NCBI GenBank assembly: GCA_965220485.1
Contig: OZ244832.1
Location: 4,475,068-4,539,067, forward strand
Length of the DNA stretch: 64,000 nucleotides
Reading direction: 5' to 3'
From: Candidatus Aldehydirespirator sp.
GTDB lineage: Bacteria; Actinomycetota; Acidimicrobiia; Acidimicrobiales; Aldehydirespiratoraceae
In this document: piece after piece, positions 1 through 64,000 of the stretch
How the letters are laid out: every line of letters starts with the position of its first letter
Numbering within the stretch: position 1 is the first letter of the stretch
Notes under the pieces: model-generated
What the model was told of the DNA's origin: nothing
What the model saw: only the letters and a program-made list of their open reading frames with translations
Databases searched by the model: none
Position numbers and translations under genes: made by a program

Positions 1-213
1 TCGGCGGTTCCTGCGCCCGCTGCGCCAGATCATCGAATCGGTCAACTGGACCCTCAAAGCCCAACTCGGCCTCGAACGCCACCGCGGCCGCACCCGCTGC
101 GGTGTCGCCGCGCGCATACTGCAACGACTCCTCGCCCTCACAGCAGCCATCTGGCACAACGAAACCACCCAACAACCCGGCCCCGCCCGCTCCCTGATCG
201 CCTACGACCACTG
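1..213 (+). mobile_element. 3'-terminal fragment of a DDE transposase gene (IS4/IS5-superfamily-like C-terminus '...LRQIIESVNWTLKAQLGLERH...LLALTAAIWHN...'); truncated by window start, stop at 211-213
   Basis: Translation of frame +1 from position 1 gives a transposase-like C-terminus ending IAYDH*. A lower-GC stretch follows it (214-300). No start codon lies inside the window. Confidence 0.4.
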
Positions 214-352
214 ACCCCTTGGAACTAACCATCTAGGAGCCAGCCCATTATTCTCTTGGTATTCATGTTTTCCCTCCCGGGTTGGGGTTGTTGTCGGTCA
301 CGGCGGTCCTCACGGCTTGCATGCTGGTTGACGGTGAGGTTGCTGCACGCGC

Positions 353-1135
353 TCACGCCGAACTCCTGGCCACGAAGTACCAGGGCATGACGAGACGCTC
401 GATCAGCACTGCGAGGGCGTAGAGGCCGATGCCCACGAGCGAGCCGGCGAGGACCGCGGCCCAGGCGTCGTCGTAGCGGGTGAGCCCGGCCGAGTTGGTG
501 ATGAGGTTGCCGAGGGCGTCCTGGCGCCCGCCGAAGTACTCCGCCACGATGGCCGCGATCACGGCCAGCGACGTGGCCAGCTTCAGCGCGGTGAAGAAGA
601 ACGGCATGGCGTTGGGGATGCGCACCTCGCGCATGATCCGCCACTTCCCGGCCCCGTAGGACTCCATCAGCTCGACCTGGCTGGCCTCGACCTGGCCCAG
701 ACCCCGGGCTGTGTTGATGAACACCGGGAAGAAGACCAGCACCACCACCACGGCCTGGTTCGAGCGCGGCGACAGGAGCCCGAACCAGGCGTTGAAGATG
801 GGTGCCAGCGCGATGATCGGCACCGCGTTGACGGCAACGGCCAGGGGAGTGAGCGTCTCGTTGGCCGCGCGGAACGCCGTGACCAGCAGGGCGGCCACCG
901 CTCCCAGCGCCACCCCGGCGAGGAGCCCGGTGACGATGATGAAGCCGGTGACGCCGGTTGCGGTCACGATGGCGTCGAAGTTCTCCGCGACCGCACCGGC
1001 GATGTCAGACGGAGGCGGCAGCACGAAGCCGTCGGGACGGATCACGGCCAGAGCGGCCTCCCAACCGCCGAAGATGACCACAGCAGCAACCACCGGCGGC
1101 AGCCACGAGCGCAGCAACGTCCGTGCGGCGGTCAC
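353..1135 (-). CDS. ABC transporter permease, NitT/TauT (nitrate/sulfonate/bicarbonate) family
   Basis: The 260-aa ORF is a multi-TM protein with a typical SsuC/TauC-like permease core (…PNAMPFFFTALKLATSLAVIAAIVAEY…). It sits in an operon with an NitT/TauT ATPase. Confidence 0.8.
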   Translation of the reverse strand: MTAARTLLRSWLPPVVAAVVIFGGWEAALAVIRPDGFVLPPPSDIAGAVAENFDAIVTATGVTGFIIVTGLLAGVALGAVAALLVTAFRAANETLTPLAVAVNAVPIIALAPIFNAWFGLLSPRSNQAVVVVLVFFPVFINTARGLGQVEASQVELMESYGAGKWRIMREVRIPNAMPFFFTALKLATSLAVIAAIVAEYFGGRQDALGNLITNSAGLTRYDDAWAAVLAGSLVGIGLYALAVLIERLVMPWYFVARSSA

Positions 1136-1184
1136 GGCTGCATCGGCCTTCGGTTGCTGGCGGGGCTGGCGGTGGTCACGGCTG

Positions 1185-2018
1185 CTATCGACCTCCTCGT
1201 AGCGCGTCTCGCACCGCGGTCACGTTGGCAAAGAAGGCGGGGTCGTCGCGGGTTGCCTCGTTGCGCTCGCCCAGGTCGTTGTCGATCGCTGCCGCGATCA
1301 TCCCCGGACGGGGCGACATGACCATGACCTTGGTGGACAGGAACACCGCCTCGGGAATGGAGTGGGTGACGAACACGACGGTGATCTGTGTCTCCGACCA
1401 GATGCGCAGGAGTTCGTTCTGCATGTGCTCGCGGGTCATCTCGTCGAGCGCACCGAAGGGCTCGTCCATCAGCAGCATCTCCGGGTGGAACGACATAGCC
1501 CGAGCGATGGCGATGCGCTGCTGCATACCCCCGGACAGTTCGGCGGATTGGTGGCGGGCGAACTCCTCGAGCTTCACGAGCTCGAGCATCTCCGCTGACC
1601 GCCGGCGCCGGTCGGCCGCCTTCCAGCCCATCAGCTCGAGCGGCAGCTCGATATTGCGCGACACATTGCGCCACTCGAACAGTCCGGCCCTCTGGAACAC
1701 CATCGAGTAGTCGCGGTCGAGGCGGGCCTGATCGGCTGTCTTGCCGTTGACCAGGATGGTGCCCTCGGTGGTGTCGATCAGGGCTGCGATCAGGCGCAGC
1801 AGAGTGCTCTTGCCGCAACCGGACGGCCCGATGAGGGTGACGAACTCGCCCCGGCCGATCTCCAGGTCGATGTCTTCCAGCGCCCTCACCTCGTTGGGGC
1901 GTCCGGGGTTGAAGATCTTGGAGGTGCCCCGGATCTCGACGGCCGCGGGCTCGGGGCTGGCCGCGGGCTGGGGGGCGGCCGGAGGCTCGGGGCTGGCCGC
2001 GGGGCTCGTCTCGCTCAT
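1185..2018 (-). CDS. ABC transporter ATP-binding protein (NitT/TauT family) with Pro/Ala/Glu-rich N-terminal extension
   Basis: Walker A LIGPSGCGKST, signature LSGGMQQR and Walker B LLMDEPFGALD are present. The start overlaps the upstream permease stop by 4 nt. Confidence 0.85.
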   Translation of the reverse strand: MSETSPAASPEPPAAPQPAASPEPAAVEIRGTSKIFNPGRPNEVRALEDIDLEIGRGEFVTLIGPSGCGKSTLLRLIAALIDTTEGTILVNGKTADQARLDRDYSMVFQRAGLFEWRNVSRNIELPLELMGWKAADRRRRSAEMLELVKLEEFARHQSAELSGGMQQRIAIARAMSFHPEMLLMDEPFGALDEMTREHMQNELLRIWSETQITVVFVTHSIPEAVFLSTKVMVMSPRPGMIAAAIDNDLGERNEATRDDPAFFANVTAVRDALRGGR

Positions 2019-3034
2019 GTGACCGTCTCGCGGCCCTTGCGACCCACCAGCGCGTACTCCATCGACGAGATGACCGCGAACACGAAGATCCCCAGCGCGG
2101 CCGCGCCCAGCACGGCGACGTAGAGCCGCTCCGGGCCGGTGGTGTAGCGCTGGGCCTCCAGCAGCACGCGCCGGCCCAGGCCTCCCTTCACCCCGGCGGA
2201 GATCTCACCCACGATGGCTCCCACCACGCTGGCGGTGGCCGCGATCTTGAATGCCGCGAACAGGTACGGCAGCGACGCCGGCAGGCGCAGCCGCCACAGC
2301 GTCTGCCCCCAGCGGGCCGCGTAGGAATCCATCAGCTCCAAGTTCTCGGGCCGGGGGGACTGCAGGCCTCGTAGCCCGTTGATCGTCACCGGGAAGAACG
2401 TGAGGTAGGTGGCGATGATCGACACCGACATCCAGTCCTGCCACTCGAAAGGCAGGAAGTCCAGGCTCTTGCGGCCCCAGATCACGATGATGGGCGCGAT
2501 GGCGATCAGCGGAATGGTCTGGCTGGCGATCACATGGGGCACCAGCGCCCGCTCCAGCCGCCCCGAGGTCGTCAGCACGATGGCGATGCCCAGGCCCACG
2601 ACGACACCGACGGCGAATCCCACGGCCGCCTCCCTCAGGGTGAAGGCGGCCTCGCCCGCCACGATCGACCAGAACGGCTCGTTGGTGCCCCGCGGCTCCT
2701 CGAAGATCCCCGAGACGATGTCGAGCACCGGCGGCATTCTGAGGTCGTCCGACTCGGGCAGTATCGAACCGACGAGCGGCCAGTCGGCCTGGCCGTCGTC
2801 GATGGCCGACCCGAACGCCTTGTAAGCGCTGTAGGCCAGTGCCAGCAGGCACACGAACACGGTCAGAACGGCCACCTGCCTCGCGGTCCGGCGTGCTCGA
2901 ATCCGGCGCCGCTCCCGGGCGGCCTGCTGGCGGATGAGCTGCTCGCGGACGATGGGATCGTCGACGACTGCGGCTAGGTGCCCGTCACCGGACCCGCCAA
3001 CGGCGTCGATGGTGCGTCCCGGCGGCTCGATCAC
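2015..3034 (-). CDS. ABC transporter permease, NitT/TauT family (second permease subunit)
   Basis: The 339-aa ORF has multi-TM permease motifs. It lies in the same operon and strand as the ATPase. Confidence 0.75.
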   Translation of the reverse strand: MIEPPGRTIDAVGGSGDGHLAAVVDDPIVREQLIRQQAARERRRIRARRTARQVAVLTVFVCLLALAYSAYKAFGSAIDDGQADWPLVGSILPESDDLRMPPVLDIVSGIFEEPRGTNEPFWSIVAGEAAFTLREAAVGFAVGVVVGLGIAIVLTTSGRLERALVPHVIASQTIPLIAIAPIIVIWGRKSLDFLPFEWQDWMSVSIIATYLTFFPVTINGLRGLQSPRPENLELMDSYAARWGQTLWRLRLPASLPYLFAAFKIAATASVVGAIVGEISAGVKGGLGRRVLLEAQRYTTGPERLYVAVLGAAALGIFVFAVISSMEYALVGRKGRETVT

Positions 3035-3043
3035 AGCAGCCGG

Positions 3044-4045
3044 TCAGCCGTTGAGGACCGGGATGATCCGCTGGCCGTAGGCGTTGAGCGTTTCGTCCTT
3101 CTGGTCGTGCATGAGGTAGACGGCGAACTGGTCGACACCCAGGTCGCGCAGCTCCTGGAGTCGGGCGATGTGGTTGTCGGTGTCGCCGAGGATGCAGAAA
3201 CGGTCGATCACATCGTCGGGCACGAAGTCGGTGTGCACGTTGCCGGTCCGGCCATGCTCGGCGTAGTCGTAACCCTCGCGGCCCTTGATGTAGTCGGTCA
3301 GTGCCGGGGGCACTCCGACGCCGGCATCGCCGTAGCGATCCACCAGGTCGGCCACGTGGTTGCCGACCATTCCGCCGAACCAGCGAACCTGGTCTCGCTG
3401 GTGGGCCAGGTTCTCTCCCACGTAGGCCGGCGCGGCCACGCACACGTACAGCTCATCGGGGTCGCGGCCCGCGTCCGTCGCGGCCTGGCGCACGGCGGCG
3501 ATGGTCCACTCGGTGATCTGGGGATCGGCGAGTTGCAGTATGAACCCGTCGGCCTGCTCGCCGCAGAGCTTCAAGGCACGGGGGCCGTAGCCGGCCATCA
3601 ACATGTCGAGCCGGCTGCCGTCGGACCATGGGAACTGCTGGCGGGTGCCGTTGTAGTCGACCTCCCGGCCCTCGGCCAGGCCCTTGATGACCTTCATCGA
3701 CTCGGCCAGGGTGGCCAGGCTGGCAGGAGTGTGGCCCAGCACCCGCATGGCCGAGTCGCCCCGGCCGATGCCGCACACTGTGCGGTTGCCGAACATGTCG
3801 TTGAGGGTGGCGAACAGCGAGGCGGTGACCGTCCAGTTGCGGGTGCCGGGATTGGTGACCATCGGCCCGATCATCATGCGGTTCGTGGCCGACAGCATCT
3901 GGCTGTAGACCACGAACGGCTCCTGCCACAGCACATGGCTGTCGAAGGTCCATCCGTGGGAGAACCCGTGCGTCTCGGCCCGCCGGGCCAGGTCCACCAC
4001 CCGCCACGCAGGAGGATCGGTCTGCAGAACCACTCCGAAATCCAT
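3044..4045 (-). CDS. LLM-class (luciferase-like) F420-dependent oxidoreductase
   Basis: The 333-aa ORF has a TIM-barrel LLM signature (MDFGVVLQTD…, GIGRGDSAMRVLGH…, …DQFAVYLMHDQKDETLNAYGQRIIPVL). This family is typical of F420-producing Actinomycetota. Confidence 0.7.
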   Translation of the reverse strand: MDFGVVLQTDPPAWRVVDLARRAETHGFSHGWTFDSHVLWQEPFVVYSQMLSATNRMMIGPMVTNPGTRNWTVTASLFATLNDMFGNRTVCGIGRGDSAMRVLGHTPASLATLAESMKVIKGLAEGREVDYNGTRQQFPWSDGSRLDMLMAGYGPRALKLCGEQADGFILQLADPQITEWTIAAVRQAATDAGRDPDELYVCVAAPAYVGENLAHQRDQVRWFGGMVGNHVADLVDRYGDAGVGVPPALTDYIKGREGYDYAEHGRTGNVHTDFVPDDVIDRFCILGDTDNHIARLQELRDLGVDQFAVYLMHDQKDETLNAYGQRIIPVLNG

Positions 4046-4093
4046 GGCCGCGGCTCCTAACGGTCCGGCTGCAGGCCAATCACTGCCGCACCC

Positions 4094-5581
4094 TCAGTGG
4101 TTCCGGGGGAAACCCAGGTCGACGACACTGTCGGCCGGGTCGGGCCAGCGGGCCGTGACGGCCTTGGCTTTGGTGAAGAAGTGGATGCCCTCGGGCCCGT
4201 ACATGTGGGTGTCGCCGAACAGCGAGTTCTTCCAGCCGCCGAAGGAGTGATACCCGACCGGCACCGGTATGGGGACGTTGACACCCACCATTCCCGCGTC
4301 GGCGTCGAGCTGGAACTGCCGGGCCGCGCCCCCGTCCCGGGTGAAGATCGCCGCGCCGTTGCCCCACGGGTTCTGCTCGATCAGCTCCACGGCCTCGTGG
4401 TAGGTGTCGGACCGCACCACGCACAGCACCGGGCCGAAGATCTCGTCGCGGTACACCGACATGTCCGGCGTCACATGGTCGAGCAACGACACTCCGAGAA
4501 AGAAGCCGTCGCCGTCGAAGACCGCGTTGCGCCCGTCCATCACGACGTGAGCCCCCTCGTCGGCTCCGGCGCTGACGTAGCCCGCCACCCGGTCGCGGTG
4601 CTCGCGTGTGATCAGCGGGCCCATCTCGGATTCGGGGTCGTCGCCGGGCCCGACGCGCAGCTTGTCCATCCGCACCCTGATGGCGTCCACCAGCGGGTCG
4701 GCCGCGTCGCCCACGGCCACCACCACCGACACGGCCATGCAGCGCTCGCCCGCCGAGCCGTAGGCGGCGGAGACGGCCGCGTCGGCGGCCAGGTCGATGT
4801 CTGCGTCGGGCAGCACGACCATGTGGTTCTTGGCCCCGCCGAGAGCCTGCACCCGCTTGCCGGCCGAGGTGCCGGTCTCATAGACGTAGCGGGCGATGGG
4901 GGTGGAGCCCACGAAGCTGACCGCCTTGACATCGGGGTGTGCCAGTAGCCGGTCCACGGCCACCTTGTCGCCGTTGACCAGGTTGAGCACTCCCGGTGGG
5001 AACCCGGCCTCGAAGGCCAGTTCGGCCACCAGCCGCGGCGCGGACGGGTCGCGCTCGGAGGGCTTGAGCACGAACGTGTTGCCGCACGCAACGGCGTTGG
5101 GAATCATCCACAACGGCACCATGGCCGGGAAGTTGAACGGAGTTATGCCCGCGACCACCCCCAGGGGCTGGCGCACGGTGTACACGTCGACGCCGCTGGA
5201 CGCCTGGGAGTTGAAGCTGCCCTTGAGCAGGTCGGCCAGGCCGCACGCGTACTCGATGTTCTCCAGTCCCCGGGCCACCTCGCCCAGCGCGTCGGAGCGC
5301 ACCTTGCCGTGCTCTGCGGTCAAGCGGGCGGCGATCTCGGCCGCGTTGGCCTCCACCAGGTTGCGGAAGGCCAGCATCAGCTTGGTGCGGGCCGCCAGCG
5401 ATGTGTGGCGCCAGTCCTCGAACGCGGCTCTGGCCGAGGCCACCGCGGCGTCGACCTCCTCGACGCTGGCCAATCCGACCTCAGCGGTGTGCTCGCCGGT
5501 GGCGGGATTGAATACCGGATGGGTCCGGCCCGACCGTGACGGGACGGTCTCGCCATCGATGAAGTGGTCAATTGTCTCCAC
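4094..5581 (-). CDS. mmsA: CoA-acylating methylmalonate-semialdehyde / malonate-semialdehyde dehydrogenase
   Basis: The 495-aa protein starts at GTG 5581, preceded by GGAGA. It has the aldehyde-dehydrogenase catalytic Cys (GERCMA) and the MmsA-specific N-terminus VETIDHFIDGE. The 879-aa tool ORF is a run-on past the true start. Confidence 0.85.
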   Translation of the reverse strand: METIDHFIDGETVPSRSGRTHPVFNPATGEHTAEVGLASVEEVDAAVASARAAFEDWRHTSLAARTKLMLAFRNLVEANAAEIAARLTAEHGKVRSDALGEVARGLENIEYACGLADLLKGSFNSQASSGVDVYTVRQPLGVVAGITPFNFPAMVPLWMIPNAVACGNTFVLKPSERDPSAPRLVAELAFEAGFPPGVLNLVNGDKVAVDRLLAHPDVKAVSFVGSTPIARYVYETGTSAGKRVQALGGAKNHMVVLPDADIDLAADAAVSAAYGSAGERCMAVSVVVAVGDAADPLVDAIRVRMDKLRVGPGDDPESEMGPLITREHRDRVAGYVSAGADEGAHVVMDGRNAVFDGDGFFLGVSLLDHVTPDMSVYRDEIFGPVLCVVRSDTYHEAVELIEQNPWGNGAAIFTRDGGAARQFQLDADAGMVGVNVPIPVPVGYHSFGGWKNSLFGDTHMYGPEGIHFFTKAKAVTARWPDPADSVVDLGFPRNH

Positions 5582-5649
5582 TGGGTGTCTCCTGTCTGGG
5601 GTCTTGCTCCGGTCGGTTCCGGATCCGGCCGTTGTCGGGACCGAGAGGG

Positions 5650-7059
5650 CTACTGCAGGTACTGGCAGAGGCTGCGGCGCAGGTACTGCCCGTCCCCGGC
5701 GCGGCCCTGGTACTGGCCGTCGTCGATGACCCTCTTGCCCCGCGAGAACACCGTGTCGACGTGGCCGGTCACCTCCACGCCCTCGTAGGCCGAGTAGTCC
5801 ATGTTCATGTGGTGGTTGTCGACGCTGATGGTCCAGCGCTTGTCCGGGTCGTAGATCACGATGTCGGCGTCGGATCCCGGCGCGATGATTCCCTTGCGGG
5901 GATACAGGCCCGTCATGCGGGCCGGGGTGGTGGCGCACAGCTCGACCCAGCGGGCCAGGCCGATCTCTCCGGCGACCACCCCCTGGTAGATCATGTCCAT
6001 GCGGTGCTCGACACCGCCGATCCCGTTGGGGATCGCCCGGAAGTCGCCCAGGCCCAGCTCCTTCTGCTCCTTCATGCAGAACGGGCAGTGGTCGGTTGAC
6101 ACCACGGCCAGGTCGTTGGTGCGCAGGCCCTTCCAGAGCTCGTCCTGGTGGTGCTCGTGGCGCGAGCGCAGCGGCGTGGAGCACACGTAGCCGGCGCCGT
6201 CGAAGCCGGGCTTGTCGAGGTGCTCCTCCAGGCTGAAGTACAGGTACTGCGGGCAGGTCTCCGCGAAGACGTTCATGCCGGTGTCGCGGGCCAGCGCCAC
6301 CTGCTCGAGGGCCTCCTTGGCCGACAGGTGCACGATGTACAGCGGCGACGCTCCCACCTTGGCCAGCTGGATGGCCCGGTGGGTGGCCTCGGACTCCAGC
6401 TCCTTGCGGCGCACGTAGCCGTGGTGGACGGGGGCGGTGTCGCCCCGCTCGAAGGCCTGCTCGGCCAGCACATCGATGGCCAGGCCGTTCTCGGCGTGCA
6501 TCATGATCAGCCCGCCGTTGCCCGCGGCCTGCTGCATGGCCCGCAGGATCTGGCCGTCGTCCGCGAGGAACACACCGGGATAGGCCATGAACAGCTTGAA
6601 GCTGGTGATGCCCTCGTTGACCAGCAGGTCCATCTCCTTGAGCGAGTCGTTGTCGACGCCGCCGATGATCATGTGGAAGCCGTAGTCGACGGCGCAGTTG
6701 CCCTCGGCTTTGGCCATCCAGGCGTCGAGGCACTCCCTGACGTTCTCTCCGGTCTTCTGCACCGCGAAGTCGATGATGGTGGTGGTGCCGCCCCAGGCCG
6801 CGGCCCTGGTTCCCGTCTCGAAGGTGTCGGAGGCGAACGTCCCACCGAACGGCAGCTCCATGTGTGTGTGGACGTCGACGCCGCCGGGCACCACGAGCCT
6901 CCCGGTGGCGTCGATGACGTCAGCCCCCTGCTCGGCTGCGGCGGCGATGTCGCTGCCGGGACGCAGCACCGCCGTGATCTGCTCGCCGTCGATGAGAACC
7001 TCGGCCGGATCCGCGCCGGTCGAGCTGACGACGGTGCCTCCCTTGATCAGAGTTGTCAT
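5650..7059 (-). CDS. hydA: dihydropyrimidinase / D-hydantoinase (cyclic amidohydrolase)
   Basis: The 469-aa ORF begins MTTLIKGGTVV… and carries metal-binding motifs (GGVDVHTHMELPF…, carboxylated-Lys region). It matches the dihydropyrimidinase/hydantoinase family. Confidence 0.85.
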   Translation of the reverse strand: MTTLIKGGTVVSSTGADPAEVLIDGEQITAVLRPGSDIAAAAEQGADVIDATGRLVVPGGVDVHTHMELPFGGTFASDTFETGTRAAAWGGTTTIIDFAVQKTGENVRECLDAWMAKAEGNCAVDYGFHMIIGGVDNDSLKEMDLLVNEGITSFKLFMAYPGVFLADDGQILRAMQQAAGNGGLIMMHAENGLAIDVLAEQAFERGDTAPVHHGYVRRKELESEATHRAIQLAKVGASPLYIVHLSAKEALEQVALARDTGMNVFAETCPQYLYFSLEEHLDKPGFDGAGYVCSTPLRSRHEHHQDELWKGLRTNDLAVVSTDHCPFCMKEQKELGLGDFRAIPNGIGGVEHRMDMIYQGVVAGEIGLARWVELCATTPARMTGLYPRKGIIAPGSDADIVIYDPDKRWTISVDNHHMNMDYSAYEGVEVTGHVDTVFSRGKRVIDDGQYQGRAGDGQYLRRSLCQYLQ

Positions 7060-7168
7060 CTTTGTCTCCTTCCAGGAGCTGAGACCTCGGGGTCTGGGAC
7101 CTGAGTGTCGTTGAGGGGTGTGACAGCCAGTCCGGAGATATTTCAGAGGCTTTGGGACTGCAGCTCGA

Positions 7169-8011
7169 TCAGGGGGCGGTCAGCGACTCGTAGGTGTCGG
7201 GCCGGCGGTCCCGGTAGAAGGCCCACTGGGAACGGACCTCCTCGACCTGGTCGAGGTCGAGGTCGCGCACCACCAGCTCCTCGGCCTGGTCTGACGCGGT
7301 GCCGTCCACGAACTGCCCTCGCGGATTGGCGAAGTACGAGGTGCCGTAGAAGTCGTTGTCGCCCAGCGGCTCGATCCCCACCCGATTGATGGCCCCTACG
7401 AAGTACATGTTGGCCGCCGCGGCCGAGGTCTGCTCGAGCTGCCAGAGGTACGCGGAGAGGCCCCGGCTGGTGGCCGACGGGTTGAACACGATCTCCGCTC
7501 CGGCCAGTCCGAGCGCACGCCAGCCCTCGGGGAAGTGGCGGTCGTAGCAGATGTACACCCCGACCGTGCCGACCGCGGTCTCGAACACCGGGTAGCCGAG
7601 GTTGCCGGGACGGAAGTAGAACTTCTCCCAGAACCCCTTCACCTGCGGTATGTGGGTCTTGCGGTACTTGCCGAGGTAGGTGCCGTCGGCGTCGATCACC
7701 GCCGCGGTGTTGTAGAGGAACCCGGCCTTCTCCCGCTCGTACATGGGCAGCACCAGCACCATCTCGTGCTTGGCCGCCAACTCCTGGAATCGCTTGGTCG
7801 TCGGTCCGTCGGGTATGGCCTCGGCGTAGGAGTAGAACTCGGTGTCCTGCACCTGGCAGAAGTACGGGCCGTAGAACAGCTCCTGGAAGCACATCACCCT
7901 GGTGCCGGCTGCGGCCGCCTCGGCCACGTGCTTCTCGTGGAGCTCGATCATCGACTCCTTGTCGCCGGTCCAGGCCACCTGAACGATCGCAGCGGTCACG
8001 GTTCGTGCCAT
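7169..8011 (-). CDS. nitrilase-superfamily N-carbamoyl-amino-acid amidohydrolase / beta-ureidopropionase-type enzyme
   Basis: The 280-aa protein starts at ATG 8011 behind a GGGAGGGAG RBS. It has the nitrilase-fold catalytic triad context (E…K…C: FQELFYGPY, YRKTHIP, VYICYDRHFPE). It lies directly upstream of hydA. Confidence 0.8.
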   Translation of the reverse strand: MARTVTAAIVQVAWTGDKESMIELHEKHVAEAAAAGTRVMCFQELFYGPYFCQVQDTEFYSYAEAIPDGPTTKRFQELAAKHEMVLVLPMYEREKAGFLYNTAAVIDADGTYLGKYRKTHIPQVKGFWEKFYFRPGNLGYPVFETAVGTVGVYICYDRHFPEGWRALGLAGAEIVFNPSATSRGLSAYLWQLEQTSAAAANMYFVGAINRVGIEPLGDNDFYGTSYFANPRGQFVDGTASDQAEELVVRDLDLDQVEEVRSQWAFYRDRRPDTYESLTAP

Positions 8012-8339
8012 GTGCTCCCTCCCTGGCTCCGTCGGGGGTGTTCGAGCCATCCCGACTAGAAGGTCGCAGTGTATGCCCCGGCGCATCAGGGCTGCCACCG
8101 GAAGGACCGCCCGCGCAGCCGCCGGGTCCGTCGTCGCAATTCTCGTGGAAAGGGTCTGTGTCGCCCTTACCTAAAGGGGTTTTCACCTAGCGCAATTTTG
8201 CAGGAGGGGCTTATACGGAATGGTGCCGAAGATGAGGTCGGAGCGCTAATCCGTTGTCATACCCCCTCGCTACTGTGGTGGCACGACCACGACGAAGAAG
8301 GAAACGCAGCCAGCTCCGGGCAAGCACTGGCGCAAGGGC

Positions 8340-9290
8340 ATGACTTTGGCGGACCTGTTCCGCAAGTTCCCTGACGACGCTGCGGCTGAGGCTTGGTTCG
8401 TCGCTCAGCGCTGGCCGGACGGGGTACGGTGTCCGCACTGTGATTGTGACAGGGTGCAGGACGGCGCGAAGCATCCTTCGCAGCGGTTCCGGTGCCGTGG
8501 CTGCGGGAAGCGGTTCTCGACTCGCACCGACACTGTGATGGCCGATTCCAACTTGGGGTTTCAGGATTGGGCGGTCGCGGTGTATGCGGTACTGACGAAC
8601 CTCAAAGGGGTCAGCTCGATGAAGTTGCATCGTGACTTGGGGATCACCCAGTCGAGCGCATGGTTCCTGTTGCACCGCATCCGCGAGGCATGGGCAACCC
8701 GTGACGTTGAGCCGATGGCCGGACCGGTCGAAGCCGACGAGACGTATGTGGGTGGCAAGGCCCGCAACATGAGCGCCAAACGCCGCGCCGCTGTCAAGCC
8801 GCGGCCGGGCCGCGACACCGCTTCCAAGACCGCGGTGGTCGGGGTGAAGGACCGCACCAGCAACCGGGTGTCTGCCCGGCCTGTGGCCGACGTGTCGGCT
8901 GCGAGCCTGACCGGCATGATCTCTGAGACGGTTGTTTCTGGTGCTCGGGTGTTCACCGACGAATGGCGCTCATATCGGCCGCTGGCTTCGTTGGGGTACT
9001 GCCATGAGCGGGTCGCCCACGGTACCCGCGAGTACGTGCGCGGCGATGCGCACACCAACGGCATCGAGTCGCTGTGGTCGATGTTCAAGCGCGGCTACAT
9101 GGGCACCTACCACCAGATGAGCCGGGCGCATCTGCACCGCTACGTCAACGAGTTCACAGGCCGTCACAACGTCCGGCCGTTGGACACCGAAGCACAGATG
9201 GCTTCGGTCGCGGCCGGGATGGTCGGCCGGAAGCTCTACTACGACGACCTGATCGCTACTCCCGAGCCTGTTGCTGCTGAGCCGTGGTGA
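8340..9290 (+). CDS. IS1595-family transposase (N-terminal zinc-ribbon + DDE domain)
   Basis: The 316-aa ORF has a CPHC…C…C zinc ribbon (VRCPHCDCDRV…FRCRGCGKRF). The DDE core region …VVGVKDR…ETYVGG…TDEWRSY…NGIESLWS… is typical of ISXO2/IS1595 transposases. Confidence 0.85.
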   Translation: MTLADLFRKFPDDAAAEAWFVAQRWPDGVRCPHCDCDRVQDGAKHPSQRFRCRGCGKRFSTRTDTVMADSNLGFQDWAVAVYAVLTNLKGVSSMKLHRDLGITQSSAWFLLHRIREAWATRDVEPMAGPVEADETYVGGKARNMSAKRRAAVKPRPGRDTASKTAVVGVKDRTSNRVSARPVADVSAASLTGMISETVVSGARVFTDEWRSYRPLASLGYCHERVAHGTREYVRGDAHTNGIESLWSMFKRGYMGTYHQMSRAHLHRYVNEFTGRHNVRPLDTEAQMASVAAGMVGRKLYYDDLIATPEPVAAEPW

Positions 9291-9761
9291 TCTCTCGGTC
9301 CCAAGTCTCTTGGGCTTGAGCCTGTCCGGCTGCCACGGCACGACCGATTAGCGCACCGAACTTCGCCAACCCGGTGACCATCGCCAGCGCCGCGGCAGTG
9401 TCGCTGACGGCTTGTAGACCGTCTCGGCTTGCCCGGCTGTCGGGGTCGTGCCCGGCGCGGATCGACTCAAGTCGAGCGCTGGTGAACCCGAACGGATACT
9501 TGCGCGTGGGCGCGCTGTCCTCTAGAGTTCTGTCTAAGCACTGCAATGTTGTGATCCTCCTTACGGGATCGGAACAGACGATGAGCCGCCCGTGCTGGGG
9601 CGGCTTTCGTCGTTCTGGTGGTTGTGGATAACCAGCTTGGCAGAGCTGTCCCGGCAGCGAGTGGATTTCACGAAGCGCCCCGTCTACGGTGGCCGTTGCC
9701 GACGGCCGGTCACAGGTGTCTGTCGGCAACAGCACCCCAACCCGCACCGGAGGAAGCCACC

Positions 9762-10148
9762 ATGCCCCCACGCCTAGCGGTCGCTGCGCTGCTGCTGACA
9801 GCCGCCTGCGCTGGCTCGACCGCGCCATCCGCAACACCAGCGCCCACGACGACGACCGTCGCGCCCACCACGACTGTGTTCACCTACGCCGACGCGTGCG
9901 CCCAAGAGGGCGGCACGCAGGGATACAGCGCCGCCACCGGAGTCCGGGTCTGCGAGATCGAAGACGTGATCCTGTTCAGACGCGACCCCGGCGATCCTGT
10001 CGGCTTCAAGCAGCGTTGCGAGAACGAGGGCGGGGAAGTCGAAGGCGTCACAGGCACCCGTCCGTGCATGCTGCGGGGCATTTCGTGGTTCACGCCGCAC
10101 GATTGGGACGACCCTGCCACCGAGCGCTACACCTTCGATGACGGCTAA
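9762..10148 (+). CDS. small secreted lipoprotein (IS passenger gene), hypothetical
   Basis: A GGAGGAAG RBS precedes ATG 9762. The signal peptide MPPRLAVAALLLTAAC has a lipobox Cys, followed by Thr/Pro-rich mature sequence. The gene lies inside the IS boundaries. Confidence 0.5.
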   Translation: MPPRLAVAALLLTAACAGSTAPSATPAPTTTTVAPTTTVFTYADACAQEGGTQGYSAATGVRVCEIEDVILFRRDPGDPVGFKQRCENEGGEVEGVTGTRPCMLRGISWFTPHDWDDPATERYTFDDG

Positions 10149-10185
10149 CCGCCCGCAACCCGAGTAGCGGACTAGGGTGGCCGCA

Positions 10186-10365
10186 TGGCAGCACCGAAGC
10201 GCCCAGACCGCTGGGACGGCTGGGACGACCCCGACTACACCCCAACCCAAACCGAACTAGAAGAACCCATCACCCTCAAAGACATCGAGGACGCGACCCC
10301 CGAAGACCTAGCCAAAGCCATCATGCGACCCATCAAAGGACCATCGTCCAATCAGCCCGGCTAGA
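10186..10365 (+). CDS. possible 59-aa acidic ORF inside IS right arm (hypothetical; below ORF-track cutoff)
   Basis: ATG…TAG reading frame MAAPKRPDRWDGWDDPDYTPTQTELEEPITLKDIEDATPEDLAKAIMRPIKGPSSNQPG. Its A-ending codon usage is atypical for the host, and there is no clear RBS. Confidence 0.15.
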
Positions 10366-10909
10366 CCGGTTTCGGCACCATCCCGTATAAGCCCCTTGCA
10401 GGAAAGGCCGCGCCTCGCTGGGAGGAGATGACGCCGGTGTCGAAGCCGGCCAGGTGCAGGCCGCCACCGAAGCGGGCGTGCTCGATCTTGAGGCACCGGT
10501 CCATCACCACGTCGAGCCCGGCGGCGGTGCAGCGCCGGGCGGCCTCGGCGCTCCACAGCCCGAGCTGCACCCAGAACGCGGAGGCGCCGGAGGCGATGGC
10601 CTCCTCGGCGACGGCGGGCAGGTCCTCGGACCGGCGGAACACGTCGACGATGTCGGGCGTGACCGGCACATCCGCGAGTGACCCGTACACCCGACGGCCG
10701 AGGATCTCGCTCCCGGCCGCTCGGGGGTTCACCGGGTACACGTCGAAGTCGGTGGAGGACGACAGCAGGTAGGTGAGAACGAAGTTGCTGGCCCGGGCCG
10801 GGTTGGACGAGGCACCGACGACTGCCACCGAGTGCGAGCGGTCCAGGATGCGCCGGCGCTCCCTCGCGGTCGGCGGCGTCCAGCCCTCCACGGGCGGATG
10901 CTCAGCCAT
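10361..10909 (-). CDS. CoA-binding domain protein (YccU/YneT family, PF13380-like)
   Basis: Starts [10 protein letters not shown]… with motifs SVAVVGASSNPARASNF… and …VMDRCLKIEHARF. The ATG overlaps the metY stop by 8 nt (ATGGCTGA). The last ~14 codons are encoded by the IS1595 right end. Confidence 0.7.
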   Translation of the reverse strand: MAEHPPVEGWTPPTARERRRILDRSHSVAVVGASSNPARASNFVLTYLLSSSTDFDVYPVNPRAAGSEILGRRVYGSLADVPVTPDIVDVFRRSEDLPAVAEEAIASGASAFWVQLGLWSAEAARRCTAAGLDVVMDRCLKIEHARFGGGLHLAGFDTGVISSQRGAAFPARGLYGMVPKPV

Positions 10910-12200
10910 CGGGATCCTTGGTTGCCGCGGCCAGGGCCTGGTCGAGGTCCCAGATGATGTCGGTGACGTCCTCGAGGCCGACCGATATGCGCACCATGTC
11001 CGGCGAGACGCCACCGGCCTGCAGCTCGGCGTCGGAGAGCTGCTGATGGGTGGTCGAGGCTGGGTGGATCACCAGCGTCTTGGCGTCGCCCACATTGGCC
11101 AGGTGCGACACCATCTGCAGCGACTCGATGAAGCGGGCGCCGGCGGCACGCCCGCCCACCACGCCGAAAGTGAAGATCGCTCCCGGTCCCTTGGGCAGGT
11201 AGCGGCGGGCCAGGTCGTGGTCCGGGTGGTCGGGCAGGCCGGCCCACAGCACCCACGCCACCCGATCGTCGGCGTCGAGCCACTGGGCCACGGTCCGGGC
11301 GTTGGCGACGTGGGCCTCCATGCGCAGAGGCAGCGTCTCCAGTCCCTGAAGCAGCAGGAAGGCGTTGAACGGTGATAGGCAGGCCCCGACGTCGCGCAGC
11401 TGCTCGGCTCGCACCTTCGTGCAGAAGGCGTACTCGCCGAAGTTGTCCCACCAGCGCAGCTCGTTGTAGCTCGGCACCGGCTCGGTCATGTGGGCGAAGC
11501 GCCCCGAGCCCCAGTCGAAGCGGCCCGCCTCCACGATCACCCCGCCGATGGATGTGCCGTGGCCGCCCAGGAACTTGGTGGCCGAGTGCAGCACGATGTC
11601 GGTGCCGTGGTCTAGGGGACGGCACAGGTAGGGCGTCGCGAAGGTTGAGTCGACCGCCAGAGGTAGGCGGTGGGCTTGGGCGACGTCGGCCAGTGCGACC
11701 AGGTCGGCCACGGCGCCGGAGGGGTTGGAGATGGTCTCGGTGTACAGCAGCTTGGTGTTCTCGCGGACGGCGGCCGCGAAAGCGTCGGGGTCGGTTCCGT
11801 CGACGAACGTCGTGTCGATGCCGAGGCGTCGCAGCGTCACATCGAACTGGGTGTAGGTGCCGCCGTAGAGGCCTGCCGCGGCCACCATGTGGTCGCCGGC
11901 GGCGGCCAGGGCGGTGACGGTGAGGAACTCGGCGGCCTGCCCGCTGGCGGTGGCCACGGCTCCGATGCCTCCCTCGAGGCTGGCCATGCGCTCCTCGAAG
12001 ACCGCGTTGGTCGGGTTGGACATCCGGGTGTAGATGGTCCCGTACTTCTGCAGGGCGAACAGGTCGGCGGCATCCGCGGTGTCCTCGAACACGAAGCTCG
12101 TGGACTGGTAGATGGGCACGGCCCGGGCGCCGGTGGCGGGATCGGGCTGGCTGCCCGCGTGCAGCGCCCGGGTGCGGAACCCCCAATTTCGGTCGTCCAT
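10902..12200 (-). CDS. metY: O-acetylhomoserine aminocarboxypropyltransferase (O-acetylhomoserine sulfhydrylase), PLP-dependent
   Basis: The 432-aa ORF has a Cys/Met-metabolism PLP-enzyme signature (…[33 protein letters not shown]…) and the MetY-typical N-terminus. Confidence 0.9.
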
Positions 12201-12323
12201 GCCCCGACGATACGTCAGACTGGCCGCCGCCGTGCCCCGAGGCGCCTGCTGGTGTTGCTCGGCTGAGCAGCCCTGCTGGTTGGGCGCGGTTGGCGGTGTC
12301 GTTGGAGTGGGGCGGTACTGTCG

Positions 12324-12827
12324 GTGACGATGGTCTCGTTCAGCGTCGAAACGATCGCCTTCGAGTCAGCGGACACTTCTCCGGTTGTCGGAGAGATGGA
12401 GGGCCTGGAGGCCCGGGGCGACGGTCAGGGCTGGATCAACATCGGCCCCGGGCTGCGAGACGACCAGATCGACCGGCTGCCGCCGCCGACGGTGCTGGGA
12501 CGCTGGTTCTCAGGACGGGGGCCGGCGGTGCCGATGGCGACGTGGACTCCGCCTCGGGGAGTTCCAGGCTCCATGCCGCCGACCTTGGGCGTTGAGCACG
12601 GCGCGGGCCCCAAAGCCCTGGACCTGCTCCGTGACGCCGGGGCGCCGCTGCCTGCCGGCTGGCGCAAGGTGCAGGACCACGCCAAGCACGGAATCGTCGC
12701 CCATCCATCGTCTCAAGCGTCCCACCACGACGTGCTGCTCTGGCTCCTGTCGGTGTGCTGGGCGCTGTGCCCCATAGACATAGAGGACAACTGGCTGGCA
12801 GAAATCCACCGCCCTCCTAGGAGTTGA
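12324..12827 (+). CDS. hypothetical protein (167 aa) at left edge of inserted island
   Basis: The ORF has high GC3 and no recognisable domain. Its last codons plus stop fall within the repeated 11-mer CTAGGAGTTGA (12817-12827). Confidence 0.2.
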   Translation: MTMVSFSVETIAFESADTSPVVGEMEGLEARGDGQGWINIGPGLRDDQIDRLPPPTVLGRWFSGRGPAVPMATWTPPRGVPGSMPPTLGVEHGAGPKALDLLRDAGAPLPAGWRKVQDHAKHGIVAHPSSQASHHDVLLWLLSVCWALCPIDIEDNWLAEIHRPPRS

Positions 12828-13013
12828 AGCCTGGACCCACCGATGGGACTGTGGTCTCTCACCAAATCTGCACGGATTGTGCTCGCATACGACGCGTTTC
12901 TCTACAGATTTCGGGACACCAGCGCTTCATGGTTGGGGTAAGTCCATCGCATGGTCTAACGGGCCGACCTGAAATGCCATACATTGTCACAGGGATTGGC
13001 TACCTTTGGGATC

Positions 13014-15932
13014 ATGGCCACCACTGAGCCGACCGTCAACACCTACGTGGCCCAATCGTTACGGACCATGCACCCGCGCTGGGCCGAGAGGGGCGCGATC
13101 GTCTCGCAGGCGACTGGGTTGATCGCTGGCGACAAGGGCAAGCAGCCCGACATCATGGTCCGCGTCCCGGGCGCAGCTCCTTTGGTGATCGAGGCCGAGT
13201 TCTACCCGGCGCGCACCCTGGAGGACGACGCGCTGAGCCGTGTGGGCGCTCAGACCGCCAACAGGTTCAGGCCCATCGAGACGGTCGTTGCGCTGCGCTA
13301 TCCGCGGCGTCTGCGCGATGTGCCCGAGACCGGCCTGGCCGAGGAATTGGCAAAGTGCGACGACTTGGAGTGGTGCGTGTGGACGGAAGGGCCCAGCAAC
13401 GTCAGGTTCCCGTCCGATGGCTGGGTGCGAAGCAGCTTGCCCCACTTGGCCAGCGCGATCGAGGTGGTGGCGGTGTCGCCGCGCCGCATCGACACGGCGG
13501 CGGACCGAATGGAACTGGGCGTCCTGCACGGCTCGGCTCTGCTGGCCGAGGCCGGCACGACGACCCAAGCCAAGCTGGCCGAACTCTTGCACCAGGAGGC
13601 CGGCGAGCAGACAACGAGGATGGCGGCGTCGGTCATCATCAACGCTTTCCTGTTCCAGATCGCGGTGGCGTCCAGCCACGGCACTCCGGGGATCGAGGCG
13701 ACCGCCGCCGCTTCGGGGGATCCGGAGCATCTGAGCAAGGCGGACGTGCTCGACGTCTGGAAGCAGATCCTGCGAATCAACTACTGGCCGGTATTCGACA
13801 TAGCCCGCAGGCTGCTGCTGCCGATCAGTCAGCCCGTTGCTGACGAACTATGCCAGAGGCTAGGCCAGACGGCCTTGAGCCTGGCCGCTACCGGCGCCGT
13901 CGAGGTGCAGGACCTCGCGGGACAGATGTTCGGGAGGCTGATCGCCGACCGCAAGTTCCTGGCCACCTTCTACACGCTGCCCGAGTCGGCCGCCCTCTTG
14001 GCTGAGCTGGCGGTGTCGCGCCTCGACACCGAAGTCGACTGGTCCGACGCGACGGCCGTGACCGACCTGCGGATCGGGGACCTGGCCTGCGGGACCGGTG
14101 CGCTGCTCTCTGCGGTCTACCGGCGCATCGCGGCGAGGGTGCGCCGGGCCGGGCATGACGACGCCCGGCTCCACGCTGCGATCATGCAGGAGACGCTGAT
14201 CGGCGCCGACATAATGCCCGCCGCGGCCCACCTCACCACGACGATCCTGTCGGCCTCGCACCCGGCGATCGGATTCGGGAAGTGCGGCGTCCATGTGCTG
14301 CCCTTCGGGCGCATCCCCGGCGGCGGCGTCGCCGTGGGCTCTCTGGACCTGCTTGGCGATGCCGGGACCCTCTCGCTTCTGGGGCGGCCGGGAACCCGGC
14401 TGGCCGGGAGCATGGACGACGACGAGCCCGACGACGCCCTCGCAGCGTGCAACGTCGGCGACGGCACCCTCGACCTATGCATCATGAACCCGCCGTTCAC
14501 CCGTCCCACCAACCATGAGACGGCTGGCACAGCGGGTGTTCCGGTGCCGTCATTCGCGGGGTTCGGCACCACGGCGGACGACCAGCGGGCCATGTCGGCG
14601 CGGCTCGCCGAGTTGAGTCCGGCGGGCAACGGGCCGCGTGCCGGCCACGGTAATGCTGGCCTGGCCTCGAACTTCGTCGACTTGGCGCACGCCAAGCTGC
14701 GCCCGGGAGGAGTGTTGGCGCTGGTCCTGCCGTTCTCAGCCGCCTCCGGTGGATCCTGGGCGGGACTGCGGCGGCTCCTCGAAAGGCACTACCGCGATGT
14801 GACTGTGGCCTCCATCGCAGCCCATGGGAGCACCGCCCGCGCCTTCTCGGCCGACACCAGCATGGCGGAGATCGCGCTCGTGGCCGTCAAACGACTCGCA
14901 GACACCGCAGTCGAAGGGTCGCGGGTGAGCTGGAGCAGCCTGGCGCGCCGCCCGACGAGCATGGTCGAAGCAGTGCAGGTCGCTCGGGCCATCCACGACA
15001 GCGGGGCGCCGTCGGCGGCGCTCGGGGTGGAGGTGGGCGGCGTCCGCGTCGGATGCGTGCTACCGGGCGAGGTCTATGACGGCGGGCTCGCGGCGGTGGC
15101 CGAACCCGCCGTCGCGCATTTCGGGCTCGCACTGAGCAGATACGAGCCGAGCCTGAATCGGATCGGACACCTGCCGATTGCGGTGGTGCGGCTGGGCGAG
15201 ATGGGAAGACCCGGCCCGGTGCACCGGGACATCAGCGGCACGGACAAGACTTCCGGCGCGTATCGGGGCCCCTTCGACGTCAAGCCGCTGCTGCCCGGTC
15301 GGACCCCCTCCTATCCCGTTTTGTGGGCCCACGACGCGGCCTCGGGCCGCGAGTCGCAGATCGAGGTCCCGCCGGACACCCAGGGAAGGGTCCGAGCCGG
15401 TATGGACGAGCAGGCGCTCGGCGTGTGGGCGACGGCCACCCGCCTGCACATCAACCTCGACTTCCAGATCAACAGCCAGTCTCTGGTGGCCTGCGCCACT
15501 GCCGAGCCGTGCATCGGCGGAAGGGCCTGGCCGTCCTTCGCCCTTGACGACACGGCCTGGGAAGAGGCCGTGGCCCTGTGGATGAACACCACGCTCGGCC
15601 TGATCGCATTCTGGTTCGCAGGCAGCCGTCAGCACCAGGGACGGGCCAGTCTCACAGTCACCCGGCTGGCCGACCTGGTAGTCGTCGATCCCCGCAGTCT
15701 CACAGACGAGCAGCTTGGCGTGGCCAGCGACGTGTTCGAGCGTTTCAGGAGCCGGCCGTTGCTGCCGGCCAACGAGGCGTATCGCGACGCGACGCGCCAG
15801 GAACTGGACGAGGCTGTGCTGTGCGAGGTACTAGGGCTTCCCGCCGATGTGCTGGCTCCGCTGTCGATCCTGCGCACGCAGTGGTGCGAAGAGCCGTCGG
15901 TTCACGGAGGCAAGTCCACCCGTCCCCGCTGA
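13014..15932 (+). CDS. MmeI/PglX-like large gamma-class N6-adenine DNA methyltransferase (Type IIG/IIL RM-enzyme homologue) with degenerate N-terminal PD-ExK-like motif
   Basis: AdoMet motif I IGDLACGTGALL lies upstream of catalytic motif IV CIMNPPF, which is gamma-class order. The N-terminal segment QPDIMVRVPGAAPLVIEAEF mirrors the MmeI nuclease segment D-LFWPGILLIEMK but reads E-A-E where MmeI has E-x-K. A ~330-aa C-terminal region is a candidate TRD. A TTG at 12984 is an alternative start. Confidence 0.75.
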   Translation: MATTEPTVNTYVAQSLRTMHPRWAERGAIVSQATGLIAGDKGKQPDIMVRVPGAAPLVIEAEFYPARTLEDDALSRVGAQTANRFRPIETVVALRYPRRLRDVPETGLAEELAKCDDLEWCVWTEGPSNVRFPSDGWVRSSLPHLASAIEVVAVSPRRIDTAADRMELGVLHGSALLAEAGTTTQAKLAELLHQEAGEQTTRMAASVIINAFLFQIAVASSHGTPGIEATAAASGDPEHLSKADVLDVWKQILRINYWPVFDIARRLLLPISQPVADELCQRLGQTALSLAATGAVEVQDLAGQMFGRLIADRKFLATFYTLPESAALLAELAVSRLDTEVDWSDATAVTDLRIGDLACGTGALLSAVYRRIAARVRRAGHDDARLHAAIMQETLIGADIMPAAAHLTTTILSASHPAIGFGKCGVHVLPFGRIPGGGVAVGSLDLLGDAGTLSLLGRPGTRLAGSMDDDEPDDALAACNVGDGTLDLCIMNPPFTRPTNHETAGTAGVPVPSFAGFGTTADDQRAMSARLAELSPAGNGPRAGHGNAGLASNFVDLAHAKLRPGGVLALVLPFSAASGGSWAGLRRLLERHYRDVTVASIAAHGSTARAFSADTSMAEIALVAVKRLADTAVEGSRVSWSSLARRPTSMVEAVQVARAIHDSGAPSAALGVEVGGVRVGCVLPGEVYDGGLAAVAEPAVAHFGLALSRYEPSLNRIGHLPIAVVRLGEMGRPGPVHRDISGTDKTSGAYRGPFDVKPLLPGRTPSYPVLWAHDAASGRESQIEVPPDTQGRVRAGMDEQALGVWATATRLHINLDFQINSQSLVACATAEPCIGGRAWPSFALDDTAWEEAVALWMNTTLGLIAFWFAGSRQHQGRASLTVTRLADLVVVDPRSLTDEQLGVASDVFERFRSRPLLPANEAYRDATRQELDEAVLCEVLGLPADVLAPLSILRTQWCEEPSVHGGKSTRPR

Positions 15933-15952
15933 TCAGGACTGTCCGGTCCTAC

Positions 15953-16175
15953 TGCTAGGAGTTGATCACCGCTTCCACGATGAGGTCGATCACGGCCTGG
16001 GCGTCCGCGTCCCACACGACGTCTTGGGCGGGCGGAGCCAGCTCAGCGGCGACGGCCGCTGGTGGGCGCACGTCGGTCACGGTCATGCCCCGGGTGTGCT
16101 CGCCGCGCAGTTCCACCGCAACCGGATGGCTTGACCGGTGGAATAAGTGGGGGTGGGTGATCGCGATGATGGCGT
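15953..16175 (-). pseudogene. duplicated 3'-end fragment (~220 bp, ~85% identical) of the nucleoside hydrolase gene at 20424-20645
   Basis: Direct alignment of 15953-16175 with 20422-20645. The translated fragment …THPHLFHRSSHPVAVELRGEHTRGMTVTDVRPPAAVAAELAPPAQDVVWDADAQAVIDLIVEAVINS* matches the true gene's C-terminus and has no upstream start. Confidence 0.8.
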
Positions 16176-16298
16176 GGCACGGCGTCCCGCCCCCGGTCTG
16201 CCGCGTCGGCACGTTGAACACGGGACTGCCAACCCGCGACATTGCATGGACGACACTGAGGATTGTCGCCGTGTTGGCTCGCCGGTAGGGTCGCACCC

Positions 16299-19200
16299 AT
16301 GCGGGTGGGCTCCATCGAACTGCCGGAAGAACTGGTGGACGCGCACGCCGAGGGCCGCCTCGTCCTGTTCGTTGGCGCCGGCGCGTCTGTCGCCGAGCCA
16401 ACATGCCTGCCCACCTACCGCGAGCTGGCCGAGAAGCTGGTCGAGCAGAGCGAGAGCCTGGTCTGCCGAGCAAGCCTCGACCGGCCAGACATAGTGCTCA
16501 GCAAACTCAAGTCGGACGGCGTAGACGTCCACGGGTGCGTGCACAAGCTGATCAGCGATCCGCAGGACCGGCCCGCGCCGAGGTCGAACAAGCTTCACCA
16601 AGCCATCGCCAGCCTGGCGACGGCCTCGCCGCAGGTGAGGATCGTCACCACCAACTACGACCGCTGCCTGTCGAACTGCCTGCCGGAGGGCGTGGACGAG
16701 TATGAGGCGCACGCCCTTCCCGAACAAGACGAGTTCACAGGGTTGGTCTACCTGCACGGCTCCGTGCGCCTGCCACTAGAGCGCTTGATCGTCACCGGAG
16801 ACGACTTGGGCCGTCACTACCTGAGCAACCACGGCGCGGCCAGGTTCCTGGAGCTGATGTTCCGAAACCTGTCGGTGCTGTTCATCGGCTACAGCTTGAA
16901 AGACACGTTGATGGACTATCTGGTCAGAGGACTACGTTCGGACCGGATCTATGTCTTGACCAACAAGCCGCAGGCCTCGCAGTGGCACCAACTCCGCATC
17001 ACTCCCATCGGTTGCGAGAGCCATGACAAGTTGCCTGGCATCGTCCAAGATTGGGCGGATCTGTCTCGGATGAGCATGTTGGATCATCAGCAGCGCGTCC
17101 GCCGAATCGTCTCAGGATCACCTCCCCTGACACCGGGCGACGACTCGTATCTTCACGACATCGTCTCTGACACTCGTCGACGAGGGCTGTTCATCGGTCA
17201 GGCGCGCGGCCTCGACTGGCTGCACTGGATGAGTTCCAAACCACCCTTCAAAGAGCTTCTGGATCCGTTCGTGTCGCCCGAGCGTATCGACCACAGGTTG
17301 GCCCAATGGTTCGCTGACCACTATGCGGCCAACGAGGACAGCACCACTGAGGCGCTAAGCCTGATCGTCGATGCCGGCGGAACCCTCAACCGTGAACTCT
17401 GGATGGCGATTGCGCAGTCTCTAAGGCTCCAGTCAGGCACGCGCAGTGAGGCAATGGATAGATGGCTGGCGCTGTTGGTGGAAGCGACGCCCCCAAGTCG
17501 TGGTCAAGATCACGTACTGCTCCTCTCACTACTCTTGGACGGATGCGACCCGGAGCGAGATCGCGCTGCGGTCCTGCTCCTACTGGACAGAGTTCTAGAG
17601 CCTGCACTACAGATGCGGCGTGATCAAGGTGCCAGAGTCGTCGTACCACTGTGCCGCAACTCGTTGGCTGAGCACCGGTTCGACCAGATCAAGCCTTACA
17701 TGTCGGCTCTTGCACTGGACCTAGCCCCGATTGTAGATCGGCAGCTGCGTAGAGCCCATTGGTTGCAGCGGGCGATCCACTCTCGAACGGAACAATATGA
17801 TTCCACGACAGTGCAGTTGATGGCACAACTAGGCCAAGATGTCTCGCATGTGACGGATCGCGAGTTCTTCGACAGCACGAGCCACAGACGCAAGGCCATC
17901 GAGTCTCACAGTCGGAACAAGCTCGCGTGCGGCATTGACCTGCTGATCGATGTTGCTCGGGATGTGTTGGAGCTGCTTGTGGAACGGTCACCAACGATCG
18001 CCGGCAGCTACCTGGAGAGTTGGAGCGGAGCCGAATCGGCGCTCCTGCGACGTCTGAGCGTTCACGGCTGGTGCGAGCGGACGGACGTGACCGCTGACGA
18101 GAAGCTGAAGTGGCTCACGAACGACGACTGGCTTGACGACCGGGACGCACATCACGAGGTGATGCGGCTGATCGCCACGGTCGCGCCGTCTGCCTCGGAG
18201 GGCGCGCTCGGTGGGCTGATTGAGCGTGCGTCGTCGGATTCGGTTGGCTGGAGAGAATTGAGACTCCTAGGTTGGATCGCACGGCACGCGCCCCAGTCGA
18301 TTGCGGCCCGCCGGGCTTTCGAGGCAGCGAAGAGGGCTCATACCCAGTGGAAGATGCCGAAGGATGCAGACTTCCGGGGCGGCGAAATCACGGGTGGGCA
18401 TATTCCGCTTCTACCGATTCGCGAGGCACATGAACTGCACGAACTCATCAGACAAGAACCACCGGAAGCGGTTGCACTGCTGCAGAAGTACGCCGACGTT
18501 GACGATTGGGAGGCTCCGGGATGGCTTTCGGCTATGGATGCTCTGCGTGCCACGGTAGAGGAGCATCCTGACGACGGTGTCAGCGTTCTTGAGGTGATCG
18601 CAGACGATACCGAGATCGATGCTGCAGTCAGTCAGAGCATCGCCGAGACAGTGTTCGGCGTGCTGAGCCGCATCGAGCAATCCCGCAGTCAGATCGATCA
18701 GTTGCAGGCCGTTCTCCCGAAGGTGTGGAAGACCGGCCTTGAGCGCTTCAACCCCCAGAGCCATGTCGTGAGTCCGTCGAGATGGATCGACGCCGCCATA
18801 AATCATTGGGCGGGCAAGTTGGCAGAACTGTGGATCGCCATCATCGCCGCTCAGTGGCGGAATGCTGGCGAGACGTGGGCCGGTCTCTGCAACACTACGA
18901 GTGCAGCGCTTAGAGAACTCTTGGCCGACGACAGTCAGGCATCGCACCATGCTCAGGCCGTACTGGCCAGCAAGGTGGCTTACTTGTTTGCAGCTGACCA
19001 GAAGTGGTGCCAAGACAACCTGCTACATCGTTTCGACAGTGAACGAGACAGCCTGCAGGCGTTTCGATTCTGGGACGGACTCTTGGGAAGCGGCCAACTG
19101 AGCGACGATCTATTGCAGGCTGGACTCTTGGACTATTTTGTCGGCTTCAGCCGCCAGCTCGAGGGCGGTGAGGAGAGGACAGGGGGCGGCGATGAGTCGA

Positions 19201-19871
19201 TTCGATCATCATATCTGGAGGCGGCAGCCGCCATTTGTCTTCAGAGTCAGATCAATCCTATGGAGCACGGTTGGCTCAGGAAGTGGATCTCTAGAATGGA
19301 CGCGAGCGGTCGCTGCGAGTGGGCTAGGATCGTGGCCTGGATGTTGTCGGAGATGTCGGCAGACGCCGCTGACGTTCACTGGTCGAGATGGATAAAAGGC
19401 TACTGGCAGAATCGAGTTGACAGCATCCCGCTGGCCCTCACGCCGGATGAGTCATCAGCGATGGTCGAGTGGACGGTACTGTTGGAAGCTGGTTTCACGG
19501 AAGCCGTTGAATTGGTAGCTTCCACCGAAGCCAGCTTTGTGAGGGAATCTCATATTCCTTCAGTGCTTTTAGATCACGCTGGGGCTGATGGCGACCGCTC
19601 GCGGCCGGATCATATCGCCCTTGAACCGCTAGTCGTGCGCGACCTCCTCGCGCATCTTCTCTCTAACAGCGAGACCACGGCTGATGACGATGGTCCTTGG
19701 AGCATCACGGACGCTGTCGAGCGGCTCGACCGAGCCCTCGACGAAGACGAGATGAAGCCCATATTGAACGAGCTGCTCAGACTCGGACACGAGGAGTTTG
19801 TCTCATGGCTTCAATCTCGGGAGCGAACGCAACAGGATCTCTTGTCGCCGGTGGGGTCGCCGCCTGGCTGA
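16299..19871 (+). CDS. DSR1-like antiphage protein: N-terminal SIR2 (SIR2_2/ThsA-type, NADase) domain + ~900-aa alpha-helical repeat C-terminal region
   Basis: The SIR2_2 motifs LVLFVGAGAS, IVTTNYDRCL, LVYLHGSV and VLFIGYSLKD are present. Total length is 1202 aa (tool ORF from 16263). GC is lower than its surroundings. Confidence 0.75.
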   Translation: MRVGSIELPEELVDAHAEGRLVLFVGAGASVAEPTCLPTYRELAEKLVEQSESLVCRASLDRPDIVLSKLKSDGVDVHGCVHKLISDPQDRPAPRSNKLHQAIASLATASPQVRIVTTNYDRCLSNCLPEGVDEYEAHALPEQDEFTGLVYLHGSVRLPLERLIVTGDDLGRHYLSNHGAARFLELMFRNLSVLFIGYSLKDTLMDYLVRGLRSDRIYVLTNKPQASQWHQLRITPIGCESHDKLPGIVQDWADLSRMSMLDHQQRVRRIVSGSPPLTPGDDSYLHDIVSDTRRRGLFIGQARGLDWLHWMSSKPPFKELLDPFVSPERIDHRLAQWFADHYAANEDSTTEALSLIVDAGGTLNRELWMAIAQSLRLQSGTRSEAMDRWLALLVEATPPSRGQDHVLLLSLLLDGCDPERDRAAVLLLLDRVLEPALQMRRDQGARVVVPLCRNSLAEHRFDQIKPYMSALALDLAPIVDRQLRRAHWLQRAIHSRTEQYDSTTVQLMAQLGQDVSHVTDREFFDSTSHRRKAIESHSRNKLACGIDLLIDVARDVLELLVERSPTIAGSYLESWSGAESALLRRLSVHGWCERTDVTADEKLKWLTNDDWLDDRDAHHEVMRLIATVAPSASEGALGGLIERASSDSVGWRELRLLGWIARHAPQSIAARRAFEAAKRAHTQWKMPKDADFRGGEITGGHIPLLPIREAHELHELIRQEPPEAVALLQKYADVDDWEAPGWLSAMDALRATVEEHPDDGVSVLEVIADDTEIDAAVSQSIAETVFGVLSRIEQSRSQIDQLQAVLPKVWKTGLERFNPQSHVVSPSRWIDAAINHWAGKLAELWIAIIAAQWRNAGETWAGLCNTTSAALRELLADDSQASHHAQAVLASKVAYLFAADQKWCQDNLLHRFDSERDSLQAFRFWDGLLGSGQLSDDLLQAGLLDYFVGFSRQLEGGEERTGGGDESIRSSYLEAAAAICLQSQINPMEHGWLRKWISRMDASGRCEWARIVAWMLSEMSADAADVHWSRWIKGYWQNRVDSIPLALTPDESSAMVEWTVLLEAGFTEAVELVASTEASFVRESHIPSVLLDHAGADGDRSRPDHIALEPLVVRDLLAHLLSNSETTADDDGPWSITDAVERLDRALDEDEMKPILNELLRLGHEEFVSWLQSRERTQQDLLSPVGSPPG

Positions 19872-19905
19872 GCACAAGCCTCTCAGCAGATGAACAGGCA
19901 ATGCT

Positions 19906-20385
19906 GTGAGGGTTGCGCGGACTCGCGCCTTCGATCAGTGGCTGGAGGACATCACCGACATCAGGTCTCCGGTGTACTTGGGCGAGTCGTGCCGACATGT
20001 GCAAGATCAGGTCGAGGCACTGATCGACATCCTATCGGCTGCCGAACACCCCGTCGGCAGGCCGGATGGTGCGCCGCTGCGGGGCAGTCGGTACGCGCTG
20101 CACGAACTGAGATGGCCGCGGCTGGATCGAGGTGAAGGCCCGGACGTTCGGAGCGGACAGCCGGTTGTACGCGTGTTCTACGGGCTGGTGGGCAGAAGAT
20201 TCGAGCGTGCCGGGAGCCGAGGCCCGATCGCAGTCATGCTGCTCGGCGGAAACAAGACGTCGGCGATCGCGGGGTCCGGCTCACAGGATCGATGGTATGC
20301 GGATCACATCCGTCTCGCAGAGGCGCGCCTCGAACAGTGGTGCGCTGACCATCCCACGCTGATGCCTATCCGGGCGAGCCGATAG
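19906..20385 (+). CDS. RelE/ParE-superfamily 'addiction module killer' protein (COG3657/TIGR02683-like), orphan (no adjacent antitoxin)
   Basis: The N-terminus …FDQWLEDITD… is followed by …ELRW…PVVRVFYGLVG…IAVMLLGGNKTS…WYADHIRLAEARLEQW. No HTH antitoxin ORF lies between it and the convergent hydrolase gene. Confidence 0.5.
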   Translation: MRVARTRAFDQWLEDITDIRSPVYLGESCRHVQDQVEALIDILSAAEHPVGRPDGAPLRGSRYALHELRWPRLDRGEGPDVRSGQPVVRVFYGLVGRRFERAGSRGPIAVMLLGGNKTSAIAGSGSQDRWYADHIRLAEARLEQWCADHPTLMPIRASR

Positions 20386-20423
20386 CCGTCCGGCGCGTCC
20401 GTGGGACGCAAGTCCAGCCGCCG

Positions 20424-21374
20424 CTAGGAGTTGACCACTGCCTCCACGATCAGGTCGATGACTGCATGGGCGTCGGCGTCCCACACCACGTCGTGGGCGG
20501 GCGGAGCTGGCTCAGCGGCGATGGCGGCCGGAGGGCGCACGTCGGTGACGGTCATGCCTCGGGTGTGCTCACCGCGCAACTCCACCGTCACCGGGTGGCG
20601 CGACCGGCGGAACAGGTGCGGGTGCGTGACGCAGATGACGGCCGTGGCGTCATGCACCGGGGCCGCTTCCAGGCCGAACTCCCGGCACCGGTCGTAGGCG
20701 AACTCCAGGAGGCCGGCCGCGAAGTCGGCCGCCGGGGTACCGGCTGAGCGCATCCGGGCCGCTTCGTCGCCTCCGAGCAGCACCCTGTGGGTGACGTCGA
20801 GGCCGACCATGGTGATCGGCGCCGCCTCGGAGAACACGATGGCGGCCGCCTCGGGGTCGGCCCACACATTGAACTCGGCTACGGAGGTGACGTTGCCGGT
20901 GTGGGCGCCGCCCCCCATGATGGTGAGCCCGGCCAGATGGCTCCGCAGGTCGGGGTCGCGCCTCAGCGCGAGGGCCACGTTGGTGAGGGGCCCGACCGCC
21001 ACCAGGTGCAGGTCGTCGACGGAGCGGGCCATGTCGCACAGGTAGGCCACGGCGTCCTCGGAGGCCACGGTCCGGGTCAGCTCGGGCAGGGCCACGTCTC
21101 CCAGCCCGGTGGCCCCGTGGATGCGGGCCGCGTCCATGGTGGGGGCGATCAGCGGCCGGGCCGAGCCCCGGTGCACGGGTACCTCCAGGCTGGCGATCTG
21201 CGCGGTCACCAGCGCGTTGTGGGTGGTGTGCTCGATGCCCACGTTGCCGTTGACGGCAGTGATCCCCACCAGCTCGCCGTGGTGGGCCGCGGTGAGGATG
21301 GCGATGGCGTCGTCGAGCCCAGGGTCGCAGTCCAGAACGATCCGGGGCCGGGCCGGTGCCGCGTCGACGGTCAC
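20424..21374 (-). CDS. inosine-uridine preferring nucleoside hydrolase (IUNH/Rih family)
   Basis: The 316-aa ORF has the signature RIVLDCDPGLDDAIAIL and the Ca-binding Asp cluster. Confidence 0.9.
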   Translation of the reverse strand: MTVDAAPARPRIVLDCDPGLDDAIAILTAAHHGELVGITAVNGNVGIEHTTHNALVTAQIASLEVPVHRGSARPLIAPTMDAARIHGATGLGDVALPELTRTVASEDAVAYLCDMARSVDDLHLVAVGPLTNVALALRRDPDLRSHLAGLTIMGGGAHTGNVTSVAEFNVWADPEAAAIVFSEAAPITMVGLDVTHRVLLGGDEAARMRSAGTPAADFAAGLLEFAYDRCREFGLEAAPVHDATAVICVTHPHLFRRSRHPVTVELRGEHTRGMTVTDVRPPAAIAAEPAPPAHDVVWDADAHAVIDLIVEAVVNS

Positions 21375-21383
21375 GGGCCGAGC

Positions 21384-22361
21384 CTAGGCGCCGAGCAGGC
21401 GATCGACCTCGTCCCTTGTCGGCAGGGAGGGCTGGGCACCGGGTCGCAGCGTGGCGGCGGTGCCCACCCGCACGGCCCAGCGGGCCGCACCCACTAGATC
21501 GGCTCCGTCCGCCAGGGCGTCGGCGAGCGCTCCGCAGAAGGCGTCGCCAGCTGCGGTGGTGTCGACCGGCACGACCGCCGGCGCGGGCACGTGAGTTGCC
21601 TCGCTGGGTGTGACGACCATCGCCCCGGCCGCTCCCAGGGTCACCACCACGGCCGCGACCGGCAGCCCGCGGGCCAGTGCCACTGCGGTCGCGGGGTCCA
21701 CGTCGCCGATGGCGGACAGTCCGGCGTGGCCGGCCATCGTGGCCAACTCGGTCTGGTTGGGCACGAGCACGTCCACGCCGTCGAGCACATCGGGGGGCAA
21801 CGGCGCGGCCGGTGCAGGAGCGGGATTCAGCACCACGAGGCCACGGGCGGTACTCACCGCGGCCGCAACCGCCTCGAGGGGCACCTCGAGCTGCAGCAGC
21901 ACCACCGCCGCGGCCTTGACCGCCTCGGCGGACTCCGCCACATCGGCGGCGCTGACGCGGCCGTTGGCGCCCGGGCTCACCACGACGGTGTTGTCGCCGT
22001 CGGCGCCCACCGCGATCAGCGCGAGGCCACTCGGGGTGTCGGTGGTGGTGTGCAGGCTGGTCGTGTCGACGTCGGCGGAGGCAAGCGCCGTCCTCAGGAT
22101 CGATCCAGCGTCGTCGTCGCCGACCCGTCCTACCATGGCCACTCGCCGGCCGAGGCGGGCCGCGGCGACGGCCTGGTTGGCGCCCTTGCCGCCGGGGATT
22201 TGTCGCAGATCGCCGCCGAGCACGGTCTCGCCCGCCACCGGGATCGTTGCCACGTCCACCACCAAGTCGAGGTTGGCGCTCCCCACCACGACCACCTCGG
22301 CGCGAGCGCTCTCCTGCCCGTCTCTGCAGGCAGTCCCGGTCGCGTCGTGCGCCTCGCTCAT
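21384..22361 (-). CDS. rbsK: ribokinase (PfkB family)
   Basis: The 325-aa protein starts at ATG 22361 behind a GGGAGGTG RBS. It has VVVVGSANLDL, the GG dipeptide, and the anion hole DTTAAGDAF. The 499-aa tool ORF is a run-on. Confidence 0.85.
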   Translation of the reverse strand: MSEAHDATGTACRDGQESARAEVVVVGSANLDLVVDVATIPVAGETVLGGDLRQIPGGKGANQAVAAARLGRRVAMVGRVGDDDAGSILRTALASADVDTTSLHTTTDTPSGLALIAVGADGDNTVVVSPGANGRVSAADVAESAEAVKAAAVVLLQLEVPLEAVAAAVSTARGLVVLNPAPAPAAPLPPDVLDGVDVLVPNQTELATMAGHAGLSAIGDVDPATAVALARGLPVAAVVVTLGAAGAMVVTPSEATHVPAPAVVPVDTTAAGDAFCGALADALADGADLVGAARWAVRVGTAATLRPGAQPSLPTRDEVDRLLGA

Positions 22362-22427
22362 CGCCACCTCCCGCTTCACACAGTCACACTGCTTCCCCAC
22401 TGTAGGGTCGCCGGCATGGACCGGCTG

Positions 22428-22835
22428 CTTGAGTTTGCTGGCGGGGCCGTTCCGGCGGAGGCTGTGACTTGGCGCTTCGGCCCCTCGGGCGGGCCCGGCG
22501 GCCAGCACGCCAACCGGTCGAGCACGCGGGTGGAGGCTGTCCTCGACCTCACAACGGCTGGCGACATGGTGCCGGAGGCCCGTGAGCGGCTCATCGACCA
22601 GTTCGGTGCCGAGATGCGGGTGGTGGTGGACGACACGCGGTCGCAGGCTCGCAACCGCGACATTGCGCTCGACCGTCTGCAGGCGCGGCTTCGCGACGGT
22701 GTCGCCGTCACCAAGCCGAGGAAGCCGACCCGCCCGTCGGGGCGGTCCCGCCGACGTCGCCTCGACAAGAAGCGCCAGCGGTCCGAGACCAAGCGAGGCC
22801 GAGGCCGCATCGACCTGTCCGACATCGACGGCTAG
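22428..22835 (+). CDS. arfB: alternative ribosome-rescue factor ArfB (peptidyl-tRNA hydrolase, GGQ motif)
   Basis: The 135-aa protein has PSGGPGGQHANRSSTRV and a basic C-terminal tail (KPRKPTRPSGRSRRRRLDKKRQRSETKRGRGR). It is divergent from rbsK. Confidence 0.85.
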   Translation, partial: LEFAGGAVPAEAVTWRFGPSGGPGGQHANRSSTRVEAVLDLTTAGDMVPEARERLIDQFGAEMRVVVDDTRSQARNRDIALDRLQARLRDGVAVTKPRKPTRPSGRSRRRRLDKKRQRSETKRGRGRIDLSDIDG

Positions 22836-23101
22836 CAGCGCCGCCGGTTCGGGTTCGGGGGGCGGCCGCGCTCCACGTCGCATCGACCTGTCCAGCTTCG
22901 ACGGCTAGCTGTGTGAACCGTCCGGTTGGCCGGCCGTGAACCGCCGACTTGCATGCGGGTGCCGGCGGCGGCACGGGCGGTGAGCGCAGTACCGGAATCA
23001 AAAGTTGACTGAACTGGTCGGTTTTTGGCTGGCGGGGTTCTACACTCCCCCGACACCACGCGCTCACCCGGAGCGGTGGAGGTAGGGAGACGTGCATCCA
23101 A

Positions 23102-23668
23102 TTGGCAACCAACACAACCACCGCACCCGCCGACAACGGCGTGAACGTCCAAGCGCTGCTCGGCGCCCGCCAGGCTCTCAGCGGGGCACCCGAGGCGGCT
23201 CAGTTCACCTGGAAGGCCAGCAACGAATGGTTGTACGGCACCCACAGCCGCTCCTCGGTCGAGAGCTACTTCGGGCTCGGGGCCGAGCACGATCATCGCT
23301 CGGTCTTTACCTTCGAGGCCGATCATCCCGAGGTGTTCGCGGCTGAGGACAACGCGGCCACGCCGGTCGAGCTGGTTCTGGTGGGCTTGGCCAGCTGCCT
23401 CACCGCCGGGGTGGCTGCCGTGGCCCAGAATCGTGACATCCAGCTCCGATCGGTGAAGGCCACTCTCGAGGGCAGCATGGACATCCTGGGCATCCTCGGC
23501 GGTGACGCGGATGTCCGCAACGGTTTCAACGGCGTCAAGGTCTCCTACGACATCGACGCGGACGCCACCCCGGACGAGATCCGAGCCTTGGTGGCCCAGT
23601 CGCAGAAGCGGTCGGCCGTCTACGACATCATTACCAATCCGACCAATGTGACCGTCAAGGTCAACTGA
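23102..23668 (+). CDS. OsmC/Ohr-family peroxiredoxin-like protein
   Basis: The 188-aa ORF (TTG start) has an OsmC fold signature with two conserved Cys (…LVGLASCLTAG…). Confidence 0.7.
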   Translation: MATNTTTAPADNGVNVQALLGARQALSGAPEAAQFTWKASNEWLYGTHSRSSVESYFGLGAEHDHRSVFTFEADHPEVFAAEDNAATPVELVLVGLASCLTAGVAAVAQNRDIQLRSVKATLEGSMDILGILGGDADVRNGFNGVKVSYDIDADATPDEIRALVAQSQKRSAVYDIITNPTNVTVKVN

Positions 23669-23690
23669 CGGACTCACAGCCGGCGGACTC

Positions 23691-24995
23691 ATGAGGACGA
23701 CGACCGTCGTCATCGGGGCCGGGCACTCCGGCTTGGCGGTGAGCCGGCTGCTCACCGGGTGCTCGATCGACCATGTCGTGGTCGAGCGGGGCGAGGTGGC
23801 CAACTCGTGGCGCACCCAGCGCTGGGATTCGCTGCGGCTGCTCACGCCCAACTGGCAGAGCCGGCTGCCGGGATTCTCCTACGGCGGCAACGATCCCGAC
23901 GGCTACATGTCCATGCCGGAGGTGATCGAGTTCATGTCGGGCTACGCACGGCTCGTCGACGCTCCGGTGTTGACCCGCACCACGGTCACGTCGGTGCGAT
24001 CCGGCGGGGCCGGCTATGTAGTCGACACCGACCACGGCCGCTGGGAATGCGAGACCGTGGTGCTGGCCACCGGCGGGTTCAACGTGGCCAAGGTGCCGCC
24101 GCTGGGCGGTGCGCCGCCGGTGCCGGTCACTGCCTTGAGCGCCTTCGAGTACCGCAATCCCGACGGGCTGGCCCCCGGCGGGGTGCTGGTGGTGGGCGCC
24201 TCGGCCACGGGCGTGCAGATCGCCGATGAGCTGCATCGCTCCGGCCGTGGTGTCACGTTGGCCGTCGGCGAGCATGTACGCATGCCTCGCCTGTACCGGG
24301 GCCGCGACATCTTCTGGTGGATGGAGTGCTCCGGCCTGCTCGACGAGCGCTACGACGAGGTCGACGACATCATGCGGGTGCGTCGCACGCCGTCGCCGCA
24401 GCTGGTGGGGACCCCCGAACGGGCCACGCTCGATCTCAATGCCCTCACCGACCAGGGGGTGCGGCTGGTGGGCCGGCTCTCGGCTCTGCGGGATGGCGAG
24501 GCGCTGCTGTCGGGTTCGCTGGCCAACAAGTGCGAGCTGGCCGACCTCAAGCTGGGCCGGCTCCTGGACACATTCGACGAATGGGCGACAGAGCGCCACC
24601 TCGACGACGTGGGACCGCCGGAGCGCTTCGCGCCGACCAGGGTGGGGATGTCGCCGCCTTTGAGGCTGGACCTGGCCCGCGGGGAGATCCGAACCATCAT
24701 CTGGGCCACAGGGTTCAGGCCCGACTACCCCTGGCTCGACGTGCCGGTGCTGAACCACAAGGGCCGGATCCGCCATGACGGCGGCATCGTCACCGAGTCC
24801 CCCGGTCTGTACGTGATCGGGCTGAACTTCCTGCGCCGGCGCAAGTCGAGCTTCATCCACGGCGCCGAGGACGACGCCCGGGATCTAGTCTCGCATCTGG
24901 CCGCCTACCTCGACTCCCAGGTCCCGGCCGGCCGGTCGACCACCGGGTCGAGCCGGCGGCGGATGGTCGAGCCGGCTGCGGCGGCTAGCGGGTGA
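23691..24995 (+). CDS. FAD/NAD(P)-binding flavin-dependent oxidoreductase (MSMEG_0569/CzcO-like monooxygenase family)
   Basis: Rossmann motifs VVIGAGHSGLA and VVGASATGVQIA are present, and the length is 434 aa. Confidence 0.7.
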   Translation: MRTTTVVIGAGHSGLAVSRLLTGCSIDHVVVERGEVANSWRTQRWDSLRLLTPNWQSRLPGFSYGGNDPDGYMSMPEVIEFMSGYARLVDAPVLTRTTVTSVRSGGAGYVVDTDHGRWECETVVLATGGFNVAKVPPLGGAPPVPVTALSAFEYRNPDGLAPGGVLVVGASATGVQIADELHRSGRGVTLAVGEHVRMPRLYRGRDIFWWMECSGLLDERYDEVDDIMRVRRTPSPQLVGTPERATLDLNALTDQGVRLVGRLSALRDGEALLSGSLANKCELADLKLGRLLDTFDEWATERHLDDVGPPERFAPTRVGMSPPLRLDLARGEIRTIIWATGFRPDYPWLDVPVLNHKGRIRHDGGIVTESPGLYVIGLNFLRRRKSSFIHGAEDDARDLVSHLAAYLDSQVPAGRSTTGSSRRRMVEPAAAASG

Positions 24996-25026
24996 TGGGC
25001 TCGAGCACGGGCCCGCCCGCCGCGGA

Positions 25027-26826
25027 TCAGCCCTCGGCGGCAGCTACGAACGGGACCTGGAAGGTGCCGCCGATCACTTCCTGCTGACGGGTCTCGAAGA
25101 GATTCATCGCCTCGGCGGAGATGGAGGCTGCGCTGTAGTCGGGGTTGATCTGGACCTCGAAGCCACCGTCGCTCATCAGCACGTCGTAGGTGAGCTGGAA
25201 GTTGCCGGCCTTGATGTCCTCCACCATCCGGCGGTAGGTCTCGCCAATCTGCCAGGCCATGGACGCCACCACGTTGTCGGGGGCCAGGGCCGACTCGTCG
25301 TACACGTAGCCGAAGGCCGACAGCCCCTGCTCGCGGGCCTCCTGGATCATGCCGAATGATCCGGCGTTGCCGCAGGCCACGAACACGTCCGCGCCCTGCT
25401 CGGCCTGGGCCGCGGTGGCCTCCTTGGCCAGCGCGGCGTCCACCCAGGAGCCCAGGAACGCGTCGAGGCGCGTGGCGTCGGGTCGCACCTCTTGCACGCC
25501 GAGCAGGAACGCCTCGACGGTGGCACGGCACACGGGAATGTCGTAGCCCGCGTTTGCGCCGATCACGCCCGACTCCGTGATGCCGCCGGCGAGGATGCCC
25601 GAGAGGTACGCGGGCTCGTGCATCGGCATGAAGTAGTCGGTGATGTTGGGGCCCTCCACGCCGCAGAAGCCGCCGCAGGATCCCTGCCAGGCGAACTTGA
25701 CGTCGGGATAGTCCGGCGCCATCTCATGGATGGGCGCTCCATAGTCGAAGGAGTGGCCGATCACGAGCTGCACGCCCTCCTCGGCGAATCCGCTCATCAC
25801 CCGCGTCGCGCCCTGGGCGTCGAAGGGGGCGTCGTCCACGAACTGCACGTCGATCAGGCCCTCGGACTCGAGCAGCTTGACGCCCTCGTAGGCGGCCTGG
25901 CACCAGGACAGGTCATTGAGGGCGCAGGGCAGCAGGATGGCCACGCTCACCTTCTCGTCCGCCATAGCTTCGGGTTTCTCGGCTTCGGGTTCCTCGGCGG
26001 CGGGTTCCTCGGCGGCGGGCTCGGGTTCCTCGGCCGCGGGGGCCGTCGTGGGCGCGGGCTCGGGCGCAGCCTCCTCGGTGGCGTCGCGGTTCAGCCCCAT
26101 CATCCGGGTGTGGAACCCGAACGGGGTCCGCCTCAGGACGTAGGCCACCACGGGGATCAGCCCGAGTCCGATCAGCAATCCGATGTGGACCCGCAGGCCC
26201 GGCACGTCGGGCAGCCGGGCCGCGTCGGGAAGCGTCTCGGACACCGGCTGGAAGCCGACTGGGTCTCGCAGCGGCTTGCGGATCGTGTACTCGAGGGTCC
26301 GCAGAGCCACGTAATTCAACAGCAGCGAGGAGATGACCTCGTTCACGCTCCAGCGGGCCCGCAGGAAGCCGACCACCCAGCCCCAAGCACCCCCGGCTGC
26401 GGCCCCGACTATGCAAGCGGCCGGGATCATGACCGCCTGGGCGCTGATCGGGGCATAGATGGCGAAGGCGCCGCCGGCCAAGGCCCCCATCAGGAGTTGG
26501 CCTTCGGCTCCGATGTTCCACACCCGAGCCCGGAACGCCACGGCCAGGCCGAGCCCGATCAACAACAGGGGAGCGGTCTCCACCAGCACGAGGCTGAAGC
26601 TGAAGCGCGAGCCGAAGGTGCCGCTGAACATGTCGGCGAAGGCCTGGAAGGGGTTGGCACCGGCAAGGGCCAGCAGCACCCCGCCCAGCACGAACGCGGT
26701 GGCGACCGCAGCTGCCGACAGCCCCAGGGAGCTGAGTCGGGAACTCCAGCCGGCGACGGTGCTGGCCGCGGTGCGCTCGCGGTCCGGCTGGTCCAAGGAA
26801 TCCACGGGGTTGACTTGAGCGGTCAC
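25027..26826 (-). CDS. unusual fusion: N-terminal half of a BMP-system ABC permease (~6 TM, through the GxNxxA loop) + Pro/Glu/Ala linker + complete BMP-family (PnrA/Med-like) substrate-binding domain
   Basis: This is a single 599-aa ORF. Its TM segments run to …HTRMMGLNRDAT. The linker EEAAPEPAPTTAPAAEEPEPAAEEPAAEEPEAEKPE follows. The C-terminal SBP domain KVSVAILLPCALNDLSWCQAAYEGV… then begins. Confidence 0.6.
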   Translation of the reverse strand: MTAQVNPVDSLDQPDRERTAASTVAGWSSRLSSLGLSAAAVATAFVLGGVLLALAGANPFQAFADMFSGTFGSRFSFSLVLVETAPLLLIGLGLAVAFRARVWNIGAEGQLLMGALAGGAFAIYAPISAQAVMIPAACIVGAAAGGAWGWVVGFLRARWSVNEVISSLLLNYVALRTLEYTIRKPLRDPVGFQPVSETLPDAARLPDVPGLRVHIGLLIGLGLIPVVAYVLRRTPFGFHTRMMGLNRDATEEAAPEPAPTTAPAAEEPEPAAEEPAAEEPEAEKPEAMADEKVSVAILLPCALNDLSWCQAAYEGVKLLESEGLIDVQFVDDAPFDAQGATRVMSGFAEEGVQLVIGHSFDYGAPIHEMAPDYPDVKFAWQGSCGGFCGVEGPNITDYFMPMHEPAYLSGILAGGITESGVIGANAGYDIPVCRATVEAFLLGVQEVRPDATRLDAFLGSWVDAALAKEATAAQAEQGADVFVACGNAGSFGMIQEAREQGLSAFGYVYDESALAPDNVVASMAWQIGETYRRMVEDIKAGNFQLTYDVLMSDGGFEVQINPDYSAASISAEAMNLFETRQQEVIGGTFQVPFVAAAEG

Positions 26827-28448
26827 CGCGCCGCAGCCCTCTCGGCTCGGCTGCCCGCTCCGCCCATCGCCATGCCGATCGTCTCCCTATCCAGCGGGGT
26901 CTCAACGAGTCGGCCTCGGTAGATCACGAAACACCGGTCGGAGAGGGCGGTCACTTCGTTGAGGTCCGTGGTGATCAATAGCACCGCGACCCCCGCATCG
27001 CGTTGGTTCCTGATCTGGTTCCACACGAATTCGATGGCTCCTACGTCGAGCCCTCTGGTGGGCTGAGCGGCGATCAGGAGCTGCAGGTCGGTGCCGAGGG
27101 CGCGGGCCAGCACGACCTTCTGCGCGTTCCCTCCCGACAGAGTGGAGGCCGCGGTCGACGGGCTTCGCACCGCGATGGAGAACCGCTCCACCAGGTCGGC
27201 GCCCCGAGCGGCCACCGCCCTGGGGTCGATCCAGAGCCGGCGGCCGTACGGGGCCCTGTCGATGCGGTCGTAAACGAGGTTCTCGGCCACCGACAGCCCG
27301 CGGATCAGACCGCGGCGGTAGCGATCGGACGGGATGATGCCCACTCCGGCGTCCAGCAGTTGCCGGGGGGTTGCATCGGTGACGTCGGCTTGGCCGAGGC
27401 GTATCCGTCCCGAGGCTGGCTGGCTCAGCCCGCACAGGACCGCCTCCAGTTCGGCCTGGCCGTTGCCCTCGACACCCGCGATGGTCACGATTTCGGAGGC
27501 TCGCACCTCCAGGCTCACGTCGAAGAAGTCCCTGGAGTGCTCTCCGCTGGTTCCGGGCACCGATGTCGATGACAGATCCTCGAGCGTCAGCACGGCCGGA
27601 CCCGCCGAGGCTGAGGCGGCCCTCGCGTCGGCTTCCTCGACCTCTCCGACCTCGCTCAGCATCGTCACTTCCCGGCCCACCATCAGCCGGGCCAGCTCCA
27701 GCGGGCTGGTCACCTCCGCGGGCAGCGTGGCCACGTTGGCGCCGGCCCGCAGAACGGTTATCCGATCGGCCGCGGTCATCACCTCATCGAGGTGGTGCGT
27801 GATCATGACGATGGCGGTGCCAGCTGCGGCCATGGCTTGCAACTGCTCGATCAGATGGTCTATCTCCACGGGTGAGAGGGTGGCTGTCGGCTCGTCGAGG
27901 ATCAGGATCCTCGCGCCCCGATACAGGGCCCGGAGAATCTCCACCCGCTGCTGCTCTCCCACCGAGAGGTCCCCGACCAGCGACGCGGCCGAGACCGGCA
28001 GCCCGTAGCGCTCGCCCAGGTCCTCGATGGCGGAGGCCACCTCGACCAGGTCGGGGAGCCTGATCCGGCGGCCCTCGCTGGCGCCCAAGATCACGTTCTC
28101 GGCCACTGACAGCCGCGGCACGAGCTGGAAGTGTTGATGGACCATGCCGATGCCGGCCTCGATGGCGTCGTGCGCGGACCGGAGGCGCACCCGCTCGCCG
28201 TCGATCTCGATGGTCCCCTCGTCGGGGCGCTCCAGTCCGTAGAGCAGGTTCATCAGCGTCGTCTTGCCCGCGCCGTTCTCGCCCAGCAGCGCATGGATCT
28301 CGCCGGAGTAGAGGTCGAAGTCGGCGCCGGAGACGGCGGTGACTGATCCGAACCTCTTGGTGATGCCGCGCATCGCGACCACCGGGCCCGATGCGGACCG
28401 GTCCGTGCCGCGGCCGTCCCCCGGCGGGTCCCGGTCCGTGACCATCAC
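26823..28448 (-). CDS. ABC transporter ATP-binding protein with duplicated ATPase domains (BMP/simple-sugar/nucleoside uptake type)
   Basis: The 541-aa protein has two Walker A/signature/Walker B sets (LLGENGAGKTTL; …ILILDEPTA…). It lies directly upstream of the permease-SBP gene. Confidence 0.85.
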   Translation of the reverse strand: MMVTDRDPPGDGRGTDRSASGPVVAMRGITKRFGSVTAVSGADFDLYSGEIHALLGENGAGKTTLMNLLYGLERPDEGTIEIDGERVRLRSAHDAIEAGIGMVHQHFQLVPRLSVAENVILGASEGRRIRLPDLVEVASAIEDLGERYGLPVSAASLVGDLSVGEQQRVEILRALYRGARILILDEPTATLSPVEIDHLIEQLQAMAAAGTAIVMITHHLDEVMTAADRITVLRAGANVATLPAEVTSPLELARLMVGREVTMLSEVGEVEEADARAASASAGPAVLTLEDLSSTSVPGTSGEHSRDFFDVSLEVRASEIVTIAGVEGNGQAELEAVLCGLSQPASGRIRLGQADVTDATPRQLLDAGVGIIPSDRYRRGLIRGLSVAENLVYDRIDRAPYGRRLWIDPRAVAARGADLVERFSIAVRSPSTAASTLSGGNAQKVVLARALGTDLQLLIAAQPTRGLDVGAIEFVWNQIRNQRDAGVAVLLITTDLNEVTALSDRCFVIYRGRLVETPLDRETIGMAMGGAGSRAERAAAR

Positions 28449-29353
28449 GTCTCAGCCGGGATGACGCAGTAGGTCAGCCCCATATCGGACAGCCAGCGAC
28501 GGTAGGTGATCGAGGTCTTGTCCGAGCGCACGGGCGTCTCGATCCGCGATCCCAGCGGCAGGCGCTTTGGCCTCTGGTTCTCGAGTATGGGCTTGTCCTG
28601 GCCGAAGATCAGCAGCTGGAAGCGCTTGAGCAGCCGGTCGTCGTTCTCGTCGTCGAGCATCGACAACAGCATGTGGGCTCGCGTGGTCTCCTCGTCCACG
28701 GGCTGGCAGAAGATGGTGATGGCATCCATGCGGGACTCGTCGACGGGGCTCGACTTGAAGAGGATGGCGCAGTAGGGGTGGGGCACCCGGTACACGTACC
28801 CCATGAGCATCCCGCCGTCGGCGTTGAGCGCCCCCAGCGGCTGGAAGAACTCGCAGCGGGTGGCGACTATCTCCCGCCCGTCGTCGACCACGTCGACGTC
28901 ATACTCCTTGACCTCGGTGAGGGGCTCGATGCCCAGGTAGCCGGAGTGGACGTAGGGGAAGTGGCCCATGTCGAGAAAGTTCTCCACTGCCCTCGGAGCC
29001 GATGTGTGCACGCCGATGCTGCCGGCCCACACGTTGTGACGGTCGGGCTCGCCGAACTCCGGGAGGTCGAAGAGCTCACGCGCGGGAGAACCCAGGCTCG
29101 TCCAGATGTAGCCGAAGCGGTTGATCGACGGCAGCCGCTCACCTATGGCCGCGGGGGCGAATCGAGAGCCCGCGGGCAACTCCGGGATCGATCTCCAGGC
29201 ATGGATGTCGCCGTCGGCGCTGACTCCGTACGAGACGGGCTCTTCGAGCAGCTGTGTCTCATTCACGATCCCGGGAGCCAGCTCGACGACGGCGCCGACG
29301 GGGTGCCACAGGTTCAGGGCGACCGGATCGGTGCACTTGGAGCCGGCGGTCAC
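28445..29353 (-). CDS. Rieske-oxygenase catalytic-domain-like protein lacking Rieske cluster ligands (non-haem Fe 2-His-1-carboxylate motif ENFLDMGHFPYVH)
   Basis: The GTG start at 29353 overlaps the cyclase stop (GTGA). The 302-aa protein has E-x3-D-x2-H-x4-H, as in ring-hydroxylating oxygenase alpha subunits. The N-terminal WHPV… region has no CxH/CxxH pairs. Confidence 0.5.
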   Translation of the reverse strand: MTAGSKCTDPVALNLWHPVGAVVELAPGIVNETQLLEEPVSYGVSADGDIHAWRSIPELPAGSRFAPAAIGERLPSINRFGYIWTSLGSPARELFDLPEFGEPDRHNVWAGSIGVHTSAPRAVENFLDMGHFPYVHSGYLGIEPLTEVKEYDVDVVDDGREIVATRCEFFQPLGALNADGGMLMGYVYRVPHPYCAILFKSSPVDESRMDAITIFCQPVDEETTRAHMLLSMLDDENDDRLLKRFQLLIFGQDKPILENQRPKRLPLGSRIETPVRSDKTSITYRRWLSDMGLTYCVIPAET

Positions 29354-30312
29354 AGGACGGCCACGGGATTGACGGGCGAGCCGCAGCCTCCGACGAAGGG
29401 CTCCGGGTTGGACTGGAGCAGGAACTCGTAGCGGCCCGCCTCGGCGCAGGCCCCGGCCAAGGCCTCCAAGTCCCAGTTCTGGCCCTGGGTCATGCCCATG
29501 TCCACCACGTGCAGGCAGTGCACGCCCAGCGCATCGTCCCAACTCGGGCCGGGGAAGACCTCGAAGATGTAGGTGTCGTCGGCGACCGCGGCCACATCGT
29601 TGCGCCAGAACCAGCGCACCGCGTCGAAGCCCGGGCCCGGGCTGGTGCCGTCGGCGTCGGGCCCGGTCACATAGGCCATCGCCCCCATCTCGCGGAACAC
29701 CTGCATCCGACCGGTGCGCAGCAGCACAATGTCTCCAGGGCGAATGCGCACCCTCCCGAATTCGGCGGCCTCGTCGAGGTCGTCGCTTGTGACCTCGTGG
29801 TCGCTCGGCAGACGACCCAGACCCTTGGCCGCGCACACGTCGAGCAGCACTCCCCGGCCGGTGAGGTGGCGGACGTTCTCGATCCCTAGCACCGTGGCGC
29901 CCCCCATGGGGTTGATCGACGAGATCGGCACACCGTTGTAGAGGGTGTTGTCGTAGCTCACGTGGGACAGGCCGTCCCAGTGGGTGGCGGCCTGCAGAGG
30001 CATGGTCACGATGTCGTCGGAGAAGTGGGGGACCAGGCCCTCCCCGTCGGCGTCGCCGAGGTCGGGGCTGTGGATCTTCACCATGGCGTGCAGCGGGTTG
30101 ATTCGCCCGTGCATCTGGCCGATCTGCACCCCGTCGGAATAGTTCAGGCTGAGGGCGCACGACACCCGCCGGCCGGTGCGGACCAGCGACGCCGCGTGGG
30201 CCACGATGTCGTCGGTGATCAGGTTGAGCGTGCCGAGGCGGTCGTCGTCGCCCCAGCGCCCCCAGTTTCGGACCTCGTCGCGCACCGTGAAGAACTTGTC
30301 AGTGAAGCTCAT
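29350..30312 (-). CDS. cyclase-family protein (kynurenine formamidase-like metal-dependent hydrolase, PF04199)
   Basis: The 320-aa ORF has …AATHWDGLSHV… and …GRGVLLDV… motifs typical of putative cyclases. Confidence 0.7.
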   Translation of the reverse strand: MSFTDKFFTVRDEVRNWGRWGDDDRLGTLNLITDDIVAHAASLVRTGRRVSCALSLNYSDGVQIGQMHGRINPLHAMVKIHSPDLGDADGEGLVPHFSDDIVTMPLQAATHWDGLSHVSYDNTLYNGVPISSINPMGGATVLGIENVRHLTGRGVLLDVCAAKGLGRLPSDHEVTSDDLDEAAEFGRVRIRPGDIVLLRTGRMQVFREMGAMAYVTGPDADGTSPGPGFDAVRWFWRNDVAAVADDTYIFEVFPGPSWDDALGVHCLHVVDMGMTQGQNWDLEALAGACAEAGRYEFLLQSNPEPFVGGCGSPVNPVAVL

Positions 30313-30488
30313 GGATTCCCCCGGCGCCCTGAGCGGGTCGAGTGTCGGTTCGAGCGGGGAGCAGGACTGTTGTCGTCGGTGCGTGCGGCACGGTCGGGAT
30401 ACTAGCTTTGGACCATGTTCGGCCTGACGTCGGTGCTCGAAGGCTCATCGTTGCGGCGCGCGTGCGTTGTCGGCCCGGGAGCGCCAAC

Positions 30489-31028
30489 ATGACCTGGCTG
30501 TACGCCTTCATGCTGGCGGCAGGGGCGCCGCTGCTGTTGTGGTTCGTGTTCAGCGGCGGCGACGCCGAGGTGGAAGCCGGCGCGGAGATGGACGGGCTGT
30601 CGGAGGTGTTCTCGGTCATCTCGCTGAGCAGCCTGGCTTTCGTGGCGACGTTCTTCGGTGCCACCGGATTGGTTTCGGAGTGGCTCGGAACCGGCGCGGT
30701 GTTCACGCTGCTGCTGGCCGTCGTGGTCGGCGTGTTGGCCGGCGCGCTCAACAGCGCCGCGTTCGCCTACCTCCGCCGCAGCGAGGCCTCCAGCGAGGTG
30801 AGCGACCGCGAGATCGAGGGCAGCATCGCCCGGGTCTCTCTGCCCATGTCGAACGAGCGGCGCGGCCGGATCGTGCTCACCGTGGCCGGGGCCCGCACCC
30901 AGATGACGGCCGCGCCCATCGATCCCCTCGCCGGCGATCAGAACATCGAGGCCGGTGCCCGGGTCATCATCGTGCGCATCGAGGGCGGCGTCGCCCTTGT
31001 CACCCGCCTGGACCCCGAGCTGGAATAG
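30489..31028 (+). CDS. NfeD-family membrane protein (short form, OB-fold C-terminus)
   Basis: Two to three N-terminal TM helices precede a C-terminal beta-rich domain (…ARVSLPMSNERRGRIVLTVAG…VIIVRIEGGVALVTRL). It is located upstream of a flotillin gene. Confidence 0.7.
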   Translation: MTWLYAFMLAAGAPLLLWFVFSGGDAEVEAGAEMDGLSEVFSVISLSSLAFVATFFGATGLVSEWLGTGAVFTLLLAVVVGVLAGALNSAAFAYLRRSEASSEVSDREIEGSIARVSLPMSNERRGRIVLTVAGARTQMTAAPIDPLAGDQNIEAGARVIIVRIEGGVALVTRLDPELE

Positions 31029-31097
31029 GCGGCTGTCGGGCGTATGCGAGCTTGACTCCTAGGCCGCGGAGGAGGCGAGTCTCCCCTTCCATCGTGT

Positions 31098-31124
31098 AGG
31101 TCATCGCATCGCTGTGACCTACCG
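31098..31124 (+). other. perfect 8-bp-stem hairpin (GTAGGTCA-N11-TGACCTAC) in the nfeD-flotillin spacer
   Basis: Seen directly in the sequence; located ~70 nt after the nfeD stop. Confidence 0.35.
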
Positions 31125-31351
31125 GTGGTGCCGGGTCGCCCAGGCCACCGGGTACGTCCCCAGGAACCGGCATGAGTTGGTTCATTTCTCAGCCAACCTC
31201 CGCGGTTTTCTCAGACACAGGTCACTGTGACGCGTTGCTGGGCCCTCAAGCAATCCTCAGGTGACCCTCACTGGCTCCCAGGAGGGGCTGGTACGCTCGG
31301 CCGGGCAGTGGGCTTCTAGAGACGCGCGAGACGCGTGGGAGGGAGAGCGCA

Positions 31352-32650
31352 ATGTCCTCAGCAATTCTGGCCGGTATCGCCTTAGCGGCGGCGGTGTTCT
31401 TCGTAATCCTCATCGTGAGGTCCCTGATCGTGATCTGTCCGCCCAACCGGGTGGCGGTCATCTCGGGCCGCAAGCGAGCCCTGTCCGACGGGCGCATGGT
31501 GGGCTATCGCATCCTCAAGGGCGGCCGAACGCTGCGGATCCCGCTGATCGAGAGGGTCGCCTGGATGGACCTCAACACCATTCCACTGGACGTGTCGGTA
31601 CAGAACGCCTACTCGCGCGGTGCCATCCCGCTCAACGTGCAGGGCATCGCCAACGTGAAGGTGTCGAGCGCCGAGGGCCTGCTGGAGAACGCCTGCGAGC
31701 GGTTCCTGCACGTCGGAAGTGCTCAGATCGGCCAGATCGCCAAGGAGACCCTCGAGGCCAACCTTCGGGGTGTTCTGGCCACGCTGTCGCCCGAGGAGGT
31801 GAACGAGGACCGCCTCAAGTTCAGCCAGCAGCTCATCGACGAGGCCGACGACGACATCAAGACCCTGGGCCTCGAGCTCGACGTGATGAAGATCCAGAAC
31901 GTCACCGACGACGTGACCTACCTCGAGTCGGTGGGCCGGCGCCTCACCGCCGAGGTGATCCGCGACGCCCGCGTGGCCGAGGCGACCCGAAAGGCCGAGT
32001 CCGAGCAGGCCGAGGCCGAGGCCCGCCGGGCCGCGGAGATCGCCGCCATCGAGGCCGACAAGGCCATTGTCGAGGAGTCGAACGCGCTTCGCGTGCGCAC
32101 CGCGGAACTCGAAGCCATCTCCAGGGCCCGCGAGGAGGAGGCGCTGGTGGCCGGCGAGACGGCCAAAGCGGTCGCGAGCCAGGAGCTGGAGAGCGAGCGG
32201 ATCGAGCTGGAGAAGCGCCGGATCGAGGCCGATGTGGTTGTCCCGGCCCGAGGTGATCTCGAGGCCCGCCAGCTTCAGGCGCAGGCCGAGGCGGCCACGA
32301 TCGTCGAGGACGGCAAGGCCCAGGTCGAAGTGTTCAAGCGACTCACCGACCAGTACCAGGCGGCCGGTGCCGATGGCCACGACGTGCTCGTGCTCAACAT
32401 GCTGCCGGACCTGATCGACAAGATCGTCTCCACGGTGCAGAACGTGTCGATAGACCGGGTCGCGGTCGTGGACACCGGCGGTGGCGGGGGCGGCAACGGC
32501 GACGGCGGCTCGCGAGGGGGGATCCCGGGTCTCATGAGCCAACTCCCGGCGTCGCTCGTCGCGATGACCGAGCAGATCGAGGCCGCCACCGGCGTGGACA
32601 TCCTGGCTTCGCTGCGCAGGCGCGACAGACCGCACGGCGACGAGGGCTGA
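31352..32650 (+). CDS. flotillin-like SPFH-domain protein (FloT/YuaG-like)
   Basis: The 432-aa protein has an N-terminal TM helix, an SPFH domain, an Ala/Glu-rich coiled-coil (EA repeats) and a Gly-rich tail. Confidence 0.85.
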   Translation: MSSAILAGIALAAAVFFVILIVRSLIVICPPNRVAVISGRKRALSDGRMVGYRILKGGRTLRIPLIERVAWMDLNTIPLDVSVQNAYSRGAIPLNVQGIANVKVSSAEGLLENACERFLHVGSAQIGQIAKETLEANLRGVLATLSPEEVNEDRLKFSQQLIDEADDDIKTLGLELDVMKIQNVTDDVTYLESVGRRLTAEVIRDARVAEATRKAESEQAEAEARRAAEIAAIEADKAIVEESNALRVRTAELEAISRAREEEALVAGETAKAVASQELESERIELEKRRIEADVVVPARGDLEARQLQAQAEAATIVEDGKAQVEVFKRLTDQYQAAGADGHDVLVLNMLPDLIDKIVSTVQNVSIDRVAVVDTGGGGGGNGDGGSRGGIPGLMSQLPASLVAMTEQIEAATGVDILASLRRRDRPHGDEG

Positions 32651-32688
32651 CAGCGCAACCCGGTCCTACCGGCATTCGGTGACGGCGC

Positions 32689-33600
32689 GTGCGCGGGTAC
32701 CTCGACGGCAAGAACATCGCCGTAACCGGCGGCGGGGGCGGCATCGGGCGCGAGGTGTCCCTGGCCTGCGCCGCTGAGGGCGCCAACGTCGTGGTGGCCG
32801 ACTACGGCGTCGCCTTGGACGGATCCGACCCGTCGAGCGAGGTGGCCGAGGCGGTGGTGGAGGAGATTCGCAGCTCCGGCGGCCAGGCGGTTGCACTGGA
32901 GGGCGACGTCTCTCGTTTCGATGTGGGCACCGAGATTGTCGAAACAGCCTGCGACCAGTGGGGGAGCATCGACGGCGTGGTGTGTGCCGCGGGCGTGCTG
33001 CGCGAGCGGATGCTGTTCAACATGAGCGAGCAGGAGTGGGATCACGTCGTGGCCGTTCATCTCAAAGGCCACTTCAACGTGTATCGCGCCGCACTCGCCC
33101 GGATGCGCGAGCAACCGTCGGGCGGCTCGCTGGTGGGGTTCACCTCCGGCGCGGCCATCGCTTCCACTGCCCAGGCCAACTACTCGGCGGCCAAGGGCGG
33201 CATCATGAGCCTCACCCGCTCGGCGGCCATGACTGCGGCCTCCGTACGGATGCGGGGCGGGCCCGCCATCAACGCCAACTGCATCGCACCGGTGGCCCGC
33301 ACCCGGATGAGCGAGAACGTCCCGTTCGAGATGGAGACCGGCGATCCCGCGGCAGTGGCTCCCATGGCGGTCTACCTGATAAGCGACGCCGGCCGGGATG
33401 TCAACGCGCAGATCTACAGCGTCGTAGGGCGGCGGATCTCGGTCTGGAACCAACCCCAGGAGGTGCGCTCGATGTGGTCGGCCGGCGAGCAGTGGACGCC
33501 CGACGAGATCGCCGAGCAACTTCCCCGGACCATAGGGCAGGAGCCCAACTGGGTGATCGCCGACCTCGAGCGGCGCATGGCCGAGATGGCCGGCAGCTAA
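32689..33600 (+). CDS. SDR-family oxidoreductase
   Basis: GTG start. It has the motif VTGGGGGIGRE and the catalytic Y-x3-K (YSAAK). Confidence 0.8.
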   Translation: MRGYLDGKNIAVTGGGGGIGREVSLACAAEGANVVVADYGVALDGSDPSSEVAEAVVEEIRSSGGQAVALEGDVSRFDVGTEIVETACDQWGSIDGVVCAAGVLRERMLFNMSEQEWDHVVAVHLKGHFNVYRAALARMREQPSGGSLVGFTSGAAIASTAQANYSAAKGGIMSLTRSAAMTAASVRMRGGPAINANCIAPVARTRMSENVPFEMETGDPAAVAPMAVYLISDAGRDVNAQIYSVVGRRISVWNQPQEVRSMWSAGEQWTPDEIAEQLPRTIGQEPNWVIADLERRMAEMAGS

Positions 33601-33603
33601 GTC

Positions 33604-34413
33604 ATGGGTGCGGAGCCGGGCGACTGGCCCTGGCCGGCGCCTCCCACGGAGCCGCCCGGGCGGGGACTGCTCGAAGGCAGGCGGGTTGTCGTCACCGCTG
33701 CGGCCGGCGCAGGCATCGGCTCGGCAGTGGCCCGCCGAGCCCTTGTCGAAGGCGCTCGGGTTCTCATCTCCGATGTCCACGAACGGCGTCTGGCTGCCAC
33801 CTGCAATCAGTTGGAGGCCGAGACCGGATCGCGGCCCGGAGCGGTCACGTGCGATGTGACGTCTGAGAGCGACGTGCAGGCTCTGATGGACTCGGCCGTG
33901 GACGAGTTGGGCGGCATCGATGTGATGATGAACAACGCGGGCCTCGGCGGCTCGGTCCGACTGGTGGACATGACCGACGAGCAGTGGTCGGCTGTTCTCG
34001 GCGTGACTCTCGACGGCACGATGCGCTGCACGCGGGCCGCGCTGCGTCTCATGATCGACGGGGGCACCGGCGGCGCCATCGTCAACAACGCCTCGGTGGC
34101 GGGCTGGCGGGCCCAGGTCGAGCAGGCCCACTACGCCGCGGCCAAGGCGGGGGTCATGGCTCTCACCCGCTGCGCGGCGCTGGAGGCCGCCGAGCACGGG
34201 ATCAGGGTCAACTGCGTGGCGCCCAGCCTGGCCTGGCACCCGTTCCTGGCCAAAACCACCGACGAGGCGCTGCTGGCCGAACTGGCCCCCAAGGAGGCCT
34301 TCGGCCGGCCCGCCGAGCCCTGGGAGGTGGCCAACGTGATGGTGTTCCTGGCCAGCGACCTCGCCGGCTACATGACTGGTGAGACGGTCTCGGTCAGTAG
34401 CCAGCATCCGTGA
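33604..34413 (+). CDS. SDR-family oxidoreductase
   Basis: It has VVTAAAGAGIGSA…, NNAG, and YAAAKAG catalytic motifs. Confidence 0.8.
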   Translation: MGAEPGDWPWPAPPTEPPGRGLLEGRRVVVTAAAGAGIGSAVARRALVEGARVLISDVHERRLAATCNQLEAETGSRPGAVTCDVTSESDVQALMDSAVDELGGIDVMMNNAGLGGSVRLVDMTDEQWSAVLGVTLDGTMRCTRAALRLMIDGGTGGAIVNNASVAGWRAQVEQAHYAAAKAGVMALTRCAALEAAEHGIRVNCVAPSLAWHPFLAKTTDEALLAELAPKEAFGRPAEPWEVANVMVFLASDLAGYMTGETVSVSSQHP

Positions 34414-34563
34414 CTGGAGAGAGCGACGCGATTGATCGAGCCGGTAACAGCGGCCCATACTGCGGGTACTGCGGCCACTGCATCGCTGGCGGTGCGGTGG
34501 CCCGTCTGGCAAGGTAGTTGTGTCCCGATGCCCGATCACCCGGCCTCACATGGAGGAATAAGA

Positions 34564-36399
34564 ATGCTTGCTCGATTGACTCAAGAACGTTCAGCGTGCT
34601 GGTTGGCGGTGTTCTTGGCGCTCGCTCTGATCGCAACCGCATGTGGAGGCGGGGGTGACGACGGCGAACCGCAGCCCTCTGGGGCGGTGGAGACCACCGA
34701 GACGGCCGCGCCCGCTGCGCCGGACGAGCCCGTCGACGATGACGGCGAAGAAGCGCCCGCTCCGACCGACACGGAACCGGACGATGAGCCCCTGGTCGCT
34801 CCGGTGGACACGACGACCACGACCACGCCACCCGACGACGGCGAAGCCGTCACCGAGGCGCCCGCCGAGCCCGAGCCGCAGTTCGGCGGAACGCTGCGGG
34901 TGGCCGTCGAGGCCGAGGGCGATGGCCTGAACCCCGCGGCCAACAGCTTCGCGGTGGCGGCCTACGTGATGACCTACCCGGTGTTCGATCCCGTCGCCTA
35001 CTGGGACAAGAACGGCAAGTGGATCCCGTATCTGGCCGAGTCGTTCACCCCGATCGACGGCGGAGCGTCATGGCAGATGAAGCTGCGCGAGGGCGTGCGT
35101 TTCCACGACGGCACCGAACTCGACGCCGACGACGCGGTGGCCACGTTCGAGGCCCAGCTCGCCGATCCGATCGTGTCGCTCGCCATCCGCCCCTTCTACC
35201 CGGCGACCGGAGCCGTCGAGAAGATCGACGACCTCACCGTCCAGTACAACCCGATCCACACGTACTCCGCCTTCCCGCAGGTCATAACCGGCCAGCTCGG
35301 GATGATCGCCCCGTCGGAGTGGCTGGCGCGCGCCGCGGAGGATCCGGCACTCAACCAGATGCCCGTCGGCACCGGCCCGTTCATGCTGGAGAGCCGTGTC
35401 CAGGACGATGTGACAGTGCTGGTGCGCAATCCCGACTACTGGGCAGCCGACCTGACCGACATCTACCTCGACCGCATCGAGGTGTATCCGATCACCGACA
35501 CCGTGATCGCTGCGGAGCGTCTCGCCGCAGGCGACATCGATCTCATGGTCACCAGCAACTCCGACGCCATCCTGACGCTGCGCGAGGCCGAGGGGGTCCA
35601 GACCATCGAGAACGTTCGCTCCAGCGAGGACTCCGCGATGATGAACACCGAGATGCCCCCGTTCGACGACATCAGGGCCCGCCAGGCTCTCACGTTCGCC
35701 ACCGACCGGGACACCTACGTGTCGCTCATCCGCCAGGGAACCGCGCCCCCGGCCGACACGATGTTCCATCGGGACCTCATCTGGCACAACCCCGACGTCA
35801 AGCAGGAGACGAACATGCCCGAACGAGCCGGTCCGCTCGTCGAGGCTTACTGTGCCGACAATCCCGACAACTGCACCGACGGCAAGATCAACATGGAACT
35901 GCAGTTCTCCGGCCCGTCGGTGGCCCAGACCCGCATCGCCGATCTGCTGATCGACAGCTGGGAGGACTACTTCAACGTCACGCGGGACGAGATCCTCCAG
36001 GACGACCACATCACGGAGGTGGTCCTGGGCGTATACAACGTAGCCACCTGGCGGCAGTTCGGCGCGGTGCACCCCGACAACGACGTCCTCTGGATCACCT
36101 GCCTGGCCATCAGCTTCATCGCCCTCAACTTCCCCCGCTACTGCGACGAGGAGCGCGACGCGCTGATGTACGAGGCGCGCGCCATCGACGATTTAGATCG
36201 GCAGGTGGAGATCTGGCACGAGGTCCAGGAGAACATGCGTGACGCTTACACCTACATCTTCTTCAACCACGCCAACTGGACCATCGGCGCCCGCGAGAGC
36301 GTCCACAACATCTGCGGCCAGACTTCCCCGGCGGACGGCATCGAGCTGTTCTGCAACAACCAGGGCCGGGTGCAGCTCCATCAGGTCTGGCTGAGCTAG
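34564..36399 (+). CDS. ABC transporter substrate-binding lipoprotein, family 5 (peptide/nickel, DppA/OppA-like), with ~90-aa acidic Thr/Pro-rich linker
   Basis: A GGAGGAATAAGA RBS precedes the start. The signal peptide has the lipobox LIATAC. A family-5 SBP core follows (…GTGPFMLES…). Confidence 0.85.
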   Translation: MLARLTQERSACWLAVFLALALIATACGGGGDDGEPQPSGAVETTETAAPAAPDEPVDDDGEEAPAPTDTEPDDEPLVAPVDTTTTTTPPDDGEAVTEAPAEPEPQFGGTLRVAVEAEGDGLNPAANSFAVAAYVMTYPVFDPVAYWDKNGKWIPYLAESFTPIDGGASWQMKLREGVRFHDGTELDADDAVATFEAQLADPIVSLAIRPFYPATGAVEKIDDLTVQYNPIHTYSAFPQVITGQLGMIAPSEWLARAAEDPALNQMPVGTGPFMLESRVQDDVTVLVRNPDYWAADLTDIYLDRIEVYPITDTVIAAERLAAGDIDLMVTSNSDAILTLREAEGVQTIENVRSSEDSAMMNTEMPPFDDIRARQALTFATDRDTYVSLIRQGTAPPADTMFHRDLIWHNPDVKQETNMPERAGPLVEAYCADNPDNCTDGKINMELQFSGPSVAQTRIADLLIDSWEDYFNVTRDEILQDDHITEVVLGVYNVATWRQFGAVHPDNDVLWITCLAISFIALNFPRYCDEERDALMYEARAIDDLDRQVEIWHEVQENMRDAYTYIFFNHANWTIGARESVHNICGQTSPADGIELFCNNQGRVQLHQVWLS

Positions 36400-36530
36400 A
36401 CCACCGAGCCCGGTGCTGCTCCCGTCTCCGGTCATGGCTGTGCTGGCGGGTGGGTAGCGCCCTCTGGCAGAGCTATACGCTTAACGGCTCCGTGCCGGTT
36501 CGCGTGTCTCGAGTTGGAGGGCGAGTGGAG

Positions 36531-38381
36531 ATGGCTGCTCAAGAAAATCACAAGCCTCGGACGGTCTGGCTTGCGGCCGCCCTTGCGTTCGCCTTGCTCG
36601 CGGCGGCATGCGGAGGAGGCGGTGACGACGGCGAAGCGCAGCCCTCCCAGCCGGTCGAGACCACCGAGACGGCTGCTCCGTCGGAGCCGGTTGACTCCGG
36701 TGACGGAACCGACGAGGCACCCGCTGCCACCGGCACCGAGCCCGACGTCGGGGAAGAACAGGAACTGCTCGTAGCGCCGGTCGACACCACCACGACCACC
36801 ACGACGCCGCCCGACGACGGCGAGGTCGTCACCGAGGTTCCGGCCGAGCCCGAGCCTCAGATCGGCGGCACGCTCAGGGTAGCGATCTTCGCCGAGGGCG
36901 ACGGCCTCAATCCCGCGGCGAACGCCATCTCGACACCGGTCTACACCATGGTCACCCCGATCTTCGACCCGCTGGCCTACTACGACACTGCGGGCAACTG
37001 GGTCCCGGTCCTGGCCGAGTCGTGGACCAAGATCGGCGACGGCACGGCCTGGCAGATGAGGGTGCGCGAGGGGGTGCGATTCCACGACGGGACCGAGCTC
37101 GACGCCGACGATGTTGTGGCGACGTTCGAGGCACAGCTCGCCGACCCGTTGATCTCGTTGGCGTTCAAGCCGGGGTTCGACCCCGACGAAGCGATCCGAA
37201 GGGTCGATGACTACACCGTCGAGTATGTCGGCGTTCGGCCTTCGGCGCGGTTGCCGATCGCGTTCACGAGCCAACTGGGGATGATCCTGCCGTCGGAGTG
37301 GCTCGAGCGGGCAGCCACGGATGCCACGCTCAATCAGATGCCGGTTGGCACCGGCCCGTTCATGGTGGAGAGCCGCATCCCCTTCGAGAAGACGGTGCTG
37401 GTGCGCAACCCCGACTACTGGGCCGCCGACATGATCGACACTTACCTCGACCGCATCGAGGTCTACCCCATAAGCGACTCCACCATTGCAGCCCAGCGGC
37501 TGATAGCGGGAGAACTCGACCTGGTAGTCGTTTCGGGCGCCGACGCCATTCTGACCCTGCGCGACGCTGCGGACCAAGGGGTGATCACCATCGAGAACCA
37601 GCGCGGAGAGGAGTCGCTCGCCCTGATCAACACGCAAAGCCCAGTGTTCTCCGATATTCGGGCCCGCCAGGCTCTGACCTTCGCGACCGACCAGGACCTG
37701 TACGTGGAGTTGCTCCGCCAGGGCACCTCGCAGGCGGCCGACTCGATGTTCCATCCCGACCTGATCTGGAACAACCCGGATGTGGTGCAGGAGACCAACA
37801 TGCCCGAGAGGGCGGGACCGCTCGTGGCCGCCCACTGCGCGGACTTCCCCGCCAACTGCACCGATGGCAAGATCAACATGCGTTTCGGCCTTCCTGGCCC
37901 GTCGGTGGAGACCGATCGCGCCGTCGATCTGCTGGTCGCCACCTTGGGCGAGTTCTTCAACCTCGAAGTGACCGTGAAGCCCCTGAGCGAGCTGATCATC
38001 GATGTGGTGCTGGGCAACTACGACGTGGCCATAGCGCAGGCGTTCGGGGCGGTCGATCCCGACAACGAGGCGATCTGGATGGAGTGCGGGTCGATCAGCT
38101 TCATCTCACTGAACTTCTCCCGCCACTGCGACGAAGAGCGCGACGAGTTGCTGTACGAGCAGCGCAGGATCGACGACCTCGATCGGAGGGTGGAGATCTG
38201 GCGCCGGATCCAGGAGATAAACCGCGACGCCTACATCTCCATCTTCTTCACCCACTCCAACTGGACCATTGGAGCCCGAGACAACGTGCACAACATCTGC
38301 GGGCAGATCGGGCCCACAGGCGACCAGCTGTTCTGCAACAACCAAGGCAGGATCTGGTTGAACCAGCTCTGGCTGAGCTAG
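36531..38381 (+). CDS. ABC transporter substrate-binding lipoprotein, family 5 (tandem paralogue of 34564-36399)
   Basis: The lipobox is LLAAAC. It is collinear with and highly similar to the upstream SBP, including the TTTTT/PE-rich linker. Confidence 0.85.
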   Translation: MAAQENHKPRTVWLAAALAFALLAAACGGGGDDGEAQPSQPVETTETAAPSEPVDSGDGTDEAPAATGTEPDVGEEQELLVAPVDTTTTTTTPPDDGEVVTEVPAEPEPQIGGTLRVAIFAEGDGLNPAANAISTPVYTMVTPIFDPLAYYDTAGNWVPVLAESWTKIGDGTAWQMRVREGVRFHDGTELDADDVVATFEAQLADPLISLAFKPGFDPDEAIRRVDDYTVEYVGVRPSARLPIAFTSQLGMILPSEWLERAATDATLNQMPVGTGPFMVESRIPFEKTVLVRNPDYWAADMIDTYLDRIEVYPISDSTIAAQRLIAGELDLVVVSGADAILTLRDAADQGVITIENQRGEESLALINTQSPVFSDIRARQALTFATDQDLYVELLRQGTSQAADSMFHPDLIWNNPDVVQETNMPERAGPLVAAHCADFPANCTDGKINMRFGLPGPSVETDRAVDLLVATLGEFFNLEVTVKPLSELIIDVVLGNYDVAIAQAFGAVDPDNEAIWMECGSISFISLNFSRHCDEERDELLYEQRRIDDLDRRVEIWRRIQEINRDAYISIFFTHSNWTIGARDNVHNICGQIGPTGDQLFCNNQGRIWLNQLWLS

Positions 38382-38557
38382 AGGCCACTGGGAGCCTGGA
38401 TGAGCTAGGACCCGGGCCGGGGGCGGCGGTCGTCGGCGCGACCGGCTTACCGGCACGACCCCACGGGCAGTAGTAATCTCCCCGCGGAGTGGCTGCTGCA
38501 AGTGAACTGGGTGGTGCCTCGGTGAGCGCACTGCGGCGATCGGGGCGGTAGGCGCTC

Positions 38558-39556
38558 GTGGCTAGGTTCGTGTTGCGCCGGCTGGCCCTGCTGGCGGCAG
38601 TGCTGTTCGCCGTGACATTCCTCGGGTTCTCGGCGATGAACCTGCTGGGCGACCCGCTCGTGAACGTGGTGGGCGTGCTGGCCGAGCTCGACTGTGAGGG
38701 CATAGCGGCCGGGACGGTCGAGGACACGACGGTGGATGCTGCCAGCAGCGACTGCGATACGGTGGCGGCGGCCAAGGCTCAGTACCACCTCGACCGGCCT
38801 GTTCCCGTGCGCTACCTGCTGTGGGTGAGTGACCTTGCCACCGGGGACTTCGGCACCTCGTTCCAGAACGACCAGCCGGTGCGCGAGGTGATCCGTGAGA
38901 AACTGCCCGAGACGCTGATCCTGGTGGTGATGGCCCAGATCGTCTCGCTCGGGGTGGCCATCCCCTGGGGTGTGATCGCGGCGTACCGGGCCAACCGGGC
39001 CTTCGACCGCGGCTCCACGGTGGCGTCGTTCGGCCTGCTGTCGATACCCAACTTCGCACTGGGGGTGGTGCTGCTGTACCTGGTGGCCCTGCGATGGCAG
39101 ATCTTCCCGTCGGCCTACGAGAGCGACAACGTCAGTGGGCTGGTGTTCTCCATGATCCTGCCCGCCGTGACGCTCGGCCTGCCCTTGGCGGCCAGCTACC
39201 AGCGCCTGTTGCGCACCGACCTGATCACCACGTTGCAGGAGGACTTCGTGCACATGGCCCGGGCCAAGGGCCTTCCGCCGATGCGGATCATGTTCCGGCA
39301 CGCCCTGCGGCCGTCGATGTTCTCGGTGGTGACCGTCTTCGGCGTCAGCACCGGAGCCCTGATCGGCGGGTCGCTGGTGGTGGAGCAGATCTTCAGCATT
39401 CCGGGGATCGGCAGGGAGATTGTGACCGCGGTGGTACGCGACGACTACCCGGTGGTGCTCGCGATCGTGATGCTGGTCGCAGTCACCTTCGTGGTGCTCA
39501 ACTTTCTGGTGGACTTGCTCTACAGCTGGCTCGACCCGAGGGTGCGGGCCCAATGA
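38558..39556 (+). CDS. ABC transporter permease (DppB/OppB-like)
   Basis: GTG start. The 332-aa protein has 6 TM helices and the EAA-like loop (…HMARAKGLPPMRIMFRHALRPS…). Confidence 0.85.
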   Translation: MARFVLRRLALLAAVLFAVTFLGFSAMNLLGDPLVNVVGVLAELDCEGIAAGTVEDTTVDAASSDCDTVAAAKAQYHLDRPVPVRYLLWVSDLATGDFGTSFQNDQPVREVIREKLPETLILVVMAQIVSLGVAIPWGVIAAYRANRAFDRGSTVASFGLLSIPNFALGVVLLYLVALRWQIFPSAYESDNVSGLVFSMILPAVTLGLPLAASYQRLLRTDLITTLQEDFVHMARAKGLPPMRIMFRHALRPSMFSVVTVFGVSTGALIGGSLVVEQIFSIPGIGREIVTAVVRDDYPVVLAIVMLVAVTFVVLNFLVDLLYSWLDPRVRAQ

Positions 39557-40530
39557 ACGCCGAGGATCGGGCGACCCGCAAGCCTCAGGCATCTCGCGAT
39601 CAGAGAGCCTCCCGGCAGCGGCTGCTGCTGCGGTTCCGGATCCTGCGGCTCGTGCGGTCCAGCCGGGTGCTCGATGACGGCCCCTCAGGCGACGATGCAG
39701 CCGTGCGCCGCCGCCTGGGCTTCGCCTTCTGGGTGGCGGCGGTCTGGCTGGTGTTCATGGCGTTCGTGGCCGTGTTCGCGCCGCTGCTGCCGATGGCCGA
39801 CCCCACCCAGATCGCTTTCGGGGGTCCACGGGAGTCACCCTCGCTGGACGCCTGGTTCGGCACCGACGCCCTGGGTCGCGACGTCTTCTCCCGCACCATG
39901 CACGGCGCCCGCATCAGCCTGGCCGTCGGCGGCTTCGCCATCGTCTTCGGGATGGTGGTCGGGGGCGCACTCGGGATAGTGGCCGGTTATTTCCGGGGCC
40001 GCCTGGATCAGGCCGTGGGCTTCGCGTTCTTCGTGCTGCTGTCATTCCCGGCGCTGGTGCTGGCCATCCTGATTACCGCGACTCTCGAGCGCAGCCTGCT
40101 GGTGGTGAGTCTCACCATCGGAATCCTGGCGGTGGCGCCCGTAGGCCTGCTCGCACGGGCCTCCACACTGGTCTACGCGGAGCGGGAGTTCGTCGCCGCG
40201 GCTCGGGTGCTCGGGGCCAAGCACGGCCGGATCATCATGCGCGAACTGCTGCCCAATGTGGTCATACCCATGGGGGCGTTGACCCTGCTCGGGATGGCCG
40301 TCGCCGTCGTTGCCGAGGGCTCGCTCGCCTTCCTGGGTCTGTCGGTGGCCGGCGATGACGCCATCTCGTGGGGCAAGATGATCGTTGACGGCGCCGGCCT
40401 GCGCGATCTGCAGAACGCCACCCACGTGGCGATGTTCCCGGTGGCGGTGATGTTCGTTACCGTGCTGTCCCTGAACTTCGCTGGCGACCGTATCCGCCAG
40501 TACTTCGATGTGAAGGAGCTGGCCTTCTGA
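39553..40530 (+). CDS. ABC transporter permease (DppC/OppC-like)
   Basis: The ATG overlaps the upstream stop (ATGA). It has TM helices and the EAA loop (…AARVLGAKHGRIIMRELLPN…). Confidence 0.8.
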   Translation: MNAEDRATRKPQASRDQRASRQRLLLRFRILRLVRSSRVLDDGPSGDDAAVRRRLGFAFWVAAVWLVFMAFVAVFAPLLPMADPTQIAFGGPRESPSLDAWFGTDALGRDVFSRTMHGARISLAVGGFAIVFGMVVGGALGIVAGYFRGRLDQAVGFAFFVLLSFPALVLAILITATLERSLLVVSLTIGILAVAPVGLLARASTLVYAEREFVAAARVLGAKHGRIIMRELLPNVVIPMGALTLLGMAVAVVAEGSLAFLGLSVAGDDAISWGKMIVDGAGLRDLQNATHVAMFPVAVMFVTVLSLNFAGDRIRQYFDVKELAF

Positions 40531-41609
40531 TGGCGGAGCAGGCTGCGGCCCCCGTCCCACTCCTGTCGGTGCGCGACCTGCACGTGCGGTTCCCCACCGA
40601 GCGGGGCACCGTCAACGCGGTCAACGGCGTGAGCTTCGACCTGTACGAGGGCAAGACCCTCGCGATTGTCGGCGAGTCGGGCTCGGGCAAGTCGGTCACC
40701 GCCAAGACTCTGATGAACCTCCTGCCCCGGAGCGCCCGCGTGAGCGGCGAGGTGACCTACGACGGCCAGGACGTCCGGGCCCTGGCCGCGGCGGGGACCA
40801 AGCACTTCTTCGGAGTGCAGATGACGATGGTGTTCCAGGATCCGATGACATCGCTCAACCCGGTCAAGAAGGTGGGCGAGCAGATCGCCGAGACCCTCCG
40901 CTACCACCTCGGCCGCTCCCGCAGCGAGGCCATCGAAGAGGCCGTGGAACTGCTGGACGTGGTGGGCATGCCCGAGCCGGCCCGGAGAGTGTCGCAGTAT
41001 CCCCACGAGCTGTCGGGCGGGCTGCGCCAACGAGCCGTCATCGCGATGGCACTGGCCTGCCAGCCGCGGCTGCTGATTGCGGACGAGCCCACCACCGCAG
41101 TCGATGTGACGGTCCAGAAACATCTGCTGGACCTGCTCGACCGGCTTCGTCGAGACCGGGGGATGTCGATGATCCTCATCACCCACGACCTCGGCGTGGC
41201 CCACGGCCGGGCCGACGATGTTGCGGTGATGTACGCGGGCCGGGTTGTGGAGACGGCCGACGCTCGCACGCTCTTCTTCGACATGCGCCATCCCTACACC
41301 GAGGCGCTGCTGCGCTCGATCCCCCGCATCGACGATCCCGTCCACCACCGGCTCGATCCCATCCCGGGACGCCCGCCCGAGTTGGTCCACCCGCCCGATG
41401 CGTGCGCCTTCGCGCCCCGGTGCATCTACGCCCAAGCCGACTGTCTCGGCGGTGTTCCCGAGCTGAGCGGGCTGGTCGGTCTGCACCGCTTCGCTTGCCT
41501 CCATCCAACCGGCACCGAGCGGGGCATGGCCGCGATGGCCACCAACAGGGCCGCGGGGGTTACCGCGGCCGGTCTGGCTGTATCCGAGGGCTCTGGAGGT
41601 AGCGGCTGA
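40530..41609 (+). CDS. ABC transporter ATP-binding protein (DppD/OppD-like)
   Basis: Walker A GESGSGKS, signature LSGGLRQR and Walker B LLIADEPTTAVD are present, with a C-terminal oligopeptide-ATPase extension. Confidence 0.85.
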   Translation: MAEQAAAPVPLLSVRDLHVRFPTERGTVNAVNGVSFDLYEGKTLAIVGESGSGKSVTAKTLMNLLPRSARVSGEVTYDGQDVRALAAAGTKHFFGVQMTMVFQDPMTSLNPVKKVGEQIAETLRYHLGRSRSEAIEEAVELLDVVGMPEPARRVSQYPHELSGGLRQRAVIAMALACQPRLLIADEPTTAVDVTVQKHLLDLLDRLRRDRGMSMILITHDLGVAHGRADDVAVMYAGRVVETADARTLFFDMRHPYTEALLRSIPRIDDPVHHRLDPIPGRPPELVHPPDACAFAPRCIYAQADCLGGVPELSGLVGLHRFACLHPTGTERGMAAMATNRAAGVTAAGLAVSEGSGGSG

Positions 41610-42616
41610 TGGCCGGGACGGGTCATGCCCAGCTACGCGACCACGACGGCGTGCTGCTGTGCGTCAAGGACCTAGTGGTGCAGTTTCCCGCGGGCCGCAA
41701 GCGCGTCGTGCACGCCGTGTCGGAGGTGACCTTCGACGTGGCCCAGGGTGAGACGCTGGGCATTGTGGGCGAGTCGGGCTGCGGCAAGTCGACGGTTGCT
41801 CGGGCCATCATCCGCCTGGTGGACATCACCGCGGGCGAGGTGCTCTACGAGGGCCAGGACTTGGCCACCCTCGAGGGTGAGGACCTGCGCAAGGTGCGGC
41901 CCAACCTGCAGATGATCTTCCAGGATCCGATCTCGTCGCTCAACCCCCGCCGCCGGGTTCGCGACGTGATAGCCGAGGGCCTGGCCGTGTGGGGTGACGA
42001 CATTGGATCCTGGAGTCGCGATCGCATAGACGAACTGATGGATGCGGTCGGGGTGGAGGCGAGGTACGGCGCCCGCCGTCCGCACGAGTTCTCCGGCGGC
42101 CAGTGCCAGCGCATCGGCATCGCCCGGGCTCTGGCCCTCGATCCCAAGGTGCTGATCTGCGATGAGCCGGTGTCGGCGCTCGACGTGTCCATCCAGGCCC
42201 AGATCCTGAACCTGCTCCAGGACATGAAGCGTCGCTACGGCCTGACGGTGCTGTTCATCTCCCATGACCTGTCAGTGGTGAAGAACGTCAGCGACCGGAT
42301 CGTGGTCATGTACTTGGGCAAGGTGTGCGAGATCGGCAGCACGGAGGAGCTCTACTCCCGTCCAGCCCATCCCTATACCCGGGCGCTGCTGGCCTCCATC
42401 CCTGAGCCGGCTCCCACAGTGGACGTGAGCGAGGGAGACATCGGCGACGAGTTGCCGTCAGCGACCGACCCTCCCAGCGGTTGCCGGTTTCACACCCGGT
42501 GCCCGAGGGTGACCGATGTCTGCCGCGAGGTCGAGCCGACCAGCGAGCAGATCGGCGACGCCGACCACTACGTCGCCTGCCACCACCCGGTCGCTGTCGA
42601 AGTTCGGACGGGCTGA
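41609..42616 (+). CDS. ABC transporter ATP-binding protein (DppF/OppF-like)
   Basis: Walker A GESGCGKS, signature FSGGQCQR and Walker [12 protein letters not shown] are present. Confidence 0.85.
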
Positions 42617-42623
42617 CAGCCCT

Positions 42624-44453
42624 TCAGGTGGCGCACTCCGAGGCGCCGGTCTCCACGGTGTACGGGACGGTCTCGTCGAAGTCCACGTAGAACGACGGGT
42701 CGGCCTCGTAGGCGGGGAACTCGTCGAGGTCCTTGAGGTCCTCGGCCACGGCTCGGGCACCACCGACACGCTGCATCCAGTCCCGGAACTTCTCGGAAGC
42801 TTGGCGCTCGTCGGTGAAGCGCCGGATCACCCTGGCGGTGGCCTCGGGAGCATTGCGGGCGGGCAGGCGCAAGGCCTTGTCGCCGAAGTGCATCTGCTGC
42901 TGGCCGATGTGGCCGCCAAGCAGCATCTGGTAGCCGGGGGCGCTGCGGCCGTGTGCCCTTCGCTCCGCTCCGAAGAAGCCGATGTCGGAGGCGTGGTGCT
43001 GGCCGCAGGAGTTGGGGCAGCCGGAGATGTTGATGCGGATTCCGCCCACGTCCGCGAGTCCCTCTTCCTCGAGGCGCTCGCCGATGGCGTGGCCCAGTCC
43101 CCGGCTCTGGGTGACGGCCAGGTTGCAGGTGTCCGACCCGGGGCAGGCCACCACGTCTCGGGCCAGCTCCGCCCCCGGGCGGGCCATCCCGACGGCGTCC
43201 ATGCGGTCGTAGACGGCGGGCAAGTCGTCGGGATGCAGGCCCCGGAACACAACGTTCTGGCGGTTGGTCAGGCGCACGTCGGCGTCGAGATCGCGCTGCA
43301 TTGCTGCGAGGGCTCGGAACTGGTCGCCGGTGATGTCTCCCAGATGAGCCTGGGCGTAGACGGAGACCGTGCCGTCGCCCACGCCGCGCACCACGTTGAC
43401 CCGTTCCCACCGCTCGTAGGCGGAGCCCGTGCCGATTGTCACCGGTGTGCCGTGGCCGATGGCGGTGACGGCAGCTGGATCGACTGCGCCGGCAGGGTCG
43501 TCGCCGTCGATCTGCACCTCGGCCGGGATCCCGCCCGGCCAGGAGGTGGACGCCACCAGGAACTTGCGCTGGGTCAGCACGCGGCGCTGGACCTCCTCGA
43601 AGCCGAGCGTGTCCACCAGCCACTTCATGCGGGCCCGCAGCTTGTTGTCGCGGTTGCCGGCCTGGTCGAACACCCTCAAGCAGGCTTCGATGGTGGGCAG
43701 CAGCTCCTCGCGGGGCGTGAAGTCCTCCAGGGCCAGCGCCGGGTGCGGCGTGGTGCCGAGGCCGCCGGCGATGAAGACCCGGAAGCCGCTCTCCGGTGCG
43801 CCGTCGGCGCCTTGCTGCACGACTCCGATCACGCCCACGTCGTTGAACATGGCCTGGCCGCAATCCGTCTCGCAGCCTGAGAAGTTGATCTTGAACTTTC
43901 GGGGCAGCCGCTGGCTGATCGGGTTGCGGACGAAGTGCCGGTAGGTGGCTTCGGCCCAGGGTGTGATGTCGAGCTTCTCGTGGGGGCAGGCACCGGCGAG
44001 GTGGCAGCCCTGGACGTTGCGCACGGTGTCGCCGCAGGCCTCCCGGGTGGTTAGTCCCACCGCGGCAAGATGCCCGAGCACTTCCGGAATCTGGTCGAGC
44101 TGCACGAAGTGGAACTGGATGTTCTGGCGGGTGGTGATGTGGCCCCAGCCCCGGCTGTAGGTGTCGACCAGCCAGCCGATCATCTCGAGTTGCTCGGGCT
44201 TGATGGATCCGTAGGGCACCTTCACCCGGACCATCTGGTTCGTGCCGCCCTGGCGCTGTCCGTAGATGCCGTTGGTGAGCCGGTAGACCCGGAACACCTC
44301 GTCGCTCAGCTCGCCGGACAGGAAGCGCGCGTACTGCTGCCTGTACTTGTCGACATCGGCCCGTATCTCGGGATCGATGGGACCACTGGCCGGGGGCGGC
44401 CCCGGCGGGGTGGGAATGGCAAGCGGGGCGATGCCCGGCTCGAGCAGGGTCAT
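42624..44453 (-). CDS. sirA: ferredoxin-dependent sulfite/nitrite reductase haemoprotein (sirohaem + [4Fe-4S])
   Basis: The 609-aa protein starts at ATG 44453 behind AGGAG. It has Cys cluster motifs (…GCPNSCGQHH…, …SGCETDCGQAMFNDVG…). It lies in an operon with sirohaem-synthesis genes. Confidence 0.8.
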   Translation of the reverse strand: MTLLEPGIAPLAIPTPPGPPPASGPIDPEIRADVDKYRQQYARFLSGELSDEVFRVYRLTNGIYGQRQGGTNQMVRVKVPYGSIKPEQLEMIGWLVDTYSRGWGHITTRQNIQFHFVQLDQIPEVLGHLAAVGLTTREACGDTVRNVQGCHLAGACPHEKLDITPWAEATYRHFVRNPISQRLPRKFKINFSGCETDCGQAMFNDVGVIGVVQQGADGAPESGFRVFIAGGLGTTPHPALALEDFTPREELLPTIEACLRVFDQAGNRDNKLRARMKWLVDTLGFEEVQRRVLTQRKFLVASTSWPGGIPAEVQIDGDDPAGAVDPAAVTAIGHGTPVTIGTGSAYERWERVNVVRGVGDGTVSVYAQAHLGDITGDQFRALAAMQRDLDADVRLTNRQNVVFRGLHPDDLPAVYDRMDAVGMARPGAELARDVVACPGSDTCNLAVTQSRGLGHAIGERLEEEGLADVGGIRINISGCPNSCGQHHASDIGFFGAERRAHGRSAPGYQMLLGGHIGQQQMHFGDKALRLPARNAPEATARVIRRFTDERQASEKFRDWMQRVGGARAVAEDLKDLDEFPAYEADPSFYVDFDETVPYTVETGASECAT

Positions 44454-45211
44454 GGCAAAGCTCCTAGGGATGTCACGGCGCCGGCGGCGCTGAGTTCGGA
44501 GATGGAGAGAACGTCTGTGGCTGCGACGGCGCCAACGACGATCGTGGCCGGGTTGGCCACCCGGAGGTGACGCAGGCCGGCCAGGTCGGTACGGTCGACG
44601 CGCTGGCTCCGGGTCGTGGCCGCGCTGATCACCGCCACCGGGGTGTCGTCGGCCATGCCGCCGGCCCGCAGCCGGTCGGCGATCTGGGTGGTTCGGGCCG
44701 CTCCCATCAGGATCACCAGGGTGGTTCCGGCCTGGGCCAGGGCGTCCCAGTCCAGCCACCGCGAAGACGACGGGTCCTGGTGGGCCGTGACCACGGTGAA
44801 GCCGCTGGAGACTCCCCGAAGCGTGACGGGGATGCCGGCTGCGGCCGGTGCAGCCACCGCCGAGGTCACCCCGGGGACGACCTCCACGTCAAGGCCGGCG
44901 GCCCGCAAGGACGAGGCCTCCTCGCCACCACGGCCGAACACGAAGGGATCACCGCCCTTGAGGCGTACGACACAGGGGAATCGGCGGCCGCGATCGATGA
45001 GGATGGAGTTGATCTCGTCCTGGGACGGGCTCGGAGTCCCCGGCGTCTTGCCGACGTCGATGTGCTCGGCCCACGGCGGTGTGAGGTCGACAACGGCTGG
45101 ATCGACGAGCCGGTCGTGGACGACGACATCGGCTTGACGGAGCAGGTTGACGGCCCGGACGGTCAACAACTCCGGGTCGCCGGGTCCCGCGCCCACCAGA
45201 TGCACGGTCAT
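44450..45211 (-). CDS. cobA: uroporphyrinogen-III C-methyltransferase (SUMT)
   Basis: It has VHLVGAGPGDPELLT… and …VVRLKGGDPFVFGRGGEE… signatures. Its stop overlaps the sirA start. Confidence 0.85.
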   Translation of the reverse strand: MTVHLVGAGPGDPELLTVRAVNLLRQADVVVHDRLVDPAVVDLTPPWAEHIDVGKTPGTPSPSQDEINSILIDRGRRFPCVVRLKGGDPFVFGRGGEEASSLRAAGLDVEVVPGVTSAVAAPAAAGIPVTLRGVSSGFTVVTAHQDPSSSRWLDWDALAQAGTTLVILMGAARTTQIADRLRAGGMADDTPVAVISAATTRSQRVDRTDLAGLRHLRVANPATIVVGAVAATDVLSISELSAAGAVTSLGALP

Positions 45212-45873
45212 GATGCCATGGCCTCCGCTGTATCAGTCTCAGATTCGTCGAGTTGTAGGTGGCGGCGCAGGAGGGAACGGGCCTCGTCTTTGCGTCCGAC
45301 CCTTACGAGCTCGAGCAGCCCAGCGTCGAGGGCGGCTTCCCAGCCCGGTACTTCCGAGGTGCGGCGGGCTACCCGGACCTCGGCTCGTGTCTGCGCCAGC
45401 AGTTCGAGCAGGGCGGTGTAACCCGAATCGATCTCCCGCTCGATGCGCCGGCGCAGCCATCGGGCTAGTGCGGGGCTGCGGCCATTGGTGGACACCGCCA
45501 CCTGCAGGTCGCCGCGCCGGGCCACCGACGGCAGCGTGAAGGTGCAGTTGGCCGGATCGTCGGCCGAGTTGACGAAGACGTTGGCGGCTTCGCAGTCGCG
45601 GGCTACGAGCGAGTTCACCACGGGGTCGTTCGTAGCAGTGACGACCAGACGGTAGGAATCCGCCTCGCCGCGGCTATACGTGCGCCTCTGCCAGGCGACC
45701 TGTGGATTCTCGGCGATGGTGTCGGCTGCGGTGGGGGCGATCACGGTCACCACTGCGCCGGATTGAAGCAGAGCGGCCACCTTGCGGGCCGCGACCGGCC
45801 CGCCGCCGACGACCAGGACGGGCTGGCCGGTGAGGCACAGGTTCACTGGATAGGACGCTGGCTTGCTGGGCAT
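45208..45873 (-). CDS. precorrin-2 dehydrogenase / sirohydrochlorin ferrochelatase (CysG N-terminal-domain / SirC-like)
   Basis: The 221-aa protein starts at ATG 45873. It has the NAD-binding motif VLVVGGGPVAARKV and overlaps the cobA start. Confidence 0.65.
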   Translation of the reverse strand: MPSKPASYPVNLCLTGQPVLVVGGGPVAARKVAALLQSGAVVTVIAPTAADTIAENPQVAWQRRTYSRGEADSYRLVVTATNDPVVNSLVARDCEAANVFVNSADDPANCTFTLPSVARRGDLQVAVSTNGRSPALARWLRRRIEREIDSGYTALLELLAQTRAEVRVARRTSEVPGWEAALDAGLLELVRVGRKDEARSLLRRHLQLDESETDTAEAMAS

Positions 45874-45949
45874 CTGAATATGATAATTCCGATAAGGTAA
45901 GTCAGGATTTGAGAGGGTAGCGCACCAGCAAGCGCGATACAACATAAAT

Positions 45950-45982
45950 CCGATCAGAATTATCAGGTTTGCATTATCAGGT
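45950..45982. promoter_or_regulatory. AT-rich promoter island with tandem direct repeat ATTATCAGGTTTG x2 upstream of the sirohaem/sulfite-reductase operon
   Basis: GAATTATCAGGTTTGCATTATCAGGTTTGTG lies in a ~120-bp stretch of ~40% GC, within a ~70% GC genome. Confidence 0.4.
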
Positions 45983-46115
45983 TTGTGCCCGCTGACGGTG
46001 GAGGTTGCTCGCCTCTACGTCGTAGGTGGGTTAGGCCACGAAATGAACGGCTACGGCGAGGCCCAGCAGAATGTGCGCGTATCCGCACCAGCGATTGACT
46101 GTCGTCATGGTGCGG

Positions 46116-46494
46116 TCATGGCCTCAGGGTGCCGTCGTGGTCAGATTCAGGGACCGCGTCGGCGAGCCGAAGCCGCGCCGCCCGCGCTGCTCGGGAGATG
46201 CGCCACATGATGAATACGACCGCGGCGGCCACTGCGCCCAGGGTCACGAACTGGAGGCTCCCGCCCCGATCGCCGGACTGCTGGGGCTTGGGTCCGGCTT
46301 CGGGTGAGCCGATGATCCGGTCGGCGCCGGCAGGGATCTCATACACCGGTTTGAGGTCGTCGCCGGTGTCGACCGGCAGAGGCTCCTCGTCGCCCTCGTG
46401 AGCCGCGGCGCCGGAGTGGGCGCCGAGCAGCAGCGCTACAGCGACGACCGGGAGCAGAGCAGCTCGGCCTGCGAGTCCGCGGCGACGGCCCCTC
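46116..46494 (-). CDS. small membrane protein (signal peptide + one C-terminal TM), hypothetical
   Basis: The GTG start overlaps the upstream SDR stop (GTGA). The 126-aa protein has VRGRRRGLAGRAALLPVVAVALLLGAHS… then …FVTLGAVAAAVVFIMW. Confidence 0.35.
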
Positions 46495-47299
46495 ACGGCT
46501 TGGATTCCGGCCGGTACTGGGCTACCTCGCCAGTGGAGACGGTGAGATAGGAGGGCACCTCGCCGCCGCCGTGCACCGGCACCGAAGCCCCGGACATGAA
46601 CGACGCCAACGGCGAGGCGCAGAACAGCACCACGTTGGCGATCTCGCCCGGGTCCCCGAGCCGGCCGAGGGCGAGGGTCCTGCCGACGGCTTCGATTCCG
46701 GCCTCGTCGCCGTAGTAGAGGTGCGCCTGATCGGTGCGGAGAAGCCCGACCATGACGCTCAGGACCCGGATCGACGGACCCCACTCGTGGGCGAGGGTCT
46801 GGGTGAGGTTGTCGAGTCCCGCCTTGGCCGCTCCGTAGGCCGCTCCGGCGGGTGTGGGGCGGATGCTCGAGACCGACGAGATGTTGATGATGGCCCCGCC
46901 CCCTTCCTGGGCACTCATCACGGGATGAACCGCCTGGGCGAAGGTCAGGGGAGCGATGAGGTTGAGGGCGATCACCTTCTCGTTGAACCGGGGCGACACG
47001 GTGGCGGTATTCGCAGGAGGGGCGCCGCCGGCATTGTTCACCAGCACGTCGATGCGGCCTGTCGATCGCATCGCCTCGTCGACCACCTTGGCGATCTGGT
47101 CGGGGTCGCGAACATCAGCGGCTACGAAGGCCGCCTCCCGCCCGGCCGCGGCCACCGGCTCCTCAGGCGTCCGGCGGGCGCACCCCACCACATGGGCGCT
47201 GTGCTCGAGGAACCTCGAAGCGATCACACGGCCGAGGCCCGCGGTGGCGCCCGTGACGATCACCGTGCGGCCGGTCATGTCGAGCGGATTGTCGGGCAC
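46493..47299 (-). CDS. SDR-family oxidoreductase
   Basis: It has TGATAGLGR, NNAG, and YGAAKAG motifs. Confidence 0.8.
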   Translation of the reverse strand: MPDNPLDMTGRTVIVTGATAGLGRVIASRFLEHSAHVVGCARRTPEEPVAAAGREAAFVAADVRDPDQIAKVVDEAMRSTGRIDVLVNNAGGAPPANTATVSPRFNEKVIALNLIAPLTFAQAVHPVMSAQEGGGAIINISSVSSIRPTPAGAAYGAAKAGLDNLTQTLAHEWGPSIRVLSVMVGLLRTDQAHLYYGDEAGIEAVGRTLALGRLGDPGEIANVVLFCASPLASFMSGASVPVHGGGEVPSYLTVSTGEVAQYRPESKP

Positions 47300-47358
47300 G
47301 CGACTCCCCGAGGTAGGCAGGCCCCTCAGGCCCAGCGCTGCCTTGAAACTATCGCCTC

Positions 47359-47575
47359 AAGGGAATTGGCAGCGTTCTGCGCGATATGTGGGCATTCTGC
47401 TGCCAGTTCGCAGGTGAAGATCGGCGGCGTCGGGAATTGGCGGCGTCTTTGCACGGTATGCGGGCATTGTGCTGCCAATTCGCGGATGAGGCTCGGTGGC
47501 GTCGAGAATTGGCAGCGTCTTGCACGGTATGCGGGCATTGTGCTGCCAGTTCGCGCCGGTGGTAGCGCTGGCGCT
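47359..47575. repeat. three tandem ~71-bp repeats, each with an 11-bp inverted repeat (GAATTGGCAGC … GCTGCCAATTC) around a ~25-nt spacer
   Basis: Units start near 47359, 47431 and 47503. They lie in the divergent intergenic region between the SDR (-) and CoA-transferase (+) genes. The 121-aa tool ORF across them shows the repeat as ELAAQCPHTVQ reiterations. Confidence 0.75.
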
Positions 47576-47598
47576 GCCGGCCTTCTACGGTTCCACCG

Positions 47599-48474
47599 AT
47601 GCCCGACAAGCGCATGACCGAAGACGAAGTGGTCGCCGAACTCGGCAGCGGCATGACCATCGGCATCGGCGGCTGGGGCTCGCGCCGCAAGCCGATGTCG
47701 CTGGTGCGGGCCATGCTGCGAAGTGATCTGACCGATCTTCACGTGGTGAGCTACGGCGGGCCGGATGTCGGCTTGCTGTGCGCCGCCGGCCGGGTCCGCA
47801 GGATCACCTACGGCTTCGTGTCGCTCGACTCCATCCCGCTGGAGCCCCATTTTCGGATTGCCCGCCAGACCGGCTCGGTGGAGGCCCGCGAGTTCGATGA
47901 GGGCGCCTTCTACCTGGGGCTGCTGGCGGCGGTGCACCGGGTGCCCTTCTACCCCACGAGGGCGGGCCTTGGATCGGACATGCTCACCTACAACCCCGAT
48001 CTCAAGACGGTCACCAGCCCCTACGGCGATGGCACCGAACTGGTGGCCGTGCCCGCCTTCGACATCGACGTATCGCTGGTGCACATGAACCGGGCCGACG
48101 CGGCCGGCAACGGGCAGTTCCTCGGTCCGGACCTGTACTTCGACGACCTGTTCGCCATGGCTGCCAAGCGCACCTTCATGTCGTGCGAGCGGGTGGTGCC
48201 CACTGAGGACCTCCTGAAGGAGGGCTCGGTCCACACCCTGAAGATCCCACGACTGCACACCGCCGGGGTGGTGGAGGCACCGGGCGGTGCCCACTTCACC
48301 GAGTGCCCCCCCGACTACGGCCGGGACGAAGGCTTCCAGCGGGAGTACGCGGCCACAGCTCGCGACCCCGACGTCTGGGCTCAGTTCTGTGCCGACTGGC
48401 TGGACCTTCCCTCCCACGACGCCTACCGGTCCCGCCTCGCCGAGCGGACCGAATCCGCTGGAGCGGAGCGATGA
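47599..48474 (+). CDS. CoA-transferase subunit A (3-oxoacid/glutaconate CoA-transferase family; IpdA-like)
   Basis: N-terminus …AELGSGMTIGIGGWG…. The 291-aa protein is followed by a B subunit with an ATGA overlap. Confidence 0.75.
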   Translation: MPDKRMTEDEVVAELGSGMTIGIGGWGSRRKPMSLVRAMLRSDLTDLHVVSYGGPDVGLLCAAGRVRRITYGFVSLDSIPLEPHFRIARQTGSVEAREFDEGAFYLGLLAAVHRVPFYPTRAGLGSDMLTYNPDLKTVTSPYGDGTELVAVPAFDIDVSLVHMNRADAAGNGQFLGPDLYFDDLFAMAAKRTFMSCERVVPTEDLLKEGSVHTLKIPRLHTAGVVEAPGGAHFTECPPDYGRDEGFQREYAATARDPDVWAQFCADWLDLPSHDAYRSRLAERTESAGAER

Positions 48475-49250
48475 GCGACGCAACCATCGATGAGATCTGT
48501 CTGGTTGCGCTGGCCGAGGCCTTCCGGGGGGATGGCGAGCTGCTCTGCCATCCGATGGGTCCGTTCCCGGTGGCGGCTGGCAGGCTGGCGCGGGCCAGCT
48601 TCGAGCCCGACCTCATGCTCACCGACACGATCGCCTACGCGGTCGTCGACACCCTGCCGCTGGGGGCGACAGTTGGCGATCCCGGCGACGGGGACGAGGG
48701 CATCGTGGTCGAGGGCTACCTGCCGTTCCGAACGGTGTTCGACCAGGCATGGTCGGGGTGCCGCCACGTGGTGATGGGTGCCAGCCAGATCGACCAGCAC
48801 GGAAACCAGAACTTCGCGGCCATCGGCGACTACCGGAAGCCCAAGGCCCAGCTCCTCGGGCTGCGGGGCGCTCCCGGAAACGTGATCAACCACACCACGA
48901 GCTACTGGATCCCGAACCAGGCCCGGTCGTTCTCCGAGAGTGTCGACGTGGTATCGGGTCCGGGCTATGACCGGGTGGCGGCGCTGCCCGAGCCGAGCGG
49001 CCGCTTCCACGAAATCCGCAGGGTCGTGACCGAGTTGGCCGCCTACGACTTCGAGACGCCCGACCGAACCATGCGGCTGCGGTCCATCCATCCCGGCGCA
49101 TCCGTCGACGATGTGCTGGCGGCCACCCCCTTCGAGCTCTCAGTGCCCGAAGATGTTCCAGCCAGCCGGCTCCCCACCCACGAGGAGCTGCATCTCATCC
49201 GCGACGTGATCGACCCCAAGAGCATCCGCAAAGCCGAGTTCCGCCGCTAG
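48471..49250 (+). CDS. CoA-transferase subunit B (IpdB-like)
   Basis: A 259-aa beta-subunit-like sequence; the family call rests on length and on translational coupling (ATGA) to the upstream A subunit. Confidence 0.7.
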   Translation: MSDATIDEICLVALAEAFRGDGELLCHPMGPFPVAAGRLARASFEPDLMLTDTIAYAVVDTLPLGATVGDPGDGDEGIVVEGYLPFRTVFDQAWSGCRHVVMGASQIDQHGNQNFAAIGDYRKPKAQLLGLRGAPGNVINHTTSYWIPNQARSFSESVDVVSGPGYDRVAALPEPSGRFHEIRRVVTELAAYDFETPDRTMRLRSIHPGASVDDVLAATPFELSVPEDVPASRLPTHEELHLIRDVIDPKSIRKAEFRR

Positions 49251-49296
49251 TTCTCCAACTCTAGTCTCACAGATAGAACTGACAGGCCTAGTCACA

Positions 49297-50667
49297 TTGC
49301 GATTTATGCGGATTTTCCGTATGATCCTCTGTATGAGCACATCTGGAACAGCCTCTTCCGGCATGAGCGCCCTCCTGTCGTTCACGGCGGAAAACGTTCG
49401 GTGCTATCGCGACGAGGTGCACCTTTCACTCCTTGGGACGCGGATGGCGGAGGAGGGCGCCGTTCGACGTGTCGTCACGGCAGGAAGCACAAAGCCAACA
49501 CTTGTGTTACCTGCAGCTGGAGTCTTTGGTGCCAATGCCTCAGGCAAGACGGCAATTCTTGAGGCAATCGACGACATGCGCGCGGTTGTAGAGGGTTCGT
49601 TCCGTCTCGGGACCCCAGAGTCGTCCATCTACCGTCGTCCGTTTCTCCTTGACGATGAGAGCCGCAAGCGACCTTCACGATTCGAAGTCGACCTCATCCT
49701 CAACGGCGTTCGCTGGCAGTACGGATTCGAACTGCTCGATGATCGGGTACTCGACGAATATGCCTATCACTATCCTCGGGGTCGTCAGGCGATGATCTTT
49801 GAACGCAACGATGGTCTTCCGAAGTTTGGTCCACCGTATCGCTCTGACGGAAAGGCGATGCTAAGGGCACTGCGAGACAACGCGCTTCTCTTGTCAGTGG
49901 CGGAAGCTCTCAAGATCCCGGATCTCTCAGATCTTCACGCTTGGTTTAGGACTATGGTTCGCTTTGCGTCCTCAAAGAATCGCGGTGAGCGAGCCCATCT
50001 CACTGCTAACTTGGTAGAATCGACGAATAAGAAGGATCGTATTCTAAACCTGTTGAGGTATGCAGATCTGGGTGTCACTGATATTCATCGTGAACTGCCT
50101 CCCATTGAAATAACTGAGCGAGTCAGAAAGGCGATGCGTGTCCTAAATGATTTTGACGATGACACGGAGATTGAGGAAGAACTCAGCCTTGAAGGTATCG
50201 TACTTCTCACACACTCCGCGGCTGTAGGTGAAGCAAGAATCTTCCCACAGGACGAGTCTCTAGGAACGCAGGTGTGGCTCGGCTTGATCGGACCTCTCCT
50301 CGAAGTCCTGGAAGCAGGTGCAGTGTTACTCGTGGATGAACTCGATGGAAGTCTCCATCCCCGTCTTGTTCAGAAATTCGTGAGGCTCTTCCAGAACACC
50401 CGAACTAACCCGCGTTGTGCTCAGTTGATCTTCAATTCACACGATACCAACTTACTCGGCGATAGTGATAGCCGTACGATCGGTCGTGACCAGATATGGT
50501 TCACAGAAAAGGATACAGAGGGTGCATCGTCGCTCTATTCGGCGACGAACTTCGGGCCGCGAAGGGACGACGCCATCCAGCGTAGGTACTTGCAGGGGCG
50601 TTACGGGGCAGTGCCCTCGCTCAATCCTGCTGATCTTGAGCGAGCTCTGCTTGTGACAGACAGGTGA
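49297..50667 (+). CDS. AAA_21-type ATPase (AbiLi/RloA-like; OLD/ABC-ATPase fold)
   Basis: Walker A GANASGKT. Walker B/D-loop LLVDELDGSLHP. Low-GC codon usage (~55%). The start is uncertain; alternatives are 49333 and 49363. Confidence 0.75.
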   Translation: MRFMRIFRMILCMSTSGTASSGMSALLSFTAENVRCYRDEVHLSLLGTRMAEEGAVRRVVTAGSTKPTLVLPAAGVFGANASGKTAILEAIDDMRAVVEGSFRLGTPESSIYRRPFLLDDESRKRPSRFEVDLILNGVRWQYGFELLDDRVLDEYAYHYPRGRQAMIFERNDGLPKFGPPYRSDGKAMLRALRDNALLLSVAEALKIPDLSDLHAWFRTMVRFASSKNRGERAHLTANLVESTNKKDRILNLLRYADLGVTDIHRELPPIEITERVRKAMRVLNDFDDDTEIEEELSLEGIVLLTHSAAVGEARIFPQDESLGTQVWLGLIGPLLEVLEAGAVLLVDELDGSLHPRLVQKFVRLFQNTRTNPRCAQLIFNSHDTNLLGDSDSRTIGRDQIWFTEKDTEGASSLYSATNFGPRRDDAIQRRYLQGRYGAVPSLNPADLERALLVTDR

Positions 50668-51260
50668 GGCGGCCGCGTTCGACTTCCCAGCGGCATGTCA
50701 GACGCTCGCGCGAAGAGCGTCGCGTTATCCGCATATATCCTGAAGGTTCGGTAACCGAGTTCGAGTACTTAAGGCACTGGGAACGACTGGGTCAGCGTGT
50801 GACTATAGATTGGGGAGAAGCGGCTATGTCCCCTATGGGCATGGTTAGCCGGGCCAAGAACGACCTTAGGTTGAGTCGGCGCGCTGCGAGACGTCACGGC
50901 ACACCTCAATTCGATGAAATCTGGTGTATATTCGATGTTGATAGCCATCCGCAGGTTCCGCAAGCGATATTCGAGGCGATGCAGAGCGACATTAGTGTCG
51001 TAGTCTCCAATCCATGCTTTGAGTTGTGGCTCGTCCTGCATTCTCATGCCCAAAGAGCCCCTGTAGACAGTAGAGAGATACAGCGACGGGCAGCTGAGCT
51101 TGGTCTCGTTGACGGCAAGAATGTCCCAAGGACGCATGGCGTGTCCTCGAAGAAAACTATGAGGACGCGAGGCGACAAGCGAAGAAACTGGACCAATGGC
51201 ACGAGGACAATGACTCGCCGCCTCGGTCAAACCCCAGTTCCGACGTGTGGCGTCTCGTAG
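50664..51260 (+). CDS. RloB-like protein (PF13707; AbiLii-like partner of AAA_21 ATPase)
   Basis: The GTG start overlaps the upstream stop (GTGA). It has motifs …VIRIYPEGSVTEFEY… and …IWCIFDVD…VVVSNPCFELWLVLH…. Confidence 0.7.
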   Translation: MRRPRSTSQRHVRRSREERRVIRIYPEGSVTEFEYLRHWERLGQRVTIDWGEAAMSPMGMVSRAKNDLRLSRRAARRHGTPQFDEIWCIFDVDSHPQVPQAIFEAMQSDISVVVSNPCFELWLVLHSHAQRAPVDSREIQRRAAELGLVDGKNVPRTHGVSSKKTMRTRGDKRRNWTNGTRTMTRRLGQTPVPTCGVS

Positions 51261-51309
51261 ATCGACTCCGCTCGTAGGGTTCAGCCGCCATGGTGGCTGA
51301 GCGAGACTG

Positions 51310-51852
51310 GTGACGGAGATGCACGAGCGGCCGGTGGTGTACATGGTGTGCACTGGCAACGCGGCCCGGTCGCCGATGGCGGCGGCCATGCTGTGGGACC
51401 TCGACTCCGATGGCCGGATCGAGGTTCGCAGCGCGGGCATCCTCACGCTGGAGGGCCATCCCATTGGGACCCGCACCCGTTCGGCGCTGGCCCGCCACGG
51501 GCTGATCGACCACGCCCACCGGTCGCGGCAGTTCGGCGGTGAGGACGCGTCCGACGCCGATCTGGTGGTGGTGATGGAGCCGCTGCATCTGCACTGGATC
51601 CGCCGCAACCTGTCCGAGGCCGCCCCCATCACCGGTTCGCTGCGTCGGCTGGCCCGGGACTTGGCCCCTCCCAGGGCGGAGGCGGACGCCGGAGACCTCG
51701 CACGCAGGGTGAGGGCCTTGGAACTGGACACGCTGGAAGCGGAGCCATGGGAGGAGATTGTCGATCCCGGTGCCGGCGACCAGGACGACTTCGACCGCTG
51801 CTCTGACGAGCTGCGCCTGCTGGTGGCCGAACTGCACCGACGCCTGGCGTGA
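51310..51852 (+). CDS. low-molecular-weight protein-tyrosine phosphatase / ArsC-like (LMW-PTP fold)
   Basis: P-loop VCTGNAARS (C-x5-R) is followed by …DLVVVME…. Confidence 0.7.
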   Translation: MTEMHERPVVYMVCTGNAARSPMAAAMLWDLDSDGRIEVRSAGILTLEGHPIGTRTRSALARHGLIDHAHRSRQFGGEDASDADLVVVMEPLHLHWIRRNLSEAAPITGSLRRLARDLAPPRAEADAGDLARRVRALELDTLEAEPWEEIVDPGAGDQDDFDRCSDELRLLVAELHRRLA

Positions 51853-51886
51853 CCTGCCCGACGCGGCCTCGTCGGTGGGTCCAGCC

Positions 51887-52606
51887 ATGACTCCTCGGAC
51901 CCGGCCGTACTGGCGTGACTGTCTGATCGTGAGCCTGGCCGTCGGGGTGATCGGTGTGACCTTCGGCGTGTTCGCCGACGCGGCCGGCTTCGATCTGGCC
52001 CAGATCGTGGTGATGTCCGCGTTCGTCTTCACCGGCGCGTCGCAGTTCGCGGCGGTGGGCGTGATCGAGGACGGCGGGTCGGGGGGAGCGGCCGTCGGTT
52101 CGGCCCTGCTGCTGGCCGCCCGCAACGCGCTGTACGGCCCGGTTGCTCGCCGGGTCCTTCCTGCGGCGACGCTGGGTCGGCTGGGCTCGGCCCATTTCGT
52201 GATCGACGAGACCTCGGCGATGGCGGCCGCCCAGCAGGACCGCCGGGACGGGGTCGGCGCGTTCTGGATCACAGCCACCACCCTCTGGCTGTTCTGGAAT
52301 CTGGGCTCGGTCGCGGGGGCGCTGCTCGGCGCGGTGTTGGGAGCGCCCGAGACCTGGGGGCTCGACGCAGCCTTCCCCGCGATGTTCGTTGCATTGCTGG
52401 CCCCTCACGTGCGCACTGCGGCCGGTCGGACCGCGGCCGCGGTTGCGGCTGCGGTGGCCTTGGGCGCGGTGCCCGTCGCCGCCTCGGGCGTCCCGATCCT
52501 GCTGGCGGTGGCGGCCTTGATTCCGGCGGTGCTCGTCCAGCGGCGCCGGGCTCCGGCCGGCAACAGCACTGACCCGGGCCGGGCCGGCTCCGAGGGAGCG
52601 CCATGA
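51887..52606 (+). CDS. azlC: AzlC-family branched-chain amino acid exporter subunit
   Basis: The 239-aa protein has multi-TM topology and typical AzlC motifs (…GVTFGVFA…FTGASQFAAVG…). Confidence 0.75.
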   Translation: MTPRTRPYWRDCLIVSLAVGVIGVTFGVFADAAGFDLAQIVVMSAFVFTGASQFAAVGVIEDGGSGGAAVGSALLLAARNALYGPVARRVLPAATLGRLGSAHFVIDETSAMAAAQQDRRDGVGAFWITATTLWLFWNLGSVAGALLGAVLGAPETWGLDAAFPAMFVALLAPHVRTAAGRTAAAVAAAVALGAVPVAASGVPILLAVAALIPAVLVQRRRAPAGNSTDPGRAGSEGAP

Positions 52607-52902
52607 GCTGGACACTGCTCATACTTCTGGCGGGCGGCTCCTACGGGCTCAAGGTGCTGGGCGTTACCACCCTGGGCGGCATCGTCGAGCGGAGGCTGGG
52701 CCCGGTGGTGTCTCTGCTGCCGGCCGCGCTGTTCTCGGCGCTCGTCGTGGTGATGACCTTCGAGGAGGCCGGTCGGCTGGTGTTCGACTCCCGCGTAGCC
52801 GGGGTGGCGGTGGGGGCGGTGGCGGTTTGGCGGAAGGCCCCGCTGCTCGTCGTGGTGGCCACGGCTATGGCCGTCACCGCCGGCCTGCGAGCCTTGGCCT
52901 AG
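52603..52902 (+). CDS. azlD: AzlD-family branched-chain amino acid transport protein
   Basis: The 99-aa ORF has 3-4 TM helices and overlaps azlC with ATGA. Confidence 0.7.
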   Translation: MSWTLLILLAGGSYGLKVLGVTTLGGIVERRLGPVVSLLPAALFSALVVVMTFEEAGRLVFDSRVAGVAVGAVAVWRKAPLLVVVATAMAVTAGLRALA

Positions 52903-52940
52903 CCGGCTCCGTCGACGCTCGGCCGATTCGGCCCTTGTGG

Positions 52941-53732
52941 CTACCCGAGCGCGGCCAGGAAGGCCGAGCGTTCCGCGGTCGCGCCGAGCGGGTTGATGCG
53001 GAAGGACTCCAGGGTCGACGCGGTTCGGGCCTCGGACACGTCGGCGACACAGTCGGTGAGCACCAGGCAGTCGTAGCCGCGGTCGTTGGCCTCCCGGACC
53101 GTCGCACTCACGCAGCAGTCCGCGGTCGTCCCCATGACCACCAGCAGATCGATCCCGCGGTTGCGGAGTCGTTGATCGAGGTCAGTGGAATGGAACGCGC
53201 CGTGGCTCGGTTTATCGATCACCCACTCGCCCGCCAGCGGGGCCACGGAGTCCATGATCTGCCATCCGGGTTCTCCACGCACCTGGAGCCGCCCGTAACG
53301 ACCCTCCCGTCCGACCGGATGGCCCCGCGTCATCGCCCTGGCCACCTTCGTCGGCGGGCAGTCCGACAAGTCGGCACGATAACCCTCGCGGGTGTGAACG
53401 ACGAGCATTCCCGCCGCCCTCGCCGCGGCGAGGACCTCGGCCACCGGCTCGAGCGCAGACCGGATGTGGGCCGTGTCGAGCCCGATATCGGCGAAGAACC
53501 CGTCCGCAGCGCAGTAATCGACTTGCCAATCGATGCTCAATAGTGCACAACGGCCGATTTCGAACGAACCGATGATCGGCCACTGGTAGTGCTCGGCGGA
53601 CACCTTTGCCAACACGAGAGCAGCCTTACAGATCGATGGACCTCGGACCAAGCGGTTATGGCCCGCGGTGTTCTTGCCGGGCGGTTCCGGTCGGTCAGCC
53701 GGATGGCTCGATGGAAACCGCGTAGGTGTCAC
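52941..53732 (-). CDS. isochorismatase/cysteine-hydrolase-family protein (start uncertain; likely downstream of 53732)
   Basis: It has …CALLSIDWQVDYC…, …GMLVVHTREGY… and the catalytic Cys in …VMGTTADCCVSATVREA…. The annotated ATG would overlap the upstream gene by 38 bp. A TTG near 53651 is an alternative start. Confidence 0.65.
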   Translation of the reverse strand: MTPTRFPSSHPADRPEPPGKNTAGHNRLVRGPSICKAALVLAKVSAEHYQWPIIGSFEIGRCALLSIDWQVDYCAADGFFADIGLDTAHIRSALEPVAEVLAAARAAGMLVVHTREGYRADLSDCPPTKVARAMTRGHPVGREGRYGRLQVRGEPGWQIMDSVAPLAGEWVIDKPSHGAFHSTDLDQRLRNRGIDLLVVMGTTADCCVSATVREANDRGYDCLVLTDCVADVSEARTASTLESFRINPLGATAERSAFLAALG

Positions 53733-55455
53733 CGGTCTCAGAGACGACGGTGATGGTGTGGCCGCGTACTGTGACTGACTCGCCCACGGTCAGCAGCGGG
53801 AATGCACTGAACTGAGCGTTGCCGGGGTCGCCCGCAATCTTCGTCGGCAGGTGACCTGTGTCCACGCGGGCGTCAACGGTGTAGACGAGTACGCCCTCTT
53901 CCAGGAGTCCGTGGCCGGGCACGCTGCCGCTTGGGCTGGTCAGGGGAGTGGACTCGTCGTAACCCAGCCAGCGCCGATTCTCGATCACGATCAGCTCGTG
54001 ATCGTTGAGCGGCACTGCGACCATGACTGTTCCACGCCCGGGGTCTGCGACCGGTTCGAGCATCACCATGCCGGCCGCGCCCACTCCGCACTTCACCTGC
54101 AACGGATCGAGCCAGCCGAGTTGCCAGCGGCTCCAGGCGAGCATCTCCACGGGCACCGCGAACCAGATGTGATCGAAGGTCGGGAACCTGGCTCGAAGAC
54201 CGAGCAGTCCGATCTCGACATACGCCCACGTCGTCCCGGGCGGTGGGTCGGACAGTCGGTGCACGCTCTCGTCATACGGGTAGAGGTCTGAGAGGCCGAA
54301 GTTGTGTGCGAGTTCGTGAGCAGCGATCAGCCCCCAATTCGACGGTGCTCCGGTTCCCGTGTCGGGATGGGTGTTGATTCTGAACGTCGACAGGTCTCTT
54401 CCGTCGGCTTCGGCATATCCCAGCGCGAGACCACGGCCGAAGTGGGCGCTGGGGAAGATTGTGAGGACGACGTCTGTCTCGGAGAAGTCGTACGTGTCAT
54501 CGGCAAGCCGCACGGACTCGGCGCTGACGCTGGGCCAGAGGGCGCTTGCCCCGGCCGCGTCCGCGTCGGTGAAGGACTCGTAGCCGCTCGGCGAACGCCA
54601 CCATCGATGGACTATGTCGATGTCGAGGTCGAGCCGTCCGTAGCTGGAGGCCTCCAGGTACTGTTCCATGTACCGCAGCCCAGGCTCAATCTCGTCGTGA
54701 GTGGCGTATGTCGCTTCGGCATCGGGGAAGTCCATGAACAGCACGGCCAGCTTCACCCGGCCAACGGACGGCGCCGCGAATTCGGGAAGTGGGAACCCGG
54801 CATCGAGATGCGAAGAACCGGCCGGCCGGCACGGTTGCCTGGCTCGTACTACGCCGCGATGTAGGAACGTCGCCATCTGGGCTCTGGTCGTGGCTTGGTC
54901 CGGGCAGAAGACGCTGCCGTCGCCGCATCCCCCGGTGATGCCCGAGGCGGTGAGCTTGGCCACATCGGCGGCGTACCAGGCGTCTGCGGCCACGTCATCG
55001 AAGCTCGGATCGGGGCCCTCGGGCAGGCCGTAGGCGCGGGAGAGAAAGACAGCCACGTGAGCCCGGCTCACCTCTCCCGCCGGGCAGAAGTTCGTGCCGT
55101 CGCCGCACCCCTGGGTCACGCCGATCTCAGCGAACCGCTCGATGAAGGCGGCGTGCGGATGTGATGGGTCCACGTCCGCGAAGCGTGTGGATGCGACCGG
55201 TGCGGGGTCCGCGCTGTCGAAGACCCGCACCATCTAGACGGCCATGGTCGCCCGGTCCATGGGCTTATCTGGGCAGAACCCGTTTCCGCATTCGGTTCCC
55301 TCGAAGACGCCCACGTCGGCTAGGGCGCCGACAGGCGCCGTGTAGAAGGTGTCGGCTGGCGTGTCTGCGTAAGGCGCATCACCTTGCGCGGCGGCTGGTG
55401 CAGCCGCGAGGAGTGACACAGAGCCAAGAACAGCCGCAACCACGACGGCTCGCAC
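53695..55455 (-). pseudogene. secreted SLH-domain zinc metallopeptidase (HExxH: AAHELAHNFG) interrupted by an in-frame TAG at 55234-55236
   Basis: The upstream fragment (55455-55237) has a signal peptide MRAVVVAAVLGSVSLLAAAPAAAQG and the first SLH repeat, and ends …DRATMAV*. The downstream 512-aa ORF resumes MVRVF… inside the same SLH repeat, followed by two more SLH repeats and the protease domain. Confidence 0.65.
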
Positions 55456-55537
55456 GGCGTTGCGGGCACGACAGGAACCTAGTTGCGGCAGGCTCGGTGT
55501 GCCCGAGGCGATGCCCCTTCGACGGGGAACTTGCCCC

Positions 55538-56356
55538 CTAGACGGCGAACGAGCGGGGCCAGTCGTCGGGCCGGATAAGGGCGTCGGTCCCGCCGTCGAC
55601 GTAGAACACCGAGCCGCAGGCGAACCTCGCCACCGGCGACAGCAGGAACTCCACCCATTCCGCCAGCGCGTCGGCGTCAGGTGTCTCGGTCACCGGAACC
55701 GGGAAGGCCTCCATGAGCGGGCCGTACACGTCGTCGGCCTGGCCCTTGCGCAGCAGCGGCGTGTCCACCGGTCCCGGCGCGATCACGTTGAGCCGGATGC
55801 CCTCGCCGACCCATGGCTCGGTCACCGCGGCGCGGCGGCACCAGCGGGTGACGGCCAGCTTGGCGCCTCCGTAGGCCACGGCCGGAGCGAACACCGGGTC
55901 GACCTCGTCGATCAGGGCCACGGCGTCCTCTTCCCGGCCTTCCAGGTAGGCCGCCACCAGCTCGTCTGCCAGGTTGGGAGTAGTGGTGGACGAGTTCGAT
56001 CCGAACTGCACAACCTGGGCCCCACCCGAAGCGGCCAGCGCGGGCCGCAGTCCCTCGAGCAGTGCCACCGAGCCGAAGTAGTTGACCCGGGCAATGAGCT
56101 CTCCCGCCACCGGCGGACCGAGGCCCGCGGCCGAGACCGCTCCGTCGAGAACTCCAGTGGCCGCCTCGATGGCTGCGTCGACAGCTTCAGCCCGCCCCTC
56201 GGGCGTTCCCAGGTCGGCGGTCACCTCGGCGTCGCGCAGGTCGATGCCGATCACTTCGTGTCCCGCGGCCTCGAGTCGGCGCCTCGTGGCCGCCCCCATG
56301 CCCGAGGCGGAGCCGCTGATCGCGTAGCTGCCCATCCGTCCATCCTGCCCCAACAC
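55538..56356 (-). CDS. SDR-family oxidoreductase (atypical)
   Basis: GTG start with an alternative ATG at 56335. It has ISGSASGMG and YGGAKLA motifs. Confidence 0.7.
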   Translation of the reverse strand: MLGQDGRMGSYAISGSASGMGAATRRRLEAAGHEVIGIDLRDAEVTADLGTPEGRAEAVDAAIEAATGVLDGAVSAAGLGPPVAGELIARVNYFGSVALLEGLRPALAASGGAQVVQFGSNSSTTTPNLADELVAAYLEGREEDAVALIDEVDPVFAPAVAYGGAKLAVTRWCRRAAVTEPWVGEGIRLNVIAPGPVDTPLLRKGQADDVYGPLMEAFPVPVTETPDADALAEWVEFLLSPVARFACGSVFYVDGGTDALIRPDDWPRSFAV

Positions 56357-56401
56357 TCAGCGGGTGTCGCGACTGGCCGATCGGAGGGCCAGACTGTGAC
56401 C

Positions 56402-57133
56402 ATGGACTCCGAGGCAATCGTCAACCAGATCGAGCTCGACGGGCGGCGCCTGATCGAGGTGGCCCGATCCGACCTCGCAGCAGCCGTGCCCACCTGCGGC
56501 GACTGGACGCTGCGCGACCTGGCCGGGCACATGGGATGGGTGCATGGACTGGTGGGCAGCTACGTGGCCGGCCGAGCCACTGAGCCCCTGTCCCGGGAGC
56601 AGATGCCCCAGGTGCCCGACGACGACTCTGCCGTGGACTTCGCGGCGGCCTCACTCGGTCGGCTCGTCGACGCGCTGGCCGGAATCGATCTCGACACCCC
56701 GGTGTGGAACTGGTCGCCCCGGCCCGACGCCGGCTTCTACTTCCGCAGGATGCTGCACGAGACCAGCGTCCATCGCTGGGACGCCGAGCACGCGGTGGGG
56801 GAGTCCGGTCCCGTGGACGGCGATCAGGGCCGCGACGGGGTCGACGAGTTCTTCGACTTCGTGCTGCCCAACGCCCAGAAGCGCAAGCGCCGGGATCTTC
56901 CGGCGGGCAGCCTGCATGTGCATCGCACCGACGGCGACGGTGAGTGGATCGTGCACGCCGACGGCGACGAAGTGGTCATGGAGCGCGCCCACGTCAAGGG
57001 CGACGCCGCGGTGCGAGGACCGGGCGGGGCGTTGTTCCTGGCCATGTGGAACCGGCTGCCGCTCGACGACGCCTCGCTTTCGGTAGTGGGCGACGAGGCC
57101 ACCGCCCGGGCCTGGGCGGATCTCGCCCCGTGA
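56402..57133 (+). CDS. maleylpyruvate-isomerase-family mycothiol-dependent enzyme (MDMPI_N/DinB_2 superfamily, TIGR03083-like)
   Basis: The 243-aa protein has a metal-binding His in …DWTLRDLAGHMGWVHG…. This family is Actinomycetota-restricted. Confidence 0.7.
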   Translation: MDSEAIVNQIELDGRRLIEVARSDLAAAVPTCGDWTLRDLAGHMGWVHGLVGSYVAGRATEPLSREQMPQVPDDDSAVDFAAASLGRLVDALAGIDLDTPVWNWSPRPDAGFYFRRMLHETSVHRWDAEHAVGESGPVDGDQGRDGVDEFFDFVLPNAQKRKRRDLPAGSLHVHRTDGDGEWIVHADGDEVVMERAHVKGDAAVRGPGGALFLAMWNRLPLDDASLSVVGDEATARAWADLAP

Positions 57134-57963
57134 ACACGGCCTTCGGCGCGGACGGGTCCGATCCAGGGACCGACAAGACGGGGACGGAGCGCTCGGATCT
57201 GCCGGCCGCGGACACAGCTGGTCCGGCGGCCGGCGCGGCCAGTCCGACCGGCTCCGCCATGTTGCAGTCGCGCCGCATGGCTTGGGGCGCCGGTAGCCAG
57301 ATCGACCAGCTCATGCCGGTGGTGCTGTTCTTGGTCTTCTACAACCTGGACGCCGTCCAGGTCGGCGGCCTCAACAACATCGAGGTCGCAGTCGCAGCGG
57401 CCACCGCATGGTCGATCAAGGCGGCCTACAGCCGTGTGCGTCGGGGCCTGCCCATAGGCAAGTGGCTGCCGGTTATCACCGGGTACCTCGTCGTGCGGGC
57501 CGCGGTGAGCATCGCAGTGGAACGCGAGCTAGTGGACTTCGGTGTCAGCTCGGAGGCGGTGTACTTCGGTATCGGCATAGGCACCAAGATGCTGGTGGGG
57601 TTGGCGGCCGCGGCCACGATCCTCGCCGGTCGGCCCTTCATGCTGTGGGTAGCCCGCCGCTTCCTGAACCTGCCCGAGACGGTGCAGGGACACCCCGACT
57701 TCGTGGCCACGATGCAGGGCGTGACATGGGTGATCGCCTTCTACGAAATCGGCTCGTCGGTGTGGGACGTCTGGCTGTACAACAACTCCGAGCTCAACTC
57801 GTTCGTGATCATCCGCTACTTGGGCAACTACCTGGCTTCGTTCGTGCTGATATTCGCCACGCTCCTGTACGTTGACCGCCGGTTCTCCAAGATCGAGGGA
57901 TGCCCGAGCCTGGTCGATCTGGTGAGCCGGGCCACCCGCCGCGAGCCGGCCGAGGATTCGTGA
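57130..57963 (+). CDS. integral membrane protein (DUF3159-like), hypothetical
   Basis: The GTG start overlaps the upstream stop (GTGA). A low-complexity N-terminus is followed by 4-6 TM helices. An alternative start is at MLQSRRM. Confidence 0.45.
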   Translation: MNTAFGADGSDPGTDKTGTERSDLPAADTAGPAAGAASPTGSAMLQSRRMAWGAGSQIDQLMPVVLFLVFYNLDAVQVGGLNNIEVAVAAATAWSIKAAYSRVRRGLPIGKWLPVITGYLVVRAAVSIAVERELVDFGVSSEAVYFGIGIGTKMLVGLAAAATILAGRPFMLWVARRFLNLPETVQGHPDFVATMQGVTWVIAFYEIGSSVWDVWLYNNSELNSFVIIRYLGNYLASFVLIFATLLYVDRRFSKIEGCPSLVDLVSRATRREPAEDS

Positions 57964-58715
57964 TCGGCGATCCGCCGGCATCAGGTCGGCTAGAGGGCAA
58001 GTCTGCCCTCGTAACCGGGGGCGGCACCGGCATCGGGCGGGCCTGCGCGGCACGGCTGGCCGCGGAGGGAGCGAGCGTGACCATCTGCGGACGGACCGAG
58101 CCGACGCTCGCGGAAGCCGCCGCGGCCGACGATGACGGCCATCTGCACGGCGTGGTGGCCAATGCCGGCGGGGGCGGGCGAATGGGCCCGTACCACCTGC
58201 TCGACATCGACGAGTTCAAACGGGTGCTCAACCTCAACGTCGTTGGCACCATGCTCACCATCAAGCACACGGTGGAGCGCCTGGCCGCGGCCGGGGGAGG
58301 GTCGTTCGTGGGGATGTCGTCGCTGGCCGGGAACGTGACCCACCCCTACTTCGGGGCGTACACCGCGGGGAAGGCCGGCATCGAGGCGATGATCCGCAAC
58401 GCGGCCGACGAGTTCGGACCGGCCGGTGTGCGCTTTAACGCGGTCAGGCCCGGCTTCATCGCCACCGAGATCATGGAGGCCATCCCCCGCGATTCCGCCG
58501 TGTACGACAGCTACGTGCAGAACACCCCGCTCGGCGGGGTGGGACAGCCCTCTGACGTGGCCGCACTGGTGGCGTTCCTGATCTCCGACGAGTCCCGCTG
58601 GATCACCGGCACCGCCATCAATGTCGACGGCGGGCACAGCCTGCGGCGCGGCCCCGACTTCGGATCGTTCCTGCCCTACGGCGAGGACGTGAAGTCAGGC
58701 CGCGCCAGCCGCTAG
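57960..58715 (+). CDS. SDR-family oxidoreductase
   Basis: The GTG start overlaps the upstream stop (GTGA). It has GKSALVTGGGTGIGRA and YTAGKAG motifs. Confidence 0.75.
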   Translation: MIGDPPASGRLEGKSALVTGGGTGIGRACAARLAAEGASVTICGRTEPTLAEAAAADDDGHLHGVVANAGGGGRMGPYHLLDIDEFKRVLNLNVVGTMLTIKHTVERLAAAGGGSFVGMSSLAGNVTHPYFGAYTAGKAGIEAMIRNAADEFGPAGVRFNAVRPGFIATEIMEAIPRDSAVYDSYVQNTPLGGVGQPSDVAALVAFLISDESRWITGTAINVDGGHSLRRGPDFGSFLPYGEDVKSGRASR

Positions 58716-60814
58716 ACGGCGCGCAGGCGCTCCCACTCGTCCAGCAGGCTGCTGTCGACCTCTCGCACCAGCCCGCCCAGCCACTCGATCACCTCGGCCA
58801 GACGGTCATCGACCGCAGCCGATGGCACGGTCTGCACCAACGCCTTGTAGCAGTCGGTCAGGTAGCGCAGCACCAGACCCTCGGAGCGCTTGAGCCCGTA
58901 ACGGCTCACATACTGGTTGAAGGTGTCGGCGTGCTCGACCATGTCGCGCACCACCGACTTGGGGCTGGGCCGCAGATGGCCGACCCACGGGTGATGGCGG
59001 GCGAAGGTGTCGAATGCGGGCTCGATGAACTCGGCCTCCGGCCGGGGCCAGGTCACCTCGGCCAGCCGGGCTATCCGTTCTTCGTATTCCACGCCCTCGT
59101 CCTTCATGCGGGTCATCAGCTCGTCGCGGGCCTGGTCCCGCTGGGCCAGCAGCACCGCCATGGGATCCTCCAGCACCGACTCGGCCACACTGATGGCCTG
59201 CAGGTGGTAGTCGGGCGCCTCGCGGTCCAGAACCGAGATGGCTTCCACTGCGAACAGGCCCAGAGGCTGGTTCAGGCGGAAGTCGTCCTGGAGGTCGAGG
59301 TTCACCCGCACCGGCCGTCCCGACTCGTCGGGTTCGGGCAGCACCTCCACGATCTCCGCGCCGATCAGCGACCGGAACACGCCCACCGCCTTGCGGATGT
59401 GGCGACGCTGCCGGGAGCGGGGTTCGTGGTTGTCCACCAGTAGGCGCTTCATGGCCGCACAGCCGTCGCCGGGCCGGCCCAGGACGTTGAGCATCATGGC
59501 GTGGGTCACGTCGAAGCTCGACGCCAGCGTCTCGGGGGTGCCCTCCCACAGTCTGGTCAGGGTCTTGTCGTCGTAGTGGGCGTATCCCCTCTCCGGTGGC
59601 TTCTTCCGGACCAGCTTCCGGAGCTTCTTGGGGTCGCCCGCGGCCCGCATCTTGGCCCGCTTGTTCTCCACCGCGTGCTCGGGGGCCTGAACCCACACGC
59701 TGCCGACGGTGTCGAAGCCCCGCCGGCCGGCCCGGCCCGCGATCTGCTGGAAGTCCCGCACCGACAGCACTCGGGTGCGCCAGCCGTCGTACTTGTACAG
59801 CTGGGTGAACAGCACGGTGCGGATCGGGACGTTGACGCCCACCCCGAGGGTGTCGGTGCCGCAGATCAACTTCAGGTGGCCCTGCTGGGCCAGCTTCTCG
59901 GTCAGCAGCCGGTACTTGGGCAGCATCCCGGCGTGGTGGACGCCGATGCCGGCCAGCACGAAGCGGCGCAGGTCCTTGCCGATGGGCGTGTCGAAGCGGA
60001 ACCCGCCCACCGCCTCCTTGACTGCGGCCTTCTCGTCGGCGTTGAGCACGTTGAGGCTGGTGAGGCTCTGGGCCCGGGCTGTGGCCTCCCTCTGGGTGAA
60101 GTGCACGATGTATACCGGGGCGCGGCCCGTCTTCAGCAACTCCTCAATGGAGACGTGCAGGGGGGTCTCCCGGTACTCCACGTCGAGGGGCACCGGACGC
60201 TCGGTCGAGGCAACCAGGGCAGTGTCGCGTCCAGTACGGGCGGCGAGGTCGCGGCGCAGCGCGATCGTGTCGCCGAGGGTCGCCGACATCAAGAGGAACT
60301 GTGTCCCCGTCAGCTCGAGCAGAGGCACCTGCCAGGCCCAGCCCCGATCGCGGTCGCCGTAGTAGTGGAACTCGTCCATTACCACGAGGTCGGCCGGGGT
60401 GGCAGCACCGGACCGCAGGGCTCGTTGGGCCAGGATCTCGGCGGTGCAGGCGATAACCGGGGCGTCGCCGTTGACGGAAGCGTCGCCGGTGACCATGCCG
60501 ACATTGGACGCTCCGAAGGCCGCGGTGAGTTCGAAGAACTTCTCGCTGACCAGGGCCTTGATCGGCGCGGTGTAGACGGCCCGGCGCCCTTGGGCCAGCG
60601 TGGTGAATGCACCGGCGAGGGCCACCAGCGACTTGCCCGACCCGGTCGGCGTGGCCAGCACCACGCTGTCTCCGGCCAGCAGGCGAAGGACCGCCTCCTC
60701 CTGGTGGGGATAGAGCTCAAGCCCGGACTGCGCCGACCACTCGATGAAGGCATCCAGCAACTCGTCGGCGCCGGGCGTGTCCGGCAGGAAGTCGCCGAGT
60801 GCGGGCAGGGCCAT
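58712..60814 (-). CDS. Ski2-like DEAD/DEAH-box superfamily-2 helicase with DUF3516-like C-terminal domain
   Basis: Motif I ATPTGSGKS, DEFH (Walker B), SAT, and motif VI QIAGRAGRRG are present. Total length is 700 aa. Confidence 0.85.
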   Translation of the reverse strand: MALPALGDFLPDTPGADELLDAFIEWSAQSGLELYPHQEEAVLRLLAGDSVVLATPTGSGKSLVALAGAFTTLAQGRRAVYTAPIKALVSEKFFELTAAFGASNVGMVTGDASVNGDAPVIACTAEILAQRALRSGAATPADLVVMDEFHYYGDRDRGWAWQVPLLELTGTQFLLMSATLGDTIALRRDLAARTGRDTALVASTERPVPLDVEYRETPLHVSIEELLKTGRAPVYIVHFTQREATARAQSLTSLNVLNADEKAAVKEAVGGFRFDTPIGKDLRRFVLAGIGVHHAGMLPKYRLLTEKLAQQGHLKLICGTDTLGVGVNVPIRTVLFTQLYKYDGWRTRVLSVRDFQQIAGRAGRRGFDTVGSVWVQAPEHAVENKRAKMRAAGDPKKLRKLVRKKPPERGYAHYDDKTLTRLWEGTPETLASSFDVTHAMMLNVLGRPGDGCAAMKRLLVDNHEPRSRQRRHIRKAVGVFRSLIGAEIVEVLPEPDESGRPVRVNLDLQDDFRLNQPLGLFAVEAISVLDREAPDYHLQAISVAESVLEDPMAVLLAQRDQARDELMTRMKDEGVEYEERIARLAEVTWPRPEAEFIEPAFDTFARHHPWVGHLRPSPKSVVRDMVEHADTFNQYVSRYGLKRSEGLVLRYLTDCYKALVQTVPSAAVDDRLAEVIEWLGGLVREVDSSLLDEWERLRAV

Positions 60815-61000
60815 GCGGTCCGAAGGCTAGGCGGTGAGGCTTCCAGGCCGAGTGGGTGGGTGATCATCCCTGCGCTGAAGGATGCGGTTCCCGCTCTCGT
60901 TCGCTTCGCTCACGGGCCGCTCGGGCCACGGCCTCGCTCGGTGCCTTGCCAAGTCCTTATGAATTGCGCCCCGTCCACTCGGCCTCTTAGCGTTCCGCGG

Positions 61001-62281
61001 ATGCCGATCCAGGAGCCGAGCGGACCCGGCGGCGGGGAGCGGACCAGTCCGCCGGGACGGATCGGTCCTCGCCTGTGGGCCCTCTTCGGAGCGACCTTCT
61101 TCTCGATGGCCCTGACCATGGGGCAGATCACCATTCTGGGCAAGCAGGTGTTCGACATGACCGGCCACCCGCTGTACTTGGGGCTGTTGGGTTTGGCGGA
61201 ATTCGTGCCCGCCTTCCTGCTCGCGCCCATCACCGGCATGGTCGCGGACCGCTTCGAGCGTCGGCTCGTGTTCGCCTGGGGCCTCAGCGGCGAGGCCGTT
61301 GCCTCGATCGGCCTGTTCTTCTACGTCGCGTCGGATCCGACGTCGGTGCTTCCCATCTACGGCTTGGTCCTCGCGTTTGGCACGGCTCGGGCCTTTCTCA
61401 TGGCGGTAAGCCGAGCTCTGCCCGTGGACCTGGCGCCGGACGGGTCCCGGGAGCGGATGGTGGCGTTGAACGTTGCCGGTTGGCAGGGGGGCTTCATCGT
61501 CGGTCCGGTGACGTTCGGCTTCGCCTTCGAAGTCGATCCGGCCCTCCCGTACCTGCTGGCCGCCGGGTGTGCGATAGGCGGGATCGGCCTGCTCATGCTC
61601 GTGCCGTCGGGCGACGTGCAACGGGCGGCGCTCGCGGCTGGAGCCGGCGTACGGTCCGCGCTCGGACACGCCCTCGAAGGCTTGCGCTACGTCCGGCGCA
61701 ACCGGGTGGTGCTCGGGGCGATCTCCCTCGATCTGTTCGCGGTGTTGCTGGGAGGAGCGATGGCGTTGCTGCCCGCCATAGCCGAGGATCGTCTCGGCGT
61801 GGGGGCCGTAGGCCTCGGCTGGTTGGCGGCCGCGGTCGGAATCGGGGCTGCCGCGGTGATGGTGGTCCTATCGGTACGACCGCTTCAGCGGCGAGTGGGT
61901 CCATCGCTATTGGCTGCGGTGGGAGTCTTCGGCGTGGGGACGATCGTGCTCGGCCTGACCCGTTCGTACGTGGTCGCCTTCATTGCGCTGCTGGTTCTGG
62001 GCGGGGCGGACGCCGTGAGCATTTTCATCCGCGGCACGGTGGTGCCATTGGCCACACCCGAGGAGATGCGGGGCCGGGTCCTGGCCGTGGAGTACGTGTT
62101 CATCGGTGGCTCGAACGAGTTGGGTGCGTTCGAGTCGGGCGTGGCCGGCGCACTGCTCGGCGTGGCTGGCGCGGTGATATTCGGCGGCGTGGGCACCCTG
62201 GCCGTCGTGGCGATCTGGTGGATGGCGTTCCCCGAGCTGCGCAGCATCGACCGGTTCGTCGAAGTGAGCCCCGACACGTAG
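61001..62281 (+). CDS. MFS transporter
   Basis: The 426-aa protein has ~12 TM helices and the MFS motif …GMVADRFERR…. The 926-aa tool ORF is a run-on. The start could be a few codons upstream. Confidence 0.75.
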   Translation: MPIQEPSGPGGGERTSPPGRIGPRLWALFGATFFSMALTMGQITILGKQVFDMTGHPLYLGLLGLAEFVPAFLLAPITGMVADRFERRLVFAWGLSGEAVASIGLFFYVASDPTSVLPIYGLVLAFGTARAFLMAVSRALPVDLAPDGSRERMVALNVAGWQGGFIVGPVTFGFAFEVDPALPYLLAAGCAIGGIGLLMLVPSGDVQRAALAAGAGVRSALGHALEGLRYVRRNRVVLGAISLDLFAVLLGGAMALLPAIAEDRLGVGAVGLGWLAAAVGIGAAAVMVVLSVRPLQRRVGPSLLAAVGVFGVGTIVLGLTRSYVVAFIALLVLGGADAVSIFIRGTVVPLATPEEMRGRVLAVEYVFIGGSNELGAFESGVAGALLGVAGAVIFGGVGTLAVVAIWWMAFPELRSIDRFVEVSPDT

Positions 62282-62352
62282 CGGGACCTCCGGCCGCTCC
62301 ACCCACACGAATTTCCGGGACTTGAGGGGAATAATTCCCCTTTTCCGCCGGA

Positions 62353-62439
62353 ATTTGGGCACGCGCCGGGCTGGGGCTCGGCGGTCTACGTCCGCGACCC
62401 CGACGGCAACGAAGTCGAGTTGCGACAGTACGGCTCGTA
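62353..62439 (+). pseudogene. C-terminal remnant of a VOC/glyoxalase-family gene (…GWGSAVYVRDPDGNEVELRQYGS*)
   Basis: The conserved VOC C-terminal motif YVRDPDGNEVEL is present with no upstream ORF. A palindrome GGGGAATAATTCCCC sits immediately upstream. Confidence 0.4.
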
Positions 62440-62449
62440 AGCGCCGAGG

Positions 62450-63274
62450 TCAGGCGAGGCCGGAGAAGTCGACTTGGTTCGTTGTGAACCAGGCACTGAA
62501 GCCGTGGTCGGCGACCATGTTGTGGCCGTTCATGGCTGCGCTGGCGTCGGAGCCGAGCAGAACGAGCGTGCGGGCGATGTCTTCTGGGGTGAGGATCCCG
62601 GCGGACTGGTCCACCATCCAGTCGATCTTCTCGGTCTTGTGGCGGCGGAAGTCGTGAAGAAGGGGAGTGTCGATCACGCCCGGGCACACGCTGTTGGTGC
62701 GCACGCCGTAGTCGAGATAGCTGCGGCGCGAGCCGTGCATGGTCCAGACCTGGGCCACCTCCTTCGAGAACTCGTAGGACGCCGGATCGATCAGCTCGCC
62801 GTGGCCGGCGATCCAGGCCAGGGCGTCGTCCCAGCCGTCGATAGCGATCAGCTCGGAGATTTCCGCCAGGTGCTGGGGCCAGCGCTGCCCGGCCACCGAG
62901 GCGGTGTTGACGATGGCGCCGCCCCGGTTCATGGTCGGTAGCAGGCCCTCGCTGAGACGGCGCAGGCCGAGATAGTTGACCCGCATCACGAAGTCCGAGG
63001 AGTGCACACCGGCCACACCAGCGTTGTTGAACAGCACATCGACGCCCCCGCCAATGGCTTCGCAGGCGGCGTCGATCGAGTCGGGGTCGCTGAGGTCGGC
63101 GGCCACATACGCGGTTGCCGCACCGGTGGGCTCGTTGCGGTCGAGCACTGTGAGGTCGGTGCAGCCCGCCGCGGCCAGCAGCTCGACGGCGGCCGCGCCC
63201 ACCCCGCTGGCGCCCCCGGTGAGCACCACCTTCTTGCCCCCATAGCTGAACAGGTTCGACGACGATTGGGACAC
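62450..63274 (-). CDS. SDR-family oxidoreductase
   Basis: It has VVLTGGASGVGAA, NNAG, and Y-x3-K motifs. Confidence 0.8.
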   Translation of the reverse strand: MSQSSSNLFSYGGKKVVLTGGASGVGAAAVELLAAAGCTDLTVLDRNEPTGAATAYVAADLSDPDSIDAACEAIGGGVDVLFNNAGVAGVHSSDFVMRVNYLGLRRLSEGLLPTMNRGGAIVNTASVAGQRWPQHLAEISELIAIDGWDDALAWIAGHGELIDPASYEFSKEVAQVWTMHGSRRSYLDYGVRTNSVCPGVIDTPLLHDFRRHKTEKIDWMVDQSAGILTPEDIARTLVLLGSDASAAMNGHNMVADHGFSAWFTTNQVDFSGLA

Positions 63275-63317
63275 GGTGAACTCCTCGTCGGCTCGGCTGT
63301 GCGCTGAACCTCTCGGT

Positions 63318-64000
63318 TCAGGCAGGAGTCAAGGCTAGGTGGGCTTCCCGCAGGCCGTGGACGAAGGCATTGGGCATCTCCACCTGCGGGGTGCCCTCGA
63401 TGCGCTCGATGTGGGCCACCCGCTCCAGCAGGCGCTCGAAGAAGATCTCGATCTCGAGACGGGCCAGGGCCGCGCCGAGGCAGAAGTGGGTGCCGAAGCC
63501 GAAGGCGATGTGGTTGTTGGGACTGCGGGAGACGTCGAAGGACTCGGGGTCGTGGAAATGGCGGGGGTCGCGGTTCGCCGACGGGTACATGAGGACCAGC
63601 TGCTGACCCTGGCGGATGGTCTGGCCGTGCAGCTCGGTATCGGCCGTGGCCACCCGGCACATGTTGTGGATGGGCGTGACCCAGCGGATGAACTCCTCCA
63701 CGGCCGTCTCCATGTCGGCCCCGGCCTTCAGCGCGGACCACGCCTCGGGCCGGTCGGCCAGCTCCAAAAGCGTGCGGGCGATCACCGTGCGTGTGGTCTC
63801 GGCGCCGCCGTCGAGCACGAGCAGGCAGTCCGAGATGATCTGTCCGATCCCGAACTCCGAGCCCCCCACCAGTCCTCCGCCCTCGTCCTCAGCCTGGACC
63901 CAGCGAGACGTCACGTCTGCGGCGGGGCAGGCCTGCTTCGCCTCGTACAGCCCGGTGCAGGCGGCCCTGAACTCCAACACGGCCTCGCTGCCCTCCTGGT
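63318..64000 (-). CDS. cytochrome P450 (3' portion; 5' end beyond window)
   Basis: The haem-binding loop FGFGTHFCLGAALARLE and the EXXR region are present. The ORF runs off the window end. Confidence 0.85.
   Translation of the reverse strand, partial: QEGSEAVLEFRAACTGLYEAKQACPAADVTSRWVQAEDEGGGLVGGSEFGIGQIISDCLLVLDGGAETTRTVIARTLLELADRPEAWSALKAGADMETAVEEFIRWVTPIHNMCRVATADTELHGQTIRQGQQLVLMYPSANRDPRHFHDPESFDVSRSPNNHIAFGFGTHFCLGAALARLEIEIFFERLLERVAHIERIEGTPQVEMPNAFVHGLREAHLALTPA

What the first reader, a model, noticed from the sequence alone, without database searches (positions are those of the whole stretch)
12817..20645. Serial cassette insertions at a hotspot immediately 3' of the nucleoside-hydrolase gene, each bounded by copies of that gene's 3' end
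The 11-mer CTAGGAGTTGA is the reverse complement of the hydrolase stop plus its last codons. It occurs three times: at 12817, at 15955 and at 20434, the last being the true gene end. Each copy sits exactly at a cassette boundary. The MTase cassette (12.8-15.95 kb) and the SIR2+toxin cassette (16.2-20.4 kb) are separated by a ~220-bp, ~85%-identical duplicate of the hydrolase 3' end (15953-16175 vs 20422-20645). The ancestral arrangement was probably metY-spacer-hydrolase. This pattern suggests repeated site-specific or homology-driven acquisition of defence modules at one locus without a co-located integrase.
Basis: seen in the sequence. Interest (0 to 1): 0.75.

Follow-up and report, generated by a model that had tools for sequence, protein, structure and literature searches.

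The report
Defence-gene hotspot with recombination scars
Two convergent housekeeping genes in an uncultured Acidimicrobiia genome flank a spot where defence genes have repeatedly been gained and lost by ordinary recombination, leaving leftover pieces of the neighbouring hydrolase gene; it is a clear but unsurprising example of a known process.

Summary
CTAGGAGTTGA occurs three times (12817, 15955, 20424; 0.01 expected). A 220-nt copy of the hydrolase 3' end (15954-16173) is 84% identical to the true end (20423-20642).

Related genomes confirm a hotspot. Five have an empty site where the hydrolase and a conserved 167-aa gene (12324-12827, not a spacer) converge and overlap by about 4 nt. Seven carry the methyltransferase-like gene only, one carries two, and four lineages carry a Dsr1-like sirtuin plus orf159.

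- **Copy 1** of the 11-mer is the ancestral hydrolase tail, still attached to orf167.
- **The 220-nt copy** lies in the same position, abutting the methyltransferase gene's stop, as the intact hydrolase 3' end in methyltransferase-only relatives, so it is most simply a relic of an earlier hydrolase gene.
- **The 11-mer is not a recombination core.** A 96%-identical sister genome with the same layout has three different versions.
- **Scar lengths vary** (11, at least 18, 169, about 225 nt).
- **Flanks are mosaic.** Hydrolase and ribokinase alleles are 81-87% identical between genomes whose outer flanks are 94-98% identical.
- **No integrase** was found in the window.

Best explanation: turnover driven by flanking homology, with occasional illegitimate or single-crossover joins. 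This is a new member of a known kind; interest is moderate to low.

The parts
10902..12200 (-). metY (O-acetylhomoserine sulfhydrylase), left core flank
   Evidence: PF01053 E=1.3e-129; TIGR01326 617 bits. It is 96-98% nt identical to L081 and L082.
12324..12827 (+). orf167, a conserved hypothetical gene that forms the left border of the hotspot; it converges on the hydrolase in empty-site genomes
   Evidence: No Pfam, NCBIfam, PADLOC, PHROGs or PDB match. It is present next to metY in nearly all relatives. In L003, L005, L006, L016 and L053 its stop abuts or overlaps the hydrolase stop.
12817..12827 (+). 11-mer copy 1: relic of the ancestral hydrolase tail, now the last codons and stop of orf167
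   Evidence: blastn alignments to the tight empty sites of L005, L006, L016 and L053 extend to 12827, whereas alignments to methyltransferase-carrying loci stop at 12814-12816.
12828..12921 (.). Insert of about 95 nt holding a small inverted-repeat element (AAATCTG...CAGATTT, 12863-12911)
   Evidence: Absent from L081 and L082. The element recurs in the L004 empty site in the opposite orientation, and in L089 both at the orthologous place and between the hydrolase and PfkB genes. Its RNA fold is not unusual (z = -0.68).
13014..15932 (+). Methyltransferase-like gene (972 aa), the older cargo
   Evidence: The family-invariant motifs DxACGTG and NPP(F/T) are present. PADLOC hits are weak: MTase_II 2.9e-11, mad2 6e-08, PglX and IIG. 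There is no Pfam hit. More than 4400 homologues of about 970 aa exist, nearly all unannotated. It is 99-100% identical to L081 over 13070-15000.
15933..15954 (.). 22-nt spacer with a small hairpin (AGGAC..GTCCT) between the methyltransferase stop and the hydrolase fragment
   Evidence: The same spacer separates the methyltransferase gene from the intact hydrolase in L082.
15955..16185 (-). Hydrolase 3' fragment (about 225 nt, includes 11-mer copy 2), read as a relic of a former hydrolase gene that abutted the methyltransferase gene
   Evidence: It forms one collinear block with the methyltransferase gene in L001, L007, L008, L009, L081 and L082 (window 12968-16178). The distal half is 97.6% identical to L089's fragment. 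It shows decay: a 4-nt insertion and an ATAAG change.
16186..16289 (.). Junction plus the Dsr1 upstream region
   Evidence: Homology to L036, L084 and L087 starts at about 16224-16265. Positions 16186-16223 match nothing.
16290..19871 (+). Dsr1-like SIR2 gene (1193 aa), the newer cargo, with low G+C
   Evidence: PF13289 4.8e-16 and DUF4020; PADLOC Dsr1 2.3e-41; NCBIfam Dsr1 202 bits against a cut-off of 1400. G+C is 55-61% against 70-75% in the flanks.
19906..20385 (+). orf159, a constant companion of this Dsr1-like gene
   Evidence: It has 13 homologues only. It follows the Dsr1-like gene in L036, L083-86 and L089, and also in an unrelated island in L087. No family or structure match was found, and the AF2 model has pLDDT 51.
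20424..21374 (-). Intact IU-nucleoside hydrolase gene (includes 11-mer copy 3 and the 220-nt true copy 20423-20642), right border of the hotspot
   Evidence: PF01156 3.7e-88. It is only 85-87% identical to L081 and L082, whose outer flanks are 94-98% identical; the nearest allele is L001 at 92%.
21384..22290 (-). PfkB ribokinase, part of the mosaic right flank
   Evidence: PF00294 2.5e-63. It is 81-86% identical to L081, L082 and L089. Identity to L082 rises to 96-98% from about 22180, and to L081 from about 22480.

Best explanation
The junction between two convergent core genes, orf167 and the nucleoside hydrolase, is an integrase-free hotspot. Its cargo is exchanged between related genomes mainly by homologous recombination in the flanking genes. 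The copies of the hydrolase 3' end are scars of the rarer events in which one end of the incoming DNA did not find its homologous partner.

**Shown**
- The ancestral state has the two genes overlapping by about 4 nt.
- A methyltransferase-like gene sits between them in many lineages.
- In the lineage of this window and L089, a block carrying the Dsr1-like gene and orf159 lies between an intact hydrolase gene and a 225-nt remnant of the hydrolase 3' end. That remnant still abuts the methyltransferase gene, exactly as a whole hydrolase does in methyltransferase-only relatives.

**Inferred**
- The Dsr1 block entered together with a complete hydrolase allele. It was anchored by homology on the hydrolase/ribokinase side.
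- Its other end joined inside the resident hydrolase about 225 nt before the stop. The join was either an illegitimate end-join (homology-facilitated illegitimate recombination, HFIR) or a single crossover of a circularised fragment carrying the hydrolase/methyltransferase junction.
- The 11 nt at orf167's end are the equivalent scar of the earlier methyltransferase insertion into a tight empty site.
- Afterwards the copies kept recombining with each other and with alleles from other genomes.
For: 1. **Empty sites and alternative cargo exist in relatives.**
2. **The fragment is in the ancestral position.** Window 12968-16178 (methyltransferase gene plus fragment) is one collinear block with [methyltransferase gene + intact hydrolase 3' end] in L001, L007, L008, L009, L081 and L082. 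The 22-nt hairpin spacer is shared with L082.
3. **The two 220-nt copies are not each other's nearest relatives.** They are 83-84% identical to each other, while each is 86-90% identical to alleles of other genomes.
4. **Flanking-gene mosaicism.** For the window, L081 and L082, metY is 96-98% and the OsmC side 95-97% identical. The hydrolase is 85-87% and the ribokinase 81-86% identical in all three pairwise comparisons. Breakpoints lie at about 22180-22480 and at 21396 against L089.
5. **Junction positions and scar lengths differ.**
   - 11 nt: window, orf167 end.
   - 18 of 18 nt: L001, between its two methyltransferase cassettes (E=3e-05).
   - 169 nt of hydrolase plus 92 nt of metY plus about 100 nt of orf167: L088.
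   - About 225 nt: window and L089.
6. **The 11-mer triple is not conserved in sister L089**.
7. **The copies are recombination substrates.**
   - L089's true copy is homogenised with its fragment over about 150 nt.
   - The fragment's proximal half resembles L082's allele most in the window (88%; shared hairpin spacer).
   - In L089 the proximal half is L081-type; L089's fragment is 91% identical to L081 overall.
8. **No integrase or recombinase was found** in the island or among about 50 window ORFs.
9. **Published precedents exist.** Sequential displacement by HFIR that shifts old 3' ends backwards is described in PMC5361080. Insertion of restriction-modification (RM) genes with long, variable target duplications that overlap gene 3' ends, without mobility genes, is described in PMC2853133.
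Against: - No donor can be named. Both copies are mosaics, and neither is clearly 'foreign'.
- The right-hand crossover is inferred only from identity profiles. These could equally reflect later, unrelated allele swaps; the ribokinase differs even between the window and L089.
- The proposed illegitimate join (about 16186-16223) shows no demonstrable microhomology.
- The short relics that would tie the events together are not significant against background. These are the methyltransferase-3'-like stretch at 20386-20423 and the tail-like stretches in L084 and L036.
- Nothing separates HFIR from a single-crossover insertion or a long target duplication followed by allele replacement.
- The means of DNA transfer in these uncultured bacteria is unknown.
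Confidence: 0.6

Rival explanations
1. Insertion with long target duplication. The Dsr1 block (and earlier the methyltransferase gene) inserted into the resident DNA while duplicating the target in situ: about 225 nt of hydrolase tail, and perhaps a few tens of nt of the methyltransferase 3' end. This is the mode described for RM genes. The copies then diverged through decay and later allele replacement.
For: The architecture matches: direct repeats flank cargo, align to a single copy in genomes without the cargo, overlap a gene's 3' end, and no mobility gene is present. Repeat lengths vary (PMC2853133). L001's 18 of 18 identical local copy and L088's long duplication of metY and orf167 sequence look like duplications of local sequence. 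A methyltransferase-3'-like stretch next to the intact hydrolase (20386-20423) would be the other half of such a duplication.
Against: Published cases have near-identical repeats (44/46, 417/423). Here the copies are 84% identical, and each is closer to alleles of other genomes than to the other copy. Extra allele-replacement events are therefore needed. The 20386-20423 relic is not statistically significant.
Confidence: 0.2
2. Site-specific integration. A recombinase encoded elsewhere recognises a core overlapping the hydrolase stop (the 11-mer or a roughly 30-nt site), and successive integrations leave one core copy at every cassette boundary, as in tandem genomic islands or integron cassettes.
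For: Three exact copies of an 11-mer sit exactly at the three boundaries. Cargo accumulates in tandem and in one orientation. One relative (L090) has two tyrosine-recombinase genes about 6 kb from its hydrolase.
Against: The triple identity is absent from sister genome L089, which has the same architecture. Boundaries fall at different positions (0, -14, -169, -225 nt) in different genomes. Methyltransferase-only relatives show no tail copy at orf167's end. No integrase was found in the window. The sequence around the stop does not resemble an attC site (from inspection).
Confidence: 0.05
3. Small hairpin or REP-like repeats that populate these junctions create the breaks or act as portable homology, and so drive the rearrangements. 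The candidates are the AAATCTG..CAGATTT element and the GTGGCCCGAGCGGCCCGTGA element.
For: The inverted-repeat element lies at the orf167/methyltransferase boundary in the window and L089, in the otherwise empty site of L004, and exactly at the hydrolase/PfkB allele breakpoint of L089. The second repeat fills the L062 empty site and flanks the element in L089.
Against: There are few copies, no element at the Dsr1 junctions, and the fold is not unusual. Intergenic gaps between convergent genes are where such repeats accumulate anyway (general knowledge).
Confidence: 0.08

Closest known systems
Integrase-free defence or accessory-gene hotspots between conserved core genes, turned over by homologous recombination in the flanks (general knowledge of bacterial pangenome hotspots and defence islands)
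   Same: Fixed core-gene borders, an empty site in relatives, different defence cargo in different genomes, no mobility genes, and elevated recombination in the flanking genes.
   Different: This one is in uncultured Acidimicrobiia. The insertion point is the few-nucleotide overlap of two convergent genes, so scars are unusually legible.
Sequential displacement of T6SS effector-immunity modules in Vibrio cholerae, and Rhs/CDI orphan arrays, proposed to arise by homology-facilitated illegitimate recombination (PMC5361080)
   Same: New modules enter from one conserved side. Older modules are pushed back. Remnants of the 3' end of the displaced gene stay in the array. No integrase is involved, and the flanks are mosaic.
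   Different: There the displaced gene is the effector itself and selection keeps immunity genes. Here the truncated gene is a metabolic neighbour, replaced by an intact allele, and the retained module is a methyltransferase-like gene.
Insertion of restriction-modification genes with long and variable target duplication (Furuta, Abe and Kobayashi 2010, PMC2853133)
   Same: A methyltransferase-type gene and other defence cargo are flanked by direct repeats of tens to hundreds of nt. The repeats correspond to one copy in the empty genome and overlap a gene's 3' end, with no other mobile element.
   Different: The repeats here are only 84% identical, and each is closer to foreign alleles than to the other copy. 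The cargo next to the long repeat is a Dsr1-like gene, not an RM system.
Phage or island integration into the 3' end of a protein-coding gene with a substitute 3' end (e.g. e14 and phage 21 in icd; recalled from my own knowledge, not checked here)
   Same: The displaced original 3' end remains as a diverged direct repeat, and the gene stays intact through a substitute end.
   Different: Those elements carry an integrase and recombine at a defined core. Neither is present here.

Membership tests
Core-gene-flanked, integrase-free genomic hotspot (defence island) | Same flanking core genes in related genomes, with an empty site in some | tested here: met
   Hydrolase and orf167 are adjacent or overlapping in L003, L005, L006, L016 and L053.
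Core-gene-flanked, integrase-free genomic hotspot (defence island) | Different cargo at the same junction in different genomes | tested here: met
   Cargo is the methyltransferase-like gene only, two copies of it, that gene plus Dsr1+orf159, a decayed copy plus Dsr1+orf159, or 77-109-nt inserts.
Core-gene-flanked, integrase-free genomic hotspot (defence island) | Cargo consists of defence genes | tested here: inconclusive
   The Dsr1-like assignment is solid at domain level. The 972-aa protein has methyltransferase motifs but only weak PADLOC hits and no Pfam hit. orf159 is unknown.
Core-gene-flanked, integrase-free genomic hotspot (defence island) | No integrase or transposase inside the island; turnover by recombination in the flanks | tested here: met
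   No mobility gene lies in 12.3-21.4 kb. Hydrolase and ribokinase are 81-87% identical against flanks of 94-98%. Breakpoints are seen.
Site-specific integrative element (attL/attR plus integrase) | Integrase or recombinase gene in or next to the element | tested here: not met
   None was found among about 50 ORFs of the window. The only mobility gene is an IS1595-type transposase at 8340-9290.
Site-specific integrative element (attL/attR plus integrase) | Conserved core repeat at a fixed position at each boundary | tested here: not met
   L089 has three different versions. Scar lengths of 11, at least 18, 169 and about 225 nt occur at different positions.
Integron gene cassettes | IntI integrase and attC hairpin sites at cassette 3' ends | tested here: not met
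   No tyrosine recombinase was found in the window. Boundary sequences lack the R''/R' attC consensus on inspection, and the cassettes carry their own upstream regions. No dedicated attC model was run.
[quoted passage not shown] | Direct repeats over 30 bp that align to one copy in the genome without the insert, with no other mobile element | tested here: met
   The 220-nt repeat has a single copy in L081, L082, L007 and others.
[quoted passage not shown] | Repeat copies near-identical to each other, as a duplication of local sequence | tested here: not met
   The copies are 84% identical, and each is closer to other genomes' alleles. Published cases have 44/46 and 417/423.
Homology-facilitated illegitimate recombination / sequential displacement | A junction inside a resident gene on one side leaving a truncated remnant, with homologous exchange on the other side | tested here: inconclusive
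   The truncated remnant in its ancestral position is shown. The homologous crossover is inferred from identity steps at about 22180-22480, but the region is mosaic and no donor was identified.
Homology-facilitated illegitimate recombination / sequential displacement | Microhomology at the illegitimate joint; dependence on RecA and DNA uptake | not testable with these tools
   The join at 16186-16223 has no identifiable parental sequences. The organisms are uncultured.
Dsr1 (defence-associated sirtuin 1) | N-terminal SIR2 domain on a single polypeptide of about 1200 aa | tested here: met
   PF13289 at residues 126-228 and DUF4020 near the C-terminus, in a 1193-1202 aa protein. PADLOC Dsr1 2.3e-41.
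Dsr1 (defence-associated sirtuin 1) | Reaches the NCBIfam equivalog score | tested here: not met
   NF041818 scores 202 bits against a cut-off of 1400, and only the N-terminal roughly 300 residues match. It is Dsr1-like, not an equivalog, and it is always followed by orf159.
Gamma-class N6-adenine DNA methyltransferase / type IIG-like enzyme | AdoMet motif I and catalytic motif IV (NPPY/F) | tested here: met
   D356-x-A-C-G-T-G362 and N492-P-P494 are invariant in 24 family members. The window protein has NPPF.
Gamma-class N6-adenine DNA methyltransferase / type IIG-like enzyme | Significant match to a curated methyltransferase family or a solved methyltransferase | tested here: not met
   No Pfam or NCBIfam hit. 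PDB profile matches to BrxX and M.TaqI are only E=0.2-0.6. PADLOC MTase_II scores 2.9e-11 over about 140 residues.

The most novel reading that the evidence does not exclude
The cargo units may be integrase-free mobile cassettes. Because each is flanked by direct repeats made of the neighbouring genes' ends, it could loop out as a circle carrying one repeat. After transfer, it could re-enter the same junction of another genome by a RecA-mediated single crossover, regenerating the repeats. The small hairpin or REP-like elements at the junctions might promote the breaks. This would make the convergent-gene overlap a self-perpetuating landing pad for defence genes.
Probability: 0.1. Interest if true: 0.6.

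Novelty: new member of a known kind. Interest (0 to 1): 0.35.

Why it matters
This is a well-resolved natural example of how a defence island grows and decays without any dedicated mobility gene, in a clade of uncultured Acidimicrobiia. The series of states runs from empty site, through one cassette and two cassettes, to decaying cassettes. The scars are dated by position. That makes the order of events and the role of flanking-gene recombination directly readable.

It also flags three other things:
- a large unannotated family of about 970-aa methyltransferase-like proteins;
- a Dsr1-like gene with a constant small partner;
- a second insertion site on the other side of the same two-gene operon.

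It does not reveal a new mechanism.

Tried and rejected
1. **Methyltransferase stop-proximal codons derived from orf167's end.** I tested whether the shared GGGCGG(G)TGGAC stretch was a roughly 30-nt att-like repeat at every boundary. Rejected: the C-terminal motif WCEEPSVHGGKSTRP is conserved across the whole methyltransferase-like family, including 47-50% identical members from other contexts.
2. **Short relics.** Three candidates were checked: a methyltransferase-3'-like stretch at 20386-20423, a tail-like stretch upstream of Dsr1 at 16190-16215, and similar stretches in L084 and L036. None scores above background in local-alignment scans. They are kept only as hints. The L036 'tail' turned out to be the methyltransferase gene's own stop region.
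3. **Simple 'resident versus imported' labelling of the two 220-nt copies by identity to relatives.** Not possible; both are mosaics. The 95.9% match of L081 to window 12970-16178 is carried by the methyltransferase gene; the fragment itself is only 77-91% identical.
4. **Fold of orf159.** AlphaFold2 with 11 sequences gave pLDDT 51, so no fold search was run. There were no Pfam, PADLOC, PHROGs or PDB hits.
5. **PDB searches for the methyltransferase-like protein.** Single-sequence and profile searches gave nothing significant.
6. **Cargo in more distant relatives.** In L002, L011, L012 and L013 it is mostly metabolic genes in rearranged synteny, so it says little about the hotspot.
7. **RNA structure of the 95-nt insert.** Not unusual.
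Full report
**Observation.** CTAGGAGTTGA occurs three times in the window, at 12817, 15955 and 20424, all on the + strand. Shuffles give 0.01 matches on average. A 220-nt direct repeat, 15954-16173 vs 20423-20642, is 84% identical. The second copy is the 3' end of an intact IU-nucleoside hydrolase gene (20424-21374, minus strand; PF01156, E=3.7e-88). The first copy translates as the last ~70 residues of such an enzyme. No other notable repeat lies in 11-22.5 kb.

**Gene content.**

| Coordinates | Strand | Feature |
|---|---|---|
| 10902-12200 | - | metY |
| 12324-12827 | + | orf167, no family match |
| 13014-15932 | + | 972-aa methyltransferase-like protein |
| 15955-~16185 | - | hydrolase fragment |
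| 16290-19871 | + | Dsr1-like SIR2 protein |
| 19906-20385 | + | orf159 |
| 20424-21374 | - | hydrolase |
| 21384-~22290 | - | PfkB ribokinase |

- The methyltransferase-like protein has motif I (DLACGTG) and motif IV (NPPF). PADLOC hits are weak and there is no Pfam hit.
- The Dsr1-like protein matches PADLOC Dsr1 at 2.3e-41 and carries a DUF4020 domain. NCBIfam Dsr1 scores only 202 bits against a cut-off of 1400.
- The Dsr1 block has 55-61% G+C against 70-75% in the flanks.

**Comparative evidence for a hotspot.** A scan of one genome per species with the hydrolase returned 80 loci, the closest from uncultured Acidimicrobiia. Further close relatives came from protein look-ups. States of the junction:

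| State | Loci |
|---|---|
| Empty and tight | L003, L005, L006, L016, L053 |
| Small non-coding inserts | L010 (~28 nt), L062 (77 nt), L004 (109 nt) |
| Methyltransferase-like gene only | L007, L008, L009, L081, L082, L088, L090 |
| Two such genes in tandem | L001 |
| That gene plus Dsr1+orf159 | window, L089, L083-86 |
| Internally deleted copy plus Dsr1+orf159 | L036 |

In the tight empty sites the hydrolase and orf167 converge, and their stop codons overlap by about 4 nt (...GTCAACTCCTAACCGGGGCGGTGGACC...). The ancestral order is therefore metY, orf167, hydrolase.

**What the three copies are.**
- *Copy 1 (12817-12827).* This is the old hydrolase tail left on orf167's end. Alignments of the tight empty sites run through 12827, while those of methyltransferase-carrying loci stop at 12814-12816. 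A 1-nt indel lets orf167 read on to the TGA inside the 11-mer.
- *Copy 2.* This is the end of the 225-nt fragment. Window 12968-16178 (methyltransferase gene plus fragment) is one collinear block with [methyltransferase gene + intact hydrolase 3' end] in L001, L007, L008, L009, L081 and L082. The 22-nt hairpin spacer is the one that separates the two genes in L082. The fragment therefore occupies the position of the 3' end of a hydrolase gene that once abutted the methyltransferase gene. It shows decay.
- *Copy 3.* This is the end of the present hydrolase gene.

**Not a recombination core.** L089, from another sample, shares the whole architecture at 96.3% identity over 10.5 kb (window 10915-21396). 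Its three sites read CTAGGAGTTGA, TTGGGAGATGA and CTAGAAGTTGA. Hydrolase tails vary between genomes, so the exact triple in the window is a coincidence of three homologous alleles.

Scars in other genomes differ in length and position:
- L001 has an 18 of 18 copy of its own tail between its two methyltransferase cassettes.
- L088 has a decayed [fragment end, Dsr1 5' part, orf159 3' end, 169 nt of hydrolase 3' end]. This is joined to a second copy of 92 nt of metY plus orf167, at 78-88% identity.
- Methyltransferase-only loci have no significant tail copy.

No integrase was found in the island or among about 50 window ORFs. The only mobility gene is an IS1595-type transposase at 8340-9290.

**Evidence for homology-driven exchange.** Among the window, L081 and L082, identities are as follows.

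| Region | Identity |
|---|---|
| CoA-binding gene | 94-98% |
| metY | 96-98% |
| OsmC side | 95-97.5% |
| Hydrolase | 85-87.5% |
| Ribokinase | 81-86% |

- The window's hydrolase and ribokinase alleles are nearest to L001's (92% and 91%).
- Identity to L082 rises to 96-98% at about 22180, and to L081 at about 22480.
- Against L089 it drops at 21396, where the ribokinase is 82% identical.
- The methyltransferase gene is 99-100% identical to L081's over 13070-15000, then falls.
- The fragment's proximal half resembles L082's allele most in the window (88%). It is L081-type in L089. L089's true copy has been homogenised with its fragment over about 150 nt.
- The two 220-nt copies are 83-84% identical to each other, but each is 86-90% identical to other genomes' alleles.

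The locus is thus a mosaic kept in flux by recombination between alleles and between the two copies.

**Mechanism.** The best reading is that cargo is normally swapped by double crossovers in the flanks, which leave no scar. Occasionally one end joins inside the resident hydrolase. Two routes could produce that join:
- an illegitimate end-join anchored by homology on the other side (HFIR);
- a single crossover of a circularised fragment.

Either route leaves the resident 3' end behind the new cargo, while the incoming DNA supplies an intact gene.

The order orf167 | methyltransferase gene | fragment | Dsr1 | orf159 | hydrolase then records the order of acquisition. I cannot separate this from an in-situ long target duplication followed by allele replacement. 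No donor was found, the join at 16186-16223 matches nothing, and the short relics that would link the events are not significant.

**Comparison with known systems.**
- Sequential displacement of T6SS effector-immunity modules, with shifted 3' ends, mosaic flanks and no integrase, has been attributed to HFIR (PMC5361080).
- RM genes inserted with long, variable target duplications that overlap gene 3' ends and lack mobility genes are documented in many bacteria (PMC2853133).
- Core-gene-flanked defence hotspots are well established (general knowledge).

This locus is a new, clearly legible member of that kind.

**Verdict.**
The hotspot, serial acquisition, empty site, alternative cargo and absence of an integrase are all right. 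The 'spacer', the significance of the 11-mer, and the idea that the repeats belong to the cassettes need correction.
- Novelty: new member of a known kind.
- Interest: 0.35.

Noticed in passing
window 8023-10421 (IS1595-type transposase 8340-9290, + strand; unknown ORF 9256-9837, - strand): There is a second variable spot between the CN-hydrolase and CoA-binding genes. The window has a 2.4-kb insert with an ISXO2-like DDE transposase (PF12762, 1.9e-40). L082 has 240 nt there, and L081 and L089 have about 6 kb with SLH-domain and DUF4143 genes.
   Followed up: partly
window 12863-12911; L089 9850-9898 and 18466-18514; L004 10961-11008: A small inverted-repeat element of about 48 nt (AAATCTG...CAGATTT) sits at variable junctions. 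These are the orf167/methyltransferase spacer, the otherwise empty L004 site (opposite orientation), and the hydrolase/PfkB gap of L089, where the allele breakpoint lies. Related 47-nt palindromes occur in L043, L047 and L051.
   Followed up: partly
window 60910-60929 (- strand); L062 10977 and 1439; L089 7817 and 18423; L002 11143; L053 7738: A dispersed short repeat containing GTGGCCCGAGCGGCCCGTGA makes up the 77-nt insert in the L062 empty site and flanks the inverted-repeat element in L089. It looks like a REP-type intergenic repeat.
   Followed up: partly
L090 15068-18595; L001 about 4530-9045; L008 8581-8994: There is a second insertion site on the other side of the hydrolase-PfkB operon, between PfkB and an RF-1-domain gene. 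L090 carries another Dsr1-like gene there (PADLOC Dsr1 2.3e-44), followed by two Phage_integrase genes and an rve fragment. L001 has about 4.5 kb of unknown DNA, and L008 has a DUF4020-like fragment.
   Followed up: partly
window 13014-15932: The 972-aa methyltransferase-like protein belongs to a family with more than 4400 database hits of about 970 aa, from several phyla. Almost all are unannotated and without Pfam domains. The family has invariant motifs I and IV, an N-terminal PD...E.E stretch, and a strictly conserved C-terminus WCEEPSVHGGKSTRP.
   Followed up: partly
window 19906-20385; L087 10001-10480: orf159 (13 homologues only) always directly follows this Dsr1-like gene. This holds even in an unrelated defence island (L087: GmrSD, Dsr1-like, orf159, an 1116-aa unknown, a DEAD/MZB helicase, AlpA). 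That suggests a two-gene variant of Dsr1. Its fold could not be predicted.
   Followed up: partly
window 49297-51260: An AAA_21 ATPase (PF13304, 8.8e-36) is followed by an RloB-like protein (PF13707, 8.7e-23). This is a pair typical of OLD- or PARIS-type defence modules, and it lies far from the hotspot.
   Followed up: no
window 21384-22883: The 499-aa ORF listed here is over-extended. Relatives have a 300-328-aa PfkB gene plus a 139-aa RF-1-domain gene on the opposite strand, corresponding to window ~22416-22838.
   Followed up: yes
L088 6600-8760: A methyltransferase-only relative keeps a decayed Dsr1 block on the metY side of orf167. The block consists of the fragment end, 780 nt of Dsr1, the orf159 3' end and 169 nt of hydrolase 3' end. 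It is bounded by a roughly 350-nt diverged duplication of the metY 5' end plus the orf167 5' end. This is a long-duplication scar that does not involve the hydrolase stop.
   Followed up: partly
L089 17404-17650 vs 12937-13180: In the sister genome the intact hydrolase 3' end and the fragment are identical over about 150 nt, although they differ in the window. This indicates gene conversion between the two copies.
   Followed up: partly

What the first reader, a model, noticed from the sequence alone, without database searches (positions are those of the whole stretch)
12984..20385. Possible three-gene module: MmeI-like MTase + SIR2 effector + RelE-like toxin, all co-oriented
All three genes are on the + strand with short gaps (366 bp and 34 bp). 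If they are co-transcribed, this would be an unusual modification-plus-NADase-plus-toxin arrangement; no known system pairs an MmeI-like MTase with a DSR1-type SIR2. The intervening hydrolase fragment suggests separate acquisitions instead. Both readings are open.
Basis: inference. Interest (0 to 1): 0.55.

Follow-up and report, generated by a model that had tools for sequence, protein, structure and literature searches.

The report
Two separate defence cassettes, not one module
The three neighbouring genes are not one system: a stand-alone restriction-modification-type enzyme sits beside a separately acquired pair made of a DSR1-like NAD-destroying anti-phage protein and a small toxin-like partner that has no antitoxin gene, all in a variable chromosomal hotspot of a high-GC Acidimicrobiia-like bacterium.

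Summary
Three co-oriented ORFs lie at 12984-15932, 16299-19871 and 19906-20385, with gaps of 366 and 34 bp. A 224-nt nucleoside-hydrolase fragment sits in the first gap.

The three-gene module does not hold.
- **Empty site.** Three relatives (ORF1 96%, 85% and 76% identical) have metY-up167-ORF1-hydrolase with no SIR2 gene and no ORF3.
- **Decayed or missing ORF1.** Other relatives keep DSR1+ORF3 beside an internally deleted ORF1, or with no ORF1 at all.
- **Different order.** One relative has DSR1 upstream of ORF1 and lacks ORF3.
- **Outside the lineage.** 0 of 80 ORF1-homologue loci carry DSR1 or ORF3. None of 75 distant DSR1 loci carries an ORF1 homologue.
- **Composition and ancestry.** A GC drop and mosaic DNA identity indicate that 16179 to about 22300 has a different ancestry from ORF1.

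ORF1 is a solitary type IIG/IIL-like enzyme (fold closest to BpuSI, PglX and DrdV). It is not an MmeI-family member by sequence.

DSR1+ORF3 is a real two-gene unit. It recurs in four diverged clades (DSR1 100/43/38/32% identity, ORF3 100/39/36/33%), on the same strand with a 25-34 nt gap where measured. It has its own conserved upstream region, and both genes are under similar purifying selection. ORF3 is a divergent Gp49/HigB-like (RelE/ParE) protein whose canonical relative has an HTH antitoxin; here there is none. That pairing is the only moderately novel element.

The parts
12324..12827 (+). Conserved hypothetical gene ('up167', 167 aa), a core neighbour and not part of any cassette
   Evidence: It has no Pfam hit. 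It is present downstream of metY in every related locus where that region is on the contig, whether or not ORF1 or DSR1 is there. Among the 80 distant ORF1 loci it is found only in L001, which is the same locus.
13014..15932 (+). ORF1 (mechanical ORF from 12984): solitary type IIG/IIL-like enzyme with an N-terminal PD-(D/E)XK-like domain, a gamma-class N6-adenine methyltransferase and a C-terminal target-recognition-like region
   Evidence: - MTase motifs: motif I DLACGTG and motif IV NPPF (502-505) are invariant in 60 homologues.
- Candidate nuclease: invariant P55-D56...E70, with E72 nearly invariant, lie on an alpha-beta-beta-beta-alpha-beta N-terminal domain of the AF2 model (pLDDT 84, pTM 0.89).
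- Fold: Foldseek top hits are BpuSI type IIG (2e-15), PglX/BrxX, DrdV and CamA.
- Sequence libraries: PADLOC MTase_II 3e-11 and mad2 6e-8; no MmeI Pfam domains.
- Context: no conserved neighbour in 80 loci.
15955..16178 (-). Remnant of the resident nucleoside-hydrolase allele (3' end, aa 245-316), a scar of the insertion
   Evidence: It is 84% identical to 20424-20642. It is contiguous at 95.9% identity with the ORF1-hydrolase junction of the empty-site relative L081, and it keeps the L082-like 22-nt spacer after the ORF1 stop. The same scar is present in L088.
16179..16234 (.). Junction filler of unknown origin between the hydrolase scar and the DSR1 cassette
   Evidence: It aligns only with L088. 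It matches neither hydrolase genes nor the L083, L087 or L091 sequence upstream of the cassette.
16235..16298 (+). Conserved DSR1 upstream region, promoter/operator-like (TTGTCG, 17 nt, TAGGGT, 7 nt, ATG; possibly a leaderless transcript)
   Evidence: It is nearly invariant in six loci in which four different sequences lie upstream of it: hydrolase scar, intact ORF1, ORF1 remnant, or up167. It is the left edge of homology in all contexts. The consensus sigma-70 scan did not call it. The promoter reading is inference.
16299..19871 (+). DSR1-like defence sirtuin (1190 aa): N-terminal SIR2 NADase domain plus a long helical region ending in DUF4020
   Evidence: - Pfam: SIR2_2 4.8e-16; DUF4020 2.9e-6, above its cut-off.
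- PADLOC Dsr1 2.3e-41.
- NCBIfam Dsr1 202 bits against a cut-off of 1400.
- TTNYD (T129, T130 and D133 invariant, N131 nearly invariant) and LHG (H165 invariant) across 26 homologues.
- GC 60% and GC3 0.71, against 0.86-0.92 in the neighbours.
19906..20385 (+). ORF3 (159 aa): divergent Gp49/HigB-like (RelE/ParE superfamily) protein. It is the obligate-looking partner of this DSR1 subfamily and has no antitoxin gene.
   Evidence: - No direct hit in Pfam, PADLOC, NCBIfam or PHROGs.
- The family is tiny: 15 representatives in 1.84 billion.
- Distant members hit Pfam Gp49 PF05973 (E 6e-6 to 2e-3, one above the gathering score) and the PHROG 'toxin' family.
- hhalign of the DSR1-linked subgroup against the Gp49-hitting subgroup gives 99.9%, E 9e-35.
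- dN/dS is 0.19-0.30 in nine of ten pairs.
- It lies downstream of DSR1 in four diverged clades.
- Only 38 nt separate its stop from the convergent hydrolase stop.
20424..21374 (-). Intact inosine-uridine nucleoside hydrolase gene. Its allele has a different ancestry from the ORF1 segment.
   Evidence: Pfam IU_nuc_hydro 3.7e-88. It is 85% identical to L081, whereas the flanks are 95-96% identical.
16179..22300 (.). Tract of foreign ancestry (DSR1 + ORF3 + hydrolase + most of PfkB) within a backbone that is 95-96% conserved
   Evidence: Window vs L081 DNA identity by segment:
- 12970-16178: 95.9%
- 20427-21390: 85.4%
- 21382-22298: 81.1%
- 22402-22868: 92.3%
- 22879-24997: 95.9%

Window vs L088 is contiguous at 88.8% over 15321-22298. 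The right edge is approximate.

Best explanation
The interval is a variable defence-gene hotspot between core genes (metY/up167 on the left, the RF-1-domain gene and OsmC on the right) in a high-GC, Acidimicrobiia-like chromosome. It holds two independent units.

**Unit 1: ORF1.** ORF1 is a solitary single-polypeptide enzyme of type IIG/IIL restriction-modification architecture. It most likely methylates adenine at its own recognition site and, if the N-terminal D56/E70/E72 domain is active, cuts unmodified DNA. It needs no partner gene.

**Unit 2: DSR1 + ORF3.** This is a two-gene operon with its own conserved upstream region: a DSR1-like SIR2 NADase followed 34 nt later by ORF3.
- DSR1 most likely senses a phage component through its long helical C-terminal region and depletes NAD+. 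This is inferred from experimentally studied DSR1/DSR2.
- ORF3 descends from a Gp49/HigB-type toxin whose canonical relative is neutralised by a downstream HTH antitoxin. In this DSR1 subfamily the antitoxin gene is gone.
- My preferred and still speculative reading is that ORF3 is held in check by, or works through, DSR1 itself, as a second effector or a co-sensor.

**How unit 2 arrived.** It came by recombination, not with ORF1. A donor segment carrying DSR1-ORF3-hydrolase(-PfkB) replaced the resident hydrolase. One end was anchored by homology. The other end joined illegitimately about 224 nt inside the resident hydrolase 3' end, which left the fragment at 15955-16178. This is a pattern like homology-facilitated illegitimate recombination.

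**Status of each step.**
- Shown: independence of the units, the insertion scar, mosaic ancestry, and the conserved DSR1-ORF3 pairing.
- Inferred: enzymatic activities, the promoter, the recombination mechanism, and the role of ORF3.
For: **Empty site.** L081 (ORF1 96%), L082 (85%) and L001 (76%) have CoA_binding-metY-up167-ORF1-IU_nuc_hydro-PfkB with no DSR1 or ORF3.

**All combinations exist at this locus.**
- ORF1 + DSR1 + ORF3: window, L083-86, L088.
- DSR1 placed before ORF1, with no ORF3: L087.
- DSR1 + ORF3 beside an internally deleted ORF1 (aa 5-152 joined to 879-981): L089, L090, L092.
- DSR1 + ORF3 with no ORF1: L091.
- No ORF1, and a second DSR1/ORF3 pair beyond PfkB: L168, L169.

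**Family-wide counts.** 0/80 ORF1 loci have DSR1 or ORF3 within 10 kb. ORF1 has no conserved neighbour at all. Of 79 DSR1 loci, only three carry ORF1 sequence. Those three are same-locus relatives, and what they carry is the internally deleted remnant.

**Scar and mosaic ancestry**. GC is 60% and GC3 0.71 for DSR1, against 0.86-0.92 for the neighbours.

**The DSR1-ORF3 pair is conserved.**
- Four clades with co-divergence of 43/39, 38/36 and 32/33% identity.
- Same strand throughout. The gap is 34 nt in the window and 25-31 nt in L088b, L172 and L173.
- Similar dN/dS in both genes.
- A conserved private upstream region in six loci, with four kinds of upstream neighbour.

**ORF3 identity**. A distant family member (P0258, locus L170) is followed by an overlapping HTH_37 gene, which is a canonical toxin-antitoxin arrangement.

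**ORF1 fold**.

**Literature.** DSR1 is a single-gene NAD+-depleting system (10.1101/2021.12.14.472415). HFIR is a documented mechanism (PMC3240628).
Against: - DSR1 lies directly next to ORF1 in two different gene orders (window type and L087). In an unrelated genome (L172) a DSR1+ORF3 pair is convergent with a different 976-aa type IIG-like enzyme. Some selective or functional synergy between a restriction-type enzyme and DSR1 therefore cannot be excluded.
- No transcript data exist, so read-through from ORF1 into DSR1 is possible.
- ORF3's fold was not confirmed: the AF2 model has pLDDT 51 and the Foldseek hits are meaningless.
- One DSR1 (L087) lacks ORF3, and the ORF3b copies in L168/L169 appear frameshifted. 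ORF3 may therefore be dispensable.
- The nuclease activity of ORF1 is unproven, because the usual Lys is replaced by Glu.
- Most comparison sequences are MAG or metagenome contigs, some at low coverage, so individual frameshifts may be assembly errors.
Confidence: 0.8

Rival explanations
1. One reading: ORF1, DSR1 and ORF3 form one co-transcribed, co-functional system that combines modification, an NADase and a toxin.
For: The three genes are co-oriented with short gaps. The same three-gene order occurs in L083-86 and L088. DSR1 is also adjacent to ORF1 in L087, in another order.
Against: - The closest relatives have ORF1 without DSR1/ORF3.
- Others have DSR1+ORF3 with a deleted or absent ORF1.
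- Co-occurrence outside the locus is 0/80 and 0/75.
- The insertion scar, separate ancestry and GC difference all point to separate origins.
- DSR1 carries its own conserved upstream region whatever lies upstream of it.
Confidence: 0.05
2. ORF3 is not a DSR1 partner. It is the orphaned toxin half of a decayed toxin-antitoxin pair that hitch-hikes with DSR1, either neutralised in trans or inactive.
For: - Family relatives are canonical toxin + HTH antitoxin pairs.
- L087 carries DSR1 without ORF3.
- ORF3b looks frameshifted in L168 and L169.
- Experimentally studied DSR1 works as a single gene.
- About 60 distant DSR1 loci with at least 600 nt of downstream sequence have no ORF3-like gene. The exception is L122, where a typical Gp49-type toxin lies about 500 nt downstream at the contig end.
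Against: - The pair persists through divergence down to 32-33% identity in four clades, with the same order and a 25-34 nt gap where measured, at three or more different genomic sites.
- ORF3 dN/dS is 0.19-0.30 in nine of ten pairs, like DSR1.
- The residues conserved in the canonical subgroup are kept: R69, R89, K117, W130, Y131.
- A decaying remnant would not co-diverge and stay intact this long.
Confidence: 0.15
3. ORF1 and DSR1 are separate systems, but their adjacency is selected. A restriction-type first line and an NAD+-depleting second line act synergistically, so the hotspot repeatedly assembles this combination.
For: There are two different ORF1/DSR1 orders at this locus (window, L087). 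In L172 an unrelated type IIG-like enzyme is convergent with a DSR1+ORF3 pair. Clustering of defence genes into islands is established knowledge.
Against: ORF1 is lost or degraded next to an intact DSR1+ORF3 in L089-L092. ORF1 occurs alone in the closest relatives. There is no association in 80 + 75 loci elsewhere. Three instances are too few to distinguish this from ordinary defence-island clustering.
Confidence: 0.15

Closest known systems
DSR1 (defence-associated sirtuin 1; Gao et al. 2020, Garb et al. 2022)
   Same: A protein of about 1200 aa with an N-terminal SIR2 domain (conserved TTNYD Asn and LHG His) and C-terminal DUF4020. PADLOC and NCBIfam Dsr1 are the best hits. The expected activity is phage-triggered NAD+ depletion.
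   Different: It scores 202 bits against the NCBIfam equivalog cut-off of 1400, so it is a distant subfamily. Published DSR1 is a single-gene system, whereas this subfamily carries a conserved downstream Gp49/HigB-like gene.
Type IIG / IIL restriction-modification enzymes (BpuSI; MmeI family incl. DrdV) and BREX PglX
   Same: A single polypeptide of about 970 aa with an N-terminal nuclease-like domain, a gamma-class N6-adenine MTase (NPPF) and a C-terminal recognition region. The best structural matches are BpuSI, PglX/BrxX and DrdV. It is a solitary gene, like type IIG/IIL enzymes.
   Different: There is no MmeI_* or Eco57I Pfam hit and only weak sequence similarity. The candidate catalytic triad is D...E-x-E, not D...E-x-K. 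No BREX genes lie nearby. Its homologues come from MAGs of many phyla, many of them apparently sponge-associated, and some genomes carry several copies.
Gp49/HigB-like toxins of the RelE/ParE superfamily (Pfam PF05973), toxin-first toxin-antitoxin modules
   Same: ORF3 is homologous over its full length to a subgroup that hits Gp49 (hhalign 99.9%). The secondary-structure order (two helices, a beta-sheet, a C-terminal helix) is compatible with this fold. A distant member has the canonical downstream HTH antitoxin.
   Different: ORF3 itself is not recognised by Pfam. It has an insertion (ELRWP...RGxGP...). It has no antitoxin gene. It is fixed directly downstream of a DSR1 gene.
Defence islands / integration hotspots between core genes; homology-facilitated illegitimate recombination
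   Same: The cargo varies between conserved flanks, alleles are mosaic, and remnants of lost genes survive (the hydrolase scar, the ORF1 deletion, a 120-nt DSR1b remnant in L081). The pattern of one homologous and one illegitimate junction fits HFIR (PMC3240628).
   Different: There is no integrase, transposase or tRNA at the cassette. The mechanism is inferred from the sequence alone.

Membership tests
DSR1 defence sirtuin | N-terminal SIR2 domain with the catalytic Asn and His | tested here: met
   SIR2_2 4.8e-16. In TTNYD, T129, T130 and D133 are invariant and N131 is nearly invariant; in LHG, H165 is invariant, across 26 homologues.
DSR1 defence sirtuin | Length of about 1200 aa with a C-terminal DUF4020 region | tested here: met
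   1190 aa. DUF4020 scores 27.6 bits against a cut-off of 22.7. PADLOC Dsr1 2.3e-41.
DSR1 defence sirtuin | Reaches the curated equivalog score (NCBIfam NF041818, 1400 bits) | tested here: not met
   202.5 bits. It is DSR1-like in architecture but not an equivalog.
DSR1 defence sirtuin | Acts as a single-gene system | tested here: inconclusive
   In four clades of this subfamily a conserved partner gene follows DSR1. L087 and about 60 distant DSR1 loci lack such a gene.
DSR1 defence sirtuin | Phage-triggered NAD+ depletion | not testable with these tools
   This needs an infection assay with NAD+ measurement, as in 10.1101/2021.12.14.472415.
Type IIG/IIL restriction-modification enzyme (MmeI-like) | Gamma-class N6-adenine MTase motifs I and IV | tested here: met
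   DLACGTG and NPPF are invariant in 60 sequences. The MTase core superposes on BpuSI, DrdV and CamA.
Type IIG/IIL restriction-modification enzyme (MmeI-like) | N-terminal PD-(D/E)XK nuclease with catalytic D...(D/E)XK | tested here: inconclusive
   D56 and E70 are invariant and E72 is nearly invariant. They lie on an alpha-beta-beta-beta-alpha-beta domain. The Lys position is Glu. No domain-level structural test or activity test was done.
Type IIG/IIL restriction-modification enzyme (MmeI-like) | Sequence membership of the MmeI family (Pfam MmeI_N, MmeI_hel, MmeI_Mtase, MmeI_TRD, MmeI_C) | tested here: not met
   No MmeI domain is hit at E <= 0.1. PADLOC REase_MTase_IIG reaches only 4e-4.
Type IIG/IIL restriction-modification enzyme (MmeI-like) | Stand-alone gene with no separate partner | tested here: met
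   No neighbour family is shared by more than 8 of 80 loci, and none is positionally fixed.
BREX (PglX methyltransferase) | Embedded in a brxA/B/C-pglX-pglZ-brxL cluster | tested here: not met
   The neighbours are metabolic genes, and no neighbours are conserved. The only similarity is of fold, to PglX.
RelE/ParE superfamily, Gp49/HigB-like toxin | Profile match to PF05973 or relatives | tested here: inconclusive
   ORF3 has no direct hit. The link is transitive: its profile finds P0258-P0266 at E 3e-10 to 1.6e-4 in 1.84 billion sequences. Six of these hit Gp49, and P0261 scores above the gathering score. hhalign gives 99.9%.
RelE/ParE superfamily, Gp49/HigB-like toxin | RelE-like fold | tested here: inconclusive
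   The AF2 model has pLDDT 50.7. The order of secondary-structure elements is compatible, but the Foldseek hits are meaningless.
RelE/ParE superfamily, Gp49/HigB-like toxin | Adjacent cognate antitoxin gene | tested here: not met
   Only 38 nt separate the ORF3 stop from the convergent hydrolase stop, and DSR1 lies 34 nt upstream. The canonical relative in L170 does have an overlapping HTH_37 gene.
Proposed three-gene MTase+SIR2+toxin system | Components co-occur across genomes | tested here: not met
   They co-occur only at this one hotspot in one lineage. All partial combinations exist there. Elsewhere the counts are 0/80 and 0/75.

The most novel reading that the evidence does not exclude
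A subfamily of DSR1 defence sirtuins has captured a Gp49/HigB-type toxin and discarded its antitoxin, creating a two-component system. In this reading the large SIR2 protein itself restrains the small RNase-like toxin, acting as its 'antitoxin', and releases or activates it on phage sensing. Alternatively the toxin-derived protein serves as the trigger sensor. Either way NAD+ depletion would be coupled to translation shut-off.
Probability: 0.3. Interest if true: 0.65.

Novelty: new variant of a known kind. Interest (0 to 1): 0.4.

Why it matters
The proposed exotic three-part system can be set aside, which saves experimental effort.

What remains useful:
1. **A natural series of haplotypes at one hotspot.** The series includes the empty site, the insertion scar, gene decay and a second insertion slot. 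It documents how defence cassettes are swapped by recombination without integrases.
2. **A DSR1 subfamily with a fixed, antitoxin-less HigB/Gp49-like partner.** DSR1's trigger and regulation are poorly understood, and a conserved accessory protein gives a concrete handle for studying them.
3. **A large, uncharacterised family of solitary type IIG-like enzymes.** It is spread across many phyla, judging by record titles largely in sponge-associated MAGs, and is often multi-copy. It is a candidate source of new restriction specificities.

Tried and rejected
- **ORF3 structure.** The AF2 model of ORF3 from 11 close homologues gave pLDDT 51, and its Foldseek search gave only noise.
- **PDB sequence searches.** Profile searches for ORF3 and ORF1 gave nothing significant beyond the MTase motif I region of BrxX.
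- **Promoter/terminator scan.** The consensus scan was uninformative in this 68% GC DNA: 1 promoter-like site against 1.0 expected.
- **Mobility genes.** I looked for a tRNA, integrase or transposase bounding the DSR1 cassette and found none. The window has no tRNA. The only transposase, IS1595 at 8340-9290, is 7 kb away in a different insertion.
- **up167 as an ORF1 partner.** Rejected. It is present where ORF1 is absent (L091, L168, L169), and among the 80 distant ORF1 loci it is found only in L001.
- **BREX or MADS membership for ORF1.** The PglX and mad2 hits are weak, and this was rejected for lack of any conserved neighbours.
- **L172.** I checked whether it shows a second ORF1-DSR1 association. 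The 976-aa neighbour there is a different enzyme with no tblastn match to ORF1.
- **Third 'CTAGGAGTTGA' copy at 12817.** This is an 11-nt chance match, not another scar.

Full report

Yes. The window is about 68% GC. Three ORFs lie on the + strand:

| ORF | Mechanical coordinates | Length |
|---|---|---|
| ORF1 | 12984-15932 | 982 aa |
| ORF2 | 16263-19871 | 1202 aa |
| ORF3 | 19906-20385 | 159 aa |

- Homologue lengths of 971-976 aa for ORF1 and 1190 aa for ORF2, and the aligned ORF2 start, put the likely starts at 13014 and 16299.
- The first gap contains a direct repeat. Window 15954-16173 is 84% identical to 20423-20642.
- That repeat is the last about 72 codons of the intact minus-strand nucleoside-hydrolase gene at 20424-21374 (Pfam IU_nuc_hydro 3.7e-88; tblastn).

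**2. What the three genes are**

*ORF2: a DSR1-like defence sirtuin.*
- Pfam gives SIR2_2 at 4.8e-16 and DUF4020 above its cut-off.
- PADLOC gives Dsr1 at 2.3e-41.
- NCBIfam gives Dsr1 at 202 bits, far below the 1400-bit equivalog cut-off.
- The SIR2 motifs TTNYD (N131) and LHG (H165) are conserved across 26 homologues.

*ORF1: a type IIG/IIL-like enzyme.*
- Sequence hits are weak: PADLOC MTase_II 3e-11, mad2 6e-8, PglX 3e-4, type IIG 4e-4. No MmeI Pfam domain is hit.
- The AlphaFold2 model is good (pLDDT 84, pTM 0.89).
- Its best PDB matches are the type IIG enzyme BpuSI (2e-15), BREX PglX/BrxX, the MmeI-family enzyme DrdV and CamA.
- Motif I (DLACGTG) and motif IV (NPPF) are invariant in 60 homologues.
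- P55-D56 and E70 are also invariant, and E72 is nearly invariant. They sit on an N-terminal alpha-beta-beta-beta-alpha-beta domain, the PD-(D/E)XK topology, with Glu in place of the usual Lys. The nuclease assignment is inference.

*ORF3: a divergent Gp49/HigB-like protein.*
- It has no direct hit in Pfam, PADLOC, NCBIfam or PHROGs.
- Its family is tiny: 13 clusters in the 5.8-billion-sequence search and 15 representatives in 1.84 billion.
- The more distant members hit Pfam Gp49 (PF05973, RelE/ParE clan) at E 6e-6 to 2e-3, one above the gathering score. They also hit a PHROG 'toxin' family.
- hhalign joins the DSR1-linked subgroup to the Gp49-hitting subgroup at 99.9% probability, E 9e-35.
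- One such distant member (P0258, locus L170) is followed by an overlapping HTH_37 gene, the canonical toxin-then-antitoxin layout.
- In the window there is no room for an antitoxin. The ORF3 stop is 38 nt from the convergent hydrolase stop.
- The AF2 model of ORF3 was poor (pLDDT 51) and its Foldseek hits are noise. The fold is therefore unconfirmed.

**3. Are they one module? Comparative evidence says no**

*From the ORF1 side.*
- ORF1 belongs to a large family of proteins of about 970 aa (2450 hits).
- The family occurs in MAGs of Acidimicrobiia, Chloroflexota, Latescibacterota, Alpha- and Gammaproteobacteria, Acidobacteriota, Gemmatimonadota, Cyanobacteria and others. Record titles such as 'Candidatus Poriferisodalis' suggest that many are sponge-associated. 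Up to four copies occur in one genome.
- In 80 species-level loci with 10-kb flanks, tblastn found DSR1 in 0 and ORF3 in 0. An ORF3 profile HMM found nothing.
- No neighbouring gene family is conserved. ORF1 is a solitary gene.

*From the DSR1 side.*
- Of 79 metagenome loci, only three contain ORF1 sequence. All three are close relatives at the same locus, and what they contain is an internally deleted remnant (aa 5-152 joined to 879-981).

*At the locus itself.* Relatives show these gene orders (slot-B genes beyond PfkB are described below the table):

| Loci | Arrangement |
|---|---|
| L081 (ORF1 96%), L082 (85%), L001 (76%) | metY-up167-ORF1-hydrolase-PfkB; the empty site |
| Window, L083-86, L088 | up167-ORF1-DSR1-ORF3-hydrolase (up167 off-contig or not detected in L084, L085, L088) |
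| L087 | up167-DSR1-ORF1-hydrolase; no ORF3 |
| L089, L090, L092 | ORF1 remnant-DSR1-ORF3 |
| L091 | up167-DSR1-ORF3-hydrolase; no ORF1 |
| L168, L169 | up167-hydrolase-PfkB; no ORF1 |

- A second, paralogous DSR1b+ORF3b pair occupies another slot, beyond PfkB, in L088, L091, L168 and L169 (in L088 and L169 it lies between PfkB and the RF-1-domain gene).
- L081 retains a 120-nt remnant of DSR1b at the same place.
- Every combination of presence and absence exists, so neither unit needs the other.

**4. How DSR1+ORF3 got there**

- DSR1 has 60% GC and GC3 of 0.71, against GC3 of 0.86-0.92 in the neighbours.
- Window vs L081 DNA identity changes by segment:

| Window segment | Content | Identity to L081 |
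|---|---|---|
| up to 16178 | ORF1 and the hydrolase fragment | 95-96% |
| 20427-21390 | intact hydrolase | 85% |
| 21382-22298 | PfkB | 81% |
| 22402-22868 | RF-1-domain gene region | 92% |
| 22879-24997 | downstream backbone | 96% |

- The fragment keeps the 22-nt ORF1-hydrolase spacer seen in L082. It is therefore the resident allele, and the intact hydrolase came in with the cassette.
- The cassette's left edge (16235) is the same in all contexts.
- L088 shares the scar. L083 has a clean insertion without it.
- The tract has no recombinase and the window has no tRNA.
- The simplest mechanism is one homologous crossover on the right and an illegitimate join inside the hydrolase 3' end on the left. 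This is the pattern of homology-facilitated illegitimate recombination (PMC3240628). It is inference.

**5. DSR1+ORF3 is a genuine pair**

- It occurs in four diverged clades, and the two proteins diverge in step:

| Clade | Loci | DSR1 identity | ORF3 identity |
|---|---|---|---|
| a | window type | 100% | 100% |
| b | L088, L091, L168, L169 (second copy) | 43% | 39% |
| d | L173, L174 | 38% | 36% |
| c | L172 | 32% | 33% |

- ORF3 is on the same strand in every case. The gap after DSR1 is 34 nt in the window and 25-31 nt in L088b, L172 and L173, at three or more distinct genomic sites.
- dN/dS is 0.19-0.30 for ORF3 in nine of ten pairs (0.57 in the least diverged pair) and 0.23-0.35 for DSR1.
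- The 64 nt upstream of the DSR1 start are nearly invariant in six loci, although four different sequences lie upstream of them.
- That region contains TTGTCG, 17 nt, TAGGGT, 7 nt, ATG. This is a plausible private promoter, possibly giving a leaderless transcript. The promoter reading is inference, and the generic scan was uninformative.
- About 60 more distant DSR1 loci with enough downstream sequence lack any ORF3-like gene. The exception is L122, where a typical Gp49-type toxin lies about 500 nt downstream at the contig end. Published DSR1 is a single-gene system.
- The pairing is therefore a trait of one DSR1 subfamily.

**6. Mechanism**

- ORF1 most likely acts alone as a combined methyltransferase/endonuclease.
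- DSR1 most likely depletes NAD+ after sensing a phage component, by analogy with characterised DSR1 and DSR2.
- ORF3 keeps the residues conserved across the canonical toxin subgroup: R69, R89, K117, W130, Y131. It lacks an antitoxin.
- I favour a role tied to DSR1, as a second effector restrained by DSR1 or as a co-sensor. This is speculative.
- The main rival is a hitch-hiking orphan toxin. L087 lacks ORF3, and ORF3b appears frameshifted in L168 and L169.

**7. Caveat on synergy**

- DSR1 abuts ORF1 in two different gene orders.
- In L172 a DSR1+ORF3 pair is convergent with a different 976-aa type IIG-like enzyme that has no tblastn match to ORF1.
- This looks like ordinary defence-island clustering, but selected synergy cannot be excluded.

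**8. Verdict**

- The 'separate acquisitions' alternative is confirmed.
- The novelty that remains is the DSR1 + antitoxin-less Gp49/HigB-like pair, a new variant of a known kind, together with an uncharacterised solitary type IIG-like family.

Noticed in passing
window 8023-10421 (IS1595-type transposase ORF 8340-9290, +): This is a 2.4-kb insertion relative to L082, between the CN_hydrolase and CoA-binding genes. It carries a DDE_Tnp_IS1595 transposase. In L081 and L169 the same slot holds AAA_14/DUF4143 and SLH genes, so it is a second variable slot.
   Followed up: partly
window 49297-51260 (+): A low-GC islet (53-58% GC against 68% for the window) encodes an AAA_21 ATPase (456 aa, 8.8e-36) followed by an overlapping RloB-like protein (198 aa, 8.7e-23). 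This looks like an AbiL/OLD-type two-gene defence pair, and so another likely horizontally acquired defence cassette.
   Followed up: partly
L081 14985-15101: A remnant of about 120 nt of the second DSR1 paralogue (aa 100-140, 71% identical) lies between PfkB and the RF-1-domain gene, exactly where L088 carries an intact DSR1b+ORF3b and where the copies in L091, L168 and L169 also follow PfkB. It is evidence of past loss.
   Followed up: yes
L089 1007-1760 (also L090, L092): ORF1 is reduced to an in-place internal-deletion remnant (aa 5-152 joined to 879-981) directly upstream of an intact DSR1+ORF3. In L088 ORF1 is split into 766- and 153-aa pieces. That contig has only 5x coverage, so this may be an assembly error.
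   Followed up: partly
L001-L080 (ORF1-family loci): The ORF1 family is spread at 40-50% identity over at least ten phyla. Nearly all the records are MAGs whose titles suggest sponge or marine-host metagenomes. One Hyphomonadaceae genome (OZ253505.1) has four copies, and four other assemblies (OY282380.1, OZ253587.1, JAPOSW01, CAZEZF01) each have two. Four loci have a tyrosine-integrase-like gene just downstream.
   Followed up: no
L172 2430-9402: In an unrelated genomic context (SURF1 ... aminotransferase), a DSR1 (32% identical) + ORF3-like (33% identical) pair is convergent with a different 976-aa enzyme. That enzyme has a D...ETK nuclease motif, DPACGSG and NPPW, so it is type IIG/MmeI-like. 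It has no tblastn match to ORF1.
   Followed up: partly
window 21384-22883 (-) and 22416-22835 (+): The 499-aa 'PfkB' ORF is over-extended; homologues are 300-328 aa. Its upstream part overlaps a real RF-1-domain gene of 139 aa on the opposite strand, which is 94% identical to the L081 gene.
   Followed up: partly
window 24998-29344: This is a segment of about 4.3 kb that is absent from L081 and L082. It holds two large minus-strand ORFs (25027-26826 and 26823-28448). The corresponding region in L083 encodes Bmp, BPD_transp_2 and ABC_tran transporter genes. It is a metabolic variable region, not a defence one.
   Followed up: no
L170 7471-16459: The canonical ORF3-family toxin + HTH_37 antitoxin pair sits next to a DndB/TGT/DpdD (Dpd-like DNA-modification) gene cluster. 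It is preceded by an overlapping 176-aa ORF of unknown function.
   Followed up: no

Follow-up and report, generated by a model that had tools for sequence, protein, structure and literature searches.

The window, by which we mean the whole 64,000-nucleotide stretch of DNA that was analysed, carries a complete open reading frame (ORF) at 13014..15932 (+), which reads through without internal stops and translates into 972 aa plus a stop. The predicted product unites a nuclease, an N6-adenine methyltransferase (MTase) and a target-recognition domain (TRD) in a single chain. The ATG at 13014 is supported as the start because the N-terminus, MATTEP, is kept across homologues in the alignment. Three methyltransferase motifs were located in the translation, namely motif X, FYTLP (aa 319-323, 13968-13982, +), motif I, DLACGTGALL (aa 356-365, nt 14079-14108, +), and motif IV, NPPF (aa 492-495, nt 14487-14498, +). 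Motif X lies upstream of motif I, and the gamma-class order X-I-IV is thus confirmed. FYTLP (319-323), DLACGTG (356-362) and NPPF (492-495) are invariant in 80 genomic copies, and with little or no variation in 80-150 homologues the motifs are far beyond chance. An earlier note on this DNA had correctly described the ORF, given there as ~970 aa, the segments quoted from it and its gamma-class N6A-MTase character with NPPF. It had also placed ~390 aa ahead of motif I; the actual number is ~355 residues, and the MTase fold begins near residue 296.

Structure prediction of the full-length protein gave a model with a pLDDT of 83 and a pTM of 0.88, and together with fold searches it divides the chain into four parts. 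The first is an N-terminal PD-(D/E)xK nuclease-fold domain (aa 1-140, 13014..13433, +) with an alpha-beta-beta-beta-alpha-beta core. It is followed by an all-helical connector (aa 141-295, 13434..13898, +) resembling the N-terminal domain of HsdM or the connector of BpuSI, by the gamma-class N6-adenine DNA methyltransferase domain (aa 296-630, 13899..14903, +), and by a C-terminal target-recognition-like module (aa 631-972, 14904..15929, +). As modelled, this four-part layout is the Type IIG / IIC architecture of a fused R-M-S chain, with a nuclease-type fold and a gamma N6A MTase in one 972-aa ORF. BpuSI is the best whole-chain fold match, and PglX, DrdV/MmeI and CamA are also recovered. The C-terminal 340 aa align, at the level of fold only, with the TRD regions of CamA, PglX, LlaBIII and BpuSI.

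Sequence models give a much fainter picture. Searches with the sequence models of Pfam, NCBIfam and PADLOC and a profile search of the PDB returned nothing for the N- and C-terminal regions and only weak matches for the MTase core, and the classification therefore rests on predicted structure. None of the models MmeI_N, MmeI_hel, MmeI_Mtase, MmeI_TRD and MmeI_C matched the window protein or 40 relatives at E<=1. The Eco57I methylase model PF07669 likewise gave no match to the window protein at E<=1, and weak matches in 15 of the 40 relatives (best 9.8e-6). The best match to PglX in PADLOC (E 2.8e-4) covers only aa 335-409, 75 aa of the MTase core, and the sequence match to BrxX in the PDB has an E of 0.23. 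The earlier description of the protein as "MmeI/PglX-like" thus holds for the fold, which has the Type IIG architecture, and fails as a statement of family membership, since by these sequence models the protein belongs to neither family.

The segment KQPDIMVRVPGAAPLVIEAEF (aa 43-63, nt 13140-13202, +) contains the putative catalytic motif P45-D46-x13-E60-A61-E62 (13146..13199, +), with PD at 13146-13151 and EAE at 13191-13199. In the predicted structure, D46 starts a strand at 47-49, and E60 and E62 lie in a strand at 57-63. Two further residues, E5 (13026-13028, +) and R76 (13239-13241, +), are near-invariant. The reading of E-A-E, which the earlier note set against E-x-K in MmeI, was confirmed, with Glu at position 62. 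In the 80 genomic copies, D46 and E60 are each kept in 79 of 79, and position 62 is Glu in 75 and Lys in 4. A wider set of 150 diverse representatives, sharing <50% identity with one another, retains E5 in 137/137, D46 in 142/146 and E60 in 145/147, while position 62 is Glu in 140, Lys in six and Gly in one (~95% E, ~4% K). The Lys variants read E-C-K or E-A-K and fall in the same alignment column as E62. Only one fragment among these representatives has a degenerate nuclease motif, and the 140-aa N-terminal domain stands at the N-terminus of every full-length family member. Deeper relatives on plasmids read PD..E-G-K in Sulfuricystis and Aminobacter, and E-T-E in Nitrosospira. Among characterised nucleases, the motif Lys is replaced in several active enzymes, by Glu in BamHI, by Gln in BglII and NotI, and by Asn in MspI (PMC4081073).

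Judged from these alignments, the Glu-for-Lys motif is a conserved norm of the family and probably not the sign of a dead enzyme. The earlier suggestion of a nuclease-dead derivative is unsupported: D46 and E60 hardly ever vary, position 62 is almost always Glu or Lys, the deeper relatives include E-G-K, and BamHI uses Glu. A single deviating catalytic residue should not be taken for inactivation where the rest of the family does not bear this out. E-x-E would be a BamHI-like variant of the catalytic site, shared by the whole clade, and no inactivating mutation. E5, D46, E60 and E62 are the putative metal-binding residues, kept across hundreds of clusters. We infer a nuclease activity, which remains putative, from the conservation of these residues and from unrelated Type IIP precedents; the conserved acidic residues could also serve in metal-dependent DNA binding or in inter-domain regulation.

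Within the protein, variability is highest in the C-terminal third, which also evolves fastest between orthologues. Variation peaks at aa 631-720, and aa 761-972 form a conserved scaffold. Between tandem paralogues it is swapped: L046 is identical to about aa 570 and diverged beyond it. Such behaviour would suit a specificity module. The degree of conservation in the scaffold at aa 761-972 is uncommon in a TRD and counts against the explanation favoured below.

The protein belongs to a large unnamed family of 1,817 clusters at 50% identity, which lack significant Pfam or NCBIfam matches, and its full-length homologues share 47-97% identity. The closest members come mostly from metagenome-assembled genomes of sponge symbionts in ~10 phyla. 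Sponge origin is confirmed for L035 only, which is Aplysina aerophoba bin36 (PMC5649159), and is otherwise taken from organism or bin names; the host of the window, of an Acidimicrobiia lineage, is probably a sponge symbiont as well. Several copies per genome, tandem amplification and plasmid carriage are all seen in the family. In one related genome (L082) the gene is 84.8% identical as against 93-95% for its flanks, so that it diverges faster than its surroundings. Taken together, the spread across phyla, the multiple and tandem copies, the plasmid carriage and the fast divergence look like the behaviour of a selfish or defence gene. Tandem arrays of identical copies, as at L034, L043 and L006, are atypical for a restriction enzyme and may have arisen in assembly, although many relatives come from long-read, chromosome-level assemblies (OZ and OY records). 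Of the distant plasmid relatives, that of Nitrosospira sp. NRS527 (plasmid pNRS527-2) lies beside T4SS genes, that of Sulfuricystis (WP_126447967.1) beside a PRTRC system and a small N6-methylase, and that of Aminobacter (WP_108610813.1) beside a gene for an ArdC-like zincin protein. A phage collection yielded only 25%-identity matches to the MTase core, in haloviruses, and no phage vector is evident. In the literature we found no paper describing the family and no methylome or biochemical data for any member, including the cultured host Aminobacter sp. MSH1.

In the window, the gene is surrounded by genes for a Cys/Met PLP enzyme, a CoA-binding protein, a nucleoside hydrolase and PfkB, and no MTase gene is adjacent to 13014-15932. 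The wider neighbourhood was searched at 80 related loci, with 10 kb taken on each side and ORFs of at least 100 aa clustered. No such neighbour recurs across the 80 loci beyond pairs of closely related genomes, nor do conserved small ORFs (30-130 aa) or conserved 300-bp flanking DNA. The earlier note had proposed looking beside homologues for pglZ and brxC; pglZ, brxC and brxL are absent from the 80 loci and from the window neighbourhood. In the window, as at the majority of the 80 loci, the gene lies on a chromosome among housekeeping genes, without adjacent mobility genes, and four related genomes share its synteny. The earlier statement that the window has no other BREX or restriction-modification (RM) genes stands for the ORFs scanned, although the window does carry two further genes of defence type, one for a Dsr1-like SIR2 protein (16299-19871) directly downstream and one for an AbiLi-like ATPase (49297-50667). 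A two-gene unit of the MTase and the Dsr1-like SIR2 protein was considered and rejected on synteny, GC content and a bracketing duplication. The SIR2 gene is missing at the syntenic loci L081, L082 and L001, which carry orthologues of 97%, 85% and 76% identity, its GC content is 0.60 versus 0.69, and it sits within a 4.2-kb insertion with a duplicated hydrolase 3' end on both sides. It is a recent strain-specific insertion and not a partner; the 972-aa-protein gene is a resident of the host genome, which the SIR2 gene joined separately. The idea that the 972-aa-protein gene is itself a cassette, with the 11-mer CTAGGAGTTGA (12817 and 15955) at its borders, was also rejected, as the closest relatives lack the 11-mer and yet have the gene in this position. 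The hydrolase duplication accounts for two of the three copies of the repeat, 238 other 11-mers are also present at least three times in the window, and the repeat is probably due to chance.

The explanation that we favour, with somewhat better than even confidence, is that the 972-aa protein is a stand-alone, single-polypeptide RM enzyme, Type IIG / Type IIL-like, of a large and previously unnamed sequence family. The C-terminal module would recognise a short asymmetric DNA site, and the MTase, with SAM, would methylate an adenine within that site on host DNA. Such methylation would protect the host with no need for a second methylase, the arrangement known from MmeI. Unmethylated incoming DNA would be cut by the N-terminal nuclease at a distance that the connector determines, with cleavage probably carried out by two cooperating enzyme molecules.

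The main competitor, to which we give roughly half that credence and which was the principal reading of the earlier note, is an orphan DNA adenine methyltransferase whose nuclease fold is an inactive relic serving as a DNA-binding or regulatory module. Methylation would then be its sole activity, either in epigenetic regulation or as protection from foreign restriction enzymes. PglX, a structural neighbour with a related N-terminal domain, acts as a methyltransferase within BREX, and CamA is among the best fold matches to the MTase and C-terminal part. The loss of the canonical Lys here and in ~95% of the family, the stable, housekeeping-like synteny in four related genomes and the tolerance of identical tandem copies point the same way. 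However, a relic site would be expected to drift, and E5, D46, E60 and position 62 (as Glu or Lys) are kept in 140-145 of ~147 representatives, with the whole 140-aa domain retained in every full-length member. Moreover, Glu and Lys interchange in one and the same column, as in active PD-(D/E)xK enzymes (PMC4081073), and a swappable, fast-evolving C-terminus with multi-copy, cross-phylum spread suggests defence-like dynamics. Far less credible is a PglX-like MTase or specificity subunit, in line with the PglX-like component envisaged in the earlier note, that works with effectors encoded by other genes in a BREX-like or other multi-gene system, whether these lie elsewhere in the genome or are the Dsr1-like SIR2 protein next to it. 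Synteny largely refutes this reading. No BREX or other gene co-occurs at the 80 loci, the bracketed Dsr1-like insertion has its own GC content and is absent from the orthologue loci, and the PglX match is confined to those 75 aa of the MTase core.

It is also conceivable, though unlikely, that the gene is mobile-element cargo which mainly protects or stabilises its element, either as a promiscuous protective (anti-restriction) methylase of plasmid leading regions or as a selfish addiction module; defence of the host would come second. Distant relatives on plasmids in Nitrosospira, Sulfuricystis and Aminobacter, the occurrence in ~10 phyla and the tandem amplifications would suit such a role, and Sadykov and colleagues reportedly described tandem multiplication of an RM gene complex as selfish behaviour in 2003. 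Set against this are the chromosomal, housekeeping surroundings without adjacent mobility genes, the synteny across related genomes, and the conserved nuclease site, for which an anti-restriction methylase has no use. An addiction module could equally well be a stand-alone RM enzyme, and this version is no true alternative to the favoured one. An equally improbable proposal is that the E-x-E clade is no conventional restriction enzyme and instead a holobiont-specific m6A DNA-marking system. The unusually conserved C-terminal scaffold across ~10 phyla would then mean the same or similar marks in many unrelated sponge symbionts. If so, a community-wide barcode would let gene exchange within the sponge microbiome pass and keep outside DNA out, the altered nuclease site would mean a changed activity, such as nicking or modification-coupled cleavage, and tandem identical copies would tune the dosage of the mark.

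Should the stand-alone RM enzyme be active, a very large single-chain RM family has been missed by current annotation, and PADLOC models would at best label the 972-aa protein an orphan Type II methylase. Counts of RM genes in the genomes of sponge symbionts, for which an enrichment in RM is a known hallmark, would then be too low. The family would offer natural E/K variants at position 62 ready for comparison and, given its swappable C-terminal module, a pool of new and possibly reprogrammable specificities. E-x-E is not known to us from any characterised Type IIG enzyme, and an active family would be, to our knowledge, the first of Type IIG type with a BamHI-like E-x-E site.

Eco57I itself has PD-x13-EAK, the same spacing as in the 972-aa protein, and Eco57I-like Type IIG enzymes have a companion MTase gene, whereas the 972-aa-protein gene has none. 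Type ISP enzymes (LlaBIII / LlaGI) place a helicase-like ATPase between nuclease and MTase that is absent here, and CamA, the orphan N6A MTase of Clostridioides difficile (PDB 7lni), has neither the N-terminal nuclease nor the helical connector. PglX / BrxX (PDB 8c45, 9ewz) is ~1200 aa long and functions only inside a BREX operon with pglZ, brxC, brxL and others; unlike PglX, the 972-aa-protein family keeps the acidic nuclease-type triad. BamHI is a fully active PD-(D/E)xK enzyme with a natural Glu for the motif Lys (PMC4081073), but it works as a Type IIP homodimer, leaves methylation to a separate enzyme and is unrelated in sequence, and is thus a precedent for the chemistry only. RM.BpuSI (Type IIG, PDB 3s1s), whose sequence is detectably similar only within the MTase core, carries PD-x15-ExK with Lys, as opposed to PD-x13-ExE, and is accompanied by two separate MTases (PMC4081073), while the 972-aa-protein gene is solitary. 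In this last respect the protein resembles MmeI and DrdV, the Type IIL "lone" single-chain RM enzymes (PDB 5hr4, 7lo5), which likewise have no companion MTase gene.

The ORF at 13014-15932 (plus strand) claimed in the earlier note translates without interruption into 972 aa, and the ATG at 13014 is taken as its start because homologues keep the MATTEP N-terminus. The segments quoted from it were all found: KQPDIMVRVPGAAPLVIEAEF occupies aa 43-63, DLACGTGALL aa 356-365, and NPPF aa 492-495. Ahead of motif I lies a motif X (FYTLP, aa 319-323), thus confirming the X-I-IV order of a gamma-class N6-adenine DNA methyltransferase (MTase). The region preceding motif I spans about 355 residues rather than the ~390 aa proposed, and the MTase fold starts near residue 296. 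The proposed likeness to MmeI is not recovered by HMM. In Pfam scans, the window protein shows generic methyltransferase matches, all sub-threshold, and no MmeI_* model at E<=1; among 40 aligned relatives, Eco57I matched weakly in 15 and N6_Mtase weakly in 11, with no match to the MmeI models. The NCBIfam scan of the window protein gave nothing relevant, and PADLOC matches fall only within the MTase core (MTase_II, 2.8e-11; mad2, 6e-8; PglX, 2.8e-4; Type IIG, 3.9e-4). The family profile found no significant match among PDB sequences, the best real one being BrxX (E 0.23, on motif I). Because model matches are absent outside the MTase core, sequence gives no assignment for the N-terminal 300 aa or the C-terminal 340 aa.

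For residues 1-300, an AlphaFold2 run on the alignment confidently (pLDDT 91.6) predicts an alpha-beta-beta-beta-alpha-beta core followed by a helical bundle, with D46 opening one modelled strand and E60-x-E62 placed within the next. Fold matches of this N-terminal part include HsdR, NgoMIV, BsaWI, Hjc, and Cas4, while those of the helical part are HsdM N-terminal domains. The motif itself reads P45-D46-x13-E60-A61-E62, and the Lys-to-Glu change noticed at first reading is real, as no alignment shift yields Lys. All 40 aligned homologues keep P45, D46, and E60, and 38 keep E62, the exceptions being a D in one and E-C-K in the homologue P0076. Across 80 genomic copies, drawn from about 10 phyla, D46 and E60 are each retained in 79/79, position 62 is E in 75 and K in 4, and R76, E70, and E89 hardly vary. 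With a profile of the N-terminal 300 aa, an exhaustive search returned 1,817 clusters at 50% identity, 520 of them at E<=1e-30, with the nuclease-type domain N-terminal in every case and full-length proteins of about 955-1070 aa. In the best 150 representatives of these clusters, E5 (137/137), D46 (142/146), and E60 (145/147) are conserved and position 62 is E in 140, K in 6, and G in 1; a degenerate site occurs there in one truncated fragment only. Among deeper relatives, the copies on plasmids of Sulfuricystis (pSTJ1) and Aminobacter (pUSP4), at 26-27% identity and a family-HMM E of about 1e-110, have canonical PD..E-G-K, and a Nitrosospira plasmid relative (37% identity) carries E-T-E. In Type II enzymes, the motif Lys is replaced by E (BamHI), Q (BglII, NotI), or N (MspI) (PMC4081073). 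With only E or K accepted in this column and the acidic residues beside it invariant in hundreds of clusters, the site resembles an active one maintained by purifying selection rather than a decayed one. The proposal of a nuclease-dead derivative is therefore not borne out, as the site is conserved family-wide with E/K interchange at position 62; cleavage itself is what we infer. Occasional decay does occur in the family, with the gene present as two adjacent ORFs, probably frameshifted pseudogenes, at three relative loci (L066, L028, and L055).

In structural alignments, the modelled C-terminal third matches the regions of CamA, PglX, and LlaBIII that recognise DNA. Within the protein, conservation is lowest at aa 631-720, which precede a well conserved scaffold, and 21 of the 32 substitutions relative to the 97% orthologue fall in aa 669-948. 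Tandem paralogues at one relative locus (L046, 9989-16480) are identical to about aa 570 and then drop to 57-90%, and those at another (L014, 75-6590) share 13-46% identity in aa 631-900. Such adjacent paralogues, with identical or conserved N-terminus and MTase, look like the product of recombinational swapping of a specificity module. We read the C-terminal third as a TRD whose scaffold is more conserved than is usual for one.

The gene appears to have no dedicated partner. In 80 relative loci from species-representative genomes (10 kb per side, ORFs of at least 100 aa clustered), the sole recurrent cluster is the MTase family itself; the next, an ABC ATPase, occurs in 10 of the 80 at variable distances, and the remainder are assorted housekeeping genes. 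Small ORFs (30-130 aa) and 300-bp flanks at these loci are conserved only within closely related genomes. With no recurrent neighbour cluster, small ORF, or flank, the MTase gene is therefore a single-gene unit.

A Dsr1-like SIR2 ORF (16299-19871, plus strand) lies 370 bp downstream, with PADLOC Dsr1 (2e-41) and Pfam SIR2_2 and DUF4020 matches and an NCBIfam Dsr1 score far under its cutoff. It was ruled out as a partner by synteny, GC, and its bracketed insertion. At the three closest orthologous loci (97%, 85%, and 76% protein identity), the order is Cys/Met-PLP enzyme, small ORF, MTase, nucleoside hydrolase, and PfkB, and the SIR2 gene is absent. Window 12970-16178 is 96% identical to the closest of these (L081), whereas the 4.2 kb at 16179-20426, which hold the SIR2 ORF, are a strain-specific insertion without counterpart there. 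A duplicated 220-nt piece of the nucleoside-hydrolase 3' end (15954-16173 and 20423-20642, 84% identity) brackets the insertion, and GC is 0.60 in the SIR2 gene versus 0.69 in the MTase gene. Thus, the MTase is resident in this Acidimicrobiia lineage, and the SIR2 gene was added later and independently at the same spot. Beyond the insertion, the full hydrolase and PfkB genes are 81-85% identical to L081 versus about 95% for the flanks, which suggests a recombination tract of about 6 kb, extending to about 22300, from a more divergent donor. The 11-mer CTAGGAGTTGA has exactly three copies in the 64-kb window (12817, 15955, and 20424), one shortly upstream of the MTase cassette and one at the stop-codon end of each hydrolase copy; the three orthologous loci lack it, window 12817-12969 is not alignable to L081, and its three-fold occurrence is probably chance.

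A few kb upstream of the MTase gene, segment 8020-10421 is a second variable spot, missing from the 85% orthologous locus (L082) and replaced by different DNA in L081; it holds an IS1595-family transposase ORF (8340-9290, plus strand) and unassigned ORFs. About 4.3 kb at about 24998-29340, with three large minus-strand ORFs, are missing from L081 and L082, in which the blocks on either side adjoin each other; a PADLOC scan of one of the three (25027-26826) gave no match. An AbiLi-like AAA ATPase (49297-50667, plus strand; PADLOC AbiLi 1.5e-84) lies in a low-GC island at about 48500-51500 (0.56 versus about 0.68 in the surroundings) that looks like a second, separate defence islet, and its neighbours at 48303-49250 and 50769-51731 have no PADLOC match.

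Nearly all of the 80 closest species-level loci come from MAGs whose names point to marine-sponge holobionts, including Ca. Poriferisodalis, Latescibacterota, Synechococcus SB/CAR bins, Thioalkalivibrio sp. HK1, and bins with the prefixes jk18x, p16x, RHO, CAR, and APA. They span Acidimicrobiia, Chloroflexota, Alpha- and Gammaproteobacteria, Acidobacteriota, Gemmatimonadota, Cyanobacteria, Rhodothermales, Binatia, and Leptonemataceae. Sponge origin is confirmed from the literature for one locus, Aplysina aerophoba bin36 (L035), and is presumed from names for the others; the source paper of that bin describes enrichment in RM as a trait that unites sponge symbionts (PMC5649159). Several copies per genome are frequent, with four loci (46-52% identity) in one Hyphomonadaceae MAG. 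In some long-read MAGs of Rhodothermales and Alphaproteobacteria, the gene forms tandem arrays whose copies are 97-100% identical, with four copies in L034 (2811-15870; units of 3592, 3592, and about 2990 bp), three in L043 (1476-12895), and two in L006 (9992-15883); these could be real amplification or assembly artefact. The family is not confined to sponges, because relatives occur on plasmids of cultured bacteria isolated from soil and freshwater, with conjugation or leading-region genes as neighbours: beside T4SS genes on Nitrosospira pNRS527-2 (L083, 8001-10946; no gene is entered for this copy in the PLSDB table), beside a PRTRC system with a small N6-methylase on pSTJ1 (L084, 7890-10805), and beside an ArdC-like zincin protein on pUSP4 (L085, 7404-10247). 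Some homologues are extended, P0107 by a C-terminal UPF0175 (antitoxin-like) domain and P0093, P0094, and P0098 by about 150 aa at the N-terminus.

Taken together, the protein has four domains, intact MTase motifs, and a conserved acidic site of nuclease type in which E and K interchange; its C-terminal module varies and is swapped between copies, and its gene is solitary. These features make a stand-alone Type IIG/IIL-like RM enzyme the somewhat favoured explanation. In such an enzyme, the C-terminal module would read an asymmetric site, SAM-dependent m6A on host DNA would provide self-protection with no separate methylase, and the N-terminal domain would carry out Mg2+-dependent distant cleavage of unmodified DNA via its BamHI-like E-x-E site. 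The main rival, a nuclease-inactive orphan methylase, would fit the loss of Lys and is a lesser prospect given the retained acidic residues; among characterised Type IIG enzymes, none with E-x-E is known to us. A role centred on mobile elements, to which the plasmid copies would be suited, overlaps with the stand-alone RM explanation and is improbable in its own right. The PglX-like component working with another effector, raised in the earlier note, is not borne out for linked effectors in the 80 relative loci, and such a role, or one coupled to the adjacent SIR2 gene, is very improbable.

The family is big, unannotated, and directly testable, as members with E and with K occur naturally and the plasmids have cultured hosts. 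Its C-terminal third varies in the way that exchangeable specificity modules do in Type I and Type IIG enzymes. Single-chain RM systems are already known, and nothing here implies a new mechanism; what is new is a large, unnamed sequence family that current models leave without significant matches beyond the MTase core, a clade-wide, presumed catalytic E-x-E variant, and a striking spread among sponge-symbiont genomes.
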